NCBI GenBank assembly: GCA_016699465.1
Contig: CP064977.1
Coordinates: 745,116-809,115 of the forward strand
From: Candidatus Campbellbacteria bacterium
GTDB taxonomy: Bacteria; Patescibacteriota; Minisyncoccia; Phycocordibacterales; EsbW-18
Length of the DNA stretch: 64,000 nt
Direction of reading: 5' to 3'
Part shown: piece by piece, positions 1-64,000 of the stretch
Position numbering within the stretch: position 1 is the stretch's first letter
Layout: every line of letters starts with the position of its first letter
Translations under genes and position numbers: made by a program
The notes under the pieces: model-generated
What the model saw: the letters and a program-made list of their open reading frames with translations, nothing else
The model's database searches: none
Told to the model about the DNA's origin: nothing

Positions 1-1
1 A

Positions 2-313
2 GATGACATTCCACACACACTTCCTACAGGAAAGCGCGGTGCAATTAAATTTGAAGTTCGTAATGATGGAACAAAAGAAACATCAGATTGGAAATTTGAA
101 GTTGCACTTCCAACATCTCCTGACTATACCTACACATCAGCAACACAACAGTCACTCTTCCCGGGAGATCGTATTGAATACGTTATCGGATTTGATCGTG
201 TGCGAAATGCTGATACGGACTCATTCCGTATAGAAGTAGACCCAAAGGGTTCGGTGAATGAGTCAAACGAATCAAACAACATCAAGACGGGAACCATCAT
301 TATTACCAAATAG
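2..313 (+). CDS. 3' fragment of a secreted/surface protein with a CARDB-like beta-sandwich C-terminal domain. Truncated by the window edge.
   Basis: Frame 2 is open from the window start to TAG at 311-313 (...GAIKFEVRNDGTKETSDWKFEVALPTSPDYTYTSATQQSLFPGDRIEYVIGFDRV...TGTIIITK*). It reads more protein-like than the tabulated 3..233 ORF. Confidence 0.4.
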   Translation, partial: DDIPHTLPTGKRGAIKFEVRNDGTKETSDWKFEVALPTSPDYTYTSATQQSLFPGDRIEYVIGFDRVRNADTDSFRIEVDPKGSVNESNESNNIKTGTIIITK

Positions 314-410
314 AGTATTGCCGTGTTCATGGGTTGATGCCGTTCTTCCTGAGTGGGGGAACGGTATTGACTTTATACACAAAATGTGCTAATATTCGAA
401 CCACATACCG

Positions 411-1109
411 ATGCATATGGAACATACAGCTCCACACAAAAATATCAAAACACACACACAACCACAGAGTCCTGCGGGTGCCTTTTTGGCACTTCTTACG
501 GAACACCCTGTGTTGGTGAGTATTTTGTGGGGTGGATTTTTCATTGTCCTTCTCGGTCTTTCGTTTGCTCTTGGATTGGTACCAAAACTCGATACGGAAA
601 CTCCTACTGTTGCAGTTGCAAGCACAACGGTGTTTCAACAGGTATCAGCGTCACAGGAAGATAGTTCACCGGTGCGTATTGTGATTGAACGTGTTGGTGT
701 GGATGTGATGATTAGTAATCCAGAAACACGTGACATTGAAACTCTCGATGCCGCACTTTTGAATGGAGCGGTCCACTATCCAGGTTCTGGTAATTTGGAA
801 GATACAAGTAACATGTTTATTTTTGGTCATAGTACCGGATTTCGTGTGGTGCAAAATGAAGCGTTCAAGGCGTTCAGTGGTTTGAAAAATATACACAACG
901 ATGACCTTATTCGCGTGCAATCAAAGACTAAAGAGTACGTCTATCGTGTTACGAAGACCTCACTTGTCGATGCGGACAATGTGCTTGTTGATCTTTCGAG
1001 TACGCATAAAAAATTAACGCTCTCAACATGTAACGCCTTTGGTCAGAAACAAGAGCGATATGTAGTTGAAGCGGATTTCGTTGGCAGTTATACTCTCACA
1101 CCACAGTAG
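411..1109 (+). CDS. Sortase family transpeptidase (class undetermined)
   Basis: N-terminal TM anchor (ILWGGFFIVLLGLSFALGLV). Catalytic His context FIFGHSTG. Active-site TLSTC (TLxTC) motif near the C-terminus. ATG at 411. Confidence 0.75.
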   Translation: MHMEHTAPHKNIKTHTQPQSPAGAFLALLTEHPVLVSILWGGFFIVLLGLSFALGLVPKLDTETPTVAVASTTVFQQVSASQEDSSPVRIVIERVGVDVMISNPETRDIETLDAALLNGAVHYPGSGNLEDTSNMFIFGHSTGFRVVQNEAFKAFSGLKNIHNDDLIRVQSKTKEYVYRVTKTSLVDADNVLVDLSSTHKKLTLSTCNAFGQKQERYVVEADFVGSYTLTPQ

Positions 1110-1118
1110 TGGGAGATA

Positions 1119-1147
1119 TTGACTTTTAATTTTTTGGGATGTATAAT
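1119..1147 (+). promoter_or_regulatory. Sigma70-type promoter: TTGACT, 17-nt spacer, TATAAT
   Basis: Perfect -35 TTGACT (1119-1124) and -10 TATAAT (1142-1147) with a 17-nt spacer, 30 nt upstream of the ATG at 1177. Confidence 0.55.
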
Positions 1148-1176
1148 ACAAAAACCTATATAATAATCAAATACAT

Positions 1177-3873
1177 ATGTTTACAACAATTACACGGACA
1201 ATTCGGTACAACATGCTTGCCACAGGAGTTTCTCTACTTCTTGTCGGCGCCGTTATTGTGCCTGGCGCAATGCTTGCCCAGCAAGTAACAGGTGTCGATG
1301 AGACAGTGAATGCACGTGCGTCTGAAAAGGTGATTGAACCAGCTCCCACTGAGCCAGCTCCAACTCCAACTCCAGATCCGGTGGAACCAACTCCCATTGA
1401 TCCTCCGGTTTCAGTAGAGCCAGTTTCAAATCCGAATCCTTCTCCAGTACTTGTTGAAGAAACATGTGCTCCAAATCCAACAGGTGATCTTCGTGGTCGT
1501 GATGGCACGCCATTTAATCCATTTATTGAAACACAAGTTGTGTACAACGGTACGTCTGCTTCAGTGTGGGTAAAAAACTTTTCTGCAACATGTAGTTATA
1601 AAATAAATCTTGCGGCATACGAAGTATTTTTTGCATATCCAGATCCGGACTTCATTAGTTCACAGCGATTATATAATGCGCACAGTGTCACACTTGCCCC
1701 ACAGGGTCAGGTACAACTTACTGTGAGTTTGCCTTCATGTGCATATCAAGTAGACCTTTTTGAGGGTTCATTTGTTCCTCAAACAAATCCAAATTTTGAT
1801 GGTATTACGTATCCAACGCTCAGTATTCTTGATTGGATTATGGATTTTGAAAATGTTCCTTTGTGTGGACCTGTAGATACTCGTCCTACACTTACTATTG
1901 TAAAAACGGTTATTAACGATAACGGTGGAACAAAGCAGGTTGCCGACTTCAAGCTCTATGCGGGTACCATTCCATTTGTGAGTGGTGTACCACAACATGT
2001 ACAACCTGGAGTACAGACCGTGCACGAAGATCAACTTCCTGGATACACTGCCGGTGTATGGGGTGGTGATTGTTCTGCAAATGGTACGGTTACACTTGCC
2101 GCAGGTGACCATAAGACATGTACTATTACCAATAACGACAATCCTGTTGTTATTCCAAATCCAGCATTTTTGAAAGTAGTTAAAACAGTTATCAATGACA
2201 ACGGTGGAACAAAACTTCCCACAGACTTTCCGTTGTACGTTAACAAACAGCTCGTACAACACAATGTTGTTACACAATTCCAAGCAGGAACATACACCGT
2301 GTCTGAACATAACTTGCCTGGATATACAGCTGGTGTGTGGGGCGGAGATTGTTCTGCAAAGGGTGAAGTAACACTTGTTGCTGGTCAGTCAAAGACCTGT
2401 ACGATTACCAACGATGATAACCCAGTTATTGTTGGACAAGAGGCGTACCTTACTGTTGTAAAAACAGTTATCAACAACAATGGTGGAACAAAGCAGGTTT
2501 CCGATTTTAAACTTTTTGTATCACGCGTGGGAAGTGAAGCTCCAACCGTGTCGGTTATCAGTGGTCAAAAAAACCAATTTGCTCCGGCACTTTACTCAGT
2601 GTCTGAAGAAAATCTTTCTGGATACACAGCCGGCGCATGGGGTGGTGATTGTTCTGTAAAGGGTGAAGTAACACTTGTTGCTGGTCAGTCAAAGACCTGT
2701 ACAATTACCAACGATGACAACGCCGGTACCACTGGTGATGACGACGATGATGGAGGTGGTGGAGGGGGTGGAGGTGGTGGTCACCGACATCCGAATGTGG
2801 TGCTCTTCAGCACGCCTGAGATCCTTGGTTCATCAATTTCTTTGATGCAGGTTCCTTATACAGGTCTTGGAACAAGCCTTTTCCAAATCTTCCTTTTTAT
2901 TCTTGGATTGCTCGCAATTTCTGGTGGGGTGACGTACGTGATTGCACGCCGACGTATGGGTGAAGATACTATGGAAACAACATCATTTGTACGTACTCAG
3001 TATGTACCAAAAGAAACTGCACCAATTATTGAAGATATCGCTCCTGAATTAGATGCGCTATCTGCCTACGATGAATACACATCTCGGACGGAGATCACTC
3101 CTGCGTATGCACAGTACGAATCTACAGTAGACGCGGGTATCGACCCCGATGTTCCTGTAGATCTTCCTATTGCTCCTGCAACTCCTGTTGCTGATGTTGT
3201 GGCCCAATCAACCGCAGTGCGAATGATTACACAACGAGATCAAAGTATTTCTCAAAAAGCATTGGTGTTGGTTCGATTACAAGATATGGCGCGTGCATCT
3301 CGGACACTGGTGTCTGATGACGGTATGCAACTTATTGCAAACTCAGCAGAAGGTGATGAAAAGAAGGCAACAGAGCGCTTGAATCACATTATTGAAATTG
3401 CAAAGGCACGATATCCACGAGAAGACGGATGGCTCGTGTTGGATAAAGGACGTGTTCGTGAATCACTCTTTGTTTCGACACTCTCAATGGTTCCATTGTT
3501 TGTTGAATGGATGGTGCGAGGTGAAGACAAAAATATCTTTGGATTTCTTCGTATGCTCAAATCACAGGAACAACCTGTCGCTGACTTTGTACGAAAGGTG
3601 GTTGCTGAACTCGATAACGCGCACCGCGCACGCCTTGAGGGCGCTGAAGAAAAAACAGCCGTACATCCACACATTGCTGAGGTGACCTACCATCTTTCAA
3701 ACAATGATTTAGAGACAATTATCGGAGAACTCTTACAGGGTGTTGATGAGCGATATGATTCTGCGTACACATCAGTACGTCTTGCTCTTGTACGTGTACT
3801 TGATGTTATTAAAGAGCGACAGGTTACCCGTATTGGTGGTGCATACTCTTTTGCGCAAAACCAAGAGGTATAA
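1177..3873 (+). CDS. Large surface protein: signal peptide, Pro-rich linker, three tandem ~95-aa beta-sandwich-like repeats, Gly10 linker, VPYTG-hydrophobic-RRR segment, then a ~310-aa C-terminal (cytoplasmic?) domain
   Basis: 898-aa ORF. N-terminal hydrophobic signal. PTEPAPTPTPDP linker. Repeats VKTVINDNGGTK...PGYTAGVWGGDC...KTCTITNDDN occur three times. GGGGGGGGGG is followed by VPYTGLG + LFQIFLFILGLLAISGGVTYVIA + RRR. Confidence 0.7.
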   Translation: MFTTITRTIRYNMLATGVSLLLVGAVIVPGAMLAQQVTGVDETVNARASEKVIEPAPTEPAPTPTPDPVEPTPIDPPVSVEPVSNPNPSPVLVEETCAPNPTGDLRGRDGTPFNPFIETQVVYNGTSASVWVKNFSATCSYKINLAAYEVFFAYPDPDFISSQRLYNAHSVTLAPQGQVQLTVSLPSCAYQVDLFEGSFVPQTNPNFDGITYPTLSILDWIMDFENVPLCGPVDTRPTLTIVKTVINDNGGTKQVADFKLYAGTIPFVSGVPQHVQPGVQTVHEDQLPGYTAGVWGGDCSANGTVTLAAGDHKTCTITNNDNPVVIPNPAFLKVVKTVINDNGGTKLPTDFPLYVNKQLVQHNVVTQFQAGTYTVSEHNLPGYTAGVWGGDCSAKGEVTLVAGQSKTCTITNDDNPVIVGQEAYLTVVKTVINNNGGTKQVSDFKLFVSRVGSEAPTVSVISGQKNQFAPALYSVSEENLSGYTAGAWGGDCSVKGEVTLVAGQSKTCTITNDDNAGTTGDDDDDGGGGGGGGGGHRHPNVVLFSTPEILGSSISLMQVPYTGLGTSLFQIFLFILGLLAISGGVTYVIARRRMGEDTMETTSFVRTQYVPKETAPIIEDIAPELDALSAYDEYTSRTEITPAYAQYESTVDAGIDPDVPVDLPIAPATPVADVVAQSTAVRMITQRDQSISQKALVLVRLQDMARASRTLVSDDGMQLIANSAEGDEKKATERLNHIIEIAKARYPREDGWLVLDKGRVRESLFVSTLSMVPLFVEWMVRGEDKNIFGFLRMLKSQEQPVADFVRKVVAELDNAHRARLEGAEEKTAVHPHIAEVTYHLSNNDLETIIGELLQGVDERYDSAYTSVRLALVRVLDVIKERQVTRIGGAYSFAQNQEV
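1888..2721. repeat. Three tandem in-frame coding repeats (~290-300 bp each) within the surface protein gene
   Basis: The second and third copies share ~80 nt of near-identity (tggggyggwgattgttctg..aagggtgaagtaacacttgttgctggtcagtcaaagacctgtac.attaccaacgatga.aac). Confidence 0.7.
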
Positions 3874-4118
3874 AACCTTATCGGGAGATAAGGGCGGCGC
3901 AAAATCCACAGATATGTGGATTTTGCTTTTACAGGGTGTTTGTGCTATAGTTATGGGTACAAATTTGGTACTACTCATGAGCAGCAATGTTTAGTGTAGT
4001 TTCCAGTTTTATTGGCGACTATAGAGCGAGCGAAATAAAAATGCATTCATTTTCATTTCCGAGCCCAGGAGCCAATACGGGGTTTAATACCCTTTATTAA
4101 TCGTAATTTTCTTTCGAC

Positions 4119-4352
4119 ATGACTTCAACACAAAAAGGAGGAGCAGGTGTTACAATCCTCATCATTGTTGTTCTTCTCATTCTCGCAGGCGTTCTCTTCT
4201 TCTCAAACAAGAAAGATGCATCTGACGTAGTTGTAGACGATACAACAGTAGGAACAACAACAGACACAACTGTTGGTGCAACTACAAGTAACGCAACAGC
4301 AGCAACTGGTACAACAGTTGTCGCAACAACTTCTACTACAACAACAAACTAA
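4119..4352 (+). CDS. Small membrane-anchored Thr-rich protein
   Basis: 77 aa. N-terminal TM (GAGVTILIIVVLLILAGVLFF). C-terminal T/V/A-rich low-complexity tail. SD-like aaaggagg lies inside the 5' end, so the start is uncertain. Confidence 0.4.
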   Translation: MTSTQKGGAGVTILIIVVLLILAGVLFFSNKKDASDVVVDDTTVGTTTDTTVGATTSNATAATGTTVVATTSTTTTN

Positions 4353-4372
4353 TCGTTCGTTGTTTGGATAAA

Positions 4373-4405
4373 ACACCACTCGCATGCGGGTGGTGTTTTA
4401 TTTTT
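4373..4405 (+). terminator. Rho-independent terminator
   Basis: ACACCACTCGC/GCGGGTGGTGT hairpin followed by TTTTATTTTT, immediately after the 4119..4352 CDS. Confidence 0.6.
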
Positions 4406-4528
4406 GTTAATTATGGAGCGTAATGATACGTACAGTATACAAAAGTTTTCAACACGTATTGTTTTTTAATACGGGGGGTGTGTTACTATTAGTACATTAC
4501 TATTTGTGAATGTTCGCGTGGTGGCGAA

Positions 4529-5353
4529 ATGCATTCACAGAGTGTTGGGTTTGTTATGCGTATTTCAAAAAAAAATGTTCCCGAAAAAAGAGTTTCTAAC
4601 AAGAGTGTTTTGACGCGTCCCCATGTTGATTCATTAATACGACAAAAAAGTCGTGATGTTTCACACACATTTTCTACTGCACCGCAAAAGAAAGAGGTAA
4701 TAAAAAATATTTCAAAAAGGGAATTGGGTGTCGATGATTCAAAGAGAATGTTCTTAAAGGCTGCAGGAATTGCAGGTCTTGGAGTTGCCGCAACGGCACT
4801 ATTTCCACGTCAGGCGGATGCGTATGTCGCAGGAAGCACACCAACGTCGAATGTTGTGGGTGTTAAAAATGTTGCCAATACACGGGTAAATCCAGCAACT
4901 GAAGATACACTTGCAACTCGAGCATCTGAGGCAACTCTTGCGCTGATTAAAACAAATTCTGACAAGTTTAATTTTGATGGACAGAATTTGAAAGTGACTA
5001 GTGCAGGTGCTATTTCGGGTACGGTGGGTGTACAAGACACATCAAACACTCAAGTAAATCCTGCCACAGAAGATAGTCTCATCCTTCTTCGTAGGATTCT
5101 GAAACAGGTTGATTCACTGGGCGTTGTAGACTCTGCACAGCGACAGAAAGTTACCCTCGATTCAATCACAGGTTCACTTACCTTGGGAACAGTATCGACA
5201 GTTACCACCGTTTCTACTGTTACAACTTGTTCAACAGTAACATCGGCGACCAACCTCGTTGCTCTCGGTGGTGTTGATGGTCGGTACTTGCACATTGATA
5301 CTGCACGTAATGCATCTGCAAATGGTATTCGGGCTAACTTAACATTTTCATAA
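4529..5353 (+). CDS. Hypothetical protein with an internal Tat-like (KR-variant) signal, SKRMFLKAAGIAGLGVAATALFPRQADA. The true start is possibly TTG at 4724.
   Basis: ORF from ATG 4529. The S-K-R-M-F-L-K + h-region + AxA segment begins ~65 aa in. An in-frame TTG at 4724 would place it at the N-terminus. Internal repeat NT[RQ]VNPATED[TS]L occurs twice. tatC/tatA lie downstream. Confidence 0.5.
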   Translation: MHSQSVGFVMRISKKNVPEKRVSNKSVLTRPHVDSLIRQKSRDVSHTFSTAPQKKEVIKNISKRELGVDDSKRMFLKAAGIAGLGVAATALFPRQADAYVAGSTPTSNVVGVKNVANTRVNPATEDTLATRASEATLALIKTNSDKFNFDGQNLKVTSAGAISGTVGVQDTSNTQVNPATEDSLILLRRILKQVDSLGVVDSAQRQKVTLDSITGSLTLGTVSTVTTVSTVTTCSTVTSATNLVALGGVDGRYLHIDTARNASANGIRANLTFS

Positions 5354-5357
5354 GGAT

Positions 5358-8207
5358 ATGGCAGTTACTAATAATCTTAAAACACAAGTTGATTTGCCTG
5401 TTTGGGAGTGGTGTCGTTTTGCCCCCACTAATACTGTGGCATTATCAGGCATGGCAACTGCGGACGACGGTTCGAGTCGTTTTATATACTATTTGACTAC
5501 ATCGACCTTTTATAGGTATGACACCTTTGCAGATACATGGCAACAACTCGCAACACCAAACACGGCGCCCGTAACGACACTTTCACTACGGTACACAGGT
5601 TTACGTGGGTATCACGGTCGAGTACTTAGTGCTACTGGAACTACAATTCAAATACCAGGTTTGCGCGGTCCGACACTTAATGGGGCGACGCTAAAAATAC
5701 TCACCGGTACTGGGGTTGGTCAACAGAGAGTGCTTACCTATACTGGTGAGACTATTCATGATGCGGGTGTTATCACTGGAACAACCACTTCAACACTTGC
5801 CGATTCAACAAAGAAATGGAAATTTAATCAGTGGTCAGGATACATAGTTGGTATTACTTTTGGTACAGACGTGACACAGTATAAAAAGATTTTGTACAAC
5901 GATGCTACAACTCTTTATATTGCTGATCCAAACCTTCAGCCACATGATCCTTGGAATAACCAAATTTTTGTGGCGGCAGCACCGTACGCATTACCTGTTA
6001 CGACGGCTGGGTCGCAGGCACATTTTCAAATTCTTTCTCATACATACTCCGTTCCTGCGTGGGATGTAACTCCAGACTATACATCATATTTCACCACGAC
6101 AACGGGGGGGATTTATTTACTTTCATCTGCTGCCGCAGCCCCATTTTTCACACTCCAGTACTATGATATTGCACATGATACATGGCAGACAAAGACGTGT
6201 AATCAAGGTCTGATTCAAGCAGCTCTTGGTACAGATTGTTCAGTTGAGCGATTGGCAAAGACAGGTTCAGCATTTTTGTCTTCAACAGCAACGGCAGGCG
6301 CCGCAAGAACGCTAACTGACGGCGTGCAAACACTAACTGTTGATAGGTATGCAAATTACCGTATTCTTATTACTGGTGGCACAGGAGTGGGACAACATAG
6401 GCGTATTGTGTGTAATACTGCGACAGTATTTACTGTACATAAGCCATGGGACACAACTCCAGATGCAACATCAACTTACGAGATTTGGGGTGACTATGAC
6501 AAAATGTTTTTAGCTGGAGGTGCGGCTGCTGCTCTGTACGCTTATTCACCTGAAAACGATTACTGGATGCAAGGTAACAACTTTGATGATGGTGTTGTCC
6601 GCAACATATCAGTCAAGATGAATGGGTGGGAAGGGCTAGGTGTTTCAACAGGTGTGCGCATTGCTGCCGGTGTTACTGCTGTGAATCCTGTCCCAACAGC
6701 TGGAGGTACGGGGTATGTCGTTGGGGATATTCTCACGTGTTCAGTGGGAGGTACTGGTGCAAGGGTGATAGTAACATCCACAACTTTTTCAGGTTCTACA
6801 GGTGTGGTGACTGGTATTGAATTGGTAGCTGCTGGAACTGCCACTGGTTTTACCACAGGCACTGGAAAGGCAACATCAGGTGGTACAGGTTCGGGGTGCA
6901 CAATTGAAATAACATCCGTAGGAGCAACGTGTTTAGTGACGACGGCCAGTGCGCACTGGTTTAAGACTGGTGATTCGGTGACATTTGCTGGTTGTTCAGA
7001 GGCCGCGTATAACGCTGCGCATACTATTATTGGAGTTGGCTCAACCACAGCATTTGATGTTGCAGTGACGGCTACAGCAAACATGGCGGCAAGTAACTCT
7101 CAGTCGACAACTGTTATTGTTGACGCATCGAAAAATTGGACAGCTGGTGAGCACGTAGGTAAGTTGGTTCATTTATCTGTCGCCGGCACCGCGCCAACAG
7201 CACAAATCAGGTGGATTACCGCCAACACAGCAACAACACTTACTGTGGCAACAATTGTTGCTGGTACGAACGGAACATCAAAATATGCAATCTATGACTC
7301 AAAAGTCTTTGGGACAGACAACCAGTTTAAACCAGCCAATCAACAAAACTGGGGTCATGCATCATCTGGTTCTCTCACCACACTTGTAGACTCTTCAAAA
7401 AGTTGGGTAACTAACTGTTGGGCAGGCTATAAGCTTCGTATAGAGTCGGGAACAGGTTTTGCTACAGGTATCATTTCAATAGTTTCTAATACGGCAACTA
7501 CGCTTACGTATGCCGCACAAGCTTTTACACCAGATGCAACAACACACTACGAGATAGCGGATACATGGGGTTTGATCACTGCAGGAGGTACCACCACTCC
7601 AGTTACGGAAACAACAACAAAGAACTGGACTACAAACATGTGGGCAGGTAAGAGGTTACGTATTACAGGAGGAACAGCACTAGGGCAGGAGGGTACTGTG
7701 ACTTCAAACACTGCTACTGCTCTTACTACCGCAGCTCTGACACTTACTGATACTACGTCCACATATGCAATACTAGGAGTTCCTGCGCGTGGAGCCGGTA
7801 TGCAATTGTTGTGGGTGTGGAACAATACCGATACAGCGACAAAGGGCAAGTATATGTTTTTACCACGAGGAGGAGGTTCGAACACTGCGGATATTTATGA
7901 CATTACAACAACCCGTTGGATATATGGATATTTTTTCTCACCACAACAAGAAACACTTACCACAGGTTCAATGTATGCGTATGATGGACATAATACAATT
8001 TATTTTACAAAAGACGCGACCGGAAAAGTGTTTGCCTTTAACTTCACAACGAATTCAATAACAATGGTAGGACAAATTCCATATGGACACTCAACAGCCA
8101 TTATTGGAAACAGATTAGAAATAATTGAAACGGCAGACGGATTAAATTATTTGTACATGATGCGGCACACTGGTGCGGAAATGTGGCGAATGCTCCTCTT
8201 CTTTTAA
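5358..8207 (+). CDS. Large (949 aa) Thr/Gly-rich repeat protein of unknown function
   Basis: aagga RBS 2-6 nt upstream of the ATG at 5358. Recurrent module [KR]L.I..GTG.GQ....(V/I)..NTAT.LT occurs at least 5 times. No signal peptide. Confidence 0.6.
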   Translation: MAVTNNLKTQVDLPVWEWCRFAPTNTVALSGMATADDGSSRFIYYLTTSTFYRYDTFADTWQQLATPNTAPVTTLSLRYTGLRGYHGRVLSATGTTIQIPGLRGPTLNGATLKILTGTGVGQQRVLTYTGETIHDAGVITGTTTSTLADSTKKWKFNQWSGYIVGITFGTDVTQYKKILYNDATTLYIADPNLQPHDPWNNQIFVAAAPYALPVTTAGSQAHFQILSHTYSVPAWDVTPDYTSYFTTTTGGIYLLSSAAAAPFFTLQYYDIAHDTWQTKTCNQGLIQAALGTDCSVERLAKTGSAFLSSTATAGAARTLTDGVQTLTVDRYANYRILITGGTGVGQHRRIVCNTATVFTVHKPWDTTPDATSTYEIWGDYDKMFLAGGAAAALYAYSPENDYWMQGNNFDDGVVRNISVKMNGWEGLGVSTGVRIAAGVTAVNPVPTAGGTGYVVGDILTCSVGGTGARVIVTSTTFSGSTGVVTGIELVAAGTATGFTTGTGKATSGGTGSGCTIEITSVGATCLVTTASAHWFKTGDSVTFAGCSEAAYNAAHTIIGVGSTTAFDVAVTATANMAASNSQSTTVIVDASKNWTAGEHVGKLVHLSVAGTAPTAQIRWITANTATTLTVATIVAGTNGTSKYAIYDSKVFGTDNQFKPANQQNWGHASSGSLTTLVDSSKSWVTNCWAGYKLRIESGTGFATGIISIVSNTATTLTYAAQAFTPDATTHYEIADTWGLITAGGTTTPVTETTTKNWTTNMWAGKRLRITGGTALGQEGTVTSNTATALTTAALTLTDTTSTYAILGVPARGAGMQLLWVWNNTDTATKGKYMFLPRGGGSNTADIYDITTTRWIYGYFFSPQQETLTTGSMYAYDGHNTIYFTKDATGKVFAFNFTTNSITMVGQIPYGHSTAIIGNRLEIIETADGLNYLYMMRHTGAEMWRMLLFF

Positions 8208-8210
8208 AGT

Positions 8211-9212
8211 ATGAACATAGACTACCTTATACAATTACTTACCAACCGTCAGAATGGACTTCTTCTCGCAAAAGATCAGGCATTTCAGTCTGGTGATTTG
8301 GAAAGAATTAACAGTGTTGATGCGGAAATTTTAGATGTGCAAAATACACTCTCAAAATTAAAGCTCTTGGCAAGTATTGAACAAGCCGCTGCTGCCACAG
8401 CATTTTCTGAAGCAGAAGTAGTGAAGAGTGGTATTGAAGCTGCCTTTAATCCGACTGTCGTTAGTGATGCAACACGCGTATTGCTTGAGTATGATATTGC
8501 ACCCTATGCAACTGATCCTGAACATGAGATGAAAATTCAGAGTATTTTGGAAAAAATGGGACCAATGAGTTCTCCCGACCAGATAGATTTGTATATACAA
8601 AGTGCTGTACCTGGGAGTCCTGTTACGGGAGCCATGGTTTTTGCGGCAGCGGCTCGATATGCTGTCGACGCTCGATTAATGTTGGCTCTTATGGAGAATG
8701 ATTCCATGTATGGGACACTTGGTGTTGGTGCACGCACATTTAATCCTGGAAATGTAGGAAATACAGGCACTAAAGAGCGCATGTATCCATCTTGGGAAGA
8801 AGGAGTCGGTGCGGTTGCATTATGGTTGAGTAGGCACCGAAGAGAGTCGGAGGTTCCTGTTGTATTACCGGGGGTTTTGGATGAAACGTTATCTGAAGAG
8901 GCACAAGGTGAAGAGGCAACAACGACAGATTCAACAGTTGAATCTGATGCGACGACAACACCACCGTTTGTAGAAACAGCAACGGGCACAACAACGCAAG
9001 ATGTAGAGGCAACTTCAACTCCAGCAGATACCGGAACAGTATATGGTACGAGCACACAAGCAACATCGACTCCGCCGGGGACTGTAGAGGCAAGTACGAC
9101 ACCTGAGGTGCTATCGCCTAGTGTTTTGGAAGGAACCACTACAGCAACGAGCACGCCATCTGAACAAACTGCTCGTGTTATACGGCAAAAACAGAAGCGC
9201 AAAATGGCATAA
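8211..9212 (+). CDS. Hypothetical protein with a Thr/Ser-rich C-terminus
   Basis: 333-aa ORF 3 nt after the previous stop. Conserved-looking core ...GARTFNPGNVGNTG...SWEEGVGAVALWL. C-terminal low-complexity T/S/E-rich region. Confidence 0.5.
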   Translation: MNIDYLIQLLTNRQNGLLLAKDQAFQSGDLERINSVDAEILDVQNTLSKLKLLASIEQAAAATAFSEAEVVKSGIEAAFNPTVVSDATRVLLEYDIAPYATDPEHEMKIQSILEKMGPMSSPDQIDLYIQSAVPGSPVTGAMVFAAAARYAVDARLMLALMENDSMYGTLGVGARTFNPGNVGNTGTKERMYPSWEEGVGAVALWLSRHRRESEVPVVLPGVLDETLSEEAQGEEATTTDSTVESDATTTPPFVETATGTTTQDVEATSTPADTGTVYGTSTQATSTPPGTVEASTTPEVLSPSVLEGTTTATSTPSEQTARVIRQKQKRKMA

Positions 9213-9231
9213 AGTTTTTTCTAGTATGTAA

Positions 9232-9972
9232 TTGATTTCTGTGAATTCCTTTGAAGAAACTCTTTCGCAATATGGCACGTATTTTGAGGAATTACGCCAA
9301 GCAATTCTTACGGTAACGAAGGTTTTTGTTGGTGTATTTGCTCTTGGTTTTTTTGCAACATCTCCTGCAGTACGTTTTATATTGGAACATGTTCGTATAA
9401 GCGGTGTAACCGTTGTGACTACGTCGCCATTTCAACTCGTTGAACTTGCTATGAGTGTGGGTTTTTTTTGTGCGTGTGTCGTCGTCGTACCACTTTTTGT
9501 TTTTCGTGTGTATTCATTTCTTAAGCCAGGTTTATTTCCTGCAGAACGTACTTTTTTTGCATGGTCGGCTCCTTTCGGTCTCGGGCTTTTTATCACAGGT
9601 TTTACGTACGGGTGCGTCATGTTGTATTACGCAATAAAAATAATTGCTCAAGTGAATATAGGGCTTGGTGTTTCAAATTATTGGGATATTAGTTCGTTTA
9701 TTTCACAAATGGTACTCACCTCGGCACTTCTCGGTCTCCTTTTTCTTTTTCCGTTAGTTATTACCTTTCTTGTTCGTTTGGGTATTGTAGATGCAGCTTT
9801 TCTAAAATCAAAAAGGAAGCACGCTATCGCTGGGATATTCATTCTCGTCTCTTTGCTTCCGCCGACGGATGGGGTATCATTAATCTTGATGGCAGTGCCG
9901 ATGATAATAATTTTTGAACTCACTGTTGTGTTCAATAAGGGGAAGAATCGCGGTCGTCTTTTAACAGTGTAA
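9232..9972 (+). CDS. tatC: Sec-independent protein translocase TatC
   Basis: Six predicted TM segments. TatC signature FLKPGLFPAER. Overall TatC-like hydropathy. Apparent non-ATG (TTG) start at 9232; an in-frame GTG at 9241 is an alternative. Confidence 0.8.
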   Translation: MISVNSFEETLSQYGTYFEELRQAILTVTKVFVGVFALGFFATSPAVRFILEHVRISGVTVVTTSPFQLVELAMSVGFFCACVVVVPLFVFRVYSFLKPGLFPAERTFFAWSAPFGLGLFITGFTYGCVMLYYAIKIIAQVNIGLGVSNYWDISSFISQMVLTSALLGLLFLFPLVITFLVRLGIVDAAFLKSKRKHAIAGIFILVSLLPPTDGVSLILMAVPMIIIFELTVVFNKGKNRGRLLTV

Positions 9973-9985
9973 CTAGAAATTGTAT

Positions 9986-10138
9986 ATGTTTGGATTAGGA
10001 ACAAAGGAAATTATAATTATTGCCGTTGTGTTGGTACTGCTTTTTGGATCGAAGAAAATTCCAGAGCTTACCCAGAGCATTGCGGATGCAATCCGACATC
10101 TTCTCGGTGCATTTAAAGATGAAGATACAAAAAAATAG
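9986..10138 (+). CDS. tatA: Twin-arginine translocase TatA/E family protein (copy 1)
   Basis: 50-aa MFGLGTKEIIIIAVVLVLLFGSKKIPEL...: N-terminal TM plus amphipathic helix. Canonical TatA F-G hinge. Confidence 0.8.
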   Translation: MFGLGTKEIIIIAVVLVLLFGSKKIPELTQSIADAIRHLLGAFKDEDTKK

Positions 10139-10173
10139 GGACTCGGTTTTTCTTTAGTAGGTAATGTATACAT

Positions 10174-10338
10174 ATGTTTGGATTAGGAACAAAAGAAATC
10201 ATAATTATTGCGGTGGTACTTGTTTTACTTTTTGGTGCGAAGAAAATACCCGAACTCGCAAAGAATATTGTTGATGCATTCAAAAATTTAACAGGAGCAT
10301 TCAAGGATGTGGATGATGGTGGTGAAAAGAAAAAATAG
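10174..10338 (+). CDS. tatA: Twin-arginine translocase TatA/E family protein (copy 2)
   Basis: 54-aa MFGLGTKEIIIIAVVLVLLFGAKKIPEL... Paralog of copy 1, diverged mostly at third codon positions. Confidence 0.8.
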   Translation: MFGLGTKEIIIIAVVLVLLFGAKKIPELAKNIVDAFKNLTGAFKDVDDGGEKKK

Positions 10339-10422
10339 TACGCCTTTTATTTTGTTTGGTTGATTTTGTATGCGTGTTGTATATAAACGCTATTATTTTT
10401 TTACAACACATACACACAGACG

Positions 10423-13400
10423 ATGAATCATTTTAAAAATACAAAATATCTTATTTTTAAAATAGTAGTTCTTTCCCTGTCTATATGTGCGTATACTGGT
10501 GCTGCATATGCATCAGAAATGTACACGTCAGGTGATACTGTTGTTGTTGGAGAATTTATTTACAACGATGACTATACTCCAACAACTGACGATTGTACGG
10601 TTACTATTTACCCACCAACGGGAAGTGTTACTCCGTTGGTAGAGGCAACAACAACAGATAATTCTACGGGGTGGCATTATTACGAATTCACTGCTCCGGC
10701 AACAGAGGGGAAATACCCTGCTTTTATAACATGCGGAACGCTTGCAGGGGGTGATTTACTAAAGGTTGATAAGACGTTTGTTGTTTCTAATACTGTAGTT
10801 ACGGCGTCATCTTCTCTTGGTGCAGCAATCGGTGCAAGTACTGCAAGTACAGCTAATTCTATTGCCACCGCATCCACCTCACTCGCTGCAGCAATTAGCG
10901 CAGGCACCGCAAGTACCGCCGATACTATTGCCACTGCATCCTCATCACTTGGTGCAGTTATTAATGCAAACACAAATACCCAGACAGCGGGTGTTATTTC
11001 TTCTGTAAATGCAAACACCGATATTCAAATAGCTACAGCATCTTCGTCAATCGTTTCGCAAGTTCTTTCGTCTCTGGCTCTTATTCCGGCAAATGTGTGG
11101 TCGTATTCAACGAGAACATTGTCTTCAATGGGCACACTTGTTGCTGATGTGTGGAGTTATGGTACGCGACGACTTACGGACGCTGTTCTTGATAGTGGGA
11201 CTCTTGCTTTGTTATCTGATATGGAAACCGCCTCCTCATCACTCGGCAGTGCCGTGGCTGCAGGAACCGCAGGTGTGAACGCACACACAGACAGTCAACT
11301 TGCCTCAACAATCACCACCATCAACGCACACACGGATGCAACTGTCCTCACCGCAACCACCTCACTCCTTGCCACACTCCCAACCGCAGTCTGGTCAAGT
11401 GCAACACGATCACTCACCACCTTCGGAACACTCGCAGCTGATGTGTGGACGAACGGTACACGCACCCTCACGTCAGGAGTCCTCACCGCAGGTGACGTCT
11501 GGTCATACGCAACACGTCGTCTCTCTGATGGCACACTCGATGCCGGAGCACTCGCTACCGTCTCTGATGTGGGTACCGCATCCACCTCACTCGCCGCAGC
11601 AATTAGCGCAGGCACTGCAAGTACCGCCGGCACCATCTCGACCGCTTCCTCATCACTCGGCAGTGCCGTGGCTGCAGGAACCGCAGGTGTGAACGCACAC
11701 ACAGACAGTCAACTTGCCTCAACAATCACCACCATCAACGCACACACGGATGCAACTGTCCTCACCGCAACCACCTCACTCCTTGCCACACTCCCAACCG
11801 CAGTCTGGTCAAGTGCAACACGATCACTCACCACCTTCGGAACACTCGCAGCTGATGTGTGGACGAACGGTACACGCACCCTCACGTCAGGAGTCCTCAC
11901 CGCAGGTGACGTCTGGTCATACGCAACACGTCGTCTCTCTGATGGCACACTCGATGCCGGAGCACTCGCTACCGTCTCTGATGTGGGTACCGCATCCACC
12001 TCACTCGCCGCAGCAATTAGCGCAGGCACTGCAAGTACCGCCGGCACCATCTCGACCGCTTCCTCATCACTCGGCAGTGCCGTGGCTGCAGGAACCGCAG
12101 GTGTGAACGCACACACAGACAGTCAACTTGCCTCAACAATCACCACCATCAACGCACACACGGATGCAACTGTCCTCACCGCAACCACCTCACTCCTTGC
12201 CACACTCCCAACCGCAGTCTGGTCAAGTGCAACACGATCACTCACCACCTTCGGAACACTCGCAGCTGATGTGTGGACGAACGGTACACGCACCCTCACG
12301 TCAGGAGTCCTCACCGCAGGTGACGTCTGGTCATACGCAACACGTCGTCTCTCTGATGGCACACTCGATGCCGGAGCACTCGCTACCGTCTCTGATGTGG
12401 GTACCGCATCCACCTCACTCGCCGCAGCAATTAGCGCAGGCACTGCAAGTACCGCCGGCACCATCTCGACCGCTTCCTCATCACTCGGCAGTGCCGTGGC
12501 TGCAGGAACCGCAGGTGTGAACGCACACACAGACAGTCAACTTGCCTCAACAATCACCACCATCAACGCACACACGGATGCAACTGTCCTCACCGCAACC
12601 ACCTCACTCCTTGCCACACTCCCAACAGCAGTCTGGTCAAGTGCAACACGATCACTCACCACCTTCGGAACACTCGCAGCTGATGTGTGGACGAACGGTA
12701 CACGCACCCTCACGTCAGGAGTCCTCACCGCAGGTGACGTCTGGTCATACGCAACACGTCGTCTCTCTGATGGCACACTCGATGCCGGAGCACTCGCTAC
12801 CGTCTCTGATGTGGGTACCGCATCCACCTCACTCGCCGCAGCAATTAGCGCAGGCACTGCAAGTACCGCCGGCACCATCTCGACCGCTTCCTCATCACTC
12901 GGCAGTGCCGTGGCTGCAGGAACCGCAGGTGTGAACGCACACACAGACAGTCAACTTGCCTCAACAATCACCACCATCAACGCACACACGGATGCAACTG
13001 TCCTCACCGCAACCACCTCACTCCTTGCCACACTCCCAACCGCAGTCTGGTCAAGTGCAACACGATCACTCACCACCTTCGGAACACTCGCAGCTGATGT
13101 GTGGACGAACGGTACACGCACCCTCACGTCAGGAGTCCTCACCGCAGGTGACGTCTGGTCATACGCAACACGTCGTCTCTCTGATGGCACACTCGATGCC
13201 GGAGCACTCGCTACCGTCTCTGATGTGGGTACCGCATCCACCTCACTCGCCGCAGCAATTAGCGCAGGCACTGCAAGTACCGCCGGCACCATCTCGACCG
13301 CTTCCTCATCACTCGGCAGTGCCGTGGCTGCAGGAACCGCAGGTGTGAACGCACACACAGACAGTCAACTTGCCTCAACAATCACCACCATCAACGCACA

Positions 13401-14457
13401 CACGGATGCAACTGTCCTCACCGCAACCACCTCACTCCTTGCCACACTCCCAACCGCAGTCTGGTCAAGTGCAACACGATCACTCACCACCTTCGGAACA
13501 CTCGCAGCTGATGTGTGGAATGCAGCAACACGAACTCTTACATCACTCACACTCTCGTCTCAGTCTCCGTGGACTGTGACAACATCGGATTTCGGGTCGG
13601 TTGTTGCTGGAGAAAATTACCTTGCTACGGTCACAACTATCTACAACGGAACACTTACAGACTCACAGAATGTACCAACGGTTACTATTTATGATCCAAG
13701 TAGAAATGTGGTTGTTAACAGCGCTGTGATGACTCGAGTAAGTGTTGGAACATATACGTATGTATACACCACTGCAGGAAATGCTGCAGCTGGAACATGG
13801 GAAAGTGTATTTTCAGCGACTGTAGAGACAGGAAAGACTTTACCAGGTAATGACTATTGGACAGTGGTGACGACACCTGCTCAGGTGGTGATAAATAGTA
13901 TGTCAGATGTAAGTACGCCGCTTGTTGGTGCAAATGTCACCATTACAAACGAAGGTTTGAGTGGAAATGAATACCAGTACGAGTGGTGTGTGGTTTCTTC
14001 TGTGGGTAATCCTTGTGGTGGTGGTGATGATATCTTTCACGCAACAGCTGCAAAATACATTAATGCAGGAGAAGATTTTAATACGACACTAACTGCAACT
14101 GTTCCGGCGGCAGGTAATTACTATTTCAAAGTGATTGTATACTTTGGTACTGAAAGTTCTGGTGCGTCACGTTCGTTTACCGCGACTTCCTCGGGCAACA
14201 CTGGTGGAGGAGGTGGCGGAGGAGGTGGAGGTGGGGGCGGAAGTGATACCACAACGTCGGTAACTCCTCTAGGTTCTTGTAAGCGTAGAGCGGACTTTAA
14301 CTGTGATACGAAGGTCAATTCGATAGATTTTTCGATACTCCTATATTTCTGGAAATCGATGTATCCATTTAAAAACCAAAATGTTGATATAAATAAAGAT
14401 ACAAGGGTAGATTCAGTTGATTTTTCAATTTTATTATACGAATGGGATAAAAAATAA
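10423..14457 (+). CDS. Giant secreted repeat protein with a C-terminal type-I-like dockerin (two DxNxDxxVNxxD segments)
   Basis: 1344 aa. Signal peptide (IVVLSLSICAYTGAAYA). N- and C-terminal Ig-like flanks (TVTIYPPTG / TVTIYDPS). A central array of 138-aa repeats with VW..TR.L sub-motifs. Gly13 linker. C-terminal DFNCDTKVNSIDFSILLYFW ... DINKDTRVDSVDFSILLYEW. Confidence 0.75.
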   Translation: MNHFKNTKYLIFKIVVLSLSICAYTGAAYASEMYTSGDTVVVGEFIYNDDYTPTTDDCTVTIYPPTGSVTPLVEATTTDNSTGWHYYEFTAPATEGKYPAFITCGTLAGGDLLKVDKTFVVSNTVVTASSSLGAAIGASTASTANSIATASTSLAAAISAGTASTADTIATASSSLGAVINANTNTQTAGVISSVNANTDIQIATASSSIVSQVLSSLALIPANVWSYSTRTLSSMGTLVADVWSYGTRRLTDAVLDSGTLALLSDMETASSSLGSAVAAGTAGVNAHTDSQLASTITTINAHTDATVLTATTSLLATLPTAVWSSATRSLTTFGTLAADVWTNGTRTLTSGVLTAGDVWSYATRRLSDGTLDAGALATVSDVGTASTSLAAAISAGTASTAGTISTASSSLGSAVAAGTAGVNAHTDSQLASTITTINAHTDATVLTATTSLLATLPTAVWSSATRSLTTFGTLAADVWTNGTRTLTSGVLTAGDVWSYATRRLSDGTLDAGALATVSDVGTASTSLAAAISAGTASTAGTISTASSSLGSAVAAGTAGVNAHTDSQLASTITTINAHTDATVLTATTSLLATLPTAVWSSATRSLTTFGTLAADVWTNGTRTLTSGVLTAGDVWSYATRRLSDGTLDAGALATVSDVGTASTSLAAAISAGTASTAGTISTASSSLGSAVAAGTAGVNAHTDSQLASTITTINAHTDATVLTATTSLLATLPTAVWSSATRSLTTFGTLAADVWTNGTRTLTSGVLTAGDVWSYATRRLSDGTLDAGALATVSDVGTASTSLAAAISAGTASTAGTISTASSSLGSAVAAGTAGVNAHTDSQLASTITTINAHTDATVLTATTSLLATLPTAVWSSATRSLTTFGTLAADVWTNGTRTLTSGVLTAGDVWSYATRRLSDGTLDAGALATVSDVGTASTSLAAAISAGTASTAGTISTASSSLGSAVAAGTAGVNAHTDSQLASTITTINAHTDATVLTATTSLLATLPTAVWSSATRSLTTFGTLAADVWNAATRTLTSLTLSSQSPWTVTTSDFGSVVAGENYLATVTTIYNGTLTDSQNVPTVTIYDPSRNVVVNSAVMTRVSVGTYTYVYTTAGNAAAGTWESVFSATVETGKTLPGNDYWTVVTTPAQVVINSMSDVSTPLVGANVTITNEGLSGNEYQYEWCVVSSVGNPCGGGDDIFHATAAKYINAGEDFNTTLTATVPAAGNYYFKVIVYFGTESSGASRSFTATSSGNTGGGGGGGGGGGGGSDTTTSVTPLGSCKRRADFNCDTKVNSIDFSILLYFWKSMYPFKNQNVDINKDTRVDSVDFSILLYEWDKK
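11230..13520. repeat. Tandem 414-bp coding repeat: 5 full copies plus a ~220-bp partial, with a divergent copy upstream at ~10800-11230
   Basis: Antisense and sense artefact ORFs recur with an exact 414-nt period. The copies are virtually identical; one C/A difference is visible near 12618. Confidence 0.85.
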
Positions 14458-14472
14458 TTACGTCACAAGAAT

Positions 14473-15381
14473 ATGAATATGAAAAAAAATATAATGTTTT
14501 GCTTTGTGCTCGCCGCACTTTTTCTCGTTATTCCAACAGGTGTCTCAGCGGCAACGGTATATGTTGAGGCATCTCAGGATACGGTTTCTGTTGGTGACAC
14601 GATTATCATTACTGTAAAAATCAATGCGGACGGCGGTGTTCTCAATACCGTTGATGGAATGATCTCACTACAACCTGCTACAGGAGTACTTGCGATACGT
14701 GAGTTTAGTCTTGCACAATCATCGTTTGGTTTGTGGCCAAGGACACCATCTCTTTCAAAAGATGCGCAGCACATCTCTTTTGTGGGGGGTGTACCGGGAG
14801 GATTCAGTATCGAAGGAGCAACGGTCTTTAAGATTATTGCAGAGGCTACAAAAGAAGGTGTGGTTACGGTTATTCCAGAAAATATCCAAACATTTGCCAG
14901 TGATGGAAAGGGGACTCTCGTTCCTTCATCTGTACGTGGTTTGACACTTGAAGTGGTACCAAAAAAGGATACAGGTGTATCTGATGAGTGGGGGACGCTT
15001 CTTTCTCGGGATACTACACCACCTGAAGATTTCATTGTTGTATTGGGACAGGACCAATCTCTTTTTGAAGGGAAAAAATTTGCTTTTTTTAGTGCCCTAG
15101 ATAATCAAACAGGTATTGATCACTATGAAGTGTCAGAAAACGGGGCACCGGCAGTACGAAGTGGAAGCACATACGTATTACAAAGTCAAAATGATGATGT
15201 ACGACTTTCTGTTGTTGCATATGACAAATCTGGAAATACAAAGACAGCGCTCTATCCAATAGAAACAAGAAATGGTTTTCCATGGATTTCTGTTGTTATT
15301 GGTATCATCGTGTTGTTTATTCTTCGAGAAATATACACCATGTGGAGACGCGCTAGAAAAAATGTTTCAAACGTTGTTTAG
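14473..15381 (+). CDS. Membrane-anchored cohesin-like domain protein (small scaffoldin/anchor)
   Basis: Signal peptide. ~140-aa region ATVYVEASQDTVSVGDTIIITVKINADGGVLNTVDGMISLQPATGVLAIREFSL...ATVFKIIAEATKEGVV fits the cohesin beta-sandwich sequence pattern. C-terminal TM (ISVVIGIIVLFIL) plus RRARK tail. Confidence 0.65.
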   Translation: MNMKKNIMFCFVLAALFLVIPTGVSAATVYVEASQDTVSVGDTIIITVKINADGGVLNTVDGMISLQPATGVLAIREFSLAQSSFGLWPRTPSLSKDAQHISFVGGVPGGFSIEGATVFKIIAEATKEGVVTVIPENIQTFASDGKGTLVPSSVRGLTLEVVPKKDTGVSDEWGTLLSRDTTPPEDFIVVLGQDQSLFEGKKFAFFSALDNQTGIDHYEVSENGAPAVRSGSTYVLQSQNDDVRLSVVAYDKSGNTKTALYPIETRNGFPWISVVIGIIVLFILREIYTMWRRARKNVSNVV

Positions 15382-17086
15382 AAAAAGGAATGTGTGGAGA
15401 GTGGTGCCGATACTGTTCTTTCTCGGTTTCTTTTCCTGTGCAATAAGAGTAGAAGCGGCATCATTGAATCTTATTCCTTCAGCAACAAAAGTTTCCGTGG
15501 GGAATATCGTTTCTGTTGGGGTCTATGTCGACACCGGAGGTAGGGCGATTAATAACGCCGAAGCTACCATCGAATTTCCTACAGACGTACTGGAGGTTAT
15601 CTCTGTAAGTAAAAAGCCATCCATTTTCACTCTCTGGGTTGAAGAACCAAGTTTCTCAAATTACACAGGAACAGTGAGTTTTAATGGTGGTGTAGCTAAT
15701 CCTGGTTTTACAGGTGAAAACGGATCAATTGCATCAATTACATTTCGTGCAAAGAAGGCTGGAAGTGCGTCGCTCCTTTTCTCGTCTTCTGCAGTACGAC
15801 AAAATGATGGTTTAGGTACAGATATTTTATCTGTAAAAAATGGTTCTAGTATCACGGTAGCGGGAATAGGAGAATCGACACCTCCGTCTGCGCAGGAGTT
15901 TGGCGGTGCTACTACACCTGCGCCCGTTATTACATCAGAAACACATCCTGATCAGGATGTCTGGTACGCATTAGATACGGCGACATTCAATTGGAAAATT
16001 CAAAAAGGGGTCACTTCGATTCAAACTCTTTTTGATACAAACGCACGAGCACTCCCGACAATTACCTATGACAGCTCGGTTACCCAAAAGACACTCAGTT
16101 CAATTTCTGATGGGGTTTTCTATTTTCACTTGAGGTATCTGAACACAAGTGGGTGGGGGCCAATAGCACACTATAAAGTCCGTGTAGATACTACAGCTCC
16201 ACGACCGTTCACGCCGACCGTTCGCCTTGAAGGTGATGTTGTGTACATGACACTGAATGCGGTTGATACCGTGTCAGGTATTCAAAAGTATGATATTCGT
16301 TTTGATAACGCTGAAGGTTTAAGTGTCGAAAAAACAGTACTGAAAAGTGCACTTGTGAACAACGAGTACGCGCTCCCAGCGCTTAATCAGGGAAATTATA
16401 CGGCGGTTGTGACGGCGTATGACAAGGCAGGTAATCACACGGAGGCGACTGTTTCTTTTGTGAGCCCCGTGGTGTCGGTGCCGAAAATTTCTCTGAGTAC
16501 ACGAGAGATCAATACGGGCGAATCTGTTGTGGTTACTGGAACATCAGAGTATATCGGTAAACAGGTTGAAGTGACCCTTGAATCAAACGGAAAAACAATT
16601 GCGACATCAACACAAACGATTGCTTCTGACGGCTCATTCTCCGTGACAACTCAAAAAATAAAAACAGCAGGGGTTGTAACTATTTTTGCCGAGAATATTC
16701 TATCGTCTACGGTACGAAGTCAGCCGTCGACAAAACTCTTCCTTACAGTTAATGAAACGATGGTCATTAAGGTGGCAACTCTCATCTTCTGGTTAATTGT
16801 TATTGCACTATTGATCAGTGTGCTTCTCATTGTTGCATACGTTGGGTGGCATCGATTCTTAGGCATACGAAAGAAAATGGATCAAGAATTGCAACGTACG
16901 GCAAAGAGTACTCACAAAGCAATGAACTCCTTGAAAGATGAACTCGATAAGCAACTAAAGGATTTAGAGCGAACAAAAGTTGATCGGGCCTTGAATGAGA
17001 AAGAGGAGCGTATCTTTAAGGATTTGCAGGATTCAGTTGATTCTATTGACGAATTTATTGAAAAAGACTTACAAAAAATGCTGTAG
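15362..17086 (+). CDS. Membrane-anchored cohesin-like domain protein with Ig-like domains and a cytoplasmic coiled-coil tail
   Basis: The tabulated ORF begins at 15272, but the in-frame ATG at 15362 gives a signal peptide (MFQTLFRKRNVWRVVPILFFLGFFSCAIRVEAAS). Cohesin-like segment ...ATIEFPTDVLEVISV...GSIASITFRAKKAGSASLLFS. TM at ~aa 505-530 followed by a charged coiled coil. Confidence 0.65.
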   Translation: MFQTLFRKRNVWRVVPILFFLGFFSCAIRVEAASLNLIPSATKVSVGNIVSVGVYVDTGGRAINNAEATIEFPTDVLEVISVSKKPSIFTLWVEEPSFSNYTGTVSFNGGVANPGFTGENGSIASITFRAKKAGSASLLFSSSAVRQNDGLGTDILSVKNGSSITVAGIGESTPPSAQEFGGATTPAPVITSETHPDQDVWYALDTATFNWKIQKGVTSIQTLFDTNARALPTITYDSSVTQKTLSSISDGVFYFHLRYLNTSGWGPIAHYKVRVDTTAPRPFTPTVRLEGDVVYMTLNAVDTVSGIQKYDIRFDNAEGLSVEKTVLKSALVNNEYALPALNQGNYTAVVTAYDKAGNHTEATVSFVSPVVSVPKISLSTREINTGESVVVTGTSEYIGKQVEVTLESNGKTIATSTQTIASDGSFSVTTQKIKTAGVVTIFAENILSSTVRSQPSTKLFLTVNETMVIKVATLIFWLIVIALLISVLLIVAYVGWHRFLGIRKKMDQELQRTAKSTHKAMNSLKDELDKQLKDLERTKVDRALNEKEERIFKDLQDSVDSIDEFIEKDLQKML

Positions 17087-17132
17087 TCTCTCAGTGGTGT
17101 TTTGTTTTTGTCTGTGATAACCTGCCTATACT

Positions 17133-17369
17133 ATGAGTATTTCAGGATTGTTGTTACAAAAACTTGCACGTAAACAGCTCGAAGGGTTGCCTCCTGAACA
17201 GCGAGATGTGTTTATGCGTATGCTCGAAAAAAATCCACAACTTTTTGTGACTATTGCACAAGAAGTCCAAGTTAAAATGACAAGCGGTATGGAGCAAATG
17301 GCGGCCGCCCAAACAGTTTTTGCATCACACGAAACTGAGTTGCGGGCTCTAATGCAGGATTCAAAATAA
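17133..17369 (+). CDS. Small hypothetical protein
   Basis: 78-aa ORF, helical, no recognisable motif. Confidence 0.35.
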   Translation: MSISGLLLQKLARKQLEGLPPEQRDVFMRMLEKNPQLFVTIAQEVQVKMTSGMEQMAAAQTVFASHETELRALMQDSK

Positions 17370-17450
17370 CGGCCTCACTTCTTACATAAGGGCCGCGAAA
17401 GGGTTTCTTCAGAGATTGCCATATAACCACCACCTTTTGCACAGTGTGGG

Positions 17451-17479
17451 TTGTTTGAGAGTGAATAAATTCGTATAAT
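17451..17479 (+). promoter_or_regulatory. Candidate sigma70 promoter (TTGTTT, 17 nt, TATAAT), possibly giving a leaderless transcript starting at ATG 17487
   Basis: -35 at 17451-56 and a perfect -10 at 17474-79. The -10 overlaps the tabulated ATG at 17478. A second in-frame ATG lies at 17487, ~8 nt after the -10. Confidence 0.35.
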
Positions 17480-18752
17480 GAGTTATATGGCCAAATCGAC
17501 GAAATTTATAGATATTTCTCCCCACAGAAGTATTATGACGAAAATTAGTCAGACGGGATATTCCATTCAGGAAGCTCTGGCTGAACTTATTGATAATTCA
17601 ATTGATGCACGAGTGCCGGAAAAGAAGTTGGTTGTTAAGGTAGACATAACAAATGATGAAATAATAATAAGTGATAACGGAAAGGGAATGACCGAGGAGC
17701 AAGCGGCAAAGGCTATTAGGCTCGGTTTTTCTGAGAAAAAGAGTCAGCTCGGTGAATTTGGTTTGGGGCTTAAAACATCCACATCGTTTTTAGGCAAGGG
17801 TTTTATGTTAATAACCACACCAGAGGACTCAAGTGAGGAATATATATTGGAGTACGACGAAGATCACTGGCTTGAGCATGGTGATTGGAATAAGTACCCC
17901 TTTATTATAAATAACGAAATTGATCCAGAAAAAAGCGGTACCACAGTAATAATAAAAAGATTGAAGGTAAACTTCTCAGAAAAACTTCTTAATGGTATTA
18001 AAGACGAGTTTGGTTTGAGGTTTGGACCCTTTATAAAAAATGAAGAATTGGAACTAATCTTCAATCAAGAAGTTTGTCAACCATTTGTTCCTGTGATACT
18101 GGATAATAAAAAAAATGAATTCACTTTTGAATTTGAAGGTGGTACGGCCAAGGGATGGTGGGGATACCAGTTGGTTGGGTTAAACAAAAGTTACTACGGA
18201 TTCCATACGTATCGTAGGGGTAGGTTGGTCACGACGTATGACAAAATGGGCCTAACTCCAAACCAGGATATAAAACAAATAATAGGAGATTTACATATAG
18301 AAGGAATACCCATAACACATGACAAAAAAGGTTGGCTCAAGTCCTCGGCTCAATTCAAAGATCTCGAGAGTAAGATGAGAGAATATTTTAAACCTTTTGA
18401 GAAAAAGCCAAAAAGAATATTGAGTGGTTATCCGGTCTCGGCAGGTAGGGTTAGAGGGACTGTTAAACTTATTAAAACTACCGCTCAACATATAGATATC
18501 CAGAAGGTCCTGGAGAACGTAAAACGAGGTGACATAATTGTCACAGAGATGACGCGTCCACAGTATTTGTTGGCCATCAGGCGTGCCGCGGGTATTATCA
18601 CCGATCTTGGTGGAAATCTTTGTCATGCGGCGATATTGTCAAGGGAGTTCAATATTCCATGTGTGGTTGGTACTCAGAATGCCACGTCACTTTTAGTGGA
18701 GGGTAAGACGGTTATATTAGATGGTAATGAGGGCTATATTTATGAAGATTGA
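17478..18752 (+). CDS. Fusion protein: N-terminal GHKL/Bergerat-fold ATPase domain plus C-terminal PEP-utilising-enzyme mobile (swivel His) domain
   Basis: N-terminus ALAELIDNSIDA...ISDNGKGM...GEFGLGLK (HATPase_c-type N, G1 and G2 boxes). C-terminus GTVKLI...GDIIVTEMTRPQYLLAIRRAAGIITDLGGNLCHAAILSREFNIPCVVGT matches the PEP-utilizers swivel domain with the conserved His. Confidence 0.7.
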   Translation: MSYMAKSTKFIDISPHRSIMTKISQTGYSIQEALAELIDNSIDARVPEKKLVVKVDITNDEIIISDNGKGMTEEQAAKAIRLGFSEKKSQLGEFGLGLKTSTSFLGKGFMLITTPEDSSEEYILEYDEDHWLEHGDWNKYPFIINNEIDPEKSGTTVIIKRLKVNFSEKLLNGIKDEFGLRFGPFIKNEELELIFNQEVCQPFVPVILDNKKNEFTFEFEGGTAKGWWGYQLVGLNKSYYGFHTYRRGRLVTTYDKMGLTPNQDIKQIIGDLHIEGIPITHDKKGWLKSSAQFKDLESKMREYFKPFEKKPKRILSGYPVSAGRVRGTVKLIKTTAQHIDIQKVLENVKRGDIIVTEMTRPQYLLAIRRAAGIITDLGGNLCHAAILSREFNIPCVVGTQNATSLLVEGKTVILDGNEGYIYED

Positions 18753-19905
18753 TGAACATATTTTAAAATTTCCAAAATCTTTGCCAAACGATGAACAGCA
18801 GTTCATGACCTATTATCCGTATAAGTTCCCAAAGGTTATAGAATATTATGAACAAAAATCTAAAGAGCTTTGTGATAAGCCCGAAGAATACGCTCAATTT
18901 GTTCAAAAAGAATTTTTAGAACTAAGAGACGCCGTAAACAAAGTAAACGAGTTATTCCAAAATGGTGACAAAACAGACCTGAAATTTTTGATTGAGATAG
19001 ATCAAAAGTTTAATAAAATATTTTGTTTTAAATTTTGGATTATAAATTATGTATTTGCGGATGGCCCGATTCATGAGTTTTATGTTGATCAGCTTAGGGC
19101 ATTTGCTCGTAAGATTGTCGATGTAACCGATGATATAGAAGAATACGAACAGAAGATAATACGGTTTCAAAGGGATTTGCTTCAAACAGATTATGCTGAT
19201 ATTTATCTAGCACAAGCATTACACGGAGTACAACTAATTAAATACCTTGATGGGGACGCACAATCCAAAGAAATACTAGATAAGGTTATTCCACTCATAG
19301 ATAAACACGACGAACATGACGCGGAGCAAATTCGCGAAATGTGGAAGCCTGTTGTAGAAAGAATACTAGATGATTCAGACGAGTATTTTAAACCTCTAAA
19401 ACAGGTCAATCTCGATTCCTGGGATATTCTGGGCCAGCCACCTCTTCTGGTTCCGGTAAACCAGGTACGTATGCGTAAGAATGAATTTCCCTTGTATAGC
19501 TTTTTGAATCATGTGGTGGAATTTCGAAACCAAAACGAAGTTTTGGAAGAGCGGTTCAAAAATATGAAGGCTACCATAGAAGAGATATTTGTAGAAGCCA
19601 AGAGTCGCTTGAGCGAAGAAGGATATTCTGATTTCAAGCTTTCCTACGAGATGGCAAAAAATTTCTCTAAATCAAAGGATTTGATGGGGAACGTTGATCC
19701 AATATTGATACCGGTTTGGGAAAGGGATGTTCATGCTAGAATTTATGAAATTTTGTCTAAAGAACACACCGTTCGCTACCCCTCAGTTAATCATGCTTCA
19801 GTTTTCGGTAGTTTTATTTGGTATCTACCAGACGATCTAAAATCTAAAGTTATGTCGGTTGATGATACTTTTTTTGATGCAGATGAATTATCTACTCATA
19901 AATAA
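18721..19905 (+). CDS. Hypothetical protein (394 aa)
   Basis: Long ORF overlapping the upstream stop. The start could be ATG 18721 or 18742. No recognisable motif. Confidence 0.5.
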   Translation: MVMRAIFMKIDEHILKFPKSLPNDEQQFMTYYPYKFPKVIEYYEQKSKELCDKPEEYAQFVQKEFLELRDAVNKVNELFQNGDKTDLKFLIEIDQKFNKIFCFKFWIINYVFADGPIHEFYVDQLRAFARKIVDVTDDIEEYEQKIIRFQRDLLQTDYADIYLAQALHGVQLIKYLDGDAQSKEILDKVIPLIDKHDEHDAEQIREMWKPVVERILDDSDEYFKPLKQVNLDSWDILGQPPLLVPVNQVRMRKNEFPLYSFLNHVVEFRNQNEVLEERFKNMKATIEEIFVEAKSRLSEEGYSDFKLSYEMAKNFSKSKDLMGNVDPILIPVWERDVHARIYEILSKEHTVRYPSVNHASVFGSFIWYLPDDLKSKVMSVDDTFFDADELSTHK

Positions 19906-19910
19906 AAAAT

Positions 19911-20750
19911 ATGAGTGAAAAATTACCCCCAATGTCAGACGGGCGAATGGAGATACATATCCAACGTCATGATGTTCATAAAATTGGTCATTTAACCCCT
20001 GAGGGTCGAGAACATGCGAGAACTATCGCCAGAGAAAAGGTTGGAAAATATTTAGATAAGGAAAAAGATACAAATTTTTTAGTCATTGCTTCAAACCAAG
20101 TGTTTGATGATAGAGAACCCGATTTTGGGGGGCAACGAGCCGTCGAGACGGCCGATGAAATAGTTTCTGCTATACGCGATGAATTGAAGGCGAGAGGCTT
20201 GCCTGATGACCATCTATTCGGAGGGGATACGCTTCCTATTGCCATGAGTCCTGATTTGCAAGAAGCAGGGATTTTTTCGGGTGATTTTATGAAATACCTT
20301 AAGGAAAAATATGACCCAGAAAATTTAAAGGGCTTACAGTATATTTGGAATATATATTATCAAGACGTTGAATCGGAGATAAGAAAAAAAATGAGTGCAG
20401 AGGGGCCAAGGGATCTCGCAAGAAGGATGGACTATGTTTTTAAAGTTGCGGAAATGGTTGGTGCTTCATTCCATAAAACTGATGACAGGAAGAGTCAGCC
20501 TTTAGTTGTTTGGATGGTTGGACACGGTGGGGGGCTCGATGCTTTCTTGCATCATTATGCCGGTGTTCCCGTCGACGATGTTGGCTTTTCACCGAGTGAT
20601 GGTTTTACGATAAGGGTGAATTCAGACGGCGTTGTCGTGGCTGATGTAAAAGGTAAAGAATATCCACTCCATCAAGATGATGAATTAAGTCTCCCTAAAC
20701 ACCCAGTGATAGCTGATGAAACTATACGAGTATCTAAGTGGAATGCTTAA
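19911..20750 (+). CDS. Histidine phosphatase superfamily (PGAM-like) protein
   Basis: N-terminal RHD..H...LTPEGREHA resembles the RHG...LT..G..QA catalytic core. C-terminal VVWMVGHGGGL matches the second catalytic His motif. Confidence 0.5.
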   Translation: MSEKLPPMSDGRMEIHIQRHDVHKIGHLTPEGREHARTIAREKVGKYLDKEKDTNFLVIASNQVFDDREPDFGGQRAVETADEIVSAIRDELKARGLPDDHLFGGDTLPIAMSPDLQEAGIFSGDFMKYLKEKYDPENLKGLQYIWNIYYQDVESEIRKKMSAEGPRDLARRMDYVFKVAEMVGASFHKTDDRKSQPLVVWMVGHGGGLDAFLHHYAGVPVDDVGFSPSDGFTIRVNSDGVVVADVKGKEYPLHQDDELSLPKHPVIADETIRVSKWNA

Positions 20751-20799
20751 TGCTGCCAAAATAAAAATTGGATATTGGAAAGGGTAAAATATAAGTTTT

Positions 20800-21747
20800 G
20801 TGTCTTTTACTTTAAATTTTGAGGAACTTAATAAAAACGACAGTGCGATTGCCGGAGGTAAGGGAGCATCTCTTGGTGAGATGACGCTGGTGGGTATTCC
20901 GGTTCCACCAGGGTTTGTTGTACTTTCCACTACATTTGATGAATTTACAAAGGAGGCAGATTTGATACAAGAAATTGATGCCGCCATTGATGGTGTCGAC
21001 CACGAGGAGATGCATATTGTGGAAAATGCCTCAGAAAAGATACAGGCACTTATCAAAAATGCAACAATACCAGAAAGAATAGCAGATGAAATAAAGAATC
21101 AATTTAAAAAATTAGACACTGAATATGTGGCAGTGCGTTCATCGGCCACGGCAGAAGACGGAACAGACAATGCTTGGGCAGGACAACTAGACTCATATCT
21201 CAACACCAAAGAAGAAAATCTTTTGGAAAAAGTTCAGGAATGTTGGGCGTCTCTTTTTACTCCACGAGCCATATTCTATAGATTTGAAAAGGGTTTGCAC
21301 ACAACTAAAATCTCAGTAGCGGTAGTAATTCAGAAAATGGTTAATTCTGAAATCTCAGGCATCGCCTTCTCTGTGCATCCAGTAACAGAAGATAGAAATC
21401 AAATGATTATTGAAGCAGGATTCGGCTTAGGTGAGGCAATAGTATCAGGTTCAATTACGCCTGATTCATATGTGGTAGAGAAAGAACCAAGAAGTATTAT
21501 AGATATTAATGTTTCCACTCAACTGAGTGGTTTGTACCGTGTTGTGGCTGGAGGTAGTGAATGGATTGATATACCAGAACCCAAGGCATCATCTCAAGTA
21601 CTAAACGAGGCTCAGATTCTAGAATTGTCTGATCTCATCATGAGAATTGAGAATCATTATGGTTTTCCATGTGATATTGAGTGGGCTTATGAAAATGGAA
21701 AATTTTATATCGTACAAAGTAGGCCAATTACTACTTTGAAAAAATAA
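20800..21747 (+). CDS. Stand-alone PEP synthase / pyruvate phosphate dikinase N-terminal ATP-grasp (PPDK_N) domain protein
   Basis: GGKGASLGEM...VAVRSSATAEDGTDNAWAGQLDSYLN...ISVAVVIQKMVNSEISGIAFSVHP...IEAGFGLGEAIVSG is the classic PPDK_N/rifampin-phosphotransferase ATP-binding domain. GTG start at 20800; no in-frame ATG nearby. Confidence 0.75.
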   Translation: MSFTLNFEELNKNDSAIAGGKGASLGEMTLVGIPVPPGFVVLSTTFDEFTKEADLIQEIDAAIDGVDHEEMHIVENASEKIQALIKNATIPERIADEIKNQFKKLDTEYVAVRSSATAEDGTDNAWAGQLDSYLNTKEENLLEKVQECWASLFTPRAIFYRFEKGLHTTKISVAVVIQKMVNSEISGIAFSVHPVTEDRNQMIIEAGFGLGEAIVSGSITPDSYVVEKEPRSIIDINVSTQLSGLYRVVAGGSEWIDIPEPKASSQVLNEAQILELSDLIMRIENHYGFPCDIEWAYENGKFYIVQSRPITTLKK

Positions 21748-21803
21748 TACCACCTAATAATTATCAGTTTTACTATTTCTCAATTTTTAGGTATTGTTAG
21801 GGG

Positions 21804-22898
21804 ATGGGATTAAGTCTTGGCATTGTTGGGCTTCCAAACGTTGGTAAATCAACGCTTTTTAATGCACTCACGCGCCAAAGTGTTGATGCAGCGAACTACC
21901 CATTTTGTACCATTGATCCATCTGTTGGAGTGGTACGTGTGCCAGATGAACGCTTGGGTATTCTTTCAACATTTTCACACTCAAAAAAGACAATTCCAGC
22001 TGCTGTAGAGTTTGTGGATATTGCTGGGCTTGTAAAAGGTGCGTCTGAAGGGCAGGGCCTTGGAAACCAATTTCTTTCACACATTCGGGAAGTGGACGCC
22101 ATTGTGCAAGTGGTTCGTATTTTTGAAAATAATGATGTGATTCATGTGTCGGGGAGTATTGACCCTGTACGTGATATCGGGGTCATTAATTTGGAGCTTA
22201 TTTTGGCTGATATGCAGGTAGTGACAAAGCGTCTGGGGAGTGTTGAAAAAGAGGTTCGTAGTGGTTCTCGTGATGCTCAGACTGAAAAGGACGGACTCGA
22301 AAAGGTAAAGGTGGTTCTTGAATCTGAAGCCTTTGCTCGAACTGCCATTCTAACTGAAGAAGAATTTGAAAAAGTAAAACTCCTCAATTTGTTGACGATG
22401 AAGAAAATGCTCTACGCGCTCAATACACAATCAGGTGGAACAAACCTAGACGAACTCAAGGACGCACGGTGGGACGCATTGCTCGCATTTTTTGAAAAAG
22501 AAAAAGCTGTGTGGGTTGTGGTGGATGCAAATACTGAATCTGATTTGAAAGACATGGAGCATGATGAACGTGTTGCGATGCGTGCAGAGCTCTCGGTACG
22601 CGGGGGGATTGATGATCTTATTGTTTCCGGATTCACACTTCTTGATTTGATGACATTCTTAACGACAGGAGAAGATGAAACGCGTGCGTGGACAATAAAG
22701 CGTGGAAGTACGGCACCCCAAGCAGGTGCAGCAATTCACACGGACTTTTTACAGAAATTTATTCGGGCTGAAGTTGTGTTCTGGAAAGATTTAATTGACT
22801 CAGGTTCGTACGCTGCGGCTCGTGAAAAAGGGTTAGTGCGTACGGAAGGGAAGGAATACATTGTAAAAGACGGAGACGTTATTGAATTTAAGATATAG
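21804..22898 (+). CDS. ychF: Ribosome-binding ATPase YchF (Obg-like GTPase family)
   Basis: [23 protein letters not shown]...[14 protein letters not shown]-domain motifs plus a C-terminal TGS domain. 364 aa. Confidence 0.9.
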
Positions 22899-22973
22899 CA
22901 CTACCATCTTCTAGAGAAAACCGCTCAAAACATATGGTTTAGGAGCGATAAAAAATAAATACTTACAAGTAAG

Positions 22974-22998
22974 AACCCCATTAAAAGTGGGGTTTTTT
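22974..22998 (+). terminator. Rho-independent terminator after ychF
   Basis: AACCCCA-TTAAAAG-TGGGGTT hairpin followed by TTTTTT. Confidence 0.65.
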
Positions 22999-23053
22999 GC
23001 TGCCACAAACTCGTCTAAAAAGGTCGAAATTTTATCAGCCAAATATTGCGACT

Positions 23054-23419
23054 ATGAAACCTACTCAAACATTCATAGAGGCATCGCTTAAGGATACTTT
23101 TCACTCTAGCTTCCACGGATATCTCCATATCTCCTATCAGGAGCTTGTGGATAAGTTGGGGATACCACATGACCGCACTCAGGATGGCGAATGGAAGTGT
23201 CTAGATGAAAAAGTGCGTGCCGAATGGGCTTTCACATCGACTAACTCGAAACGCCCGTGCGTGCTGACCATCTACGATTACAAAGAATATCGTCGACCGA
23301 TCCACGAAGTGAATCAGTGGCATGTTGGTCTCAAAGGAGATGCCCATCTTGTAGATATCTTGTTCAAAGAAAAAGGACTCTATCCAGATGCGTTTGAGAT
23401 TCAGAAGAAATATAGGTAA
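23054..23419 (+). CDS. Hypothetical phage protein (paralog A)
   Basis: The tabulated ORF starts with TTG inside the ychF terminator T-tract. The in-frame ATG at 23054 gives MKPTQTF..., matching the start of paralog B. Shared core G.W...D.KVRAEWAF.......P.VLTIYDYK. Confidence 0.5.
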   Translation: MKPTQTFIEASLKDTFHSSFHGYLHISYQELVDKLGIPHDRTQDGEWKCLDEKVRAEWAFTSTNSKRPCVLTIYDYKEYRRPIHEVNQWHVGLKGDAHLVDILFKEKGLYPDAFEIQKKYR

Positions 23420-23458
23420 TCAAACAGGTCGAGATTTTATTAACCAGTCAAATTGATT

Positions 23459-23875
23459 ATGAAGACACAAACTGAGTTCGTGAAAGCCAAGCCGAAAGAT
23501 CTAAACGGATCCGGTGGGAGGGGAACCATGACTGCCTCATATGACACTCTGGTCCAAGCATTCGGAGAACCACATAATCGCGCCAAAGAAGGTCCCTGGC
23601 ATTCCCGTGACGGAAAAGTCAGGGCTGAATGGGCATTCAAGGCTGTCGGTACCGAAAAGCCTCTGGTCCTGACCATATACGACTACAAAAGCAAAAAGAC
23701 GGTGGAAGAAGTAACGGATTGGAGCATTGGACTTAATGGGGACATTCAAATAGCAGCATCCTTCCTTGCCGCTCGGCTCGGACAGTACTGCTTCAAGACT
23801 CACAGGATAGTCCTTGTTGAGAAGCGACTAAGCTCCGGCAGCACGATCTTGATGAGTGCCGAAAGATCAATCTAA
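23459..23875 (+). CDS. Hypothetical phage protein (paralog B)
   Basis: ATG at 23459 (MKTQTEF...). ~40% identical to paralog A across the core. Confidence 0.5.
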   Translation: MKTQTEFVKAKPKDLNGSGGRGTMTASYDTLVQAFGEPHNRAKEGPWHSRDGKVRAEWAFKAVGTEKPLVLTIYDYKSKKTVEEVTDWSIGLNGDIQIAASFLAARLGQYCFKTHRIVLVEKRLSSGSTILMSAERSI

Positions 23876-23878
23876 TCA

Positions 23879-24229
23879 TTGTCCCCAAAGGGATCGGTCC
23901 GTGTACAGGACCTGATGCTAGCAATGAAAAACAAACTCAAAAGCACTCGAGCGGTTACCTACAGACGATATGGCATACCAGCCTTAATCCTTGAAGGTAA
24001 ATGGCTCACAAAAAAATATCGATTGTCCATAGGCGACATTATCGATATCGATTATCAACCTAATGAGATTCGATTGCGGAAGAATACTTCCCTAAGTCTA
24101 AAAAACCAAAAAAGACGAAAAGAGAAAAGGGAAATTCAGCAGCAAAGAATCCAAGAATCACTACATGACACCATCACAGGAAAAAATGAAAACGCTCTCG
24201 AGAGAGGCGGTGAAGTTGGTGAAGGATAG
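23879..24229 (+). CDS. SymE/AbrB-fold (swapped-hairpin) DNA/RNA-binding protein with a basic C-terminal tail
   Basis: IPALILEGKWLTKKYRLSIGDIIDIDYQPNEIRL resembles the SymE / SpoVT-AbrB looped-hinge segment (PAITLKGQWLEAAGF.TGT.VDVKV..G.IVL). Confidence 0.45.
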   Translation: MSPKGSVRVQDLMLAMKNKLKSTRAVTYRRYGIPALILEGKWLTKKYRLSIGDIIDIDYQPNEIRLRKNTSLSLKNQKRRKEKREIQQQRIQESLHDTITGKNENALERGGEVGEG

Positions 24230-24461
24230 AGCACCGGCAATAGTTGAAGAAAGAATTCTTGCGCAAGCATTCGATGAGGTGGCCGAGTATACCGGCGAAC
24301 TCATGGGAAAACTGACCAATCTTGATGCAGAAAATGAAAAAGGCATCACGATGGCGCACGGAATCATCTATGACGGTTTGCTCACAGAAATGATGAGTCA
24401 GATCAATAAAACGATGCTGACTGAAGCAGACAAAAGAATTACTAAATTATTCAAAAAATAA
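24165..24461 (+). CDS. Small hypothetical protein (overlaps the 3' end of the previous CDS)
   Basis: 98-aa helical ORF. 65-nt overlap with the upstream gene. Uncertain. Confidence 0.3.
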   Translation: MTPSQEKMKTLSREAVKLVKDRAPAIVEERILAQAFDEVAEYTGELMGKLTNLDAENEKGITMAHGIIYDGLLTEMMSQINKTMLTEADKRITKLFKK

Positions 24462-24534
24462 AAGACCCCCCGAAGGGAGCCTCTTACCGTAGATACATCG
24501 TATCAAGACCCCTTCGTCGAGTCAAGCAAAAATT

Positions 24535-25716
24535 ATGCAAACACAAGAACGAAGCGTGTCCCCGACCGTTGAAGAATCATTCTTCACAAAGATCGGGAAT
24601 ACGAAACCTTACTTCAAGGCGGCATTTGAAGGAGAGCCGGGAACCGGCAAAAGTTGGACTGCCGCATTAGTAGCGATTGGTCTTCACAAGAAGATCAACA
24701 GCAAGAAGCCGATTGTGCTTATCGATACCGAGAAAGCGTCGAAATTCTTGGTCCCGCTGTTCAAAGAACACGGAATCGAAGCGATGGTGCGCGAAACGCA
24801 TTCACTCGCTGACTTAGTCAAAGCAATGAAGCTCTGCTCGGATGGGTATGCCGACATCATGGTGATCGACAGCATTACTCACATCTGGATGGACTTCCAA
24901 GAGGCATACAAGCGAAAGCTGAATCGACAAGTGTTCCAGATTCAAGACTGGATGTCGATCAAAAGCGAGTGGAATAAATACTTCTCAATCCCACTCGTGC
25001 AATCGCCCCTGCACATTCTTGCAACCGGCCGCGTGTCGGATCGCATGGAGCAGGAAGTGGATGAGGATGGCCGAAAAGAGTTCACCAAGACTGGAGTGAA
25101 GATGCAAGCGGAAAAGAACGCTGCATACGAATTCGATGTCTTGGTCCTAATGGAACGCCATGAGCTCATCCAACGCAAGAAGCGTGAAGTCTGGCGACAG
25201 TCTGTGGTCCTCAAAGGCCGAGGCAATCTCCTCGATGGTGCGGTGTTCAAAAATCCGACCTACGAAGATTTTGCTCCTGCGGTTGAAGCGATCATTAAAG
25301 ACCCGATAGCTGCGAGGTTCAGCCACGCCGAGCAGGATGCGGGAGAACTGATCAAAACCGAACAGGACAAGCGCCAGTGGATTCAGGAGAAGAAGCGATG
25401 GTTGGAAGAAATCGAGGGTTATCTCGTATCGATCTGGCCAAGTTCAAGTGCCGCGGAAAAGAAGAATAAAACCGATGCACTCGAGTACGCTTTCAACACT
25501 CGCAGCTGGTCCGCTATCGAGATGATGACGCCGGAGGTTCTAGAGGATGGCTATGCGCGAGTCAGGGAATTTGCCCAGCAAAAAATTGCTGAAGCAAAAG
25601 GAGAACTTGCTCCGGAGCTAACTCCAGGAGAGAAGTTTGACAAAGACCTGCGAGATTCAAAGGAATGCAATCCCAAAAAATCCGCAGCCGAGAAGTCTAA
25701 GAAAAGTGACAAGTAA
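24535..25716 (+). CDS. Phage AAA_24-family (Sak4-like) RecA-fold ATPase
   Basis: Walker A GEPGTGKSW. LIDTEKA... Walker B MVIDSI. 393 aa. Position in the replication/recombination module. Confidence 0.6.
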   Translation: MQTQERSVSPTVEESFFTKIGNTKPYFKAAFEGEPGTGKSWTAALVAIGLHKKINSKKPIVLIDTEKASKFLVPLFKEHGIEAMVRETHSLADLVKAMKLCSDGYADIMVIDSITHIWMDFQEAYKRKLNRQVFQIQDWMSIKSEWNKYFSIPLVQSPLHILATGRVSDRMEQEVDEDGRKEFTKTGVKMQAEKNAAYEFDVLVLMERHELIQRKKREVWRQSVVLKGRGNLLDGAVFKNPTYEDFAPAVEAIIKDPIAARFSHAEQDAGELIKTEQDKRQWIQEKKRWLEEIEGYLVSIWPSSSAAEKKNKTDALEYAFNTRSWSAIEMMTPEVLEDGYARVREFAQQKIAEAKGELAPELTPGEKFDKDLRDSKECNPKKSAAEKSKKSDK

Positions 25717-25730
25717 AAACAGTTAGCTTG

Positions 25731-25790
25731 GCCACTGACTCAGCCCTGATCAAGTGGCATGAGGGCTGAGATCGGGGGCTAAGCCCCGAT
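25731..25790 (+). other. Cluster of stable hairpins (no T-tract) between the Sak4-like and replication-initiator genes
   Basis: TCAGCCCT...AGGGCTGA (25740-25769, 8 bp) nested with GCCACT/AGTGGC. ATCGGGG-GCTAAG-CCCCGAT (25771-25790, 7 bp). Confidence 0.4.
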
Positions 25791-25869
25791 TGGCCGAGCA
25801 AGGGTCGAAAGCTAAAACAATTGGAGAGAGAACATCGATTCGTGTCGGTGTTTCTCTCTTCATCAAACA

Positions 25870-26418
25870 ATGGATGAAAACAAACACAACTTAATACCGA
25901 ACAGTTCGCAGATTCCAAATGTAATTTTGGATTTTGTTCTTCCCAGGATTTCGGAAGCTGAGGCCAGGTGCTTGCTCTACATTTGCCGACGAACTTTTGG
26001 ATTTCATAAAGAAGAAGACAATATCAGTTTCTCCCAGTTCGAAAACGGAATCAAGACTAGCCAAAACAGGCGGCTTGATTTTGGCACCGGCCTGTCTCGC
26101 CCTTCGGTCAATGCCGCTATTCAAAATCTCATTAGGGTTGGGGTGATATTCGTGGAACAGCGGTCCAAAGGGAACCGCTACAAACTCAACCTTGATATAG
26201 ATGTGGATAAAGTGGTTAACGAACTTAACCGGTTAAGAGAGTTAACCAAAAGTGGTAAAGCCTCTTTACCAAAACTGGTTAAAAGTTTTAACACACAAAA
26301 GATAGGGAAAAAAGAGAAATCTAGTTTTAGGGAAAATTTATATTTTCCTGGGGATAACTTCAAAGACAAGATGAGGGAAATCACAAGGAAGATGAATATT
26401 AATAGAACCAACAATTAA
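25870..26418 (+). CDS. Putative phage replication initiator / replisome organiser (wHTH)
   Basis: ARCLLYICRRTFGFHKEE..ISFSQFENGIKTSQN...GLSRPSVNAAIQNLIRVGVI is a wHTH typical of phage replisome-organiser N-domains. Confidence 0.45.
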   Translation: MDENKHNLIPNSSQIPNVILDFVLPRISEAEARCLLYICRRTFGFHKEEDNISFSQFENGIKTSQNRRLDFGTGLSRPSVNAAIQNLIRVGVIFVEQRSKGNRYKLNLDIDVDKVVNELNRLRELTKSGKASLPKLVKSFNTQKIGKKEKSSFRENLYFPGDNFKDKMREITRKMNINRTNN

Positions 26419-26421
26419 ACA

Positions 26422-26838
26422 ATGAAAAAAATCCAATTCACCATAAAGGGAAATCAGGAAGACTGTGAAGGCAACCCACTTCCGTACATCCGTGTCGTGG
26501 GACGGGCGCTATGGCTTCCGAACGCAAAGAAATACCATGCCTGGAAAGGTTACGTTCGAAAATCTTTCTATGCCGGATATCCGGAGTTCGTGATGTGCGA
26601 CGGTCAAAGGATCCTGCTTGATGAGCAGCCACTCACGACCAAACCTTCGGAAATCGCTCGCATGGATATAAAAGTTTTCTGGATGAACGGCGTTCACGGA
26701 GATCCAGACAACATATTCAAAGGAATCGCTGATGCTCTTTTCAAGAACGATAAATTTCTCGACGGCAGTTTTGAATCGCGCCATGCGCCAGATGGCAAAG
26801 GTCGAGTTGAAGTGACTATTACTGTCGGAAAGGAATAA
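26422..26838 (+). CDS. rusA: RusA-like Holliday-junction resolvase
   Basis: GDPDNIFKGIADALFKNDKFLDGSFE matches the RusA catalytic D.DN..K...DAL......DD motif. 138 aa. Confidence 0.65.
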   Translation: MKKIQFTIKGNQEDCEGNPLPYIRVVGRALWLPNAKKYHAWKGYVRKSFYAGYPEFVMCDGQRILLDEQPLTTKPSEIARMDIKVFWMNGVHGDPDNIFKGIADALFKNDKFLDGSFESRHAPDGKGRVEVTITVGKE

Positions 26839-26864
26839 ACATTTAATATTTTCAGAATTTAAAA

Positions 26865-27254
26865 ATGAATACACAAAAAATCAAAGAAAAGTTTATTGAG
26901 GAGCTTGAAGATCAGATCTGGAGAAAGGAGCTCAATATCGCTTTTGATCTCAGTAAGATACCGGAAATCGAAAAATTGCGAGATGACAAATTCAAAGAGC
27001 TTGATGGTCTCAACGCTGACTACAACCTTATCGATCCCGCTGATACGACCAAGCAGACCAGAGTAAAAAGAAAGGATCTGGAAAAGAAAATTGCCACCGC
27101 GGAAGACTTTACCCTTAAATGCGACGAAACGATTGTGACGGTCCGAGACAACACGAATAAAGAAAGAGAAAGGATTGATCAACTGATGGCAAGAATCAAG
27201 TTCGCCCGAGGCTTTATTCTTACGGTCCCAGAGGATGTTAATACAGCTCAATAG
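26865..27254 (+). CDS. Hypothetical coiled-coil phage protein
   Basis: 129-aa charged helical ORF. Confidence 0.45.
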   Translation: MNTQKIKEKFIEELEDQIWRKELNIAFDLSKIPEIEKLRDDKFKELDGLNADYNLIDPADTTKQTRVKRKDLEKKIATAEDFTLKCDETIVTVRDNTNKERERIDQLMARIKFARGFILTVPEDVNTAQ

Positions 27255-27256
27255 CC

Positions 27257-28540
27257 ATGGAATCTATCAAGATAAAACTGAGCAATCTGAGACGGGCCGA
27301 GTACAACCCCAGGATCATGCCAGACAGCGAAATGGCCGCGTTGAAGACGAGTATTAAGACCTTCGGCTTCGTTGAGTCAATCGTCGTCAATAGCCACGCC
27401 TGTGAGCGCTGTGGCGACCGTAAAGGCGTCCTGGTGGGCGGTCATCAGCGTACCGCGGCCGTTGAAACGATTGTTGAGGCGGGAGAGCAAATACAAGGCA
27501 TTGTTGTCGATAAAGACGGAATTCACATCCCCGCCAACATCGTGGACTTGCATATCGAACAGGAAAAACTTCTGAACCTTGCGCTCAACAAGATCAAAGG
27601 AAAGTGGGATGAGAAAAAATTGTCGGAAATAATCGTGGAGCTCAAAGAATCTCCATTCATTCCGGCCTCAGGGTTTAGAGACGACGAGATCAGCAGGATT
27701 CTCGATCAAACCTTAGAGGATGAGGAGCAGGATGATGACGAAGGGGATTCGGCTAATAAAGAGCCACGGTCCAAACTTGGCGAAATATACGAGCTCGGTC
27801 CGCACAGACTCATCTGCGGCGATTCGACCGATCCCGAAACTTACAAAAGAATTCTGGGCGAAAACAAAGCCGACATGATATTCACTGATCCGCCTTACAA
27901 CGTGAACTATAAAAGTCGAGGAGACAAGCTGAAGGGAGAAGGAAACGAGTCTATCAAAAACGACAACATGGATGACGATTCGTTCCGGATATTTATCGAC
28001 AAGTGCTTTTATTCCATGATCATCCATACGAAGGAAGGTGCGTCGTTTTATATCTGTTCCGGCTGGAGCTCATATCCGCAATTCTTGGAGAGTATGCTGA
28101 AAAACGGTTTTCAACATTCGGGAGTGATCATCTGGGTCAAGAACGTGCCAAGTATGGGATGGAACGATTATCGCTATAAGCACGAGTGGATCGCTAAAGC
28201 CAAAAAGCCCGATCCAAAAACTGCTCAGGGGATCATCTACGGATGGAAGAATGGCACTCATAAATTCTACGGTGAGAATGAATTCGATGTGTGGGAGATG
28301 CCGAGAAAAGCTGTCTCTCGTTATCTTCATCCGACAGAAAAGCCGGATTGGCTTGCAATGCGAGCGCTCAGGAACTCCACTCAACGCAGCGATATTGTTC
28401 TCGATCCGTTCGGCGGCTCCGGTAGCACCATGGCCGCGGCGGAAAAGGTCGGCCGACGGGCATACATGATCGAGCTTGATCCGAAATTCTGCGATGTAAT
28501 CAGGGATCGCTGGGAAAGAATAAATAAAGCAAAGAAATGA
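27257..28540 (+). CDS. ParB-like nuclease domain fused to a beta-class N6-adenine/N4-cytosine DNA methyltransferase
   Basis: N-terminus ...VLVGGHQRTAA (ParB N-domain). Motif IV IFTDPPYNV followed by motif I DPFGGSGSTMAAA. Confidence 0.8.
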   Translation: MESIKIKLSNLRRAEYNPRIMPDSEMAALKTSIKTFGFVESIVVNSHACERCGDRKGVLVGGHQRTAAVETIVEAGEQIQGIVVDKDGIHIPANIVDLHIEQEKLLNLALNKIKGKWDEKKLSEIIVELKESPFIPASGFRDDEISRILDQTLEDEEQDDDEGDSANKEPRSKLGEIYELGPHRLICGDSTDPETYKRILGENKADMIFTDPPYNVNYKSRGDKLKGEGNESIKNDNMDDDSFRIFIDKCFYSMIIHTKEGASFYICSGWSSYPQFLESMLKNGFQHSGVIIWVKNVPSMGWNDYRYKHEWIAKAKKPDPKTAQGIIYGWKNGTHKFYGENEFDVWEMPRKAVSRYLHPTEKPDWLAMRALRNSTQRSDIVLDPFGGSGSTMAAAEKVGRRAYMIELDPKFCDVIRDRWERINKAKK

Positions 28541-29607
28541 AATATTTCAGTTTATTCTCCGGCATCGGGGGATTTGAATTGGGTATCGCCAAAGCCTATG
28601 TGGAAATCATTAACAGAAACAAGATCGGAGCAATCAAGAAGGATTCGAAAAAGAATGATGCAAAAAGGCAGAGATTGGAGTCCAAGAAGGGGAAAGGAAC
28701 TCATGATAAGAAAAGACAATCTCTCAAACTGCCTGACGGGAACGATGACAAAAGAGCATTTATTAATTCTGATTCCAAACGGATATATGAAGATATTGTT
28801 GGAAAACTTTTACAGGGCAAGGTCCCCCAGACTATATGGAAAGACTTCGCCGACACTCCGATCGGATCGATCGGGCCTGCTTGTGTTGGATACTCCGAAA
28901 TCGACAAATATGCGATCAAAATATATGAAAAATACTTCAATCACAAAAATTACGGAGACGTCAGAAAAATCGACGCTCGAGCGTTACCCGACTTCGACCT
29001 ACTCGTTGGAGGTTTCCCTTGCCAGTCTTTCTCTGTTGCCGGAAAAAGAAAAGGATTTAAAGACACCAGGGGAACATTGTTCTTTGAAATTGCTCGCATT
29101 GTTGCTGCCAAAAAACCACGGCTTTTATTCCTTGAAAACGTTAAAGGGCTTCTCTCTCACCAGCAAGGGCGTACCTTTGGAACTATCCTCGCCACATTGG
29201 ATGAGCTTGGGTATGACATCCAATGGGAAGTGCTTAACAGCAAGGATCATGGGGTCCCGCAGAATCGGGAGCGAGTGTTTATTGTCGGACATCTTAGAGG
29301 CACGTCCAGGCCGAAAGTATTTCCTGTCAAAACAAATGACGAAAGGGATTGTGAACAGTATGTTCCGGAGCAGGAAACCGCTCGAGGTGTCAGGAATATG
29401 TCAGACCTTAAAAGTTGGTGGCGACACACCATGCGTATTAGGAAACTCACGCCGGTAGAATGCGAACGATTGCAGGGGTTTCCCGACGGGTGGACTGAAG
29501 GCGTGAGCGACACTCAGAGATACAAAACCCTGGGCAATGCTGTAACCGTGAATGCGGTCCAAGCGGTCTCAAAAAAGCTCTTAAATGCAAGGGCTTGTCA
29601 AAAATAA
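28537..29607 (+). CDS. DNA (cytosine-5)-methyltransferase with an ~88-aa Lys-rich insertion after motif I
   Basis: Motif I LFSGIGGFELG. Then a basic insert. Then ACVGYSEIDKYA, PCQSFSVAG (IV), ENVKGL (VI), TLGNAV (X). Confidence 0.85.
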   Translation: MKYFSLFSGIGGFELGIAKAYVEIINRNKIGAIKKDSKKNDAKRQRLESKKGKGTHDKKRQSLKLPDGNDDKRAFINSDSKRIYEDIVGKLLQGKVPQTIWKDFADTPIGSIGPACVGYSEIDKYAIKIYEKYFNHKNYGDVRKIDARALPDFDLLVGGFPCQSFSVAGKRKGFKDTRGTLFFEIARIVAAKKPRLLFLENVKGLLSHQQGRTFGTILATLDELGYDIQWEVLNSKDHGVPQNRERVFIVGHLRGTSRPKVFPVKTNDERDCEQYVPEQETARGVRNMSDLKSWWRHTMRIRKLTPVECERLQGFPDGWTEGVSDTQRYKTLGNAVTVNAVQAVSKKLLNARACQK

Positions 29608-29623
29608 CCCCGAATAACCCTGA

Positions 29624-30232
29624 ATGAAAAAGCTCCCATTACACGAGGAAAAAATAAAGAGAGCGATAAGGGATGCAATAGTGATCGATCCCTTAATTTC
29701 CGTTGCGAGACTGCAGGATGCTCTCTTTGAGAAGGGCTTTAAAACCCCGAACAATACACCTCTCGATTGGGACTATGTCGCTCGGTTAAGAAAAAAGATT
29801 CATCGACAAGCTATAGAAAACGTCAATCGTCAGGAAGTGGGGCAAAGAATTGCCGAACTTAAAGAAAAAAACAGGATTGTCTTCGATCGTCTGGTCCGAA
29901 TAGCCTATTACACTGAAGACATGAAAAAAGAAGGCATGCAGCCGCCAAGCTACAAGGATGTGATCGCGGCTTTAACGGCAATGGTTAGACTGGATCACAT
30001 GATATTCAACGCCGAACTTGATGCTGGAATATTTGAACGCCACATTGGAACGCTTGAAGTCGAAAAGAGGTATAAACCTCTTCCTCCGGAGTTGAAGGCG
30101 CAAATGATGCTCGCATTTAAAAATTGGGGAATCATCCCTCAGGATCAGAACGAACAAATTAAAGACCATGGAGCAACAGAACATCAATCAAACTCAAACA
30201 CTTCCGCCGCCATCGTGGTGGCAGGACAATAG
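29624..30232 (+). CDS. Putative terminase small subunit
   Basis: 202 aa. Helical N-terminus. Immediately upstream of, and overlapping, the large terminase. Call is by position only. Confidence 0.35.
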   Translation: MKKLPLHEEKIKRAIRDAIVIDPLISVARLQDALFEKGFKTPNNTPLDWDYVARLRKKIHRQAIENVNRQEVGQRIAELKEKNRIVFDRLVRIAYYTEDMKKEGMQPPSYKDVIAALTAMVRLDHMIFNAELDAGIFERHIGTLEVEKRYKPLPPELKAQMMLAFKNWGIIPQDQNEQIKDHGATEHQSNSNTSAAIVVAGQ

Positions 30233-31631
30233 TTTTCTGGATGACTATGATTCGCGCCGAAAACTGGCTCGAACGCTCAAAGGTTTCTGTTTGGTTTATC
30301 TGCCACACTATCTCAGTATTCCGCCGGCCGACTTTCATCACGAGCTCCTTGATACACTCGGCAATCCGAACGAAAGAATGATAGAGGTCCTGGGATTTCG
30401 AGGTAGCGCCAAAAGCACGTACGGATCACTGGCGCTTCCTTTGTGGGCCGCACTAGAATATCCCGACCTGTACCCATTCATTATTCCCACAGCTGACACG
30501 GGACTTCAAGCCGCGATAAATATCGCTAACATTAAAACAGAACTGGAAAGCAATGAACTTATAAAGCAGGACTATGGAGTGATCAGGGGAGAATTCGTGG
30601 AGGATTGGACGCTCGAAAGCGAAGAAGAATGGCAGGCGAAGAATATGCTCCTCTCGACAGGCGTTCGAATACTCGCGCGCTCAAGAGGTCAAAAGATCCG
30701 AGGGTTGAGACATAAACAGCACAGGCCAAAACTCATAATCGTTGACGACCCCGAGGATCTTGAATGGGTCCGTTTGAAGGATAACAGGGACAAAACAGAA
30801 CGATGGCTGAGGGGGGAAGTTATTCCCGCAATTGATGAGACAACCGGAAGACTTGTTGTGATCGGTAACCAACTGCATACCGATGCGCTGATGGCACGTC
30901 TCAAAAGGGATAAAGTATTCAAGCACTTGGAATACCCGCTAGTTAGAGCAAATGGAGTATGTTCATGGAAAGCGAAATATCCGAATGCCGAATCATTGGA
31001 TCTCCAGCGAGACAAAGTTGGGGTAAATGCATACCTGCGTGAGTATCTTCTGAAAGTGGTACCTGAAGAAGGAGCTGATATCAAAGAAGAATGGATCCAC
31101 TACTATGATGCTGAACCGCCCGAAATGCAAACGGGACTAAGTGGAACGGGCATAGACTTGGCGATAAGCAAGAAAGAAACAGCCGACTATACCTCGATGG
31201 TGTCCGGAACATCATTCGTCAAAGAAGGTATTCCAAAAATTTACATTAAACCAAATCCAATCAATGCAAGACTTTCCTTCCATGAGACGATCGAAACAAC
31301 CAGAGCGATGTCCGTGGCGAATCCCTTCTCGATATTCTTTGTCGAAAGCGTGGCATACCAGAAAGCGGCGGTAGAAGAAATGGAGAGGGCTCTATTGCCG
31401 GTTATTGCCATGACGGCAGGGTCCGATAAACGAGCTAGGCTACGTGCTGTTGCCATTTATATTCAGAACGGCACGATAGTCTTTCCAAGAAAGGGATGTG
31501 AAGACCTACTGATTCAGCTTCTCGGCTTTGGCGTTGAGGAACATGATGACCTGGTCGACGCTCTCGTATATTTAATTCTCGGCCTCGTCCAGCAGGGAAT
31601 GCAAAATCCTGAAGTAATAGGACTAATTTAA
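30168..31631 (+). CDS. Terminase large subunit
   Basis: Deviant Walker A GFRGSAKST. Walker B IIVDDPED. C-terminal nuclease-like region. 487 aa. ATG 30168 overlaps the upstream gene by 65 nt. Confidence 0.7.
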   Translation: MEQQNINQTQTLPPPSWWQDNSFLDDYDSRRKLARTLKGFCLVYLPHYLSIPPADFHHELLDTLGNPNERMIEVLGFRGSAKSTYGSLALPLWAALEYPDLYPFIIPTADTGLQAAINIANIKTELESNELIKQDYGVIRGEFVEDWTLESEEEWQAKNMLLSTGVRILARSRGQKIRGLRHKQHRPKLIIVDDPEDLEWVRLKDNRDKTERWLRGEVIPAIDETTGRLVVIGNQLHTDALMARLKRDKVFKHLEYPLVRANGVCSWKAKYPNAESLDLQRDKVGVNAYLREYLLKVVPEEGADIKEEWIHYYDAEPPEMQTGLSGTGIDLAISKKETADYTSMVSGTSFVKEGIPKIYIKPNPINARLSFHETIETTRAMSVANPFSIFFVESVAYQKAAVEEMERALLPVIAMTAGSDKRARLRAVAIYIQNGTIVFPRKGCEDLLIQLLGFGVEEHDDLVDALVYLILGLVQQGMQNPEVIGLI

Positions 31632-31635
31632 TATT

Positions 31636-31836
31636 ATGATTCCAAATCCCAAAAATCTGCCCCTAAGTTTTGAATGGCAAAAAACCATTCGAGAAATTCT
31701 CGACATTGCCGCTAAGTTGGAACATGGAGAAATACTCATTAAAGTTCAAGGCAAAAAGCCGATCCTAACTGAGTATGTTATCAAAAGAAAACCAACCGAT
31801 CCCGATGAGTTTCAGGTTACTATTCTGGGTGATTAG
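31636..31836 (+). CDS. Small hypothetical phage protein
   Basis: 66-aa ORF 5 nt after the terminase stop. Confidence 0.35.
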   Translation: MIPNPKNLPLSFEWQKTIREILDIAAKLEHGEILIKVQGKKPILTEYVIKRKPTDPDEFQVTILGD

Positions 31837-31963
31837 TTATCCACAGCCCATAATCCCTGGCGGGTATTTTTTGTAAGCGGTATACTTTTGGCATCACCAA
31901 GTTGGTGAGTTTGAATACGAAAAATTGAATATATAATTTAGCCGAATCTGGGCGGAAACCGCA

Positions 31964-32004
31964 GGACTCGTAGACCTCAACAAGGTCGCGAGTCCTTTTT
32001 ATTT
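31964..32004 (+). terminator. Terminator-like interrupted hairpin plus T-tract immediately upstream of the portal ATG
   Basis: GGACTCG..GACC..GGTC..CGAGTCC followed by TTTTTATTT. Ends 3 nt before ATG 32007. Confidence 0.4.
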
Positions 32005-32006
32005 AT

Positions 32007-34205
32007 ATGAATATTTTAGAAAAAACACTCAATCTCGTAGGCCTCACTCGAATAAAAACGTCGAGTGTTCCGTTTGCATCGGGCATAACTGAAACCGATC
32101 CTTTTGTTTTGTGGAGCAAGTCCAGAAAAATCTCAATTGAAAAGTCCATGACAACTTACAATGCGTGGACGTATTCGGCCATTCGCGCCATTGCCGAAGA
32201 ACTCGCCAAAATATCCTTCCGACTTTTTCAGGTGAACAAAGACGGAGTGCACGAAGAAATATTCGATCATGAACTTCTCGATTTGCTGGATGGGGTCAAT
32301 CCATTTCAGACCGGCTATGAGCTCCGATACCTTACGGCCTCGCACTTGGAACTCGCTGGCAATTCATACTGGCTACTTGACGGTGTGGAAAAAGATACAG
32401 ATAAGCCTAAAGCAATATTTCTCCTAAATCCTCGTTACACAAATCCTGTTCCAGCTCCTCTTCCTGAATTCATAAAAGGCTACAGCTATTCAGTTGATGG
32501 TAAATCGACTACATACAAACCTGCTCAGATCCTTCATATCAAATATCCCGATCCGAACGACCCGTATCAAGGTATTGGAACGGTGCAGGCCATAAGTGAC
32601 TGGATAGACTCCGATAATTATGCGTCTGAGGTAAATCTCAATTACTTTAAAAACGGCGCCCGTCTCGGCGGACTTTTGAGTTCCGAAAATGCAATCACCG
32701 ATGCTCAGATGAAAGTGCTCCGTGCATCGTTTGAAAATCTCTACAAAGGTGCTGGCAATGCCTATCGAGTGGCGGTACTTCCAAAGGGTGTGAAATATGA
32801 CGAGGCATCAAGCAATCCGAAAGATATGGATTTCGCAAACCTACAGCAAGTTATGCGGGACAAGATTCTTGCGGGCTTTAGGGTGCCAAAAACAATTCTT
32901 GGTGGATCGGAGTCGGAAACCAACAGAGCGACCGCCGAAACTTCAAACTACATATTTGCAGCGCGCACGATAAAACCGAAAATGGAAATGATTGTCCAGC
33001 AACTAAATGAATTCCTCGTGCCTCGATATGGAGACAATCTATATCTTGATTTCGTTGATCCGGTCCCAGAGGATAAGGCGCAAAAAATAGAGGAAATGAA
33101 AGCGGCGGTAGCTCTTCAGCCAGTCATGAGCGTCAATGAGGCTCGAGAAGAATACTTCGGCCTAGACGGAGTTGATAACGGTGAGAGCGTAATGACTGAT
33201 TTCTCAAAAGTAGCTCTTGGTAAACCAAAACCAAAATCAGTGAGCCGAACCGGAAGAAAAAACACAACCGCCGACAAGAAACCTTCGACCAGAGGCGCGA
33301 AGAATACAAAGGCCCGAAAGGTTATGGCCGAAGAAATCGCTAAAAGGATTACGGAAAATATTGAATCAAGCAAGAAACAGTTTGAAGAAGTAAAGACCAA
33401 GGCTCGACGAGATCTTTCCGATTTATCAAATTCCGAATACGAGGTTTTGTACAAAGGTTTCGTGCTCAGAGTCACACGTTATGAAAACCTGCAGCACGAG
33501 GCAATAAAAAAATTCAATAGCAATCAAAAGACGGTTGTTCTCTCAAACCTAAATCGTTTTATAGAAAAAAAGTCCTGGAAAATAACTCAGGAAGATATTT
33601 TCAATAAAGAAAACTGGATCGGAGTAATGGTTGATTTGTCCAAGCCTATCTTGAGTGATTTGTATGAATCGGAAGGAAAAGAGGCGATGCAGTTATTGGG
33701 ATCAAGCGATTTCCGAATCACTCCTGAGGTCCGCAAAGCACTGGATCGAGCAATAGAACTCATGGCTCAGAGCTATAACGAAACCACTCTCGGACTTCTT
33801 AAAGACGCCATCGAAGAAGGACTCGCCGAAGGAGCGTCTCTTCCACAATTGGAAAGCAAGATTTCAAACATTTATGCCTTCAGCGACGAGGTTCGCGCTG
33901 CGCAAGTTGCCCGCACCGAAACATTCCGGATTGCTAATGATTCGACAAAAGAGGCGTGGAAACAAACCGGAGTAGTAAAGACGATCAAGTGGTACACGGC
34001 GGCCGATGAAATGGTCTGTCCTTGGTGTGAAAACATGAACGGAAAAGTTATCTCCATTGACGAAAACTTCTATGACAAAGGCGACGTTCATACAGGTTCG
34101 GATGGATCGGATCTTGATATTACTTACAGCGATGTGGGGGCGCCACCATTGCATGTGAGTTGCCGATGCTACACGAGGCCGGATGAGATAAGCATAGAGG
34201 GATAA
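32007..34205 (+). CDS. Portal protein fused to a Mu gpF-like minor head protein domain
   Basis: 732 aa. The N-terminal ~450 aa is portal-like. The C-terminus carries the CPWCENMNG...HVSCRCY motif typical of Phage_Mu_F/SPP1 gp7 domains. Confidence 0.75.
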   Translation: MNILEKTLNLVGLTRIKTSSVPFASGITETDPFVLWSKSRKISIEKSMTTYNAWTYSAIRAIAEELAKISFRLFQVNKDGVHEEIFDHELLDLLDGVNPFQTGYELRYLTASHLELAGNSYWLLDGVEKDTDKPKAIFLLNPRYTNPVPAPLPEFIKGYSYSVDGKSTTYKPAQILHIKYPDPNDPYQGIGTVQAISDWIDSDNYASEVNLNYFKNGARLGGLLSSENAITDAQMKVLRASFENLYKGAGNAYRVAVLPKGVKYDEASSNPKDMDFANLQQVMRDKILAGFRVPKTILGGSESETNRATAETSNYIFAARTIKPKMEMIVQQLNEFLVPRYGDNLYLDFVDPVPEDKAQKIEEMKAAVALQPVMSVNEAREEYFGLDGVDNGESVMTDFSKVALGKPKPKSVSRTGRKNTTADKKPSTRGAKNTKARKVMAEEIAKRITENIESSKKQFEEVKTKARRDLSDLSNSEYEVLYKGFVLRVTRYENLQHEAIKKFNSNQKTVVLSNLNRFIEKKSWKITQEDIFNKENWIGVMVDLSKPILSDLYESEGKEAMQLLGSSDFRITPEVRKALDRAIELMAQSYNETTLGLLKDAIEEGLAEGASLPQLESKISNIYAFSDEVRAAQVARTETFRIANDSTKEAWKQTGVVKTIKWYTAADEMVCPWCENMNGKVISIDENFYDKGDVHTGSDGSDLDITYSDVGAPPLHVSCRCYTRPDEISIEG

Positions 34206-34222
34206 AAATTATTAACAAACTT

Positions 34223-35350
34223 ATGGATAAAAAAATGAAAAAAGAAGCAACGTTTCAAAAAATAAATAACGAAATCCTTGAGAAGGTCTCATTGGCATTT
34301 GCCACAAAAGAATTTAAAGATGCGATAGAAAAGACCAAGGCTGCAACCGATTCGGGAACATTCGAAGTCATAATTTCGACCGCCGATGAAGATCGCCAGG
34401 GCGAAGTTATTGATCAGAGTGGCTGGGATTTCACCAATTATAGAAACAATCCCGTGGTTCTATGGGGCCACAACTACTACGACCTACCGATTGGCGTAAC
34501 TGACGAGATTTATACAAACGACAAAGGCCAGACTATCGCCAAAGGACGATTCGCTCCGGAAGAAGCCAATCCTTTTGCTCAGCAAGTTCGCCGACTCTAC
34601 GACGCCAAGATTGTAAAAACAACATCTGTAGGGTTCATCGCTCGGGAAATGGAAGGGAACGTTATAACGAAAGCTGAGCTCCTGGAATTCTCCTTTGTTC
34701 CGGTCCCCGCAAACCCGATGGCACTTTCCTTAGCAAAGGAATTAAACCTCAATACTGTCGAACTCATCACAAAAGGACTCTTTGTAAAGGCTGAACCGCA
34801 GGAAGGCGATTCATGCACGACCGATGACTGCAAGGAAGGGACGATGCTCCCAGATGGTTCAGGTGCGCTCGTGTGCACGATAAAGGAGGACACAAAAGCT
34901 GAAGCTCCTGTTGAAGTGAAAGCGGAAGAACCGGAGCTTGTACAGAAAATCGGTGCAGAGCTTTCCGCTATACAGTCAGAGACGGATGCGAGCATCATCG
35001 CTCACTCCAAAGAGATCATAAGTCTGATCACTGAGGAATCTGAAGATGAGAGCGATGAAGCTAAGGCAGAAAAGACCGCACGAGTGCGACAACTGATAAG
35101 TCGCACAAAAATCAAAATAGCCATCAATGGCATGAAAGCCACGATCGGCGCCTTAGAGGAGCTCCTCAAGGGTGCCGAAGGGAAGGAAGATCTCGATGGA
35201 GATACCCTAAAGAAAAGGTCGAATGCCGCAGGGTCAGAGGTCATTGAAGCTCTCAAGGCTTTTAATGCTAACCGCCAGGTCTTGCGAATGATTAATAACA
35301 TTACGAGTGATGCATTGCGAAAAATCAATGATACTCGTGAAAAAAAATAG
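34223..35350 (+). CDS. HK97-family prohead protease with a C-terminal scaffold-like coiled coil
   Basis: FEVIISTADEDRQGEVIDQSGWDF...NPVVLWGHNYYDLPIGV matches the prohead protease (S78/U35) core. Charged helical C-terminal half. Confidence 0.65.
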   Translation: MDKKMKKEATFQKINNEILEKVSLAFATKEFKDAIEKTKAATDSGTFEVIISTADEDRQGEVIDQSGWDFTNYRNNPVVLWGHNYYDLPIGVTDEIYTNDKGQTIAKGRFAPEEANPFAQQVRRLYDAKIVKTTSVGFIAREMEGNVITKAELLEFSFVPVPANPMALSLAKELNLNTVELITKGLFVKAEPQEGDSCTTDDCKEGTMLPDGSGALVCTIKEDTKAEAPVEVKAEEPELVQKIGAELSAIQSETDASIIAHSKEIISLITEESEDESDEAKAEKTARVRQLISRTKIKIAINGMKATIGALEELLKGAEGKEDLDGDTLKKRSNAAGSEVIEALKAFNANRQVLRMINNITSDALRKINDTREKK

Positions 35351-35351
35351 T

Positions 35352-36536
35352 ATGGATCAAAAACAATTGGAATTGATCAAGAGCCAGCTCCAGACCGCCG
35401 TTGAGGAGGTCATGGAGAAGCGTCTCGGCGAAGCTGTATCGCCTCTCGTTGCCAAGGAAACTCGCGCAATCGTGGAGAAGATGCAGATGGAGCGTGCAAT
35501 TTTCGGCAAGGATATGACTGGTCTCTCAGGAGAGCAGAAGTCTCAGTTTGTCGACGTTGTCCGAGCTGCTGCGGGTCTTAAGGTCAAGGCAAATGAAGCG
35601 TTGATCTCCGAACAGGATAACCGTGGAGGTTACCTCGTTTCCAAGGAAGTCGAAGCCGCAATTCTTAGAATCGCAGCTTCCGTCGGTCTTGTGATGAGCC
35701 AAGCTCAGAAGTGGCCTATGGGCACTGACGAGAAGGCAATCCCAAGCTATACCGGCGCATTCCTTGAAGGAGAATTCCTCGGCGTTGATGCCGCTGGCTC
35801 TGTTACCGGAATCACATTCGGTGCCGCTAACCTTATTGCCAAGAAATGGCAGCTCGCCTTCGTGGTCGGAAACGACCTCTTGGTTGACGCTGACGTTCAG
35901 CTTGCAGACTGGTTGCTTGCTCTTGGTGGCGAAGCTCTCGCCAACATGACTGACAAGCAAGGTCTTACAGGCTCAGGTGCTCCGTTTGTTGGAGTGCTAA
36001 ACCACTCTGATGTCACTGTCTACACACTTGCATCTGGCAAAGACACCTTTGCTGAGTTTGATGTGGTAGTGGATACCGCTGACACGATTGCACAGGTTGA
36101 AGAATCTGTGCTCGATGGTGCCGCTTGGTATATGAACCGTACAGTGTGGGCAAAACTTCGCACACAAAAGGATACTGCTGGAGCATTTATCTTGCCTCAG
36201 GCAGGAGCAATCTCCGCAGGAGTTCTTGCGAACAACCCAACTGGCGGTGGCATCCGGCCTATGGGTGAAATGGGAGGATTCCCAGTATTCACCTCTAAGC
36301 ACTTGCCTTCAAACAGTGCAACTGCTGTTTCTACTAAGTACATCATCTTCGGTAACCTAAAGGCTTTGGCCTTCGGCGAAAAAGGTGAGATGACCGTGTC
36401 ACAACACGAGTCAGGTACGTTCGGTGGAAAAGAAATTGCGCTCGCAGATCAAAGAGCTCTCGTTTACAAGAAACGGGTGGCTTTGGTCGTCGCCTTGCCA
36501 GCAGCGTTCGTGGTCGTGAAGACAGCAGCTTCTTAA
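35352..36536 (+). CDS. Major capsid protein (HK97 fold) with an N-terminal delta/coiled-coil region
   Basis: The in-frame ATG at 35352 (MDQKQLELIKSQ...) lies 2 nt after the protease stop. ~395 aa. Position and size are typical. Confidence 0.6.
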   Translation: MDQKQLELIKSQLQTAVEEVMEKRLGEAVSPLVAKETRAIVEKMQMERAIFGKDMTGLSGEQKSQFVDVVRAAAGLKVKANEALISEQDNRGGYLVSKEVEAAILRIAASVGLVMSQAQKWPMGTDEKAIPSYTGAFLEGEFLGVDAAGSVTGITFGAANLIAKKWQLAFVVGNDLLVDADVQLADWLLALGGEALANMTDKQGLTGSGAPFVGVLNHSDVTVYTLASGKDTFAEFDVVVDTADTIAQVEESVLDGAAWYMNRTVWAKLRTQKDTAGAFILPQAGAISAGVLANNPTGGGIRPMGEMGGFPVFTSKHLPSNSATAVSTKYIIFGNLKALAFGEKGEMTVSQHESGTFGGKEIALADQRALVYKKRVALVVALPAAFVVVKTAAS

Positions 36537-36542
36537 TCCTAA

Positions 36543-36560
36543 GCCCTGATTCCTCAGGGC
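36543..36560 (+). terminator. Stable hairpin after the capsid gene (terminator/mRNA stabiliser-like, no T-tract)
   Basis: GCCCTGA-TTCC-TCAGGGC. Confidence 0.3.
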
Positions 36561-36600
36561 GATGGATAGGGAAGTATTTATCAATTAAGCAATAACAAGT

Positions 36601-36894
36601 ATGAGCGATACAAAAACATACAAAGTCTTGCGTCCGATCGGATTCAACGGTGATCGTCTTGAAAAAGATGCAACTGTTGAACTGACCGATGAGGAAGCGC
36701 AGAACATTGGTCCGGATGTGGAGCTCGTCGGCGCTCAAACCGAGCAAATTGATACCTCAGAGGAGGAATCGACGAGCGAGAGTGAATCTGCTCCATCATC
36801 CGATGGAAATGCTGAAGGATCGTTTGAAAACGACCAGCCTAAAGCAGATGCCCCTGCCGATGAGAAAGAAGAATCAGAGGAATCATCAGACTAA
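36601..36894 (+). CDS. Small highly acidic phage protein
   Basis: 97 aa. C-terminal E/S/D-rich tail. Confidence 0.4.
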   Translation: MSDTKTYKVLRPIGFNGDRLEKDATVELTDEEAQNIGPDVELVGAQTEQIDTSEEESTSESESAPSSDGNAEGSFENDQPKADAPADEKEESEESSD

Positions 36895-36998
36895 CCCCTT
36901 TGCGAGATCCTCGCTTCTCTTTTGAGACGGAATCGTCCGATTCCAACTCAAGTCGAAATAGAGAAGGGCTGACAAGCCAAAAGGGAAACATCAAATAT

Positions 36999-37421
36999 AT
37001 GCGTTCAGTATATGACGGAATAAAAGCAGTGCTCGGTATTGCGCCGATTGCGCAGGGAGCCTCAGAAAAACTTTCTGCGGCGATCGATACTCTCGGCTAT
37101 AACAGTGCGCTCATTGAAGTGAACACAGGTGCGGCCACAGGTACACCGGATTCATACTCAGTAGCGTGCAAGGTTACGGAATGCGCCACTTCAGGTGGTT
37201 CGTACACCGATGTGAGCGGAGCGACAGCTACGCTTGCAGCTGACGGAAAGCATGCGCAGATTCGAGTCGAAGGACTTGGAACATCTCGCTTGCGATACCT
37301 CAAGGTAAGCATGACTCCCGCATTTGTCGGCGGCACAACACCGGCGGCACTTATCGGAGCAACTGCTCTCCTTGGACATGCGTTCAAGGAGCCGGTAGGC
37401 AACAGCTCAACAGCTGCTTAA
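36999..37421 (+). CDS. Hypothetical phage head-associated protein
   Basis: The tabulated ORF uses TTG at 36900. The first ATG at 36999 is preceded by aaggga. 140 aa, Ala/Gly/Thr-rich. Confidence 0.4.
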   Translation: MRSVYDGIKAVLGIAPIAQGASEKLSAAIDTLGYNSALIEVNTGAATGTPDSYSVACKVTECATSGGSYTDVSGATATLAADGKHAQIRVEGLGTSRLRYLKVSMTPAFVGGTTPAALIGATALLGHAFKEPVGNSSTAA

Positions 37422-37484
37422 GTTTCAGCCACTTCCTCTCATTTATATGGGGGGAAGAAGCGGGAATTTAAACCCGAATTATTT

Positions 37485-38108
37485 ATGGCAGAAGCATTAC
37501 TTTCATATGCACTTACAACTGTAGCGCGAGTAAAGACCCGGCTCAGTATCACTGTGTCCACTCATGACACGATACTTTTGTATTTAATAAATAGCGTAAC
37601 CGATTTTATCGAAGGTGAGTGCAATAGACGATTCAAATTAGCTGTATGGACCAATGAACTGTATTCAATGCAAGGCAATAGCAACGGTCTTCTTGTGTTG
37701 AAACAGTCTCCTGTTTCTGCTGTTTCTTACATTCAATTTAGAGCTGGCACAAAGACTAATCCGAACTGGACAGATTTTATGGCAGATGATTGGGAACTCT
37801 TGGATGACGGCGCATCAGGCATTATTGAGTTTCATAACGCTTTTGTTCACGGGATAAATAATATACGCATAGCATATACTGCCGGCTATAAAATCAACTT
37901 CACTAATTATGGGGATGGCAATACGCATAACTTGCCTGCAGATCTTACTGATCTTACAGAGAGGCTTGCTATAAAACTCTTCAAAAGACGGGAAGCGGAA
38001 GGGAAAGCAAGAGAAGACTTTAATGGTGGGTCGATCACCTGGAAGGATCTTCTTAATCCCGAAGATACGGAGACGATTAATAAATATAGGAGGGTTAATT
38101 TTTTCTAA
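37485..38108 (+). CDS. Head-tail connector (gp6-like adaptor) protein
   Basis: LTTVARVKTRLSITVSTHDTILLYLINSVTDFIEGECNRRF matches the Phage_connect_1-type N-terminal pattern. Confidence 0.55.
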   Translation: MAEALLSYALTTVARVKTRLSITVSTHDTILLYLINSVTDFIEGECNRRFKLAVWTNELYSMQGNSNGLLVLKQSPVSAVSYIQFRAGTKTNPNWTDFMADDWELLDDGASGIIEFHNAFVHGINNIRIAYTAGYKINFTNYGDGNTHNLPADLTDLTERLAIKLFKRREAEGKAREDFNGGSITWKDLLNPEDTETINKYRRVNFF

Positions 38109-38112
38109 ATAT

Positions 38113-38499
38113 ATGGCTGGAGATTTTAGAATTGAAATACGAGGACTCAAGGAGCTCAACTTCGCTTTTAGGAATTACCCGAAAATTTCGGAGCCAATAT
38201 TTCAGAAGGCGGTCATGGCAACAGGTGCCATCTTTGCAAAAAATACTCTGAAAGATAATCCAGTGCCGTGGAGAACAGGAAATCTTCTCCAATCATTCAG
38301 ATACAAGACAGCACGGCTCCAAGCTGCATGGTATCCCACAGCTCATTACGCAATCTTTGTACATGACGGCACGAAATATATAAAAGCTAATCCCTTTATG
38401 TTGAAAATCATCAAAAAAGCGGAACCCGAAGTGAACAAAGTATTCCGTGAAGCTCAGGACATGGTGAACAGGCAGATAGCTAACCAAACACGACTATGA
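38113..38499 (+). CDS. HK97 gp10-family head-tail joining / tail component
   Basis: ATG at 38113 (MAGDFRIEIRGLKEL...). ...PVPWRTGNLLQSF matches the gp10-family RTGNLRRS motif. Confidence 0.55.
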   Translation: MAGDFRIEIRGLKELNFAFRNYPKISEPIFQKAVMATGAIFAKNTLKDNPVPWRTGNLLQSFRYKTARLQAAWYPTAHYAIFVHDGTKYIKANPFMLKIIKKAEPEVNKVFREAQDMVNRQIANQTRL

Positions 38500-38939
38500 C
38501 AGCAATCGTAACCACAATTAAAAATGCAGTTAAGGCAAAGCTTGACTCCCTGGTCCCGATAACACTCGGACAGGTTATTGTCGATGACTTCAAACAGGAT
38601 GGATTTGCATATAAAGATATCGGGACTTTTCCTGCTGCCGTCCTTGCCTCTCCTTCGCTTGAAGGTGTAGCTGAAACTAACCGAGATAATCTCCGTACTC
38701 ATAATTTTACGATTGGAATCATTCAAAAAGGAGAGAATGTTGTCTCTGCAAACGACATTGAAGAGCTTATGGAAAAGATCATCAATACCTTCGATGAAGA
38801 TCCAACATTGGGAGGTGCGGCAAACGGTGGTGTTGAACCGTCTTCCTCGACTCCGGAGAGTATTACTTCTGGTGACGGTAGCTTTGTGGTTTTTACGGTT
38901 ACGGTAAAAGCCAAAGCTATTAAAAATTTATCATTCTAA
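38496..38939 (+). CDS. Phage tail component (tail completion/terminator-like)
   Basis: 147 aa. Start overlaps the previous stop (ATGA). Call is by position only. Confidence 0.4.
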   Translation: MTAIVTTIKNAVKAKLDSLVPITLGQVIVDDFKQDGFAYKDIGTFPAAVLASPSLEGVAETNRDNLRTHNFTIGIIQKGENVVSANDIEELMEKIINTFDEDPTLGGAANGGVEPSSSTPESITSGDGSFVVFTVTVKAKAIKNLSF

Positions 38940-38942
38940 TTT

Positions 38943-39128
38943 ATGCAAACAAACAACAAAAACAAAATGATAGGGAAGGATGATGTGAAAAACAAACAGG
39001 AATACTTCTTCTCTGGAGGTCAGGAATATCTTCCTCAGACCATCAGAGCCGATAGCCAGAAAGAAGCGGAGAGGGTGTGGAAGGAGTCGAGAGTGAAAGT
39101 CAAAAAACCATTACAAGAAAATAATTAA
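38943..39128 (+). CDS. Small hypothetical phage protein
   Basis: 61-aa charged ORF. Confidence 0.25.
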   Translation: MQTNNKNKMIGKDDVKNKQEYFFSGGQEYLPQTIRADSQKEAERVWKESRVKVKKPLQENN

Positions 39129-39138
39129 TTATAAATAT

Positions 39139-40128
39139 ATGTCAAAAGGAATAGGAAGATTAATACAATTTGGAATCGCAAAAGAAACGGTTCGAGGAAC
39201 GCCTGAGGTGGCCGCATCCTATTGGATCCCGTTCTCAGAACTTGATTTTAACGAAAAATATAATCTTGTTAACGATGAGCAGTCTCGAGGGGTTATCGAA
39301 GATACGGTCGGGCAAAGCAAGTCAAAGGAATGGTCAGAAGGATCTGTGAAGGCTCCTATTGCCGATAAGCACTTTCCGTTGATTTTGTTTTCTGTTCTCG
39401 GTTCGCTTTCAACCGGGGATAATGCCGACTCTGATGCGACAGTAAAGGATCACATCATAACTGTGGCTCAGAGCTCGCAGCATCAGGCGCTCAGTCTCTT
39501 TGTTGATGATCCTCTGGCGGCTCAAGACTACAAGCACGGGAATGGGTCAATTTCATCGCTTGAAATTCATTATGAGCTGAATCGATTTCTTGATTACACC
39601 CTTGGTCTCAAGGCAAAAAAAGGAGAATCAGCCGTTCTTACACCGTCCTCAACTCCCGAAAACAGGTTCCTACCCCAGCATCTCACTTTCAAACTCGCAG
39701 CAAGCTACAGTGGCCTGACCGCAGCCTCTGCGATGAACATTCGGTCTCTAAGTTTGAAGATTGATCACAATCTCGAAGACGATGACGTTCTGGGTAGCGC
39801 AGCTCCTGCCGATTTTCTAAACAAGCAATTCAGTATTGAGGGAACACTTGAAGCAACCTGGAATAACGAGACAGACTTCAAAACATCAGCTCTCGCTACG
39901 ACCCCAAAGGCCATGCGCATAGATCTTATCAACAACGACGTCACGATTGGAAACTCCGCTCATCCGGAGATCAGGATTGACCTTGCGAAAGTGATCTTCA
40001 AGGAAATTACTCGGCCGGTAAAAATCAACGATATCGTTCGCCAGACCTTGTCGTTTAAGGCTCACTATAGCCTAACCGATTCGCTGATGATTTCGGCGCT
40101 GGCAACAAACTTGGTCGCATCTTATTAA
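39139..40128 (+). CDS. Putative major tail (tube) protein
   Basis: 329 aa. Located just upstream of the chaperone-TMP pair. Confidence 0.45.
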   Translation: MSKGIGRLIQFGIAKETVRGTPEVAASYWIPFSELDFNEKYNLVNDEQSRGVIEDTVGQSKSKEWSEGSVKAPIADKHFPLILFSVLGSLSTGDNADSDATVKDHIITVAQSSQHQALSLFVDDPLAAQDYKHGNGSISSLEIHYELNRFLDYTLGLKAKKGESAVLTPSSTPENRFLPQHLTFKLAASYSGLTAASAMNIRSLSLKIDHNLEDDDVLGSAAPADFLNKQFSIEGTLEATWNNETDFKTSALATTPKAMRIDLINNDVTIGNSAHPEIRIDLAKVIFKEITRPVKINDIVRQTLSFKAHYSLTDSLMISALATNLVASY

Positions 40129-40151
40129 TCAAAAATAATTAATTAATTCAC

Positions 40152-40499
40152 ATGGAAAGAGAAACAATAAAACTCAATACTCCGCTCGGAAAAGAACTCG
40201 TCATTAAAAGCTTCATGACGGCAAAAGAAAGAAACGAAATCAAGCGCACGTTTCTCGAAGGCGTAAAGATAGATCCTAATCAGACGACGCAGGAAGCCGA
40301 AGCAATCCGCATGAAGGAACTCGATGCGAGCATTATGCTTCAGGCCGAAAGAAAAACGATCGAACAGCTTGTAATTTCGTATGACGGCGAAGCCGAGAAG
40401 ATTCTCGAGAGATTGGATGAGTCAAGACCGGAAGAATATGACTTCGTGGTGTCCGAGCTCAACAAAGTGACAAAGGGAAATTTTCAGCCGGCGAAGTAG
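40152..40499 (+). CDS. Tail assembly chaperone (G-like product)
   Basis: 115-aa acidic protein immediately upstream of the tape measure. Ends with a slippery site. Confidence 0.5.
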   Translation: MERETIKLNTPLGKELVIKSFMTAKERNEIKRTFLEGVKIDPNQTTQEAEAIRMKELDASIMLQAERKTIEQLVISYDGEAEKILERLDESRPEEYDFVVSELNKVTKGNFQPAK

Positions 40500-40705
40500 C
40501 GTACGAGTGGGAGAAATACTTCGCCGGAGTGTCCGCGACTCTCACTGCAGAAATGGCTGCCGCGGTCGTGTGCCGAGAGATGAAATGGACACTTGAAGAA
40601 TACGAATCGCAGCCCTCGACGTTCATAGACACTTTGGTCGAGATGCTGAAAGCGGAAAGCAGGGAAATTCAAAGAAAAAATAAAAAATCATGGCCGAATC
40701 AATAA
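40478..40705 (+). other. Programmed -1 frameshift site (A_AAT_TTT) and -1 frame extension giving a GT-like chaperone fusion
   Basis: Heptamer AAATTTT at 40478-40484, 5 codons before the G stop. The -1 frame stays open for 75 codons (KFSAGEVAYEWEKYFAGVSATLTAEMAAAVVCREMKWTLEEYESQ...) to TAA at 40703-05, overlapping the TMP start. Confidence 0.5.
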
Positions 40706-42048
40706 GCAAACTGGAAATATTGGTACAGCTTCGGGACGAGGCAAGCACAGCAATCCGAAGTATGAGCAACAGCCTGTCAGATCTTGGTGGGCAGTTTGGA
40801 TTTGCTGGCGATAAGGTCGGAGCGTTAAGCGGTGTGCTTCAAACAATCGGATCGGGCGCGATAATCAAGGGTGCGGTAAACGCTTTCGCCGAAGCTGAGG
40901 TTCAGATGGCGAGATTCGATACAGTTCTTAAAACTCTTCCTCCGAATTTACAGACTCTAAAAGGACAGATTCTCCAGGTGGCCGATGAGGCACTTGTTAA
41001 GTTTGGATTCGATAATGAGGAAGCTGCCGTAAGTATTGCTAGACTCCTTCAAGCAACCCATGACGGTCCTTTTTCGTTCCAAGCATTTTCTGCGGCTATG
41101 GATCTCGCTAGATTCAAGGGGATAAGTCTAGAAGATGCCACACAAGCCCTAATTCTGGCCTTTCAGGGCAATGCACGGCTGTTAAAGCAGTTTGGTATAG
41201 AAGTCGACGATCATGCCTCAAAAGAGACAATTTTGGCCGCCATAATGCAGACAGTCGGCGGTCAGGCTCAGGCGTATTCGGAGACATTAAAGGGTCAGCT
41301 TGCGATTACTAAACAGCTTGGTGGCGAAGGATCGGAAGCTCTCGGACAATTGTATGCGCCGGCAATCGAAATGGTCACTAGTATGATAAGGGAATGGGTC
41401 ACGTCTCAGGGTGGCATCAATAATCTTCTCGAAAGTCATAAAAATCTTTTGATAGCTGTTGCATCGGTACTTGTCGCTTTGTTTGTTGCCGGAATAATTG
41501 TGGCCATTGCCGCGGCTCTCACTTTTCTCGGTCCGCTCGGATTGATTATCGCTGCTATCGCCGCGCTTGGCGGAGTGATTGTCTTTTTCTACACGCTTTG
41601 GAAAACCCAATGGGAAAACGTCAAAAGCGTTTTCTTTACAGTCTGGAATGCAATTAAAGATTTCTTTGCCTCCCTATGGGACGGGATTCTGAATGTTTTT
41701 AATGCCGCCATTCAAAAAATTAAAGATGCAATCAGCTCTATTGTCAGCGCATACAATGCGGCGGTTGCTGTCGTGAGTGCTCCGATCAAAGCCGCGACCG
41801 GTGCCGTAAAAAGTGTGGTTTCTAAATTCGCCGATGGTGGAATAGTCACGGGTCCAACGCTCGGGCTTGTCGGAGAAGCTGGTCCCGAGGCAATCATTCC
41901 CCTCAGTCAGTTAGGGTCGGCCGGTGGTGGAGTAGTGATAAATCTTCAGGGCGATTTTTACACATCGACTGAAGTGGCCGAAACATTCGGCAATGAGCTT
42001 GCGCGAATTATTAAAAATCAGATTAATCTCGGCGGAATTAGAGCCTAA
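40690..42048 (+). CDS. Tail tape measure protein (short; TM segments present)
   Basis: 452 aa. Helical N-terminus. Central hydrophobic segments. Follows the G/GT chaperone. Confidence 0.6.
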   Translation: MAESISKLEILVQLRDEASTAIRSMSNSLSDLGGQFGFAGDKVGALSGVLQTIGSGAIIKGAVNAFAEAEVQMARFDTVLKTLPPNLQTLKGQILQVADEALVKFGFDNEEAAVSIARLLQATHDGPFSFQAFSAAMDLARFKGISLEDATQALILAFQGNARLLKQFGIEVDDHASKETILAAIMQTVGGQAQAYSETLKGQLAITKQLGGEGSEALGQLYAPAIEMVTSMIREWVTSQGGINNLLESHKNLLIAVASVLVALFVAGIIVAIAAALTFLGPLGLIIAAIAALGGVIVFFYTLWKTQWENVKSVFFTVWNAIKDFFASLWDGILNVFNAAIQKIKDAISSIVSAYNAAVAVVSAPIKAATGAVKSVVSKFADGGIVTGPTLGLVGEAGPEAIIPLSQLGSAGGGVVINLQGDFYTSTEVAETFGNELARIIKNQINLGGIRA

Positions 42049-42053
42049 ATTTC

Positions 42054-43466
42054 ATGTCACTTGTACTCAAAATAAACAACATAGACAGAACGAACCATGT
42101 GAAATGGGATACTCTGACGAAAACAGATGTTCTTTCGAAAGAAGTCGACCGTCTGGAGTTTCAAATTTTGAAGACACCGGCCAAGACCATTCCGAACGTA
42201 AACGATGAGGTGATGCTTGAAGAAGACTCTGTGAAAATATTCGGCGGCGTGATCACTGAACGGAATGAAGTGATCAAAGGAGGTTTGCTCATTGCGTATG
42301 AAATAAGATGCAAGGACTACTCGCAATATCTGGATAGAAAAGTGGTAGTCAAAAGCTATGCGAACCTGAGCGCTCGAGCAATCGTTCTCGATCTCATTTC
42401 AACTTACACGTCTGGTTTTACCACGGTCAGTGTTCCGGCGGTTACGCCAACCGTAGGCTCGATAAAGTTCAATTATGAACAGGTGACCAGGTGTCTCACG
42501 CAACTAGCCGATCAGATAGGCTGGGACTGGTATGTTGATCACGACAAGGATATTCACTTCTTTGATAGCGAAAGCTCGTCCGCTCCTTTTGAGCTGACAG
42601 ACGATGGAGACACATTCGAATGGGACTCTTTGGAAGTGAATAAAACAATTACGCAAATTAAAAATTCCGTATTCGTCCGAGGCGGAGAGTACAAAAAAAC
42701 GATCTCGGAAGGCAATGCGCAAGATATATTCGTCGCTGATGGGGTGCAAAGAGTTTTTCCTCTTTCTTATAAATACGACAACATCACGGTCAAAGACAAC
42801 ACAACCGTCAACACGATCGGCACTGACCAGCAAACTGATCCGACCTCAGTGGATGTTCTCTACAACTTCAATGAAAAATTCATCAAATACAGCGCCGCGC
42901 CGGCAAGTGGCCATACGATCAAAGTATTCGGCGATGCATATATCCCAATCATCGCTCAGGTCCGCGATCAGATCAGTATCTCAACTTATGGAGAGTATCA
43001 GGCGGCTGTAGTTGATAAAAGCATCACATCAATAAACGAGGCTCAAACAAGGGCACAAACGGAACTTAAAAAGTATTCCGAAAGCGTCTATGAGGCCGCA
43101 TTCAAAACGACCAGAACCGGGCTGAAAGTCGGCCAAAAAATCCGCGTAAACAGTGTTCTCAGAAGTATCGATAAATTCTTCAAGATCAACAAGATAATCG
43201 GAAAAGTTAGGGATGGCAATTCAATGATATACAGCGTATTTCTCATTGCATCCGGACAGGTTTCATTCACTGACATAATGGTCGATCTGTTAAGCAAAGA
43301 TAAAAAGAATATCATCATCGCTTCAAACGAAGTTCTGCAAAGACTCGAGTTATTCTCGGAATCGGCCAGCGTAACTGATAGCGTGTCAGGTTCAAAATCA
43401 TCTGGTCCCTACAAATGGGGTCCCGATCCTAACGCTCTCAAGTGGGGACTTGGAACATGGGGATAA
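42054..43466 (+). CDS. Distal tail / baseplate hub-like protein
   Basis: 470 aa immediately after the TMP. The N-terminus resembles siphovirus tail family proteins. Confidence 0.45.
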   Translation: MSLVLKINNIDRTNHVKWDTLTKTDVLSKEVDRLEFQILKTPAKTIPNVNDEVMLEEDSVKIFGGVITERNEVIKGGLLIAYEIRCKDYSQYLDRKVVVKSYANLSARAIVLDLISTYTSGFTTVSVPAVTPTVGSIKFNYEQVTRCLTQLADQIGWDWYVDHDKDIHFFDSESSSAPFELTDDGDTFEWDSLEVNKTITQIKNSVFVRGGEYKKTISEGNAQDIFVADGVQRVFPLSYKYDNITVKDNTTVNTIGTDQQTDPTSVDVLYNFNEKFIKYSAAPASGHTIKVFGDAYIPIIAQVRDQISISTYGEYQAAVVDKSITSINEAQTRAQTELKKYSESVYEAAFKTTRTGLKVGQKIRVNSVLRSIDKFFKINKIIGKVRDGNSMIYSVFLIASGQVSFTDIMVDLLSKDKKNIIIASNEVLQRLELFSESASVTDSVSGSKSSGPYKWGPDPNALKWGLGTWG

Positions 43467-43475
43467 ATAATATTT

Positions 43476-43955
43476 ATGAGAAAAGAAAACATACAATCAA
43501 CAGGACGAATTCGAGTGATCACTACTAAAGCCGGCACGAAAGAAGTGCTGAGAGTTAGCGAGTGGACTTCGAACCTTATCATGCTTGGAGCAAACACGGG
43601 TAAAACTATCATATTGCAACGCCTAATTGGTGTAAATACATATTCTCTCAATCTCAGTCATGCCGATATGGGCACTGGTTCTACTGCTCCTTCCGCGGGG
43701 GATACCACTCTTCAGGCGCCTGTTGCGCGAGCTGCGGTAGCAAGTGGGTCGATATCGGGCAACGTGGCAACCCTGCAGTTCTTTTTTGCTGATGCCAATC
43801 TCGCTAATGGTACTTACAGGGAATTCGGTTCGTTCATTGATGGAACGGGTACGGTGAGTACGGGAAAAATCTTCAATCATGCACTGTTCGGAGTGCCTTA
43901 TGTCAAAGCGTCAGGTGAAGACACAACAATAGAAATGCAGGTAACCATTACATAA
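43476..43955 (+). CDS. Hypothetical tail protein
   Basis: 159-aa ORF in the tail module. Confidence 0.4.
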   Translation: MRKENIQSTGRIRVITTKAGTKEVLRVSEWTSNLIMLGANTGKTIILQRLIGVNTYSLNLSHADMGTGSTAPSAGDTTLQAPVARAAVASGSISGNVATLQFFFADANLANGTYREFGSFIDGTGTVSTGKIFNHALFGVPYVKASGEDTTIEMQVTIT

Positions 43956-43959
43956 ATTT

Positions 43960-44820
43960 ATGGCAATCGAATCAGGACAAACAGCATTGGCTTCAGACTT
44001 TGTCGCCTCAACCGCAGGGGCGAGTGATGCTGGGCGCGTACCGAAATTAAATGCCAGTGGACTTCTCGATAATAGTTTCCTAGGACTAACAGGAATGATC
44101 GTTCCAAGCATGGGTCGGATTATTCCCGTTGGTTGGCTTTTGTGTGATGGACAAGCGGTATCGCGCGCTACTTACGCCGTTTTATTTGCTTCTCTTTGCC
44201 CATCGGCAACGTTTACGGTTACTATCGCCTCTCCGGCTGTTTTTTCATCCAACAATCACGTCCTGGTTGCCGGAGATAGAATTCGTCTCACCACCTCGGG
44301 ATTATTACCAACAGGACTAGCAACAAATACCGATTATTACGTGATTGCTTCTGGTCTTACAGCGAATTCATTTCAAATTTCTGCTACCAGAGGAGGAGCT
44401 GCAATAAATACATCGGGCTCTCAGTCCGGTACTCATACATGGCAAGTGTTTAATTCCGGTGTCGGCGACGGATCAACAACTTTCAATCTTCCAAACTTGA
44501 AAGGACGCACCGTCTTCGGGTTTGATGTGAGTGATGCAAATTTTAGCAATCTCGATACTCCAAATACATATGTAGGGGAAAAGACTCATCAATTAACAGT
44601 TGCAGAATTAGCGGCACATTCACATCAGCTTCAATTTTTTGGAAGCAGCAACGGGTCTGGATCACAATATGGTCAAGATCTTCCAGTCAGTTCACGCAGT
44701 TTAGATGGTTATTGGCAAAACGTAACAGCGTCAAGGTACAGAAATGCAAATAGTGGCAGTGATTCTGCCCACAATAACATACCTCCGTATAAAGTAGTAA
44801 ATTTTTTAATCAGAATATAA
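43960..44820 (+). CDS. Tail fibre protein with a phage tail-collar domain
   Basis: TFNLPNLKGRTVFGFD...EKTHQLTVAELAAHSHQL matches the collar-domain lPdLrGr...LtvaqlPaHtH pattern. Confidence 0.65.
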   Translation: MAIESGQTALASDFVASTAGASDAGRVPKLNASGLLDNSFLGLTGMIVPSMGRIIPVGWLLCDGQAVSRATYAVLFASLCPSATFTVTIASPAVFSSNNHVLVAGDRIRLTTSGLLPTGLATNTDYYVIASGLTANSFQISATRGGAAINTSGSQSGTHTWQVFNSGVGDGSTTFNLPNLKGRTVFGFDVSDANFSNLDTPNTYVGEKTHQLTVAELAAHSHQLQFFGSSNGSGSQYGQDLPVSSRSLDGYWQNVTASRYRNANSGSDSAHNNIPPYKVVNFLIRI

Positions 44821-44822
44821 CA

Positions 44823-45806
44823 ATGGCGATTCAACCAGGACAACAAGCTCTCGCATCAGACTTTATCTCAGTTTCTTCAGGTACGGGAGATGCGGCAAAA
44901 GCACCTAAATTAAATGAAAGCGGAAAGCTGTCTTCGACCTTTTTACCTTTTGGAGGTGATGGCTCAGATGGGGAATTAAACATTAGTTCTGGCGTTACCA
45001 CAATTGATCTCGGTGGCCAGTCCTTAGTGGTTAAAAACTATACATCTATCTCAATCACTGGGTCAGGAAAACTCGCATTCACGAATCCAAATGCCTACGG
45101 AACAACAATAATATTGAGATCGCAGGGAAACGTAACTCTCACTTCTTCGCAGGCGCCGATGATTGATGCAAGCGGAATTGGCGCCTTAGGAGGTAATGGG
45201 GTAAGTGCTGGTAGCTCTTACGTGGGTGGCAATGTGGGTAATGCCGGCATTGGTCTAGATATTTTCCGGACAAATGGCGGTGGTAAGGGCTCTAGTGGAA
45301 ATTCCGACAATGGGCCTGGTGGGCCTATTCCGACGGCGATCATGCCCTCATCGCTCCAATTTAACCAGTCGCCCCTATCGCAGAAGTATCCTCACTGTTT
45401 TGTTGGAGCGGGCGCAGGTTCGGGCGGTGCCTACCAGGGAAACTCCGGATCGGGTGGACGTGGTGGTGGTTGCGTGATTATTGAATGCGGAGGAGCTTGG
45501 AATTTCACTACAGCGAACGGTATTTCAGTCGCGGGTCGGACGGGTAATAACGGTTCAGGGACTGTAGCTGGCGGTGGAGGTGGGGGAGGCGGTGGTTTCT
45601 TTCTTGCCCTTTATAAATCGGTCATTGCCAATACTGGTACGGTAACGGTCGCTGGCGGATTAGGCGGAAGCGGTAACGCTAGTGGTCAGCCTTATGGTGG
45701 GTCCGGAGGGGGAAGTGCTACGAACGCAGGAGTAAGCGCTACGAGCGGATCAGTGGGTGGAGCTGGTGGCGCAGGGCTATCGTTCATTGGTAAATATGTC
45801 GAATAA
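44823..45806 (+). CDS. Gly-rich tail fibre-like protein (N-terminus paralogous to the collar fibre)
   Basis: N-terminus MAIQPGQQALASDFISVSSGTGDAAKAPKLN vs MAIESGQTALASDFVASTAGASDAGRVPKLN in the previous gene. The C-terminal half is 40-50% Gly. Confidence 0.5.
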   Translation: MAIQPGQQALASDFISVSSGTGDAAKAPKLNESGKLSSTFLPFGGDGSDGELNISSGVTTIDLGGQSLVVKNYTSISITGSGKLAFTNPNAYGTTIILRSQGNVTLTSSQAPMIDASGIGALGGNGVSAGSSYVGGNVGNAGIGLDIFRTNGGGKGSSGNSDNGPGGPIPTAIMPSSLQFNQSPLSQKYPHCFVGAGAGSGGAYQGNSGSGGRGGGCVIIECGGAWNFTTANGISVAGRTGNNGSGTVAGGGGGGGGGFFLALYKSVIANTGTVTVAGGLGGSGNASGQPYGGSGGGSATNAGVSATSGSVGGAGGAGLSFIGKYVE

Positions 45807-45820
45807 ATAATTTTATTACT

Positions 45821-46105
45821 ATGAAAAAAAATGAAACATTTAGAAAATTTCTATATAACCAAGTCGCTCTTCTTGCCGGCATCGTTGGCGTGCTGTTTGG
45901 AATATTTAATATGCTCCAAGCTCCAAAGACAGACATCAAAGTTATCGAGACCTTGAATACGATCCGAGACAATCATATCCATACGATTGAAGAAAATCTC
46001 AAGCGCATGGAAGATTCAAGCTCCAAAGATTCTCAGGAGTTTAGGGATCGCCTGACGAAAATCGAGACGCTACTAAATGAGAGATTACCCGCTAATAAAA
46101 ATTAA
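45821..46105 (+). CDS. Holin-like small membrane protein (1 TM plus coiled coil)
   Basis: 94 aa. TM VALLAGIVGVLFGIF. Lies immediately upstream of the endolysin. Confidence 0.4.
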   Translation: MKKNETFRKFLYNQVALLAGIVGVLFGIFNMLQAPKTDIKVIETLNTIRDNHIHTIEENLKRMEDSSSKDSQEFRDRLTKIETLLNERLPANKN

Positions 46106-46108
46106 TTT

Positions 46109-47152
46109 ATGGAACCAGCATATCAAGGCGCATTATTAGATACTCGCTCGGAAACGGAGCAATTGAAAGATTATAAATTCGAGGAGATAGTCTCGTCGGC
46201 CGCCCCTGTGGTTTGGAGAGAGAAGAATAAAAGTTCATGGCGAAGATTTCCGATATTTGATCAGGGCCAGTCGGGATCCTGTGTGGCTCAGACAATGGCA
46301 AAGCTTCTCGGCATTCTCTATTGGCTGGCAAACGGCATATATGTCCATTTTTCAGCAACGCATATCTATCAGCGACGAATAAACAAACCTGAAAGCGGTA
46401 TGGGTGGCGACGACGTTTTCAAGATCGCTAGCGAAGGTGTAACTCTTGAGGAATTGGTGCCGAGTCAAAAAATGAGTGACGGGCAGATGGATGCGGTTGT
46501 CATTCCCGAATACAAAAAGAAGGTGGGAGAGATCTTCAAGATCTCGAAAAATTGGATCACGCTACCAATAAAGGACATTGAAACGGTGGCGTCGGTTATA
46601 CAGCAAACAGGCAAGGGAATCATGCTCTGGTTTTATTTCAAATACGACGAATGGGACAAGGATCCGAACGTTAGCTGCGCCGACTTGATGCTTGGAGCTC
46701 CAACAACATGCCGCCACTCGGTAACTGGCGTTGATTTTACGTTGTATAGGGGCAAAAAAGCGGTCGTGATCGATGATTCATGGGGTCCGAACGCAGGGAA
46801 CGGTTCTGGACAGCGTGTCATCGATGAAGACTTCTTCAAGGCTCGTAATTGGGTTGCTCGTTATCCGATGAATTTTCAATTTTCCGAGGGAGTTGATCCC
46901 AATAAGCCGATATATGTTTTCAAAAACGATTTAAAATTCTCGGCGATAGTCTCCTACGGCAATCCTGATGTGGTGGCCTTGCAAAATTGCCTGAAGTTTC
47001 TCGGATTGTTTCCGGTAAACACGGAAAGCACCGGGTACTTCGGGTCGATAACAAAAAGCGGAGTCAAGGATTTTCAAAGGAAGTTCGGACTAATCCAAGA
47101 TGGCGTTGTTGGTTTGGCCACAAGGTCGAAATTTAACGAATTATTCAAATAA
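46109..47152 (+). CDS. Endolysin: papain-like (C1) cysteine peptidase domain plus C-terminal PG_binding_1 domain
   Basis: DQGQSGSCVAQTMAK resembles the papain QGxCGSCWAF active-site Cys motif. The C-terminus (...LQNCLKFLGLFPVNTESTGYFGSITKSGVKDFQRKFGLIQDGVVGLATRSKF) matches the peptidoglycan-binding domain. Confidence 0.65.
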   Translation: MEPAYQGALLDTRSETEQLKDYKFEEIVSSAAPVVWREKNKSSWRRFPIFDQGQSGSCVAQTMAKLLGILYWLANGIYVHFSATHIYQRRINKPESGMGGDDVFKIASEGVTLEELVPSQKMSDGQMDAVVIPEYKKKVGEIFKISKNWITLPIKDIETVASVIQQTGKGIMLWFYFKYDEWDKDPNVSCADLMLGAPTTCRHSVTGVDFTLYRGKKAVVIDDSWGPNAGNGSGQRVIDEDFFKARNWVARYPMNFQFSEGVDPNKPIYVFKNDLKFSAIVSYGNPDVVALQNCLKFLGLFPVNTESTGYFGSITKSGVKDFQRKFGLIQDGVVGLATRSKFNELFK

Positions 47153-47162
47153 AAAAAAATAT

Positions 47163-47342
47163 ATGAGCAAAATATATACATCGGCGAGCAAAATGGTTTT
47201 TATTCTTATGGCGATCGCAACGATCGTGGGGATGTTCATGGGCAAGATTGATCCGAAAGATTTTCTGACATTGGCGTCAATGGCTTTCGCATTCTACTTT
47301 GCGAACAAGGGAGAAAATACTCAGCCGTTTGCGGGGAAATAG
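47163..47342 (+). CDS. Small 2-TM membrane protein (holin/antiholin-like)
   Basis: ATG at 47163 (MSKIYTSASKMVFILMAIATIVGMF...LASMAFAFYFA). Confidence 0.4.
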   Translation: MSKIYTSASKMVFILMAIATIVGMFMGKIDPKDFLTLASMAFAFYFANKGENTQPFAGK

Positions 47343-47423
47343 GATTAAGTCTGCCCTTAACCGGAATCGTTTTTTAGAATTCATCTGTTCAAACCATAAA
47401 AAAAGGTGTAGTATTTAGCCATT

Positions 47424-49061
47424 ATGGCCGAACCTTTTTCATTGTCGAAAGCATATCTACTCGGGCTTATTACAGGCCGAGGCCACTTTTTTCTCGATAG
47501 CAAATCAATCGCTATTGAGTTTTCGCATGCCAATGAATTTGTTGCCGGCATTGCACATTGTACAAAGTGTGGATGGCTTGCTACAGACGATAAAAAAGGC
47601 GGTCTGAAGTGTAAAAATCCTAAATGTGGTCACCCTGTAGATCCATCTGTAAAGAAAGTCTACGACCAGCCAAAATCAACAGTTGAATCACTCAAAGCTG
47701 AAATTATTCCTTTCTTACAGTCAGGAATTAAGGCGGATTTTGATATCACAGGAAATAAATCAATGACGATTCTAGTCATCGACTTCAAAAAAGACAGAGC
47801 ACTATTTGATGAAATCGTTTCTTACTTCAGTCCAGATACAAGCTTCGACAGATTCCATATTCCTAGAATTATTTTCACCACAAACGAAGAAGCCAAGAGA
47901 GAATTTATCAATGGACTGCTCGACACATCGGGCTTTGCGAATGCCGGCGGCTGGCTCAATAGAGATGGAGAAAATGGTCACGGCCGAATGAGAGTATATT
48001 TTCAGATCGTGCGTAATTGGCATTTGCCGGTTGAAATCGATAATTTTATTCGGTCAGAATTTGACTTACCGATACACACAATCGACTGGGGTCATCCGAA
48101 TATTCGAGATGGCAACCTCAAAGATTTCTTTGAAACAAATCCTACGAGTTGGGGTCGTGAACATCAGATAAAATTCTTCCCTGAATACTATCTGGGCTTT
48201 CGATTTCGTATAACATCGAAGCAGGCTATGTTTGATGAGTTGAGAGATCATAACGCCAAAGCTGTATTCAAGGAGAGAGATGACTGGTTTCCACCATCCA
48301 AGGTCACTAAAGGCAAAATAAAGGCATACCATCCAGGCGAAAAGGATCTTCGAATTCCTGAACCTGCGCGAAGACACTTCGATGCTTTTTGGCAGATCAA
48401 CCTAGCTACGGGTTGTAAGTTCCTCAAGGATCTACAGGCAAAGGCAAAAAATCCTGTCACGTTTGCTCTTACAGGCGATCTTGAATCTGCTGAAGATCCT
48501 GCAAAGATTGAAAGCGACTTTGATGTGATCCGAAAAACTCTGACCGAAGAAGCAACAAAAAGACAGCCGGCTGAAAAAGCACCAAGCAAAAGAAGGAAGA
48601 CAGAAAAGGAACTTGCTGAGCAAGCTATGTATCAACCGCTCACTGTTTTCTTTGCAGAATATTTATCGGCAAAATATAGCGAACCTGCGGATACCTTTGA
48701 CACTTCGGCCGGAAACCTCAATCTTTTTCTTAAAAATAAGAATAGAGAGTTGTTGGACGTTTTTGATTACTGCGATAAATACAGAATTCGTCCTGACGTT
48801 GTAGGATTTCTTGAGAAGCAGAAGGCTCTCGGCTTCATAGAGGCAAAAATTACACCTCTTGATCTTAAATCACTTGGACAGTTGATGGGGTATTGTCTTG
48901 TCGCACAACCCATAGAGGCTATTCTCGTGTCTACAAAAGCTCCTTCTCTCAGTCTCATCAAGGTTCTAAAGGCACGACCGGATCTTCTGACCTACGCACC
49001 AGACCGAAGAATTCAGATCGCAACCTTGGAGAACGGAAATGTTAATTTCATTGCAATATAA
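47424..49061 (+). CDS. Hypothetical protein with two degenerate LAGLIDADG-like motifs and an inserted Cys4 zinc ribbon
   Basis: YLLGLITGRGHF (aa 11-22) and FINGLLDTSGFA (~aa 160). CTKCGW...CKNPKCGHP lies between them. The canonical acidic residues are replaced. ~250-aa C-terminal extension. Confidence 0.45.
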   Translation: MAEPFSLSKAYLLGLITGRGHFFLDSKSIAIEFSHANEFVAGIAHCTKCGWLATDDKKGGLKCKNPKCGHPVDPSVKKVYDQPKSTVESLKAEIIPFLQSGIKADFDITGNKSMTILVIDFKKDRALFDEIVSYFSPDTSFDRFHIPRIIFTTNEEAKREFINGLLDTSGFANAGGWLNRDGENGHGRMRVYFQIVRNWHLPVEIDNFIRSEFDLPIHTIDWGHPNIRDGNLKDFFETNPTSWGREHQIKFFPEYYLGFRFRITSKQAMFDELRDHNAKAVFKERDDWFPPSKVTKGKIKAYHPGEKDLRIPEPARRHFDAFWQINLATGCKFLKDLQAKAKNPVTFALTGDLESAEDPAKIESDFDVIRKTLTEEATKRQPAEKAPSKRRKTEKELAEQAMYQPLTVFFAEYLSAKYSEPADTFDTSAGNLNLFLKNKNRELLDVFDYCDKYRIRPDVVGFLEKQKALGFIEAKITPLDLKSLGQLMGYCLVAQPIEAILVSTKAPSLSLIKVLKARPDLLTYAPDRRIQIATLENGNVNFIAI

Positions 49062-49569
49062 TTTTATGGATAAACAAGTTTTTACAAAAAATCTACGTGA
49101 CTGGTTAGAGGCATTCCTCACAAAGAGGTTTTCTTCAACGCATGAAATTGTATTGATCTCCGTGCCAGATACGAGCCTTTCAAAGCTCAATAACGAGCAT
49201 ATAAAGCAGATCCCGAACTATTCATCGTGGGAATTTAAACCTGACATTCTTGGAATCTTGAAAGAAAAGGCATCAGGTAAGCTCGAGCTTGTTCTGTTAA
49301 ATCGATCTACCTCGGCATTAAGTCTCAAAGAACTGGGTGAAATAAACTGTTACGGAAAACTGACAGGCGCTTTTCTTGCGTTCGTTGCTTCTTTAAATGG
49401 AGTATCAAACGAGGTCAACATTCTCTTGCTCGAAAACTCAATCCGAGATCGTGTACTCAAATATGATGAGGGTAAATCAATAATTGTTTTTGGATGGGAT
49501 GAAAAAAATAACCGAATCAATAAAGATTCGATCATTCCTTTCGAGAAAAAAGACTTTCTCGCTGACTAA
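49039..49569 (+). CDS. Hypothetical protein (176 aa)
   Basis: ORF converging on, and overlapping by 4 nt, the minus-strand methyltransferase. No motif recognised. Confidence 0.35.
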   Translation: MLISLQYNFMDKQVFTKNLRDWLEAFLTKRFSSTHEIVLISVPDTSLSKLNNEHIKQIPNYSSWEFKPDILGILKEKASGKLELVLLNRSTSALSLKELGEINCYGKLTGAFLAFVASLNGVSNEVNILLLENSIRDRVLKYDEGKSIIVFGWDEKNNRINKDSIIPFEKKDFLAD

Positions 49570-50372
49570 CGCTTCCAGTAGATACAAATAAACTCGTGTA
49601 CTTTATTGAATCGGAAAACCCAAGGGTATCCGAGAGTCTTCATATTGTTGTATTCTTTTTGGCGATCCCAAATGACGTATTCTTCAAGCTCAAAGCCGAT
49701 TTCCCTCATGATACGAGTCTGATCTTCGTGAAGGGGATAAAATTTATCTTTTTTTCGGATATCCATTACCACGCAACAGCATCGCTTGTTGGGCTTTAAG
49801 GCTTTGTATACCTCTGCATAAACAGATTTTAGATCCTGTAGAAAAGCCTCGTAGTCGCTGATGTTCCCAATATCATTTTTTGAGTCCGAATAGTTGCGCT
49901 GATCACCCATGTCAGCCGTTCTTTTCATGTTTAGAATGTCCCAGTAGGGAGGAGAAGTGACGACGAGATCGACAGAATTAGGCTTTATGTGCTTCAAAAT
50001 GTTTCTTGAATCCTCGCAATAAATCTTCGGCTCGAATCTTTTTATTTTTTTATCAAAATTTTCATCTGCTTCATGATTGGTAACCCTGCCCTGTGCAATT
50101 TTGCAGTAGTCCTTATTTAAATCGAAGCCTATGCCTTTTTTCCCAAGATTGTGGGCCGCTTTCAAAGTAGATCCGATTCCAAGGAAAGGATCAAGAATAA
50201 CCTCACCGGAATCTTTGGTATAGATTTTAATTAATTTCTCGACAAGTTGTTGCGGAAACATAGCTGGATGCTTCAGCTTTCTCTCTTCGGAAGTCTTGCT
50301 TACATCTCTCCAAATACTGAAAGAGTTTTGCAGCCATTCCTTGCCTGTTAAGTTGTTCATTTTTTCAGCCAT
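49566..50372 (-). CDS. DpnA-like N6-adenine DNA methyltransferase (second MTase of a DpnII-type pair)
   Basis: 268 aa. Motif I DPFLGIGSTL. Motif IV DLVVTSPPYWD. Same strand and directly downstream of the Dam-like MTase. Confidence 0.75.
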   Translation of the reverse strand: MAEKMNNLTGKEWLQNSFSIWRDVSKTSEERKLKHPAMFPQQLVEKLIKIYTKDSGEVILDPFLGIGSTLKAAHNLGKKGIGFDLNKDYCKIAQGRVTNHEADENFDKKIKRFEPKIYCEDSRNILKHIKPNSVDLVVTSPPYWDILNMKRTADMGDQRNYSDSKNDIGNISDYEAFLQDLKSVYAEVYKALKPNKRCCCVVMDIRKKDKFYPLHEDQTRIMREIGFELEEYVIWDRQKEYNNMKTLGYPWVFRFNKVHEFICIYWKR

Positions 50373-50373
50373 G

Positions 50374-51396
50374 TTATTTCTTTACGGTTAGTAGGAATAG
50401 ATGCTCCTTAGTAATAATTTTCGATCCGTCCTGATTAATTGCTCGATATCTTTTATGTTCTTTTGTATATTCTTTGACTTCACCTCGTGTACCTAAAATT
50501 TGTTTTAATACTGGGATCGGTATGATTCCTTCATCGTTATAACTGAGAAGGATATACTTCGCCTTTGCCTTTGCTACCAGATCGGAAAGTGCATCGGCGG
50601 CTTTTCTTGAGATCGAGTAATCAGATTTCTGGTCCTCATAGGGTCTCATGCCGGCATTGCCGTATATTTCAGGGATCTTTTTGAACCAGCCCTCGGCGAT
50701 CAACTCAAGGAAAAAGTAATTTGATGCAAATTGTCGTGCATTATAAGGCGGATCAAGATACAACACATCGACTTTATGCATTCCAACCAGATTATTCGCA
50801 TCAGCATGGAAGGCCTTGTTTTCTAGCTTATTGTCTACTATATCTCCATGAGTCAATGTCATGGGTTTTAGGGCTCGTCTATCCCAACTTTTTAGAAAGG
50901 CAGCATATGTACCAGTCACATTTGCAACAAGACTGACGGCATTGATCAAGCTAGTCAACAGGTAATAGTATTCTGTTTCAGAGATGCTCTTGCTTTCCTT
51001 CCATTTTTCAATTTGCTCTCTGACGGCATCAACTTTTTTCGCATTTTCTACCGACAGATACTGTCTTTTATTATTTCCATGTGGCGCATAGTTCTTCGTG
51101 ATGAATCCAACCTTGCCCTTAACATTATTATTTAAATGATCAATGATATCGATGCCGAGATTCAGCTTTTTGAATTTCGGAATCGTATTGGTCTCAATGT
51201 TGGTTCTTGCAAGCGAGTATGCAAATTCGAGAAAATCATTTGAATAAACTGTGTAGCCTAGTTTTTTGAAATGATGTCCGACAGCGGTCGTGCCACTGAA
51301 TATATCAAAAAAAGTTGCTCCTTTTTTGATAGGTAGGGTAGTGACTACTTCTTCGATATAATCCAATAATTTTGTCTTGCATCCGTAATACCTCAT
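50374..51396 (-). CDS. Dam-like (D12 class) N6-adenine DNA methyltransferase
   Basis: MRYYGCKTKLL...FFDIFSGTTAV (motif I). VLYLDPPYNARQF (motif IV). Confidence 0.85.
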   Translation of the reverse strand: MRYYGCKTKLLDYIEEVVTTLPIKKGATFFDIFSGTTAVGHHFKKLGYTVYSNDFLEFAYSLARTNIETNTIPKFKKLNLGIDIIDHLNNNVKGKVGFITKNYAPHGNNKRQYLSVENAKKVDAVREQIEKWKESKSISETEYYYLLTSLINAVSLVANVTGTYAAFLKSWDRRALKPMTLTHGDIVDNKLENKAFHADANNLVGMHKVDVLYLDPPYNARQFASNYFFLELIAEGWFKKIPEIYGNAGMRPYEDQKSDYSISRKAADALSDLVAKAKAKYILLSYNDEGIIPIPVLKQILGTRGEVKEYTKEHKRYRAINQDGSKIITKEHLFLLTVKK

Positions 51397-51516
51397 GTAC
51401 TCGCTATTTTACCTTAAATTTTTACAAAAAGATAATGTCCTTCTTGTATACCGAGCGCTCTTTATAGTTGAGAAGTTTTGTGGTAATATTTTTTGACTTG
51501 AACACCCTCAAAACAC

Positions 51517-53793
51517 ATGCCAATAACTAAAGTAAAAGAAATAAAAAATATTGATGCTTTCGACTCATTTCAATGGAGTGCTGGCAATCTAAAAAAATAT
51601 AACCTTATTTATGGATGGAATGGGTGTGGAAAAACGACTATCTCGCGTGTCCTGAGCTTTATTGAAAAAAAGAAGATCGACATGCCGGAATTTTTTCCGA
51701 TTCAGTTTCAGGTTCAAACTGGTACGGGGTCGACTAAAGAATCAGACTTACCTACAAACAATCTAAGCATTAAAGTGTTTAACGAGGACTTTATTCGAGA
51801 AAATCTAGAGTTCCATGAATCTAAAGCAAAGAAGATACTTATTGTCGGAAAGGACAACATAAATGCTCAGGCGGAAATAGCTACATTGGAAGCGAGAGTC
51901 ACCACAGCAAGAGAAGTTTATAGTCGGCTTGAGGCAGATAAAGGAAAAATCAGCTCAATAGACAATATTCTCACTGAAGCCGCGCGTGAGGTTATCAAAC
52001 AATTCACCAACACACCACTAGGAAGCGGTACATATTACGGCCGAAGTTATAATCGCACAAAAATAGAGCCCCTTGTCACCGAGGGTAAGATTACACAAGA
52101 AAATATTGATTCGTTGATCATAGAAAAATTAGAAGATGTAGATAGTAAAAGGGAAATAATTAAAAGCCAAAAACAAAAAATTGGTTCTGAATTGAAGGGG
52201 GTTGAAGACTTTTCGTCTTTATTCGAATGTGCCAATGTTATTCTTGATAAATTTGTAGACGTAGAAGTGATCCCGGGGCTCGATTCTGACAAAGAGCTTA
52301 GAGATTGGACTGAACATGGATACCATATCCATAAAGACCGAAGTCTTGGGTTATGTCAATTTTGCAAAAAATCTCTCGATAAGGGATTTCTTGAAAATCT
52401 TGGAAAGTTTTTTACCGAGGAGCTCGAAAAAGCAAAACAGGGTATCGATGACATCGTTTCAAAGATTGACCTACCTGAAAACAAGGCTGATACTACGTTT
52501 ATCGAATCCGGTCGACTGTTTCCGGATTTGGCAAATGAATATCTTGGAACAAAATCAAGCATAGAAGATAAAGGTAGAGAGGTGCGTGGCTCGATTACTG
52601 CCCTAGTTAATGCTCTAAAAGAAAAGCGTGAGAACTTGCATGATCAAAAGAAACCGATATCAAAAGTTCCATACCCGGAGAAGACTACTCAAGAATTTAA
52701 TGTACTCATTGAAAAGCTCAACGGCATTATTAAAAAGCACGATGAAAGGATAGACAAAATTGATGAAGCCGCAAAAGCAATTGAGACTCACACAATTGCA
52801 TCAGTCCTGAAGTCGAAGGAGTACTTTAAGAAAAAGCAGGAACTTGCTGATCTTGATGCCAAGCTTGGTCCATTAAAAAACGAGATAGATACCCTTAACG
52901 GAGAAATAAAAAAGAAGCGTGGCGGAGTCCTCAATGCTTCTATTGCGATCGATGGCATAAATGACGTTCTTAAAGATTTTTTTGGCGAATCACACATATA
53001 TCTTGAGTTAACTGATTCGAAAGTTCCAGAGGTGGGTTATATCGTGAAGCGCCGTGGCAAGAATGCTAAACACCTAAGTGAAGGAGAAAAAAGCGTCATA
53101 GCTTTGATTTATTTCCTTGCAAAACTCGAGGAAGACGGCTTCAAAAAAGAGAATGGGATAGTGGTTATAGATGATCCTGTAGACAGTCAGGATGAAATAT
53201 TTTTATTCCGCACTTTCGGCCTTATTAAAAGACAGCTTATAAAAGCTGGACAACTGATCGTACTTACTCACAATTTTGCCTTTTTCAATTTGGTTCGAGA
53301 CTGGATGAATGATACTGATGATGCTGAACTTTATTTGATGACATGTAATCGCACAGTAACAACACATGAGACAAAGATTGAGCCATTGCCAGACATCATT
53401 CGAAAATATAAAACAGAGTATCAATTTTTATTTTTCCAGCTATATAATTTCAATAAAAATGGCACCGGTATAGATGCACCACTTATACCGAACGTTGCAA
53501 GAAAGGCTCTTGAATATTTTGCTGGTTTCAAATGGTCGTGTGGTACTGATAGAGCTTTTGCACAAATGGTACATGATAAATATGTTACTGATCCCAATCT
53601 CAAGAACAAAGGGGTGGCAGACTTCATTGTAAAGTTTCTTCATGAATACTCGCACGGATTAGATTTTACTCGACCGATAACAGCCGCGACTCTTGAAGCA
53701 AAAGATGTTGCAAAAAACATTATCGAATTTATACACATTTCTGATGATGAGCATTACAAGAAACTAAAGGCATTGTGCGATCCTTCTACCTGA
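51517..53793 (+). CDS. RloC-like ATPase / anticodon-nuclease family protein with a Rad50-type zinc hook
   Basis: Walker A GWNGCGKTT. Long coiled coils. CQFC (52354-52365) mid coiled-coil. VVIDDPVDSQDE (Walker B / D-loop). C-terminal R-x3-E ... H (ARKALEYF...LHEYSHG) resembles the PrrC/RloC ACNase triad. Confidence 0.65.
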   Translation: MPITKVKEIKNIDAFDSFQWSAGNLKKYNLIYGWNGCGKTTISRVLSFIEKKKIDMPEFFPIQFQVQTGTGSTKESDLPTNNLSIKVFNEDFIRENLEFHESKAKKILIVGKDNINAQAEIATLEARVTTAREVYSRLEADKGKISSIDNILTEAAREVIKQFTNTPLGSGTYYGRSYNRTKIEPLVTEGKITQENIDSLIIEKLEDVDSKREIIKSQKQKIGSELKGVEDFSSLFECANVILDKFVDVEVIPGLDSDKELRDWTEHGYHIHKDRSLGLCQFCKKSLDKGFLENLGKFFTEELEKAKQGIDDIVSKIDLPENKADTTFIESGRLFPDLANEYLGTKSSIEDKGREVRGSITALVNALKEKRENLHDQKKPISKVPYPEKTTQEFNVLIEKLNGIIKKHDERIDKIDEAAKAIETHTIASVLKSKEYFKKKQELADLDAKLGPLKNEIDTLNGEIKKKRGGVLNASIAIDGINDVLKDFFGESHIYLELTDSKVPEVGYIVKRRGKNAKHLSEGEKSVIALIYFLAKLEEDGFKKENGIVVIDDPVDSQDEIFLFRTFGLIKRQLIKAGQLIVLTHNFAFFNLVRDWMNDTDDAELYLMTCNRTVTTHETKIEPLPDIIRKYKTEYQFLFFQLYNFNKNGTGIDAPLIPNVARKALEYFAGFKWSCGTDRAFAQMVHDKYVTDPNLKNKGVADFIVKFLHEYSHGLDFTRPITAATLEAKDVAKNIIEFIHISDDEHYKKLKALCDPST

Positions 53794-53797
53794 TTGC

Positions 53798-53826
53798 TTG
53801 ACTATAGCAGCTGATTTATTAATTAT
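53798..53826 (+). promoter_or_regulatory. Candidate promoter: TTGACT, 17 nt, AATTAT
   Basis: Perfect -35. Weak -10. Positioned ~10 nt upstream of ATG 53836. Confidence 0.3.
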
Positions 53827-53835
53827 GTGATCATA

Positions 53836-54582
53836 ATGTCGGAATATTACAAAGCCAACCGAACAAAGAACTTATACAATCCAGCAAGCACTGAGCCTTT
53901 TAAGCTGTCTCGCTCAAAGATTGAACAGTTTATGAATTGCCCGAGGTGCTTCTATTTGGATCGAAGGATAGGAGTGGGACAGCCGCCAGGCTTCCCATTT
54001 GCCCTAAATTCGGCCGTAGACACGCTCTTAAAGAAGGAATTCGACATACATCGCGCAGCTCAGACTGCACATCCACTTATGAAGACATACGACCTGAATA
54101 TGGTCCCATTTCAGCATGAAATGATAGACGAGTGGCGGGAGAATTTCAAAGGCATTCAGTTCCATCACAAGGCAACTAATTTCATAATGACCGGGGCGGT
54201 CGACGACCTATGGGTAAATGAGGACAAAGAGATCGTTGTTGTCGACTATAAATCTACAAGTAAACCTTCAAAGGTGACCCTTGATGCTGACTGGCAGATC
54301 GGTTATAAGCGACAAATGGAAATGTATCAATGGCTTCTACGCCAACTCGGCTTCAGAGTTTCTAATACCGGGTACTTCGTTTATGCCAATGGAAAGACTG
54401 ACCGAGAAGCCTTCGATGGAAAACTTGATTTCGATATCGATATCCTGCCTTATACCGGCAATGGATCGTGGGTAGAAGACACACTCTTCAAGATTAAAGA
54501 ATGCCTCGACGGGGAAATGCCAGAGAGCAGCGCATCGTGCGATTATTGCGCTTACCATGAAGCAAGAAAATTGGTAAAATAA
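53836..54582 (+). CDS. Cas4/RecB-like PD-(D/E)xK nuclease with a four-Cys cluster
   Basis: N-terminal CPRC. GAVDDLWVNEDKEIVVVDYKSTS (D...E.K). C-terminal SASCDYCAYHE. The tabulated ORF starts with GTG at 53827. Confidence 0.55.
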   Translation: MSEYYKANRTKNLYNPASTEPFKLSRSKIEQFMNCPRCFYLDRRIGVGQPPGFPFALNSAVDTLLKKEFDIHRAAQTAHPLMKTYDLNMVPFQHEMIDEWRENFKGIQFHHKATNFIMTGAVDDLWVNEDKEIVVVDYKSTSKPSKVTLDADWQIGYKRQMEMYQWLLRQLGFRVSNTGYFVYANGKTDREAFDGKLDFDIDILPYTGNGSWVEDTLFKIKECLDGEMPESSASCDYCAYHEARKLVK

Positions 54583-54586
54583 ATTT

Positions 54587-55027
54587 ATGACAACACTTTA
54601 CAGAGGAACAATAGGACACCCGATAGTTTTTCCAGAAAGCGTAATCATTACGACTGAAAATTTAGATTCCATCGATTTTAATAAAGTGATTTATTGCGAA
54701 ATTTCTCCTATGGGAGCTATGGGCAATGAAGGCGGCATTTTTATATATTTACTGGATGACAAAGAAAAGCTGACTACTTACGAAACCAATGTATCTGTAG
54801 ATAAAGAATCCTACAATGCTACGTTAGAGCGGATTAATCAAAAAGCAAATCTTTTCACTAACCACTCTGGTGGTATGGGGAACTATGTATACATTAAGAA
54901 AGGTGTTGAGCTTGAAATTGATGAAAAATATAATTGCTTTTGGTATCACTCGCAGAACACCAAATTGAGAATTGATAGTTCTGTTAGGGGCGTCTTTCTT
55001 CACCTAGTTGCTGAGATGAAACGCTAA
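54587..55027 (+). CDS. Hypothetical protein
   Basis: 146-aa ORF. Confidence 0.4.
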   Translation: MTTLYRGTIGHPIVFPESVIITTENLDSIDFNKVIYCEISPMGAMGNEGGIFIYLLDDKEKLTTYETNVSVDKESYNATLERINQKANLFTNHSGGMGNYVYIKKGVELEIDEKYNCFWYHSQNTKLRIDSSVRGVFLHLVAEMKR

Positions 55028-55202
55028 AAATGATAAAATAATTTTATTGCGATGACAGACGAAGAATCAAAAAACGAAGATGGCGAGGAAATAGAGGATG
55101 ATGTGAAGGAAGTCATGGAGAACCATGATGTTGATAAAGATACTGCCGAACGAGCTGTTGAGCTTATTGATGAAGGCCTAGACGAGGATGATGCTGTAGA
55201 AG

Positions 55203-55598
55203 TTGCTGAAGAAGGTTTGTAAAATTACAATGGAAGAAACTACTCAAAAAATTATTATAAAGAAGTACCGCACTCCAACAAAGGAAGCGGCGGATTTGAA
55301 AGATGCGATCGAAAAACACGGTGTTCGTGTTTTGGTGGAGCTTCATGACGGACATAAACATATAGATCTAACGATCCCGAAAGCTAAACTCAATGTTGAA
55401 GTGGATGGCATACAGCACCTTATAAATCCCGATCAGATCGTGGCAGACCTAAGTAGGGGATATTACTCTCATAAAAATGGTTTTGATACCATGCATATTC
55501 CGAATGAAATGGTCCGCTTGCATCTAAGTGAGATATCTAAAGCCCTTGCAGAAGCTTCAAAAATTAGAGAGAGAAAAATATATCTTCATTTAGAATAA
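55203..55598 (+). CDS. DUF559/Vsr-like endonuclease-fold protein
   Basis: HIDLTIPKAKLNVEVDGIQH resembles the DUF559 ...DF.....l.iE.DG..H core. Confidence 0.35.
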   Translation: MLKKVCKITMEETTQKIIIKKYRTPTKEAADLKDAIEKHGVRVLVELHDGHKHIDLTIPKAKLNVEVDGIQHLINPDQIVADLSRGYYSHKNGFDTMHIPNEMVRLHLSEISKALAEASKIRERKIYLHLE

Positions 55599-55692
55599 AC
55601 CTTTAATATAAGCCGTAAATACGGCCTACATTATCCCCAGTTGCCTTTTCTGATACAAACTGATACAATCTGTTATAATCTAAATAACAGGT

Positions 55693-56715
55693 ATGAATCA
55701 GGATCAAGAAAAAATGAACTCAGAATCAATTGAAGACCTCATGTCTCCAAAACAGCAGGAGATTTGGAGGTATATTTCGGTTACCGGCGAAGCGAGCCCG
55801 GGTGATATTGTAAAAGCAACCGATATCGCAATGTCGACTGTGCGAAAATCTCTTGAGCGTCTTGTAGAGCTCAAGAAAATAAAAAGGGTTGGCCTTGGCC
55901 GCGCCACTCGGTACGCAAGAATTGAACAATCAACTTCTCTAGTGGCGTCTAATACAGCACTCGATGATACTCTTGAAAAGAAAAATCTAGAACGAGCTAT
56001 TACAGAAAAAGAAAAACAGCTTGCCGAGATACTTGAGCATACTGAAAAAATAAAAGTTGATTTGTCCGTGACAAAATATGAATATGATATAAAAATCGGA
56101 CGTCTTTATCTTAAGCTCGATGAAGTAGAACTTGAAATACTTAAATTGAAGAAAATCGGAGATCTAATCGATCAAGGTCTTTCGTTCGAGGAAGCAAAGA
56201 AAAAAGTTGATGAGAGTCTGCAGAAACGTAAGGAACATATTGAAGAGGAATATAGGAAACTCGAAGACGAAGAAAAAAATATAAAAGGGAAAAAACATGT
56301 ATCTGAGTATGAGCAAGAAGAAATAAAGAGACTGTATCGCAAGCTAGCTCACAAGTTTCATCCTGACCTTAATAAAGGAGACGACGTTATGATGAAAAAG
56401 GTAAACCAGGCTTATGCCGACAACGATCTCGAATCTCTTCGCGCGATTGATGAGAGTCGATTTGCTGAGGATACTGTGATTAGGACGATAGACAAACTGA
56501 AAGAGAAACTCGCTAAACTCGAGGCTGCTGTTGTGAAAGCAAATCAACAGTACATTCTTTTGAAAAAATCAGAATGGTATGTACTTAAGGAAAATATCGA
56601 ATCCTCACTACTTCAAAAACGTAATTTACTTCATGAGCTTGCAGACAAGGTCCTTACTGAAATCGCCAAGAAACAAAATCAGCTTGCTGAGCTGAAGAAA
56701 AAATATGGACAATAA
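55693..56715 (+). CDS. wHTH plus J-domain (HPD) coiled-coil protein
   Basis: N-terminal winged helix (PGDIVKATDIAMSTVRKSLERLVELKKIKR). J-domain signature YRKLAHKFHPDLNKGDD...VNQAY. Extensive coiled coil. Confidence 0.55.
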   Translation: MNQDQEKMNSESIEDLMSPKQQEIWRYISVTGEASPGDIVKATDIAMSTVRKSLERLVELKKIKRVGLGRATRYARIEQSTSLVASNTALDDTLEKKNLERAITEKEKQLAEILEHTEKIKVDLSVTKYEYDIKIGRLYLKLDEVELEILKLKKIGDLIDQGLSFEEAKKKVDESLQKRKEHIEEEYRKLEDEEKNIKGKKHVSEYEQEEIKRLYRKLAHKFHPDLNKGDDVMMKKVNQAYADNDLESLRAIDESRFAEDTVIRTIDKLKEKLAKLEAAVVKANQQYILLKKSEWYVLKENIESSLLQKRNLLHELADKVLTEIAKKQNQLAELKKKYGQ

Positions 56716-57364
56716 ACTGATTAAATCGCCATACTATTCGCTTGAAAAGCTGAGCGAAGATTCGAGACTTGTAAAACGAGGTCTTCGTGATTTGAGCGTA
56801 TGGCCAAAAATCGAATCTCTTTTTAACGAACTGAAACGCAAATATGAGATAAAAGATATTGACGGTTGCATTCAGCTTGCCAGGGAAATACTCGCTACTG
56901 ATCCCTGTCATTTCTTTACCCGGTGCTATTACGGAAGGTGTCTGTACGAAAAAGACGACTATGAAAAATCGGCCGAGATGCTGGGGCAGTGTATTGAAGA
57001 AGAAAGGGGGTACTTTTTTCTCTGGAAATTCAGAGCAGATGCATATATGAAGATGAAAAGGTATGAGCAGGCCCTATCAGATCTCAAGGAATCACTGGTC
57101 ATTGATCCAGGAAACGGTGCAACTCTCGATGACATTGCTCAGTGCCTGTACTTCATGGGCAAATTTAATGAGGCTTACGAATTTATCGACAAGGCAATAG
57201 AGATCGAGAGAGACAGCGAAATGCCTATGGTCCGGAAAGGCCAGTTTTTTGAGTATCAGGGTAGAATAAAAGAGGCGGTAGAACAATACAGTATGGCAGC
57301 GCACGAATTTCCAACCGCCGAATTTGCAAGGAAAAAAGTAATTGAGCTCTCAAAAACATTATGA
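56705..57364 (+). CDS. TPR-repeat protein
   Basis: Several 34-aa W/L/G/Y/A/F/A/P-patterned repeats (YYGRCLYEKDDYEKSAEML..., ADAYMKMKRYEQALSDL...). Confidence 0.5.
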   Translation: MDNKLIKSPYYSLEKLSEDSRLVKRGLRDLSVWPKIESLFNELKRKYEIKDIDGCIQLAREILATDPCHFFTRCYYGRCLYEKDDYEKSAEMLGQCIEEERGYFFLWKFRADAYMKMKRYEQALSDLKESLVIDPGNGATLDDIAQCLYFMGKFNEAYEFIDKAIEIERDSEMPMVRKGQFFEYQGRIKEAVEQYSMAAHEFPTAEFARKKVIELSKTL

Positions 57365-58260
57365 ACAAAGACAAGAGCCTACAAAAAATACCTGAATATT
57401 CGCTAGACAAGATCATCACAAAATCTGATCTTGCTACTCGTGGAATGAGGGAACTTGGACTTCTAAAGAATAAGAAGCACTACACAATTATTTATGTATG
57501 CCAATTTTGCGGAAAGCTCATTAATTACTCCTCAACGCCATGTATTTATTGTGGAAAATTTCCAAAAACCAAAAGAGAAGTTGTGATTGCACAGGCTCTT
57601 TCAAGCGAGAGTATGAGCATTGGGGATCAGCTTTACACATCATCTCTTGTTAAAAGAGGTGAGGACCTAGAAATTGCTATTGATAAGCTCCGAGAAATTA
57701 TTGACCGAATTACCGAGCAGAAGGAGCCGGAACAGCCATATAAAATGCTATTTGCAATATCCGCTGACATGGCAGACCGAACCAATAGAGACGAAAGGAC
57801 ACAACGAATTATCGCCATGACAACTCCACAGTGTCTGGTTTGCGAAAAGAGAATCGCTTTTCTGCGTGACAAATGCGACAAATGTGGGACAGATTTTTCC
57901 GATGTGCAAAAGGTCGTTCTTGCGATAAGGCAGATTCTCGAGTTTATAGAAATCTTTCTTGATGATGATGGCGAGGACGAAGAAAGTCTCGAAGAACTTA
58001 TATTCGTACTGGTTTATACAATCAATAGGGCAGTAGAAAATGATGAGTACCCTGACCAAGAACAATTTAAATATATTTACGAGTTACTTCACAAAACCCG
58101 TTATCTTATTACTCGGCGCCAGGGAGTTGGGGTCGAGATAAAGAATGGCGAAGCGGGGAGGATCGGTGGGTCAGATGGAGATGCTAAAACAAGAGAGGAT
58201 TTTCTATCTGTACTTTTAGCTTTTAATACAGATCACTTATTGCAACAATTAAAACAATAA
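57361..58260 (+). CDS. Zinc-ribbon-containing hypothetical protein
   Basis: CQFCGK...CIYCGK and CLVCEK...CDKCG pairs. Confidence 0.45.
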   Translation: MNKDKSLQKIPEYSLDKIITKSDLATRGMRELGLLKNKKHYTIIYVCQFCGKLINYSSTPCIYCGKFPKTKREVVIAQALSSESMSIGDQLYTSSLVKRGEDLEIAIDKLREIIDRITEQKEPEQPYKMLFAISADMADRTNRDERTQRIIAMTTPQCLVCEKRIAFLRDKCDKCGTDFSDVQKVVLAIRQILEFIEIFLDDDGEDEESLEELIFVLVYTINRAVENDEYPDQEQFKYIYELLHKTRYLITRRQGVGVEIKNGEAGRIGGSDGDAKTREDFLSVLLAFNTDHLLQQLKQ

Positions 58261-58261
58261 T

Positions 58262-59260
58262 ATGGAAAAAACAAATCAAATTAATTCAGTGGGGGCGCGA
58301 CAGAAGATATTCGGACTTTTAGGAAAATACTGGTGGGTACTACTCATAATTGCAATAGGTCTTTTTGCATGGATGGGAGCTCCGGTCCTCCGCTATATTC
58401 TTTACGGAATAGGAATCATTGTGGCGCTTATGATTTTTGCACCGTTCGTTGTCCAGCTTTTTGCTCCAGCCCTCTACTCAATTTCCTTGCTCACTGATCA
58501 CTTTAAACAATCAAAAGGACAGTCTGTGGGAAAGCGCTACTTCTTTCTACCAGCATCTATTGTGGCTGTTGTCGGGTTTGTCACTGCACAAAGTATTCTT
58601 TCAATATGGGTTTTTCTCACCAGCTTCTTTATATGGACATCGGTCGTTGGAGTTTTCTTCAGCTTTATCGGAATATTCTTTTTCGGCCTCGCACCGATCG
58701 CTATAGTCACTGCTCCCTTTGTTGTCTGGATCAAGATTGGCCTAGTTGAATTTATAGCAGTCCTGATATTCTTCCTGACCGCACTATTCTGGTATGGATT
58801 TTCTAAAATGGCATTTCCAGACCATTCATGGAACTCTACACCTGATGATTTCCTTGGCTACTCACCACACACATTTCTTCTCGGAGCACTTTCCTTTCAA
58901 GTTATTGCGCTCCCTTTCTATCACTTTGAGGCAATGGGCATAGGAAACTTTATCTCGGACTTTGGAGGCTTTATCTTTCTTGTTCTTGCTCTCATAGCAT
59001 CATTTAAATGGCGGTCCGCAAAAAAGAAACTCTCGCCGGCTGAAAAAGAAAATCTTTATCGCCCTTCTGCATGGGTATTCTTCCTCGGATTTATGGTTAC
59101 AAACCTACTCTATATGCAATTTCAGCAGGTTTATGATGCACCAACTGCTGTGTTGTTCTGGCTCAACGGCTTCTTCCTAGTCGTGTTGATCGGAAGATTT
59201 TTTGGAATGTTTAAAAAGAAGAAGCAAATTGAACTTGTGCCCACCGTTCATACCGATTAA
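58262..59260 (+). CDS. Polytopic membrane protein
   Basis: ~8 hydrophobic segments. 332 aa. Confidence 0.5.
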   Translation: MEKTNQINSVGARQKIFGLLGKYWWVLLIIAIGLFAWMGAPVLRYILYGIGIIVALMIFAPFVVQLFAPALYSISLLTDHFKQSKGQSVGKRYFFLPASIVAVVGFVTAQSILSIWVFLTSFFIWTSVVGVFFSFIGIFFFGLAPIAIVTAPFVVWIKIGLVEFIAVLIFFLTALFWYGFSKMAFPDHSWNSTPDDFLGYSPHTFLLGALSFQVIALPFYHFEAMGIGNFISDFGGFIFLVLALIASFKWRSAKKKLSPAEKENLYRPSAWVFFLGFMVTNLLYMQFQQVYDAPTAVLFWLNGFFLVVLIGRFFGMFKKKKQIELVPTVHTD

Positions 59261-59264
59261 TTTT

Positions 59265-60464
59265 ATGATTAATTTTTTCAATAAAAAATTCAAAGACGAC
59301 AAGACTGCAGATGCATATGAGCGGGGAATTTCCTATCAGCGTGCCGGCGACTACAAAGCGGCAATCCAGAAGCTTCTTGAGGCAGTAAATGACGATCCGG
59401 CTTTTGTTGAGGCTTACAACAGTCTGGGGCTTACATTTAAAAAGATGGGGGATTTTGATAATGCAATAAAATACTACAACTTGGGAATCGAGGCATACTT
59501 CCAGACTATCTACGATGAAATAAAAATGAAGCCAGTGAGAGAGGTCAGCAATCGATATGCTTCGACCCATTCTGAAACATGGATGGATGTTGCCACTCAG
59601 ATAGCAATAAAAAACAGTGCGAGAGACGGAATAAAGAATGCAAAATTTCCGACTGGTGAAAACGCTCTAAAAATGTCTGGGCAGAATTATATCGCAGGAC
59701 AGGCATTCCATGATGAAAAAGATACACGATACATCCTACCGGCATATTTCAGTGCTGTTTATGAGGCTCTCAAGTCAAGCATTCTTTATTCCATACTCGT
59801 AAATAACGCGGGAACAGTTTTTGCAGAAGAAGGAGACAAAGTGCAGGCCGCCAAATGCTTCAAGGAATCAATGGAATTTATTCCCGATGGAGCAGAATAT
59901 AACGATCCTATGCTCGGCCTACAAGAACTTGGATCGACTACAGACTACGATTCCGGCGAGAAAAGTTTTGTAGCTAAGCTAACAGAAAGACTCGAAAAAT
60001 TCGCTGATTCGAAGGGCAAGATCATATGTTCTAAATGTGGAGAAACTGCTCCATTCTTCGGAATGAGGGGTCATTGTCTAAATTGCAATGAATCATTCGA
60101 TAATAGCCGACGCGCGGATCAGCTCCTTGTAGCCTTAGAGTATCTCTATACCTTTATTGATGAATGCGATGAGTCACTTCATATACATAAAGACGCGGTA
60201 CTAAACGCACTCGCAAATTTTCAGAAAAAAATTAATGATTCCCAGATCTATCCCGAGGAAAGTGACATGGATTCCTTGAGGCATTTAATAAGAGATCTAG
60301 GCCAGATTGGCGGTAATAAATGCGGAGGTGCGATAGATATACCAAAGGATGGTAAATTTGGAATACATCTGCTGCAGAAGGACGGTATGGTTTCCAAGGA
60401 CGCGGCTGAACTTTTGAGTCCGGTACTTTTATCAATAATGTTTATCACTAAAACCTATAACTAA
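59265..60464 (+). CDS. TPR-like plus zinc-ribbon protein
   Basis: ATG at 59265 (MINFFNKKF...). N-terminal TPR-like helices (AYERGISYQRAGDYKAAIQ..., AYNSLGLTFKKMGDFDNAIKYY). CSKCG...CLNCN ribbon. Confidence 0.45.
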   Translation: MINFFNKKFKDDKTADAYERGISYQRAGDYKAAIQKLLEAVNDDPAFVEAYNSLGLTFKKMGDFDNAIKYYNLGIEAYFQTIYDEIKMKPVREVSNRYASTHSETWMDVATQIAIKNSARDGIKNAKFPTGENALKMSGQNYIAGQAFHDEKDTRYILPAYFSAVYEALKSSILYSILVNNAGTVFAEEGDKVQAAKCFKESMEFIPDGAEYNDPMLGLQELGSTTDYDSGEKSFVAKLTERLEKFADSKGKIICSKCGETAPFFGMRGHCLNCNESFDNSRRADQLLVALEYLYTFIDECDESLHIHKDAVLNALANFQKKINDSQIYPEESDMDSLRHLIRDLGQIGGNKCGGAIDIPKDGKFGIHLLQKDGMVSKDAAELLSPVLLSIMFITKTYN

Positions 60465-60465
60465 A

Positions 60466-61335
60466 ATGATTGCTCCAATTAAAAATTTTATGAAAAAATA
60501 TGCAAGCAAAACGATCCGATATGTAGTCGCATCCATCGCTTTTATTGCACTGAGTTTTATCAGCTATGCAATATATGACAGTGTGATGTATGGTGGTACC
60601 GATTCAACAGATCAATATGTTACGGATGCAGACTCTGACTGCTCAGTGCTGGGAATAAATTTGCACGGGGATCTCTATACCTATATCCCAAGTACAAACA
60701 GCGAAGATCCTACAGAGGACAGTGATGTTGTGGCAAGCGAGGAAATAATGGGCCTAATAGAGCAGGCCAACGATGATGAGAATATCAAAGGAATAATTGT
60801 AGAGGTGGATTCTTTTGGAGGTTACCCTGTTGCAGGGGAGGAAGTTGCAAATGCAATTAAAGCGTCCAGGAAGCCGGTGGTTGCCTTTATAAGACAAAGT
60901 GGAACTTCTGCAGCGTACTGGGCAGTAATTACTGCCGATCGAATATTTGCATCAAAAAATTCAGATATCGGAAGCATAGGTGTTACGATTTCCTATCTCG
61001 AGAATGTTGGGAAAAATGAAAAAGACGGACTTTCATATGTTCAGCTGAGCGCAGGTAAATATAAGGATGCCGGTAGTCCAGACAAGCCGCTTACCGCGGA
61101 AGAAAAGGCTTTAATAATTAGAGATTTGAAAATTATCCATGAGAATTTTATCAAGGAAGTTTCAGAAAACAGAGATATCCCCATTGAAAAGGTTCGAGCT
61201 ATAGCGGACGGATCATCGGTCCTGGGCGAGCGAGCAAAAGAACTCGGACTGATCGATGAAATCGGCGGATATTCGGAAGCAAAGAGTTACATAGAGAAAG
61301 AGATAGGCGAAAAAGCAGAAATTTGTTGGCAGTAA
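60466..61335 (+). CDS. sppA: Signal peptide peptidase SppA (S49 family)
   Basis: N-terminal TM. IKGIIVEVDSFGGYPVAGEEV...AAYWAVITADRIFASKNSDIGSIGV matches the S49 Ser/Lys dyad region. Confidence 0.75.
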   Translation: MIAPIKNFMKKYASKTIRYVVASIAFIALSFISYAIYDSVMYGGTDSTDQYVTDADSDCSVLGINLHGDLYTYIPSTNSEDPTEDSDVVASEEIMGLIEQANDDENIKGIIVEVDSFGGYPVAGEEVANAIKASRKPVVAFIRQSGTSAAYWAVITADRIFASKNSDIGSIGVTISYLENVGKNEKDGLSYVQLSAGKYKDAGSPDKPLTAEEKALIIRDLKIIHENFIKEVSENRDIPIEKVRAIADGSSVLGERAKELGLIDEIGGYSEAKSYIEKEIGEKAEICWQ

Positions 61336-61340
61336 CTAAA

Positions 61341-61622
61341 ATGATTGGCACACACTCTAAAACAATTATTGATACTATCAGAATAGCGAGGCCTGTACAT
61401 GCATGGCGTACAGTTCTTTTTAACTGCGACTGTCATACGTTTGATGCTGTTATCGAGCAGATCATGAAGGCAATAAACTGTTCAGAGTCAACTGCATCCC
61501 AACTTGCCAATGTGGCGGATCAGCTAGGTAGTGTCACTGTCTTTACAGGAGCTAAAGAGAGATGTGAGGCGATCGCAAATGTGCTCGGTGCTATCAGATT
61601 GAAGGTTGATGTTACTCAATGA
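61341..61622 (+). CDS. clpS: ClpS-like ATP-dependent Clp protease adaptor
   Basis: VLFNCDCHTFDAVIEQIM...ASQLANVADQLGSVTVFTG...AEAIANVL fits the ClpS pattern (VLLNDD.T...FV...L...A......VH..G.AVV). ATG at 61341. Confidence 0.55.
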   Translation: MIGTHSKTIIDTIRIARPVHAWRTVLFNCDCHTFDAVIEQIMKAINCSESTASQLANVADQLGSVTVFTGAKERCEAIANVLGAIRLKVDVTQ

Positions 61623-61637
61623 AATTAATTTAATATT

Positions 61638-62462
61638 ATGGCATCAATAAAAGATTACGAAGGATTTGAAATAAAGATAACGCCTGAATATGTAAATTGG
61701 TGGTCTTATTACATAGAATTTTTGTATAAAAATAAGCCTCTATTTAATCCTGAATTGATAAGAGCTGACCAGCGGTCTCACGAATACAGTAGTTGGGCGC
61801 TACTACCAATGCTTGAGAAAGCAATAGAATGCACAACGCCGGATGAAAAATTTGGATGGGGAGAATGGGAAGATGAGTCAGCAATTACGATTGAGTATAA
61901 AAAAATTAATAAACAGGCAACGGACGGGTTCTTCATATTTGAAGCCTTTATTTCATCCTTCTTTTTCAGCGAAGGAAGTAGCAACACTATGGATCAACCA
62001 GCTGGTCTTAGGTTGATGATTCTTGAGCGAGATGAGCTCAAAAAGTTTTACAACGACCTTAAATTAGAAATGGCAACAGTCGTCCGATCTCTGACACATC
62101 CTAGGGAGATAACTGGATCGCAACCAATAGAAAAGACGCAGACAGTTAAAATGGCCGATCTGAACGTGGATATGCCGATAAAGCATGGTGAATTGCCACT
62201 GGCTCTAGTAAACAAGATAAAGAACTTTAAACAAATGCTGGGTGATATGGATCAGACATCTTTAGAGGGGACACTGGAGAATTTTCGTCGAGATACAAAT
62301 CCAGAAAAGGAAATTGCGATCTGGGAAAGCATTGCGACGGTATATAAGGATTCTGTTTCAAAAAATCCACATATGACGTTTGAGGAAAAACGAGCGATAT
62401 ACAGAGATTTGCTTCAGCGATCAATGGAGACAAACCCCATAAAGGTAACTCGCCAGGAATAG
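61638..62462 (+). CDS. Hypothetical protein
   Basis: 274-aa ORF. Confidence 0.45.
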   Translation: MASIKDYEGFEIKITPEYVNWWSYYIEFLYKNKPLFNPELIRADQRSHEYSSWALLPMLEKAIECTTPDEKFGWGEWEDESAITIEYKKINKQATDGFFIFEAFISSFFFSEGSSNTMDQPAGLRLMILERDELKKFYNDLKLEMATVVRSLTHPREITGSQPIEKTQTVKMADLNVDMPIKHGELPLALVNKIKNFKQMLGDMDQTSLEGTLENFRRDTNPEKEIAIWESIATVYKDSVSKNPHMTFEEKRAIYRDLLQRSMETNPIKVTRQE

Positions 62463-62564
62463 AAGGATGTGCTATGCTCTAAACACAAATGCAACGCTTT
62501 AGATTTAACTAGCCGCCAATGAAAATCGCACCTCTTGCGATTCTTCTTGGTGGCTTTTCTATTT

Positions 62565-62638
62565 GCCGTTGTAGCTCAATGGAAGAGCATACCCTTGAAA
62601 CGGGTGGGACAGAAGTTCGATTCTTCTCAACGGCACCA
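62565..62638 (+). tRNA. tRNA-Phe (GAA), CCA encoded
   Basis: Acceptor GCCGTTG/CAACGGC. D-arm GCTC-AATGGAA-GAGC. Anticodon arm TACCC-TTGAAAC-GGGTG. T-arm AGAAG-TTCGATT-CTTCT. Discriminator A plus CCA. Confidence 0.8.
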
Positions 62639-62639
62639 C

Positions 62640-62712
62640 GCCCTCGTGGTCCAATGGATAGGATGCCTCTGTTCTAATGAGGAAGGTGCAGGTTCAAGTC
62701 CTGCCGAGGGCA
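62640..62712 (+). tRNA. tRNA-Arg (TCT), no encoded CCA
   Basis: Acceptor GCCCTCG/CGAGGGC. D-arm GTCC-AATGGATA-GGAT. Anticodon stem CCTC(T)/(T)GAGG with loop GTTCTAA. T-arm GCAGG-TTCAAGT-CCTGC. Only 1 nt separates it from tRNA-Phe. Confidence 0.65.
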
Positions 62713-62734
62713 CACATAAAATGTTTCTAAGATA

Positions 62735-63019
62735 TTAACTTTTATCATTTATTTCTGTGATTCCTTTAAACGCCTCAATTTCCATCTGAACATGACGATA
62801 CAGTTCGTCGGAAATATCTTCATTCTTAAATTCCACTTTGCGCTTTAGATTGTTGACTTCTAAGTACAGTCGTCGTTTTTTGTCCTCAAAATCGTAGAGG
62901 ACAATCAAAGTAAAAGAGCCGTCGAGTTTTTCATGGTACCAGAGTGTTGCTTTTTCTCCTTCCCAAATATGCCCATTTTTCCGTAAGTCTTTAAATGGAT
63001 CAAATTCGATTTTTTGCAT
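62735..63019 (-). CDS. Hypothetical protein (94 aa)
   Basis: Only minus-strand ORF in this stretch. Charged, protein-like composition. Confidence 0.45.
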   Translation of the reverse strand: MQKIEFDPFKDLRKNGHIWEGEKATLWYHEKLDGSFTLIVLYDFEDKKRRLYLEVNNLKRKVEFKNEDISDELYRHVQMEIEAFKGITEINDKS

Positions 63020-63102
63020 ACTTTGAATTTAACATATTAATCTTGCCGCTCGTAATGTCCTTCTAGAGACTTTTTATGTAAGAATGGTATAATCAAGTTA
63101 AG

Positions 63103-63423
63103 ATGATTCCAGAAGAAGAAAAAAACGCCATATGGGCTGAAATTAAGCAGAAGTCTCCTGATCTAATCAAGGTTTTTCTTTCTATAAAAAATGAGGACGA
63201 GCTCAAAGCTTTTTTCCGCGATCTTATGAGCGAACGTGATCTCCGTGAATTCGCTATGCGATGGGAGGTTGCAAAGAAACTAGATGCCGGCGTTCCGTTT
63301 TCGCAGATTCAGGAAGAATCCGGTGAGTCTCCAGTCACTATCACAAAAATAAATCGCTGGCTCAAAGAAGGCTGTGGAGGATATAAAATGATGATTGATC
63401 GCCTCAAGGGCGAGGAAAAATAA
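63103..63423 (+). CDS. YerC/YecD-family TrpR-like regulator
   Basis: ...LMSERDLREFAMRWEVAKKL..GVPFSQIQEESGESPVTITKINRWLKEG matches the Trp-repressor-like YerC/YecD pattern. Confidence 0.6.
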   Translation: MIPEEEKNAIWAEIKQKSPDLIKVFLSIKNEDELKAFFRDLMSERDLREFAMRWEVAKKLDAGVPFSQIQEESGESPVTITKINRWLKEGCGGYKMMIDRLKGEEK

Positions 63424-63512
63424 ACTAGTAAGCTCAGCAATAACAATATACAATAAACTCGGCCAAGTTCTTTTTATTGTCCGAAACAAAACTCTAAACA
63501 AGGGAGGGTTCC

Positions 63513-64000
63513 ATGAAGTCAGCAAATCAGAAGGCTCGTCATGGAACCTGCGTGGTTTCCTTTGACGTAGCAAGCAGTTTTCAGTCTTTCCGCACAAAAG
63601 GCCTGAGAGTCCTCGAAAAGGGTGACCCAATCTTTGCTCGTCTACGCCAAAACCTACTCGATGTGGTAGTGAAGGCAATGCCGAACATCGAGATATGTCC
63701 AATCGACAAGGATGAGTTTAGGTCCAAGATCTGGGAGCAGGTCAATCGGCGAGTTATCGGCAGCAATCGACACGCTGTTCTGGTTACTTGTTCAGAGATG
63801 GCAGAGCTCAACCTGAACGAAGGCTTAAGCCTTAGTATCAACCGACTGTTCGATACAGACGGAAACATGCTCGGGTACGGTCCTCGACCAGGTTTTGAAT
63901 ATCTGAATAGGCAATTTGACGAGCTTGCTCGAAAGATCGCCGGCAGACCAGTTGTTCTAGCCAAGGAAGGAGCCTTCAGGGGCCACACTTGCCAGCTTAT
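63513..64000 (+). CDS. Hypothetical protein, 3' truncated by the window end
   Basis: Strong SD agggaggg 5 nt before ATG 63513. Frame open to the window end (MKSANQKARHGTCVVSFDVASSFQ...). Preferred over the antisense tabulated ORF 63581..63988. Confidence 0.5.
   Translation, partial: MKSANQKARHGTCVVSFDVASSFQSFRTKGLRVLEKGDPIFARLRQNLLDVVVKAMPNIEICPIDKDEFRSKIWEQVNRRVIGSNRHAVLVTCSEMAELNLNEGLSLSINRLFDTDGNMLGYGPRPGFEYLNRQFDELARKIAGRPVVLAKEGAFRGHTCQL

Follow-up and report, generated by a model that had tools for sequence, protein, structure and literature searches.

A widespread Patescibacteria sortase gene adjoins a putative substrate with a mid-protein sorting-signal-like segment

A 64,000-nucleotide stretch of DNA from Candidatus Campbellbacteria bacterium (GCA_016699465.1 CP064977.1:745116-809115), hereafter the window, was found to encode a sortase directly upstream of an 898-aa surface protein, in which a sorting-signal-like segment lies in the middle of the polypeptide and is followed by a conserved cytoplasmic domain. 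This arrangement of a mid-protein signal and an intracellular tail is kept across dozens of related species, and the gene pair is widespread in Patescibacteria, mainly in Paceibacteria/Parcubacteria-type genomes. The two proteins probably form a dedicated sortase/substrate pair, in which cleavage at PYT|G would attach an adhesin-like ectodomain to the wall, while a stub carrying a cytoplasmic module would remain in the membrane. The definition of a sorting signal places it at the C-terminus, with a short charged tail, and, to our knowledge, a mid-protein signal combined with a cytoplasmic domain is undescribed for any known sortase substrate. A literature search (sortase in CPR/Patescibacteria, PYTG, internal LPXTG, and dedicated sortase) returned no description of the family. 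Positions given below are counted from the first nucleotide of the window, and all genes and features described lie on the plus strand.

Sortase encoded in the locus

The sortase gene (411..1109) encodes a protein of 232 aa, which matched the Pfam family Sortase (PF04203) with 73.3 bits (cut-off, 26.6; E = 2e-20) over profile positions 1-123 of 125. A transmembrane anchor was located near its N-terminus (aa 34-57; 510-581). The catalytic His-Cys-Arg motifs were all intact, with His140 in FIFGH140ST (828-830), Cys207 in LTLSTC207 containing the TLSTC active site (1029-1031), and Arg216 in ER216YVV (1056-1058), and the His and Cys motifs were kept in 19 orthologues. The Pfam match and these motifs bear out the preliminary description, which had placed a sortase with a TLSTC active site immediately upstream of the 898-aa protein. 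No second sortase was found in the 64-kb window.

None of the NCBIfam class models reached its curated cut-off with this protein. The scores of the class D, SrtD, class E, GN, class C, and SrtB models were 44.6, 42.7, 37.7, 35.7, 28.2, and 14.2 bits against cut-offs of 165, 140, 160, 158, 160, and 154, respectively, and the generic sortase model TIGR01076 scored 37.4 against a cut-off of 39.35. The closest solved structures were those of class D/A sortases, with E values of 1e-5 or weaker. On its sequence, the enzyme is placed outside the established classes, which makes its specificity unreadable from homology.

Architecture of the target protein

The target gene (1177..3873) is a single unbroken ORF encoding 898 aa. 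Inspection of its N-terminus suggested a signal peptide (aa 1-34; 1177..1278) consisting of a basic n-region and a hydrophobic core, with predicted processing at AMLA|QQ. A Pro-rich linker (aa 54-90) and a conserved N-terminal ectodomain containing four Cys residues (aa 97-232; 1465..1872) follow. In 12 distinct related loci (L001, L002, L004-L007, L009-L011, L013, L015, and L017), the target gene was found by tblastn to begin with this ectodomain, which matched no family in Pfam or NCBIfam. Two tblastn hits were obtained in each of L004, L011, L013, and L015, which may represent duplicated copies.

Downstream of this domain, three tandem SpaA_2 repeats, which are prealbumin-like and of the pilin/adhesin type, were located at aa 238-323, 331-416, and 424-516 (1888..2724). 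PF19403 matched these three stretches with an E value of 1.4e-33, and a weak Cna_B match was also obtained in the ectodomain. In relatives, the SpaA_2 part was swapped for He_PIG, CLIPPER, or PKD repeats. These domain types are typical of sortase-anchored adhesins and pilins. The repeats are followed by an Asp5-Gly10 spacer (2734..2781, with Gly10 at 2752-2781), and a Gly run was present ahead of the motif described below in most relatives examined. The signal peptide, Pro-rich linker, three repeats, and Gly10 tract had all been noted in the preliminary description and were recovered in our analysis.

Sorting-signal-like segment in the middle of the protein

The spacer leads to a conserved juxtamembrane segment, HRHPNVVLFSTPEILGSSISLMQVPYTG (2782..2865), which ends in L-M-Q-V-P-Y-T-G (2842-2865) and thus in the pentapeptide VPYTG (aa 559-563; 2851-2865), with a predicted scissile bond at T562|G563. 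The candidate sortase-target peptide in this region is ...SISLMQVPYTGLGTS.... A transmembrane helix (aa 567-590; 2875..2946), indicated by hydropathy and by an AlphaFold helix (residues 33-59 of model 1), and an RRR basic stop-transfer cluster on the cytoplasmic side (aa 591-593; 2947..2955) come next. The order of PxTG-type pentapeptide, hydrophobic segment, and basic cluster is that of a sorting signal, but neither in the window protein nor in any family member was it located at the extreme C-terminus. VPYTG, the hydrophobic segment, and RRR had previously been assigned to 2851-2955 with about 310 residues to follow, and we counted 305 residues between RRR and the stop codon. The NCBIfam LPXTG-anchor HMMs and their variants gave no match at aa 555-593; the sole NCBIfam anchor hit, LPxTATN in the signal peptide, was sub-threshold (14.5 bits against 32) and spurious. 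In the six frames of the 64-kb window, VPYTG with its transmembrane helix was the only arrangement of a sortase motif plus a transmembrane segment.

The generality of the motif was judged from an exhaustive HMM search and from genome loci. The query of the exhaustive profile search contained He_PIG repeat columns, and many of its 6545 hits were unrelated repeat proteins; true family members were picked with an HMM of the C-domain alone. A metagenome scan with a distant subfamily yielded two loci only. A PxTG-type motif adjoined the transmembrane helix in every relative spanning the region (82 non-identical Patescibacteria sequences), which answers the question of conservation among orthologues raised in the preliminary description. 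The family motif was L-[SAT]-Q-[VIL]-P-Y-T-G, or LSQ[V/I]PYTG in its short peptide form. L(-4), Q(-2), V/I/L(-1), and Y were found in 82, 74, 82, and 80 of the 82 unique sequences, respectively, while P, T, and G were required by the search pattern and their presence in 82/82 is not independent evidence. VPETG and IPITG were the only variants, with changes only at the X of PxTG. The hydrophobic helix started 0-10 residues after the motif across the family and was followed by a K/R cluster, and the first 10 residues after the helix contained, on average, 3.1 K/R and 0.5 D/E. About 25 residues upstream of the motif, including P-x-V-x-L-F, were also conserved, and the segment could have a structural role of its own. 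Such a conserved upstream stretch is unusual for sortase signals.

After the motif Gly, the 82 relatives continued for 188-393 residues (median, 330). Homologues terminating after the basic tail, which had been suggested as worth looking for, did not occur among them, the shortest tail having 188 residues, and the extension is not a fusion artefact because it was present in all members. That two genes, one for a canonical sortase substrate and one for a separate protein of the cytoplasm, had been read as one through a missed stop, a frameshift, or mis-assembly was judged extremely improbable. The target gene is split in two in L002, and the database gene calls P0001, P0044, P0068, and P0069 have their start within the tail or in the juxtamembrane segment, as might be taken to favor two genes. 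However, contig ends or internal Met starts account for these short gene calls, the ORF in the window runs on without any of the internal stops or frameshifts considered earlier, and motif, transmembrane helix, and tail were in one frame in 82 sequences from many samples. Relatives of 700-1500 aa were colinear with the target over its full length, which ruled out a two-gene artefact.

Gene neighbourhood and promoter

A sortase gene was located directly upstream of the target gene on the same strand in 23 of the 24 sequences examined, namely the window and the related loci with visible upstream DNA. The exception was L029, where the visible upstream stretch of 215 nt is not the end of a sortase-like gene. 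The adjacency held down to about 25-30% tail-domain identity and in the VPETG variant. Across these loci, which are partial genomes, one sortase was conserved next to one motif-bearing target, the pattern of a dedicated pair. In the 718 ORFs of the window and related loci (447 kb), neither another PxTG motif with a transmembrane segment nor a canonical C-terminal sorting signal was found, including those of LPxTG-type proteins to which the sortase specificity might have been directed instead; this search covered partial genomes, and canonical substrates could lie elsewhere.

Two readings had been left side by side in the preliminary description: sortase processing at (V)PYTG and a type-I membrane protein that mimics a sorting signal fortuitously. 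The chance look-alike was rejected because the motif is conserved in 82/82 relatives, none of which stops after the basic tail, the window gene is unbroken, the sortase is adjacent in 23/24 sequences, and no other candidate substrate was found in the 447 kb. From the same observations we infer cleavage by the adjacent sortase, which is the reading that we favor.

A different possibility, which we regard as unlikely, is that the target works as a type-I membrane adhesin or receptor and is not cleaved. LSQVPYTG would then have a structural or partner-binding function next to the membrane, the transmembrane helix would keep the ectodomain connected to the cytoplasmic domain and permit outside-in coupling, and the sortase would act on other proteins or bind the segment without turnover. 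A large conserved cytoplasmic domain is expected of a bitopic receptor and not of a sorting signal, and the conservation reaching well upstream of the pentapeptide, the lack of a match to the LPXTG-anchor HMMs, and the restriction of the substrate search to partial genomes are also consistent with this possibility. It nevertheless leaves unexplained the adjacency of the sortase across deep divergence, the variation of the motif only at the X of PxTG, and the absence of any other candidate substrate in the 447 kb.

The sigma-70-like promoter previously noted ahead of the target gene, TTGACT-17-TATAAT (1119..1147), was verified: it agrees with the consensus at 11 of 12 positions, and no better site occurs in 1-4600. 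Of the 23 sequences with a sortase gene that were scanned (the window and 22 related loci), 17 had a site with at least 10 of 12 matches at the stop codon of that gene, and the match was 12/12 in L026 and L028. Read from the DNA, a strong promoter of its own at a conserved position fits a substrate made in excess over the enzyme. On the other side of the sortase gene, the 3′ end of a gene for a CARDB-like surface protein (1..312) was recognized by by-eye alignment with the C-terminus of the L001 CARDB protein. In L001, L024, L026, L027, L028, and L031, the sortase likewise has a CARDB gene beside it, which makes this gene the conserved third neighbour of the sortase/target pair. No sorting signal was found in the CARDB protein. 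The cluster also adjoins gyrB in six of the loci examined.

The sortase might cleave at PYT|G and act as a ligase or polymerase, like class C pilus sortases, joining the ectodomain to a lysine or the N-terminus of another copy or of the CARDB neighbour to form a fibre or a heteromeric surface complex. Such an activity would suit the pilin folds of the SpaA_2 and Cna_B-type domains, the conservation of a gene for a CARDB surface protein as the third cluster member, and the strong separate promoter of the target gene. We consider it quite unlikely, however: the class C model scored far below its cut-off (28 bits against 160), each cluster has one motif-bearing gene, the CARDB protein has no sorting signal, and by eye no lysine was invariant in the N-terminal domains of the window protein, L001, L002, and L024.

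Cytoplasmic domain

On the cytoplasmic side, a variable linker (aa 594-684; 2956..3228), poorly conserved in the alignment and predicted to be disordered (pLDDT < 50), connects the membrane to a conserved helical domain (aa 685-887; 3229..3837). AlphaFold modeled this domain of ~200 aa from 38 sequences with a pLDDT of 92.4 and a pTM of 0.84. In a Foldseek search of the PDB, all top 50 hits were clamp-loader subunits, the best with an E value of 1.6e-5 over ~190 columns, and the structural fit to clamp loaders had a TM-score of about 0.45 and an rmsd of about 11 A. Weak, sub-threshold profile hits to the RFC5/RFC4 lid were obtained (E = 0.06-0.5), and the 'GD-x-[KR]' lid helix aligned with the RFC5 lid. 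The predicted fold of the tail domain resembles clamp-loader domain II+III (AAA+ lid plus collar), and this similarity is remote. No Pfam or NCBIfam family exceeded its threshold with the tail domain, and no AAA hit was found in the target with these libraries, as would mark an AAA+ ATPase core (domain I, Walker A/B). The residues between the transmembrane helix and the folded domain were disordered in the AlphaFold model, with no ATPase core there.

Proposed maturation of the target protein

For the dedicated pair, we propose that the 898-aa precursor is exported via its signal peptide and would be held by the transmembrane helix and RRR with about 560 residues outside. The outside part would comprise the conserved domain at the tip, pilin-like Ig repeats as a stalk, and the Asp/Gly spacer. 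The membrane-anchored sortase encoded upstream would recognize the extended juxtamembrane signal ...L-x-Q-[V/I]-P-Y-T-G, its Cys207 would cut between Thr562 and Gly563, and the ectodomain would be transferred onto the cell wall or some other amine acceptor. The leaving group would not be a short tail, as it is with every canonical substrate, but a membrane stub of roughly 335 residues, with a cytoplasmic end that is predicted to be clamp-loader lid plus collar-like without the ATPase core. This module probably forms oligomers or provides a dock for a partner in the cytoplasm, and it may organize the precursor before cleavage or report that cleavage is done.

More speculatively, and at a low probability in our estimation, sortase cleavage could be a maturation step with two products: an adhesin that binds the host and is covalently attached to the wall of an ultrasmall episymbiont, and a membrane-tethered clamp-loader-like module that is generated or unmasked in the process. 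The module would form a ring or dock onto an AAA+ machine of the cytoplasm; the replication clamp loader is a possible partner because the cluster adjoins gyrB in six of the loci examined. An intracellular process would in this way be linked to surface assembly or host attachment. If so, a functional cytoplasmic domain would be seen for the first time in a sortase substrate, and the target would represent a new kind of trans-envelope signalling.

The family as a whole breaks the C-terminal rule for sorting signals, a folded cytoplasmic domain always being present after the signal, and if the favored cleavage by the adjacent sortase occurs, the sortase leaving group would itself be a functional protein. 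Patescibacteria spend their lives on the surface of other microbes, and very little is understood of their own surface biology. The family provides them with a conserved candidate attachment organelle of three parts: a constant tip domain, a variable Ig stalk, and a dedicated sortase together with a CARDB partner. LSQ[V/I]PYTG is a short motif, and in vitro testing would be possible without culturing the organism.

Comparison with known systems

The target shares with canonical LPXTG substrates of SrtA-type enzymes an N-terminal signal peptide, [V/I/L]PYTG followed by a hydrophobic helix and a K/R cluster, and an ectodomain of adhesin/pilin-type Ig folds, and both systems have a membrane-anchored His-Cys-Arg sortase. 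In contrast to the canonical system, the signal is internal, the conserved recognition region extends over about 8-25 residues (L-x-Q-[VIL]-P-Y-T-G plus the upstream P-x-V-x-L-F), and the sortase falls in no NCBIfam class and seemingly serves one substrate.

Proteobacteria possess a dedicated sortase system, in which the class GN 'marine' sortase TIGR03784 is encoded next to its target TIGR03788; the term 'dedicated sortase' is reportedly already in published use. A sortase gene locked to one adjacent target across many genomes is common to that system and the present one. The present pair differs in phylum and envelope, in the score of its sortase with the class GN model (35.7 bits against 158), and in the target, which gave no VWA domain or TIGR03788 match in Pfam and NCBIfam and has a signal that is not C-terminal. 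Two-component or OmpA partner genes are absent, and a CARDB neighbour is present instead.

With sortase-assembled pili, the locus shares SpaA_2/Cna_B-like domains and a sortase in the same cluster, and V or I at motif position 1 is known for pilin signals. However, it has one substrate gene, not two or three, no recognizable pilin-motif lysine, and a sortase that does not reach the class C HMM cut-off, and we know of no pilin with a cytoplasmic domain. A class C pilus system was rejected on the class C score (28.2/160), the single target gene, and the absence of an invariant Lys by inspection.

For the cytoplasmic domain, no fold family other than clamp-loader subunits (DnaX gamma/tau, HolA delta, HolB delta', and RFC) was retrieved. 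Unlike these proteins, the target has no ATPase domain I and no Walker motifs, a disordered linker ties its domain to the membrane, and the inter-domain angle is different.

In streptococci, the cleaved sorting-signal peptide ('C-pep') is sensed by an intramembrane two-component system. The concept shared with the present family is that a membrane-retained product of sortase cleavage carries information inward. The streptococcal remnant has about 30 residues and is sensed by separate proteins, whereas the remnant of the target would itself carry a 200-aa folded domain.

Organization of the sortase and target genes

Both the sortase gene (411-1109, + strand) and the downstream gene encoding the 898-aa surface protein (target; 1177-3873, + strand) were uninterrupted. 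The 232-aa sortase matched Pfam PF04203 over nearly its full length (E = 2e-20). Residues 34-57 form its N-terminal transmembrane (TM) segment, and its catalytic signatures read FIFGH140ST, LTLSTC207, and ER216YVV; the motifs F-x-F-G-H-S and L-T-L-x-T-C were retained among the sortases of related loci. Its nearest solved relatives were sortases of classes D and A, with E-values of 1e-5 or weaker, and a second sortase was not found in the window. The target began with a signal peptide (aa 1-34) and a Pro-rich linker (aa 54-90), then had a Cys-containing domain (aa 97-232) for which no family matched, three repeats of the SpaA_2 type (E = 1.4e-33), and an Asp5-Gly10 tract in which Gly10 spans 2752-2781. 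Next came the conserved segment HRHPNVVLFSTPEILGSSISLMQVPYTG with VPYTG at 2851-2865, a hydrophobic helix of 24 residues (aa 567-590), and RRR (2947-2955), which was followed by 305 more residues (the tail). The layout in the preliminary description, namely a sortase, a promoter, and an 898-aa protein with VPYTG, a hydrophobic segment, RRR, and extra residues, was thus recovered with every element in its place. Across the six frames of the 64-kb window, this was the single place where a sortase-like pentapeptide and a TM-like segment occurred together within a long ORF.

A promoter-like sequence, TTGACT-17-TATAAT (1119-1147, + strand), agreed with the consensus at 11 of 12 positions and was the best site in the region. 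Of the 23 scanned sequences that carry the sortase (the window and 22 loci), 17 had a site with at least 10/12 matches at or just past the stop codon of the sortase gene, and two divergent loci (L026 and L028) had 12/12 sites. Since the site recurs at this position, the target seems to be driven by a strong promoter of its own, as had been proposed.

Distribution and domain exchange of the target family

When one genome from each GTDB species was scanned with an alignment of the tail, 19 loci were recovered, all from Patescibacteria MAGs, which were labeled Campbellbacteria, Wolfebacteria, Taylorbacteria, Parcubacteria/Paceibacterota, 'Saccharibacteria', or Patescibacteria group. The closest loci, L004 and L003, showed tail identities of 78-87%. 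Searching 1.84 billion representative proteins exhaustively with an HMM added dozens of 50%-identity clusters, whose members were typically 700-1500 aa long and carried the tail domain at their very C-terminus. Unrelated He_PIG repeat proteins were also picked up by this profile because three seed sequences included a He_PIG repeat, and they were dropped after re-scoring with a tail-only HMM. The target orthologues were broken in two public assemblies (the 9770-9900 region of L001 and 3588-3756 of L002), one by an N run within near-identical He_PIG repeats and the other by a stop or frameshift in a contig with 3.8x coverage. As a result, the database gene calls P0002 and P0005 are truncated, which hides the signal peptide and the N-terminal domain.

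The Cys-containing domain opened the target in 12 distinct related loci, with two hits each in four of them (tblastn). The middle stalk was exchanged among SpaA_2, He_PIG, CLIPPER, and PKD-type repeats, and the Gly-rich spacer, juxtamembrane segment, TM helix, and tail domain were constant. This is the pattern of a surface fibre in which tip and base stay the same and the stalk can be exchanged. The ectodomain is composed like those of sortase-anchored adhesins.

Pairing of the sortase with the target

When the window sortase was used as a tblastn query, all genome loci with upstream DNA had an orthologue upstream of the target and on its strand. The contigs from NCBI and ENA that carry P0002 and P0005 showed the same arrangement, as did L024, a metagenome contig of a distant subfamily, and L026, L027, L028, L030, and L031, which were picked for divergence and include the VPETG variant. 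In the related locus L032, the sortase was located 2.4 kb upstream of the target with three short ORFs between them. Counting the window and the related loci, the sortase was present in 23 of the 24 sequences with any visible upstream DNA; the one exception, L029, showed only 215 nt of upstream DNA, with the end of a non-sortase ORF. The recurrent gene order was gyrB, a CARDB gene on the opposite strand, the sortase, and the target, of which L031 retained the last three.

The 447 kb of the window and loci contained 718 ORFs with a length of 120 aa or more, and among these neither another PxT[GAS] motif with a TM segment nor a canonical C-terminal signal (a sortase-type motif, a hydrophobic end, and a basic tail) was found. 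The system comprises a sortase anchored in the membrane and one partner conserved along with it, and the two proteins are, with high confidence, functionally linked.

Conservation of the internal sorting-signal-like segment

LSQ[V/I]PYTG followed by a TM helix was present in the 18 genome loci covering the region, down to a tail identity of 23%. These loci were pooled with representative proteins and duplicates were removed, giving 82 distinct sequences. Leu at position -4 and Val, Ile, or Leu at position -1 were found in all 82 sequences, Ser, Ala, or Thr at position -3 in 71, Gln at position -2 in 74, and Tyr at the X of PxTG in 80; the two others, VPETG and IPITG, still kept P-x-T-G. The invariance of P, T, and G is not independent evidence, as these residues were set by the search pattern; the independent point is that such a motif occurred in every sequence spanning the juxtamembrane region. 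Six sequences without it were C-terminal fragments or gene calls beginning past the TM helix. The hydrophobic window began 0-10 residues past the motif Gly, and the ten residues past the helix contained on average 3.1 K/R versus 0.5 D/E. PxTG is the only invariant short motif of the target and is placed relative to the TM helix and the basic cluster exactly as in a sorting signal. A lack of conservation, which had been put forward as a ground for rejecting the motif, thus does not apply. The suggestion that some homologues might end canonically after the basic tail was not borne out: in all 82 sequences, 188-393 residues (median 330) followed the motif. These 82 colinear sequences also ruled out an annotation artefact as the source of the motif and tail. 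Conservation also reaches farther upstream (P-x-V-x-L-F ... [AS]-[FS]-[VI]-x-L-x-Q), suggesting that the recognition surface is extended, as would fit a one-enzyme/one-substrate system.

With moderate confidence, PxTG, contained in the segment SSISLMQVPYTGLGTS, is regarded as the cleavage site. The sortase would cleave the target at T562|G563, and the mature ectodomain of roughly 525 residues would be transferred to peptidoglycan or another amine. What remains, Gly563 to residue 898, would cross the membrane once and carry a lid/collar-like module on the cytoplasmic side. That the target is instead an uncleaved receptor or adhesin seems unlikely, as this would leave both the sortase synteny and the PxTG-specific variation without explanation. 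The sortase may instead ligate proteins to one another or polymerise them, but it lacks class C features.

Predicted structure of the cytoplasmic tail

The tail had no match in Pfam or NCBIfam. From only six sequences, AlphaFold predicted three regions, namely the TM helix, a linker at aa 594-684 that was disordered, and a helical domain with a pLDDT of about 80; with a 38-sequence alignment, the tail domain (aa 679-898) was predicted with a pLDDT of 92.4 and a pTM of 0.84. In Foldseek searches against the PDB, the top 50 matches of both tail models were only clamp-loader subunits, including E. coli gamma/tau, delta, and delta', B. subtilis delta, and yeast, human, and archaeal RFC. The best match (E = 1.6e-5) extended over about 190 aligned columns and had a TM-score of about 0.45 and an rmsd of about 11 A; in these models, the large rmsd may reflect a different angle between two sub-domains. 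The best PDB sequence matches of the family profile were the lid regions of RFC5 and RFC4 (E = 0.06-0.5), where '...LISEDGLKLIxxAAEGDExKALxxL' was aligned to '...DISEDGMKALVTLSSGDMRRALNIL', and a few family members gave sub-threshold matches to DNAX_ATPase_lid and AAA_assoc_2; this independent sequence evidence agrees, though weakly, with the structural resemblance. The tail domain looks like an AAA+ lid and a clamp-loader-type collar without the ATPase core, a resemblance at the level of the fold, with homology not established. Because the clamp-loader collar holds subunits together, a role of the tail domain in oligomerisation or docking is suggested by analogy.

Other genes in the window and related loci

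The CARDB-domain surface protein, which has an N-terminal membrane anchor, is a conserved sortase neighbor, usually divergently transcribed and preceded by gyrB (L001, 6553-7644; L024, 3225-4538; also L026-L028 and L031). In the window, its 3' end (1-312) lies on the sortase strand, and the gene is thus locally inverted there. YchF followed within about 1 kb past the target gene in L001 (11431-13150) and L026 (8905-10231). In the window (YchF, 21804-22898), as in L003, the two are separated by about 17 kb with additional genes (window 4119-21747), including those for a 949-aa protein without a family match, a glucosaminidase-like protein, TatC, and large repeat proteins. A 1344-aa ORF (10423-14457) with a dockerin-type match at its C-terminal end contained 5.5 copies of a 414-nt (138-aa) unit with 99% identity (array, 11227-13519); these near-perfect long repeats suggest a recent expansion or an assembly-sensitive region. 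Another ORF (17478-18752) joined a MORC/GHKL-type ATPase (HATPase_c_3 and Morc6_S5) to a PEP-utilizers mobile domain, which is an unusual combination, and the PPDK N-terminal ATP-binding domain was encoded by a separate ORF 2 kb downstream (20800-21747). The stretch at 24535-47152 resembles a prophage carried by a Patescibacteria genome, with matches to AAA_24, phage replication protein O, N6/N4 and C5 DNA methylases, portal and Mu F, major capsid, head-tail connector, tail tube, tail collar/Gp10_C, and a PG_binding_1 protein.

Comparison with known sortase systems

In a full-text literature search, neither a sortase substrate with a cytoplasmic domain nor a PYTG motif in such a context was described, and Patescibacteria sortase systems appeared only in passing mentions. 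The arrangement found here is real, non-random, and conserved. Similar to a canonical sortase/sorting-signal pair, the sortase and the target would work as enzyme and substrate, and they resemble dedicated sortase systems, where each sortase is linked to a single neighboring target. However, the signal in the target does not lie at the C-terminus, the position that defines a canonical sorting signal. Because of this position, the lack of a match to any sorting-signal HMM, and a sortase score under the cut-off of every NCBIfam sortase class, the pair is outside the canonical sortase-substrate category. It consists of a dedicated sortase and a putative substrate that carries its signal internally, ahead of a previously undescribed cytoplasmic domain.

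Follow-up and report, generated by a model that had tools for sequence, protein, structure and literature searches.

The closest described counterparts of the locus reported here are the anchoring proteins SdbA, OlpA and OlpC of Clostridium (Acetivibrio) thermocellum, in which a single cell-bound cohesin captures the C-terminal dockerin of a secreted protein; they are attached to the wall by SLH repeats, and their cargo consists of scaffoldins and enzymes for plant-fibre digestion. The same connector is used outside cellulose degradation in glycosidase and toxin modules of Clostridium perfringens (PDB 2w1n, 2jh2, 2vo8) and in a module of Archaeoglobus fulgidus (2xdh), as it appears to be here, although the C. 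perfringens modules join secreted enzymes, are not membrane anchored and do not form a conserved operon of one plug and two sockets. Alike by description are cohesin or dockerin domains on large non-enzymatic surface proteins of partner-attached organisms, for which a role in adhesion has been hypothesised: the cohesin/dockerin adhesins proposed in ANME archaea and their SRB partners (PMC10553843), the giant dockerin proteins of Omnitrophota (PMC10066038, bioRxiv 10.1101/2023.11.21.568195), and SEML1_0315, an essential dockerin protein of a Saccharibacterium (PMC10633639). These reports are domain listings; a fixed cassette with one dockerin and two transmembrane (TM) cohesins, the conservation of such a cassette and a fusion of the cohesin proteins are described in none of them.

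The window analysed here, a 64-kb stretch of DNA, comes from Candidatus Campbellbacteria (Patescibacteria/CPR), in line with the guess of a small-genome lineage made in an earlier note on the same DNA. The observation made in that note is confirmed, and its interpretation was borne out in each part open to computational testing. The window carries three adjacent genes, P1, P2 and P3, which probably form a three-gene cassette for surface display, conserved in Parcubacteria/Paceibacteria, with a predicted dockerin filament tethered to a two-cohesin membrane receptor. Unlike the C. thermocellum anchors, the cassette relies on TM helices, with no Pfam match to an SLH domain or a carbohydrate-binding module (CBM) in its proteins, and it has two paralogous anchors and one non-enzymatic repeat protein as the only cargo. 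The cellulosome connector appears to have been reused for holding on the cell a surface filament that is not an enzyme. Non-cellulosomal cohesin-dockerin pairs are already known, but a conserved membrane-anchored cassette of this kind appears to be new to the literature for Patescibacteria.

A dockerin-tagged repeat protein

All three ORFs are present in the window. The first encodes a protein laid out, from N to C terminus, as a Sec-type signal peptide, an MG2/Ig-like domain, a T/A/S-rich stalk, two beta-sandwich domains, a Gly linker and a dockerin:

10423..14457, + strand: P1, secreted 1344-aa repeat protein (ORF, Pfam)
10519..10797, + strand: N-terminal MG2/Ig-like domain of P1, ~aa 33-125 (Pfam MG2, orthologue conservation)
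11227..13519, + strand: tandem repeat (stalk) of P1, 414-bp (138-aa) unit, 5.5 copies at 99% identity (TRF), a count that may be wrong for such near-identical units in a metagenome assembly
13570..14190, + strand: tandem pair of beta-sandwich (FN3/MG-like) domains in P1, ~aa 1050-1256 (AF2, Foldseek)
14284..14454, + strand: type-I-like C-terminal dockerin of P1, aa 1288-1344 (Pfam PF00404, AF2)

A type-I dockerin had been proposed at 14293-14454 in the earlier note, and Pfam Dockerin_1 (PF00404) indeed matches P1 aa 1290-1337, where its 27.4 bits (E 3.8e-6) exceed the gathering cut-off of 22.9. Its two segments, DFNCDTKVNSIDFSILLYFW and DINKDTRVDSVDFSILLYEW, are 20 aa each and consist of a Ca loop followed by a helix, reproducing the type I pattern of two ~22-aa segments with a 12-residue Ca loop (D1, N3, D5, N/D9, D12) and a helix; they are separated by an 11-aa linker, close to the ~10 aa estimated previously. 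The AF2 model likewise contains two loop-helix units, whose helices span residues 400-408 and 431-439 of the model, at pLDDT 90-96. In both segments, positions 1/3/5/9/12 read D/N/D/N-or-D/D in 27 or more of the 30 distinct orthologues, all of which keep the linker at 11 aa, and the two halves are nearly identical at positions 10-18. A Gly-rich linker (14209-14245) lies ahead of the dockerin. PF00404 was found on nearly all of at least 120 P1 homologues among the matches listed, with PF01835 also on many.

The remainder of P1 does not resemble an enzyme. The N-terminus is hydrophobic at aa 9-29 and lacks an RR motif. The Pfam MG2 match to the domain behind it reaches 27.2 bits, under the cut-off, with aa 33-95 as the best stretch; across eight full-length orthologues this domain averages 54% identity, and, should the dockerin be the anchor, it would lie farthest from the membrane. 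A conserved rather than variable head of this kind is unusual for a host-specific adhesin. In the stalk, where the 414-bp repeat claimed earlier for the dockerin cargo was recovered by TRF, five 138-aa units are identical and rich in T, A, S, L and G (T+A+S, 55% of the stalk), and orthologues of P1 range in length from 855 to 1923 aa. In the AF2 monomer each unit forms one ~86-residue helix (pLDDT 82-91) and then a VW..TR.LT segment modelled at low confidence, and no significant heptad periodicity was detected in the stalk; this predicted helix and the composition suggest a fibre-like character. The two beta-sandwich domains, modelled mostly at pLDDT >90, have as best Foldseek matches the tandem FnIII protein RbmA of V. 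cholerae and MG domains from alpha-2-macroglobulin, C3 and TEP1, with no enzyme fold among them, and P1 has no catalytic domain. Judging by these models, the globular parts of P1 resemble matrix or adhesion modules.

Two membrane-anchored cohesin proteins

The next two genes follow with very short spacing (15 nt between P1 and P2, ~20 nt overlap or adjacency between P2 and P3):

14473..15381, + strand: P2, 302 aa (ORF, AF2, Foldseek, hydropathy); signal peptide, cohesin ~14551-14958, Ig/FN3-like domain ~15025-15258, TM helix ~15265-15348, short basic cytoplasmic tail
15362..17086, + strand: P3, 574 aa (hhalign, Pfam on orthologues, hydropathy); signal peptide, cohesin ~15458-15871, HPDQDxWY domain, Ig-like domains, TM helix ~16769-16855, tail 16856-17083

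The ORF of P3 spans 15272-17086, and its start is most likely at 15362, as in the NCBI model P0121, rather than at 15272.

The AF2 model of P2 (pLDDT 87.8) has nine main strands in aa 27-162, corresponding to the nine-stranded beta jelly-roll of cohesins, and in a Foldseek search against PDB its top 50 matches were all cohesins, with TM-scores up to 0.83. The best match is 2w1n, the cohesin+FN3 didomain of C. perfringens GH84C, which shares the layout of P2 (E 2.4e-11); C. perfringens 2vo8 (TM 0.83) and 2jh2 and A. fulgidus 2xdh (TM 0.76) are also near the top, and C. thermocellum anchoring scaffoldins are represented by, for example, 2bm3, 3ul4 and 4dh2. The cohesin segment proposed earlier at 14548-14953 coincides with the cohesin-fold domain of this model. 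The assignment comes from the fold; the Pfam Cohesin profile (PF00963) matched neither P2 nor P3 of the window at E<=1 and none of the P2 orthologues, and a combined P2+P3 profile gave weak matches to PDB sequences (E ~0.5), 7 of 13 being cohesins. The P2 family, with more than 330 members at 52-63% identity, has the invariant motifs FGLWPRTPS and GGVPGGF, neither of them a classical signature of cohesins.

Profile comparison of the two families identifies P3 as a paralogue of P2 (hhalign probability 99.7%, E 2.6e-27), and it is from this similarity that we infer the cohesin fold of P3. The domain homologous to the P2 cohesin coincides with the segment singled out previously, 15458-15884. Whereas the P3 of the window itself has no Pfam Cohesin match, 10 of 36 P3 orthologues exceed the cut-off of 24.1 bits (26.4-36.8 bits, residues ~36-150), and several carry the NCBI label "cohesin domain-containing protein". 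The Ig repeats of P3 match a LapA-type adhesin (6xi3, E 2.6e-11).

At the C-terminus both proteins have a TM helix with a cytoplasmic tail rather than an SLH or sortase anchor, and the anchors described earlier were borne out by hydropathy: in P2 a TM segment at aa 265-292 leads into the basic tail RRARKNVSNVV, whereas in P3 a TM segment at aa 462-502 precedes the expected coiled-coil tail, a charged, helical stretch of ~75 aa with significant amphipathic periodicity. The order of parts in P3 is also that of the animal adhesion molecules TMEM132 (extracellular cohesin-like domain, Ig-like domains, single TM helix, cytoplasmic tail; PMC6030884), although these are eukaryotic and have no known dockerin partner, and the resemblance is architectural only.

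Gene order and the choice of partners

In all 33 related Parcubacteria loci, the gene immediately upstream of P2 ends in the same dockerin, and P3 directly follows P2 wherever downstream sequence is available; this conserved order adds support for the interpretation in the earlier note that sequence reading could not supply. A family-specific dockerin HMM gave one dockerin, and no more, for each locus and each 64-kb window. In 16 genomes compared for the same genes, mean pairwise identity is 63% for the dockerin, 64% for the P2 cohesin and 58% for the P3 cohesin, with 53% for TatC. In other genomes P2 and P3 are fused into single ORFs, in which the P2 TM helix is followed by a short basic loop and the P3 signal peptide, an arrangement that speaks for joint action of the two cohesin proteins. 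The earlier note mentions neither this occasional fusion and the paralogy of P2 and P3 nor the Tat genes described below.

It is rather unlikely, though deserving of weight, that the domains are correctly identified and the partners are not, so that the P1 dockerin would bind another cohesin, a host surface component or a glycan, P2 and P3 would bind another ligand or be structural only, and gene linkage would reflect a shared pathway and not plug-and-socket contact. The failure of Pfam Cohesin to recognise any member of the P2 family and the non-classical invariant motifs of that family speak for such a reading. The cohesin-type family is, moreover, very large and varied in architecture (8324 representative clusters at E<=1e-3), so that dockerin binding need not hold for every member; the region examined is 64 kb of an 811-kb genome (~8%), and other dockerins or cohesins, as the true partners, may sit elsewhere; and glycan targeting has been proposed for the essential Saccharibacteria dockerin protein (PMC10633639). 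Against it stand the strict adjacency of the three genes in 33 of 33 loci, the single dockerin per locus, and the equal, high conservation of plug and sockets. To our knowledge, cohesin is also the sole well-documented ligand of dockerins.

The cassette has Tat genes as its upstream neighbours:

9232-9972, + strand: TatC (Pfam TatC, E 1.3e-35), upstream of P1
9986-10138 and 10174-10338, + strand: two TatA genes (Pfam TatA_B_E, 40.8 and 45.4 bits), directly upstream of P1

TatC directly precedes the P1 orthologue in all 16 loci with enough flank, and TatA genes lie beside it in both loci inspected, the window and L001, so that one might suppose that P1, P2 or P3 is exported folded by Tat, or that P2 and P3 are export accessory factors and not display proteins. 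We consider this very improbable: the signal peptides are of the Sec type, a twin-arginine motif being absent from the P1 N-termini inspected, from 36 of 36 P2 and from 35 of 36 P3 proteins; no credible ORF with an RR signal was found near the cassette; and dockerins fold with extracellular Ca2+.

We give hardly any credence to a minimal cellulosome or amylosome, in which P2 and P3 would be anchoring scaffoldins, polysaccharide-degrading enzymes with dockerin tags would be encoded elsewhere, and P1 would be one cargo of several. In its favour, the connector modules are the same as cellulosomal ones, CPR Shapirobacterales cohesin/dockerin proteins have been read in this way in metaproteomics (bioRxiv 10.1101/2021.08.21.457207), and two genes upstream there is a weak glucosaminidase-like gene (8211-9212; 26.6 bits against a cut-off of 30.2). 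Against it, the product of that gene has neither dockerin nor signal peptide, neither the window nor ~500 kb of related loci yielded an enzyme with a dockerin, each anchor has one cohesin and no CBM or SLH domain, the sole cargo is non-enzymatic, and the cassette is kept as a fixed 1:1:1 unit. The window and related loci contain neither a multi-cohesin scaffoldin nor several dockerin-bearing enzymes. The description "cellulosome-like" in the earlier note is apt for the connector modules but not for the system, with its single dockerin per locus and none on enzymes, and the non-cellulolytic use that it foresaw agrees with these counts; its statement that no carbohydrate-active enzyme is nearby has to be qualified for the sub-cut-off glucosaminidase-like gene.

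A predicted tether at the cell surface

Under the favoured reading, that of a filament tethered to a membrane receptor, P1 would be exported by Sec as a long, non-enzymatic, filament-like protein, with a stalk of near-identical T/A/S-rich helical repeats of variable length behind a conserved Ig/MG2-like head. Following a flexible Gly linker, its dockerin would fold around two Ca2+ ions and plug non-covalently into the cohesin of P2 and/or P3; the tether is probably Ca dependent. P2 and P3, as paralogous single-pass membrane proteins with N-terminal cohesins, would hold their sockets at two heights above the membrane, with one Ig-like spacer in P2 and several in P3, and P3 only would add a cytoplasmic amphipathic helix. 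The outcome would be a cell-bound filament of variable length on a conserved two-cohesin membrane receptor. Its role is most likely contact with another cell or surface, or formation of an outer envelope layer; at least two purposes are possible, among them the adhesion or host attachment suggested in the earlier note.

Most Patescibacteria are uncultured, and how they build their unusual envelopes and contact their hosts is largely obscure. The cassette offers three small, highly conserved modules that are predicted to be well folded, one dockerin and two cohesins, open to direct binding tests and usable as handles (antibodies, tagged dockerin probes) to label, pull down and image Parcubacteria cells and their surface filaments. 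It places the cohesin-dockerin connector in a new setting, in which the socket is directly membrane anchored, duplicated and sometimes fused and the cargo is one structural protein; far from being scattered, it is kept throughout a whole lineage. Should this logic also hold for the essential Saccharibacteria dockerin protein, it may be a general CPR strategy.

A bolder and decidedly doubtful extension would make the Tat-adjacent cassette the main outer-surface appendage of Parcubacteria/Paceibacteria, a lineage-wide organelle under strong constraint, with an internally symmetric dockerin plugging the variable-length filament into a heteromeric pair of membrane cohesins and the coiled-coil cytoplasmic tail of P3 coupling surface contact to the cell interior. 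If true, these uncultured episymbionts would have in it their long-sought structure for host contact or for the envelope, and no cohesin-dockerin pair before it would have acted as a transmembrane receptor complex and not as an enzyme organiser. The window also encodes a sortase and a SpaA-like substrate at 411-3873, which constitute a separate system.

Gene organization and the dockerin-bearing protein

The earlier note had placed a dockerin protein and two cohesin proteins at 10423-17086, an observation which our analysis confirms. The three genes of this cassette, coding for a secreted repeat protein with a C-terminal dockerin (P1) and two membrane-anchored cohesin-type proteins (P2 and P3), are closely spaced on the same strand, and are annotated by NCBI in the source genome, an 811-kb contig of a Candidatus Campbellbacteria bacterium (Patescibacteria/CPR), only as hypothetical proteins:

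9232-10338: TatC and two tandem TatA (50 and 54 aa), a complete Tat set directly upstream of P1
10423-14457, + strand: P1, ORF of 1344 aa
14473-15381, + strand: P2, ORF of 302 aa
ORF from 15272, likeliest start ATG at 15362, + strand: P3, 574 aa, identical to the NCBI model

The start of P3 is most probably the ATG at 15362 rather than 15272; the resulting product coincides with the NCBI model. For comparison, 33 related loci were collected from Parcubacteria/Paceibacteria metagenome-assembled genomes (MAGs); organism labels in several of these records are generic, and no taxonomic claim is built on them. In the window, P2 follows the P1 stop in one reading frame, but this common frame is kept in only about half of the related loci, so that read-through from P1 into P2 is not indicated. 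Scans for promoters and terminators yielded counts no better than those from shuffled sequences.

The N-terminus of P1 is a Sec-type signal peptide lacking a twin arginine, followed by an MG2/Ig-like domain which scores below the Pfam cut-off (MG2, 27.2 bits), while its homologues carry PF01835. The middle of the protein is a stalk in which Thr, Ala and Ser make up 55% of residues; as the earlier note described, it is built from a 414-bp repeat, present in 5.5 copies at 99% identity and yielding five identical 138-aa units, although the copy number may be inaccurate in a metagenome assembly. Full-length orthologues measure between 855 and 1923 aa, and some database orthologues of 450-530 aa appear without any stalk. 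The AlphaFold2 model of residues 901-1344 (mean pLDDT 81.5) shows each repeat unit as a single helix of about 86 residues and, in addition, a VW..TR.LT segment of low confidence, two confident beta-sandwich domains and a disordered Gly linker. The beta-sandwich pair resembles Vibrio cholerae RbmA and the MG domains of alpha-2-macroglobulin and C3, and no catalytic fold is present. We infer that the stalk is helical and filament-like; a coiled coil was not retained, as the heptad signal in the stalk helix was not significant in a simple Fourier test. Matches of P1 to TyeA, ATP-synt_F and GC-dockerin were judged spurious, since they have zero qualifying stretches and lie in the low-complexity repeats. 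The repeat region (12001-14000) also stands out in composition, with a GC content of 0.55 and negative GC skew against a background of about 0.42, which is due to the Ala/Thr/Ser/Gly codon content of the stalk; the same codon content gives rise to long spurious ORFs on both strands.

The C-terminal module of P1, assigned to dockerins in the earlier note, indeed matches Pfam Dockerin_1 (27.4 bits versus a cut-off of 22.9); in the model it has two short helices with a loop in front of each (pLDDT 90-96). Its consensus across the related loci is ADFNCDGKVNSIDFSILLYFWKSKPPFSNKYVDINKDGKIDSVDFSILLYEWGKK, in which the two halves are almost identical at positions 10-18 (S-I/V-D-F-S-I-L-L-Y) and are always separated by an 11-residue linker. 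In 26 of 30 dockerins the first Ca loop is bracketed by a pair of cysteines (14260-14310 in the window), one located at most 10 residues upstream of the loop and the other at loop position 4, pointing to a disulfide clasp where the domain begins. With a family-specific HMM, each locus yielded a single dockerin and the rest of the 64-kb window yielded none, a census covering the related loci and 8% of the genome.

Cohesin identity of P2 and P3

P2 and P3 had been assigned to cohesins from sequence patterns in the earlier note. Pfam and NCBIfam scans of the two window proteins gave no Cohesin match, but the Pfam Cohesin domain was matched by 10 of 36 P3 orthologues over residues ~36-150, in each case above the gathering score (26.4-36.8 bits versus 24.1), and several of these orthologues are already named cohesin domain-containing proteins in NCBI. 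Against PDB sequences, the P2 family profile retrieved no cohesin and that of P3 retrieved only Ig-repeat adhesins, a LapA-type likeness; the combined profile of both domains reached solved cohesins only at a sub-threshold E of ~0.5, so that membership at the sequence level is indirect. With the window scans empty and the profiles sub-threshold, we set aside a purely sequence-based assignment; the cohesin identity of both proteins rests on fold, paralogy and the orthologue HMM matches.

P2 belongs to a very uniform family (>330 members of ~300 aa, 52-63% identity). Its model (pLDDT 87.8) comprises a signal peptide, a nine-strand sandwich at residues 27-162, a second Ig/FN3-like domain and a C-terminal helix, which by hydropathy is a transmembrane (TM) segment with a basic tail. 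The predicted cohesin fold was borne out by Foldseek, in which the top 50 PDB matches of the model were exclusively cohesins, headed by the Clostridium perfringens GH84C cohesin+FN3 didomain (E = 2.4e-11). TM-scores reached 0.83 with non-cellulosomal and type-I cohesins and were lower with type-II; among the matches, the non-cellulosomal structures come from C. perfringens and A. fulgidus.

The predicted fold of P3 rests on its paralogy with the modelled P2, which extends over the cohesin and Ig-like domains (hhalign probability 99.7%, E = 2.6e-27). An HPDQDxWY domain is inserted in P3, which also has more Ig repeats, similar to those of LapA-type adhesins; it ends in a TM segment followed by a ~75-aa cytoplasmic tail, in which amphipathic periodicity is significant, as it is not in the P1 stalk. 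Both C-terminal anchors thus agree with the earlier description.

In a search of the whole library, the cohesin-domain profile retrieved 8324 representative clusters at E<=1e-3. Among its best matches are single ORFs joining P2-like and P3-like halves in the order P2 TM helix, short basic loop and P3 signal peptide, which implies a putative three-TM protein displaying two external cohesins. Their existence speaks for the two cohesin proteins acting side by side. Three database proteins (P0361, P0362 and P0365) and about 25 others of this kind measure 600-900 aa, and another (P0411, 1211 aa) has two cohesin modules with a multi-TM, sensor-like region between them.

Conservation and proposed function of the cassette

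In every related locus with downstream sequence P3 directly follows P2, and the same dockerin forms the C-terminal end of the ORF just upstream of P2 in all related loci. The dockerin plug and its two putative cohesin sockets are inherited jointly, in fixed order, as a 1:1:1 unit. Mean pairwise identity across 16 genomes is 63% for the dockerin, 64% for the P2 cohesin and 58% for the P3 cohesin, as compared with 53% for TatC from the same loci. Such an arrangement, with the presumed interacting modules most conserved and the stalk freely variable, is what one would expect from a cognate binding pair.

On the basis of this pattern, the cassette is most likely a non-covalent and probably Ca-dependent surface tether, which would keep secreted P1 on the cell through putative binding of its dockerin by the cohesin of P2, of P3 or of both. 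With its internal symmetry, the dockerin could bind either socket in dual mode or could engage the two at once, the latter being speculation. Such a tether could serve in attachment to a partner cell or surface, or could form an outer envelope layer; that the N-terminal head of P1 is conserved argues against a fast-evolving host-specificity tip.

A cellulosome is not what these loci encode, since neither the window nor the related loci contain a multi-cohesin scaffoldin, CBM, SLH domain or dockerin-tagged enzyme. The interpretation given in the earlier note, a non-cellulolytic use of cohesin and dockerin for a cell-surface structure, is supported. The accompanying statement that no carbohydrate-active enzyme lies nearby has to be qualified by a glucosaminidase-like gene at 8211-9212, which scores below the Pfam cut-off (26.6 bits). 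Non-cellulosomal cohesins and dockerins are well known (review by Peer et al. 2009, as cited in PMC10066038). An adhesion role has been proposed for them in ANME/SRB consortia (PMC10553843) and in Omnitrophota (PMC10066038; bioRxiv 10.1101/2023.11.21.568195), and in a cultivated Saccharibacterium one protein with a dockerin domain is essential (PMC10633639). A CPR Shapirobacterales was reported to express cohesin and dockerin proteins, read by the authors as a cellulosome (bioRxiv 10.1101/2021.08.21.457207). Our search of the available literature library found no paper describing the P1-P2-P3 cassette in Patescibacteria.

Tat genes and other neighbors

In the window, the 450-bp gap between TatC and P1 holds the two TatA genes, which the default ORF list omits because of their small size. 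TatC adjoins the P1 orthologue upstream in all 16 loci with enough flank, preserving the order TatC-P1-P2-P3. Export of the three proteins by the Tat system is nevertheless unlikely, as none of them has a twin-arginine signal.

Further upstream, the region 5358-9212 carries a 949-aa protein with repeated G.G.GQ.R.I..NT.T.LT motifs, only weak Kelch matches and no signal peptide. The 333-aa glucosaminidase-like protein that follows it has an S/T/P-rich tail, with neither dockerin nor signal peptide. Both genes are found again upstream of TatC in three related loci (L003, L024 and L029). PHROGs returned nothing usable for P1 or for this pair, and the cassette is not visibly phage-derived. At 411-3873, a sortase (Pfam, 73 bits) precedes an 898-aa protein with three SpaA_2 prealbumin-like domains, so that the same 17 kb also encodes covalent surface anchoring of the pilin/adhesin type.

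Downstream, region 17478-21747 encodes a GHKL/MORC-type ATPase (HATPase_c_3 and Morc6_S5) fused to a PEP-utilizers mobile domain, followed by two unannotated proteins and then a PPDK_N domain encoded on its own; phosphotransfer modules are split here in an unusual way, which is not conserved beside the cassette in relatives. A prophage-like block occupies ~24500-34200, possibly extending further; it includes an AAA_24 protein (24535-25716) and a fused portal and Mu F protein (32007-34205), and AT skew is elevated from 24 to 44 kb. Finally, a 758-aa AAA_13 protein (51517-53793, 368 bits) is of a type known in abortive-infection/anticodon-nuclease-like systems.

Follow-up and report, generated by a model that had tools for sequence, protein, structure and literature searches.

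The window, a 64,000-nucleotide stretch of a Candidatus Campbellbacteria genome, contains four co-oriented genes on the forward strand, here called A to D, of which A and B are the overlapping pair. An ORF scan returned reading frames at 17478-18752 (424 aa), 18721-19905 (394 aa), 19911-20750 (279 aa) and 20800-21747 (315 aa, GTG start), exactly where the first-pass annotation had placed them. ATG 17487 is the likely start of A, in agreement with the 421-aa database protein P0001, and ATG 18742 is likewise the likely start of B, in agreement with the 387-aa protein P0121. The end of A, stop codon included, and the start of B overlap by 11 nt; a gap of 5 nt lies between B and C. All four predicted proteins are acidic (pI 4.6-5.6). 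The features are as follows.

17451-17456, forward strand: candidate -35 element, TTGTTT, weak (3 of 6), with a 17-nt spacer to the TATAAT
17474-17479, forward strand: candidate -10 element, TATAAT, a perfect hexamer read directly from the sequence and ending 7 nt before ATG 17487
17487-18752, forward strand: gene A, encoding a fusion of a MORC-type GHKL+S5 ATPase with a phosphohistidine swivel domain; translation from ATG 17487 gives 421 aa, in a frame open from 17478
17559-17942, forward strand: GHKL (Bergerat-fold) ATPase domain of A, aa 28-155 (Pfam HATPase_c_3, E=6e-20)
18180-18386, forward strand: S5-fold transducer domain of A, aa 235-303 (Pfam Morc6_S5, 28.2 bits versus a cut-off of 26.2)
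18522-18734, forward strand: swivel domain of A, aa 349-419 (Pfam PEP-utilizers, PF00391, E=3e-25)
18742-19905, forward strand: gene B, 387 aa, acidic and all-alpha, from a small unannotated family
19911-20750, forward strand: gene C, histidine-phosphatase-superfamily (PGAM-like) protein, with R19-H20 at 19965-19970 and H205 at 20523-20525
20800-21747, forward strand: gene D, 315 aa, encoding a PPDK_N ATP-grasp (nucleotide-binding) domain as a protein of its own

The TATAAT hexamer, on which the first-pass annotation had based a leaderless transcript from ATG 17487, was not listed by a consensus promoter scan, promoter-like matches in the region stand at chance level (15 found versus 15.3 expected), and no Shine-Dalgarno sequence is visible ahead of ATG 17487. 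The cassette lies 1.2 kb from a prophage in the window.

The initial description of A as a GHKL ATPase fused to a PEP-utilizers swivel is borne out by the two Pfam matches and by the presence of every motif that it had quoted. The ATPase motifs are ELIDNSIDA (aa 36-44), DNGKGM (66-71) and GEFGLGLKT (92-100), and the swivel carries GGNLCHAAI, within which lies the predicted catalytic His383 (codon 18624-18626). About 120 homologs among the matches listed align with A over its full length at 54-83% identity. Across 116 homologs the GHKL motifs ELiDN.iDA, D.g.GM, GEFGlGlKT and GT are kept in at least 80-98%, and the motifs RRGRLVT..DK and ITHDKK of the S5 domain and GG.LcHAAI of the swivel are conserved. 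Strict conservation of the ATPase motifs argues that the GHKL module does real work. Its nearest solved structures in the PDB are MORC3, MORC2 and MORC4, while the best solved relatives of the swivel are PEP synthase and rifampin phosphotransferase. On plasmids, the closest relatives of the GHKL+S5 part adjoin helicases or Dcm-Vsr-REase-HNH genes. PADLOC-DB v2 returned for A only partial, GHKL-level matches (MzaB, TmtA and a type II restriction enzyme model), and NCBIfam gives weak matches to the MzaB and TmtA GHKL proteins.

Protein B belongs to no family in Pfam, NCBIfam, PHROG or PADLOC and matches no known fold; PADLOC-DB v2 returned a single insignificant match, to Cas11a (E=0.031). Protein C had been described as a PGAM-like phosphatase, a view that its predicted structure and motifs uphold but the Pfam HMM does not, the His_Phos_1 score of 14.2 bits falling under the cut-off of 21.7. 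The AF2 model (pLDDT 86) has the PGAM-like alpha/beta fold of branch 1 of the superfamily, and a Foldseek search with it matched only histidine-phosphatase/PGAM structures (E down to 5e-7). The catalytic set of two Arg and two His residues, R19, H20, R76 and H205, is invariant among 21 homologs, some homologs carry PF00300, and the Clostridium orthologs have canonical RHG and THGE motifs. At 279 aa, with a helical cap insertion, C is far larger than SixA, a minimal form. The identification of D as a stand-alone PPDK_N protein holds: this is its sole Pfam domain (E=3e-96), and the PEP synthase and RPH models of NCBIfam match it over only their N-terminal ~315-340 positions. The NCBIfam PEP-synthase models gave partial matches, far under their cut-offs. 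In the PDB, D matches PEP synthase (8a8e; PEP synthase E=4e-75), the RPH ATP-grasp domain (5hv6; E=1e-61) and a 387-aa chain (9goj). Neither C nor D has a match in PADLOC-DB v2, and PEP-utilizers_C, the C-terminal PEP/pyruvate TIM-barrel, is absent from A-D by Pfam and NCBIfam.

The four genes were found together in more than 80 independent loci. One set comprises 23 loci found through A, another 52 main-branch metagenome loci found independently through B. Every A-derived locus has the order A-B followed by a His-phosphatase-like gene, and D is present wherever enough downstream sequence is available, except in locus L023. The B-derived set has A ahead of B in 37/38, a C-type phosphatase in 34/35 and D in 19/20. 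One main-branch locus, L120, is without a recognisable C. The hosts span many classes of Patescibacteria and also include human-gut Clostridium MAGs, with 55-59% identity between the Patescibacteria and Clostridium cassettes. This co-occurrence answers the gene-neighbourhood check that had been proposed, and it rules out a chance juxtaposition or the degraded remnant of a PEP synthase pseudogene. The earlier proposal of a split ATP-to-His phosphotransfer system is supported, and the predicted system is conserved, with a dedicated partner from the histidine-phosphatase family.

The cassette occupies differing positions in different genomes. The 95 genes that flank it at 33 loci have ordinary housekeeping functions, and neither defence nor mobility genes recur among them. 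No SF-II helicase, restriction endonuclease/nuclease or methylase partner was found in the more than 80 loci or among the 95 flanking genes, proximity to a prophage was not seen at the other loci, and the cassette is absent from the phage, plasmid and viral-contig collections searched.

A distant branch of the system consists of swivel, B, His-phosphatase and D only, with no GHKL. Here the swivel stands alone as a protein (115-140 aa) that shares 48% identity with the corresponding domain of A, and its gene overlaps the beginning of one for a B homolog, with about 24% identity to B. D is 53% identical in this branch, and the His_Phos_1 partners clear the Pfam cut-off (32.5 and 25.4 bits). Hence B tracks the swivel and the GHKL module does not: the protein once set down as the unknown member of the operon is the constant partner of the swivel protein, and the GHKL module lies outside the core. 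The ancestral core is swivel, B, phosphatase and ATP-grasp, to which the MORC module was added later. Some loci elaborate on this core with one to three extra "X+swivel" proteins alongside the single ATP-grasp, so that one D is accompanied by 2-4 swivel proteins at these loci. The Vogelbacteria locus L016 encodes a fusion of D with an X+swivel module; this is the RPH architecture, and it ties the stand-alone D to the RPH enzyme class.

The best reading of these data, which we hold tentatively and at a little under an even chance, is that the cassette encodes a multi-subunit, ATP-driven phosphoryl shuttle, a dikinase of the PEP-synthase/RPH/HpeHI type. D would bind ATP and phosphorylate His383 on the mobile C-terminal swivel of A; by family analogy, the beta-phosphate would be transferred and AMP and Pi released. 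The swivel would then deliver the phosphate to an acceptor site that B forms or bears, a role suggested by the association of the genes, B being the translationally coupled and constant partner of the swivel protein. C may remove the phosphate, either from the product or directly from phospho-His in a SixA-like reset. The MORC-type GHKL+S5 part of A would most likely govern cycling of the swivel, as a gate or scaffold that dimerises in an ATP-dependent manner, and in some genomes one ATP-grasp would serve up to four different swivel-bearing proteins. Since all four proteins are acidic, a small-molecule or protein acceptor appears more plausible than DNA. Against the shuttle, the model leaves the conserved ATPase work of the GHKL module unspecified, and the relatives of this module in restriction and helicase operons would suggest DNA-linked functions. 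Equally, the pairing of a kinase with a phosphatase in a single operon could serve a futile or regulatory cycle.

It is also conceivable, though rather unlikely, that the cassette represents a new class of phosphotransfer machine, in which a MORC-type GHKL ATPase, covalently joined to a phosphohistidine carrier, acts as an ATP-driven conformational clamp that gates a shuttle charged by the ATP-grasp or is itself gated by it, with helical B as acceptor or effector and a PGAM-type reset. If true, Patescibacteria and gut Clostridium could possess a switch, triggered by infection or stress, that operates through an ATP-depleting futile cycle; on another reading of the same machine, it would be an ATP-driven hub like PTS enzyme I, with one ATP-grasp feeding several carriers.

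The first-pass annotation had raised defence and antibiotic inactivation as possible functions, and neither gained positive support: the PADLOC matches are generic and at the GHKL level, and the gene context does not support a defence role. In an anti-phage or abortive-infection system, the MORC-type module would sense foreign DNA or another infection cue and license a futile cycle between D and C (net ATP to AMP + 2 Pi) that depletes ATP; alternatively, B would be a phospho-activated effector. Both the kinase and the phosphatase required for such a cycle are in the operon, and the plasmid relatives of GHKL+S5 beside helicases and Dcm-Vsr-REase-HNH genes fit the restriction-linked radiation of MORC and paraMORC proteins (PMC2292703). 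The weak PADLOC and NCBIfam matches to MzaB and TmtA also speak for this reading. The prophage 1.2 kb away in the window points in the same direction, but other loci show no such proximity. The cassette is also self-contained, variable in position and common to Patescibacteria and Clostridium, which would suit defence; its flanks, on the other side, are housekeeping genes without recurrent defence or mobility functions. No known defence family in PADLOC-DB v2 covers the system, and the cassette has no nuclease, TIR, membrane or other recognisable effector. The distant branch indicates that the core works without a MORC sensor, the acidic GHKL-S5 part and B are poorly suited to DNA binding, and A is conserved like a housekeeping protein (54-83%), which is unusual for arms-race genes. 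We consider this explanation improbable.

Natural products such as aminocoumarins and radicicol classically target GHKL pockets. The cassette could accordingly be pictured as a kinase that modifies antibiotics or xenobiotics in the manner of rifampin phosphotransferase. The compound would be bound by the GHKL pocket or by B and phosphorylated by the swivel, while the additional X+swivel paralogs would extend the range of substrates; the GHKL domain could even act as a drug-binding decoy. The GHKL+S5 part of A does occupy the position of the RPH/HpeH substrate-binding domain, N-terminal to the swivel, one ATP-grasp is common to several acceptor modules, and the proteins are acidic rather than DNA-like, but a passive decoy would not need the ATP-hydrolysis motifs of GHKL+S5, every one of which is strictly conserved. 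Like resistance genes, the cassette combines high conservation with a patchy occurrence across phyla, yet it was not found on plasmids and the flanking genes offer no resistance-gene context. An obligatory B and a phosphatase that undoes the modification are left unexplained, and the chance of such a kinase appears small. A regulatory phospho-switch seems to us no less doubtful. Here the phosphate on the swivel histidine would not be handed on to a metabolite; by its presence or absence it would control dimerisation or ATP turnover of the MORC-type ATPase, and hence its partner B, with D as writer and C as eraser, much as in VadK and in the action of SixA on NPr. Precedents exist for both parts, as PPDK-derived modules without a PEP/pyruvate domain serve as regulatory histidine autokinases in VadK (PMC13400623), and SixA, of the histidine-phosphatase superfamily, erases phospho-His from a phosphocarrier. 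The covalent fusion of GHKL and swivel, invariant in the main branch (37/38), and the intact ATPase motifs are consistent with such control. However, the distant branch has swivel, B, D and phosphatase with no GHKL to regulate, no input-sensing domain is visible, and at the extended loci D also serves X+swivel proteins of an HpeH-like type, which look catalytic rather than regulatory.

Among characterised systems, the preferred shuttle most closely resembles the two-component dikinases HpeHI and CreHI and phenylphosphate synthase PpsAB, in which the split between ATP-grasp and swivel is already known (PMC12167813). D is a separate PPDK_N polypeptide, as is HpeI; A has a C-terminal swivel whose catalytic His lies in a motif of the GGxT(S/C)HAA kind, with the Cys-His catalytic dipeptide of HpeH; and the PEP/pyruvate TIM-barrel domain is missing. 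The Hpe pathway proceeds by phosphorylation, a chemical step and then dephosphorylation (PMC12167813), so that there, too, phosphate is removed again after an intervening step. The cassette differs in that A has MORC-type GHKL+S5 where these enzymes carry a rifampin-binding-like domain, in the obligatory helical B, which has no detectable resemblance in sequence or fold to the acceptor-binding domains of RPH-like or E-type proteins, in a histidine-phosphatase gene that belongs to the cassette, and in an ATP-grasp that can serve several swivel proteins. It occurs in Patescibacteria and gut Clostridium, and aromatic-catabolism genes are missing from its flanks.

RPH and PEP synthase/PPDK have the two catalytic modules in common with the cassette, presumably with the same chemistry from ATP to His to acceptor, but they are single polypeptides, and A-D have neither PEP-utilizers_C nor a detectable RIF-binding-like domain. 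In plant starch turnover, glucan, water dikinase and the phosphoglucan phosphatases likewise pair a PPDK-type dikinase with a dedicated phosphatase to cycle one substrate. That system is eukaryotic, with carbohydrate-binding modules and a dual-specificity rather than PGAM-type phosphatase; no glucan-binding domain is seen in the cassette.

With the MORC and paraMORC proteins (Iyer, Abhiman and Aravind 2008, PMC2292703), A shares an N-terminal GHKL with intact motifs I-IV, the S5 domain and nearest plasmid relatives that sit in restriction or helicase operons. It departs from them in being acidic, in having no helicase, nuclease or methylase partner in the more than 80 loci, and in its C-terminal extension, a phosphohistidine swivel unlisted in that founding paper on prokaryotic MORCs. 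SixA strips phospho-His from NPr by His-to-His transfer (PMC7948535); this nitrogen PTS also combines a histidine-phosphatase-superfamily enzyme with a phospho-His carrier, and its first enzyme has a PEP-utilizers swivel, whereas the putative donor in the cassette is ATP, via the ATP-grasp, rather than PEP. VadK (Rv1127c), a PPDK-derived regulatory histidine autokinase (PMC13400623), offers a parallel in which ATP-grasp and swivel have lost the PEP/pyruvate function and been reused, although it is a single mycobacterial polypeptide without GHKL, B or a phosphatase partner. The suggestion that the architecture was undescribed stands in part: no description of a GHKL-swivel fusion was found in the literature searched, but separation of ATP-grasp from swivel had precedent. 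A conserved four-gene operon of tiny "candidate phyla" bacteria and some gut Clostridium divides a PEP-synthase-type kinase into separate proteins and joins the part that carries the phosphate to a MORC-like ATPase; split dikinases had been described before, unlike the MORC-swivel fusion, B and the obligatory phosphatase.

An ORF scan of the window bears out the four open reading frames, all in the same orientation, that the first-pass annotation had placed at 17478–21747. They make up a cassette of genes A to D.

Genes of the cassette and domains of their products
17478–18752, + strand: gene A, GHKL-swivel protein, 424 aa from the open frame (421 aa in the database version)
aa 28–155 of A: HATPase_c_3 domain (Pfam E = 6e-20)
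aa 235–303 of A: Morc6_S5 domain (Pfam 28.2 bits, cut-off 26.2)
aa 349–419 of A: PEP-utilizers swivel domain (Pfam E = 3e-25)
18624–18626, + strand: codon of the catalytic histidine of A, residue 383
18742–19905, + strand: gene B, all-helical protein, 387 aa in the database version
19911–20750, + strand: gene C, histidine-phosphatase-superfamily protein
20800–21747, + strand: gene D, stand-alone ATP-grasp protein, 315 aa, PPDK_N and nothing else (Pfam E = 3e-96)

The starts of A and B are taken as 17487 and 18742 because the database versions comprise 421 and 387 amino acids, respectively. Genes A and B overlap by 11 nt, and spacers of 5 and 49 nt separate B from C and C from D. A perfect TATAAT at 17474–17479 ends 7 nt before the ATG at 17487, no Shine-Dalgarno sequence is visible ahead of that codon, and a putative leaderless mRNA of A is plausible. 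The −35 element of this candidate promoter is weak, the TATAAT site is not listed by the promoter scan, and promoter-like matches in the region occur at chance level (15 found, 15.3 expected).

The GHKL motifs reported earlier for A are present in its sequence, and Pfam upholds both the pairing of GHKL and swivel domains in A and the PPDK_N assignment of D. The closest PDB structures to the N-terminal part of A are MORC3, MORC2 and MORC4, and those to its C-terminal part are PEP synthase and rifampin phosphotransferase. The NCBIfam models for PEP synthase, RPH and PigC match the swivel segment only, far under their full-length cut-offs. D matches PEP synthase (8a8e, E = 4e-75) and an isolated RPH ATP-grasp domain (5hv6, E = 1e-61). 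Across 116 full-length homologs of A, the motifs of the GHKL domain (ELiDN.iDA, D.g.GM, GEFGlGlKT and GT), the S5 domain (RRGRLvT..DK and ItHDKK) and the swivel domain (GG.LcHAAI) are conserved at levels of at least 80–98%; because of this conservation the ATPase is very probably active and the swivel histidine very probably functional. The GHKL-S5 part, B, C and D are all acidic (pI 4.6–5.6), which argues against DNA as a ligand.

The designation of C as a PGAM-like phosphatase is sustained by fold matches and invariant residues and not by the Pfam threshold, as His_Phos_1 scores 14.2 bits against a cut-off of 21.7. Sequence searches of the PDB with C returned nothing; a fold search with an AF2 model (pLDDT 86) retrieved PGAM/histidine-phosphatase structures only, with E-values from 5e-7, and R19, H20, R76 and H205 are invariant among its homologs. 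B has no match in Pfam, NCBIfam, PHROGs or PADLOC and no fold relative in the PDB, and is a new protein family. A conserved pocket in B has the residues W99, Y103, Y155, K312, D313, D319, W326 and W360 (numbered along the 387-aa protein). The family is tiny, with 48 clusters recovered by a profile search of 1.84 billion representative proteins; its members, fragments aside, are single-domain proteins of about 330–400 aa, plus one of 468 aa with an internal insertion.

Homologs of A number several hundred, and the best 120 are full length and 54–83% identical, nearly all with the three-domain combination and a few truncated. Their annotated sources are Campbellbacteria, Buchananbacteria, Colwellbacteria, Vogelbacteria, Nomurabacteria, Kuenenbacteria, Levybacteria and Saccharimonadia, together with Clostridia, where one cluster of 613 members derives from human-gut 'Clostridium sp.' contigs. 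B lies directly after A, often overlapping it, in all 23 loci found via A, and is followed by a histidine-phosphatase-like gene. This gene comes in three forms, namely C, the longer C' and a divergent one with 'RRHS...THGE'. All loci on sufficiently long contigs also have D, with one exception (L023). An independent metagenome scan with a profile of B yielded 58 loci, 52 of which belong to the main branch. Of these main-branch loci, 38 extend far enough upstream of B for A to be looked for, and 37 have it there; a C-type gene occurs in 34 of 35 and D in 19 of 20. The first-pass annotation had allowed for domains that go unconfirmed or genes that fail to co-occur; the Pfam domains are there and the four genes recur together. 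A degraded PEP synthase and a chance juxtaposition are both ruled out by intact ORFs, full-length homologs at 54–83% identity and a gene order kept in more than 80 loci.

Three contigs carrying the cassette (L011, L017 and L022) are labelled as 'Gammaproteobacteria' or 'Burkholderiaceae' MAGs, with genes 55–76% identical to that of Campbellbacteria; these are more likely mis-binned Patescibacteria contigs than proteobacterial hosts, the alternative being horizontal transfer. The gut Clostridium contigs (L121–L136) almost always end 0.2–1.6 kb past D (e.g. L131 10634–12198), and the DNA between D and the contig end is without convincing ORFs. Probably a repeat that breaks the assembly, an rRNA operon perhaps, lies just downstream.

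Variants of the cassette indicate which parts belong together. Extended loci encode one to three further swivel proteins (355–507 aa) whose sole Pfam domain is a C-terminal PF00391; these are accompanied by C', yet by one D only. Several swivel genes lie beside a single ATP-grasp gene in L005 (6719–15485), L016 (4934–10186) and L007 (3909–6610), and a Kuenenbacteria locus has one ATP-grasp and four swivel-bearing proteins. By analogy, such loci suggest an ATP-driven phosphoryl hub comparable to PTS enzyme I. One Vogelbacteria locus encodes the D homolog and one of the additional swivel proteins as a single fused polypeptide of 769 aa, the canonical RPH-like architecture, beside a protein of 899 aa that has a pair of swivel domains.

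A distant branch has no GHKL anywhere in its contigs. Here a stand-alone swivel gene (115–140 aa), 48% identical to the swivel of A, overlaps the start of a B that is 22–25% identical to main-branch B; D is present (53% identical), and a true His_Phos_1 gene (32.5 and 25.4 bits), whose product has no pairwise similarity to C, adjoins B on the opposite strand. Since this branch lacks the GHKL, the ancestral core is swivel, B, histidine phosphatase and ATP-grasp. The MORC-type GHKL+S5 module is a later N-terminal addition to the main-branch swivel protein, and the invariant partner of the swivel is B, not the GHKL. In two of six distant-branch loci an LMWPc (Pfam) phosphatase gene lies upstream of the stand-alone swivel gene, at about 110 nt in L147 (3640–4059) and directly adjacent in L151 (2151–2639), which may hint at a connection to protein phosphorylation.

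The closest plasmid relatives of the GHKL+S5 part (24–28% identity, annotated 'ATP-binding proteins') adjoin helicases or Dcm-Vsr-REase-HNH genes and belong to the restriction-linked MORC/paraMORC radiation, for which the founding paper lists no swivel fusion (PMC2292703). No such helicase or restriction partners occur at the cassette. Among 95 genes flanking 33 loci, Pfam identified no recurrent family, integrase, transposase or defence gene; the flanking genes include those for tRNA synthetases, ABC transporters, an M41-family protease and secretion, as well as three extra His_Phos_1, three NUDIX and two LMW phosphatase genes, the last both in the distant branch. Neither full-length A nor B was found in INPHARED phages, PLSDB plasmids or IMG/VR, on which phage or plasmid cargo was rejected, and a known defence system was rejected on PADLOC and PHROGs matches at domain level only. 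An upstream 78-aa ORF (17133–17369) is not conserved in related loci and ychF comes after D in just one further locus, so neither is counted as a cassette member.

Upstream of the cassette, the window carries genes for a sortase, a pilin and large surface proteins, and ychF lies on the downstream side. A sortase gene (411–1109) and, after it, a gene for a protein of 898 aa with pilin domains of the SpaA-like prealbumin fold (1177–3873) make 411–3873 a predicted pilus locus of the Gram-positive, sortase-assembled type, here in a genome of Patescibacteria. The product of the gene at 10423–14457 is a surface protein of 1344 aa, rich in Ala, Thr and Ser, with a dockerin-like domain at its C-terminus. 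Within the gene lie 5.5 copies of a 414-bp tandem repeat (11227–13519, 99% identical) with a GC content of 0.55–0.59, well above the surrounding value of about 0.42; these features point to an adhesin that has expanded recently and may vary in phase or length. About 100 nt past ychF a tailed prophage begins (about 22990–49000), with no tRNA at its left edge; to our knowledge, a prophage is uncommon in a Campbellbacteria genome of about 0.8 Mb. Two neighbouring paralogous 140-aa ORFs at this edge (22997–23419 and 23453–23875) have no Pfam family and have stretches in common, e.g. '...KVRAEWAF...LTIYDYK...'.

Genes of the prophage
24535–25716: Sak4-like/AAA_24 protein
27257–28540: ParB-methyltransferase fusion
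28537–29607: second DNA methyltransferase
30168–31631: large terminase
32007–34205: portal
34223–35350: protease
35307–36536: major head protein
40690–42048: tape measure

The best-supported reading of the cassette, held tentatively, is a multi-subunit dikinase of the RPH/HpeHI type. D would bind ATP and then charge His383 on the swivel of A, which would hand the phosphate to an acceptor site involving B; C would strip phosphate from the product or from the phospho-histidine. The GHKL+S5 module may act as an ATP-dependent gate or scaffold; gating would be needed for a cycle that costs two phosphoanhydride bonds per turn and has a built-in phosphatase. Three rivals were considered: a defence system in which infection triggers a futile cycle that depletes ATP, RPH-like inactivation of a drug with the GHKL pocket as its binding site, and a pure regulatory phospho-switch. 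All three are unlikely, to a similar degree, and each runs counter to one or more observations.

There is ample work on GHKL/MORC ATPases and on PEP-utilizer swivel domains separately. A full-text literature search (including PMC2292703) found no description of their combination, whether as GHKL/MORC with swivel or with dikinase, and no report of a MORC module in a setting unrelated to DNA transactions. The view that the architecture is unusual thus stands for the GHKL-swivel fusion but not for the splitting of a PEP-synthase-type kinase into subunits, which was already known. Also not described in the literature searched are B as a dedicated helical subunit, a histidine phosphatase as a near-obligatory partner and the layout of one ATP-grasp with many carriers. 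The system is compact and strongly conserved, and occurs in abundant human-gut Clostridium and in many genome-reduced Patescibacteria that retain few accessory genes. It is directly testable, as four soluble proteins and one catalytic histidine suffice; the acceptor, if found, would tell what several hundred proteins annotated as 'ATP-binding protein / PEP-utilizing enzyme' do and could expose a new regulatory or defence principle.

Known systems offer precedents that, by analogy, support parts of the proposed mechanism. HpeHI, CreHI and PpsAB are two-component dikinases with the ATP-grasp as a separate protein, the Cys-His dipeptide of HpeH is the same in the swivel of A, and the HpeH pathway converts a phosphorylated intermediate before the phosphate is taken off (PMC12167813). 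SixA, of the histidine-phosphatase superfamily, removes phospho-histidine from the phosphocarrier NPr by His-to-His transfer (PMC7948535), and VadK is a PPDK-derived module turned regulatory autokinase (PMC13400623). Relative to the recently recognised two-component dikinases, the cassette would widen the design to three or four components, with one ATP-grasp charging up to four carriers.
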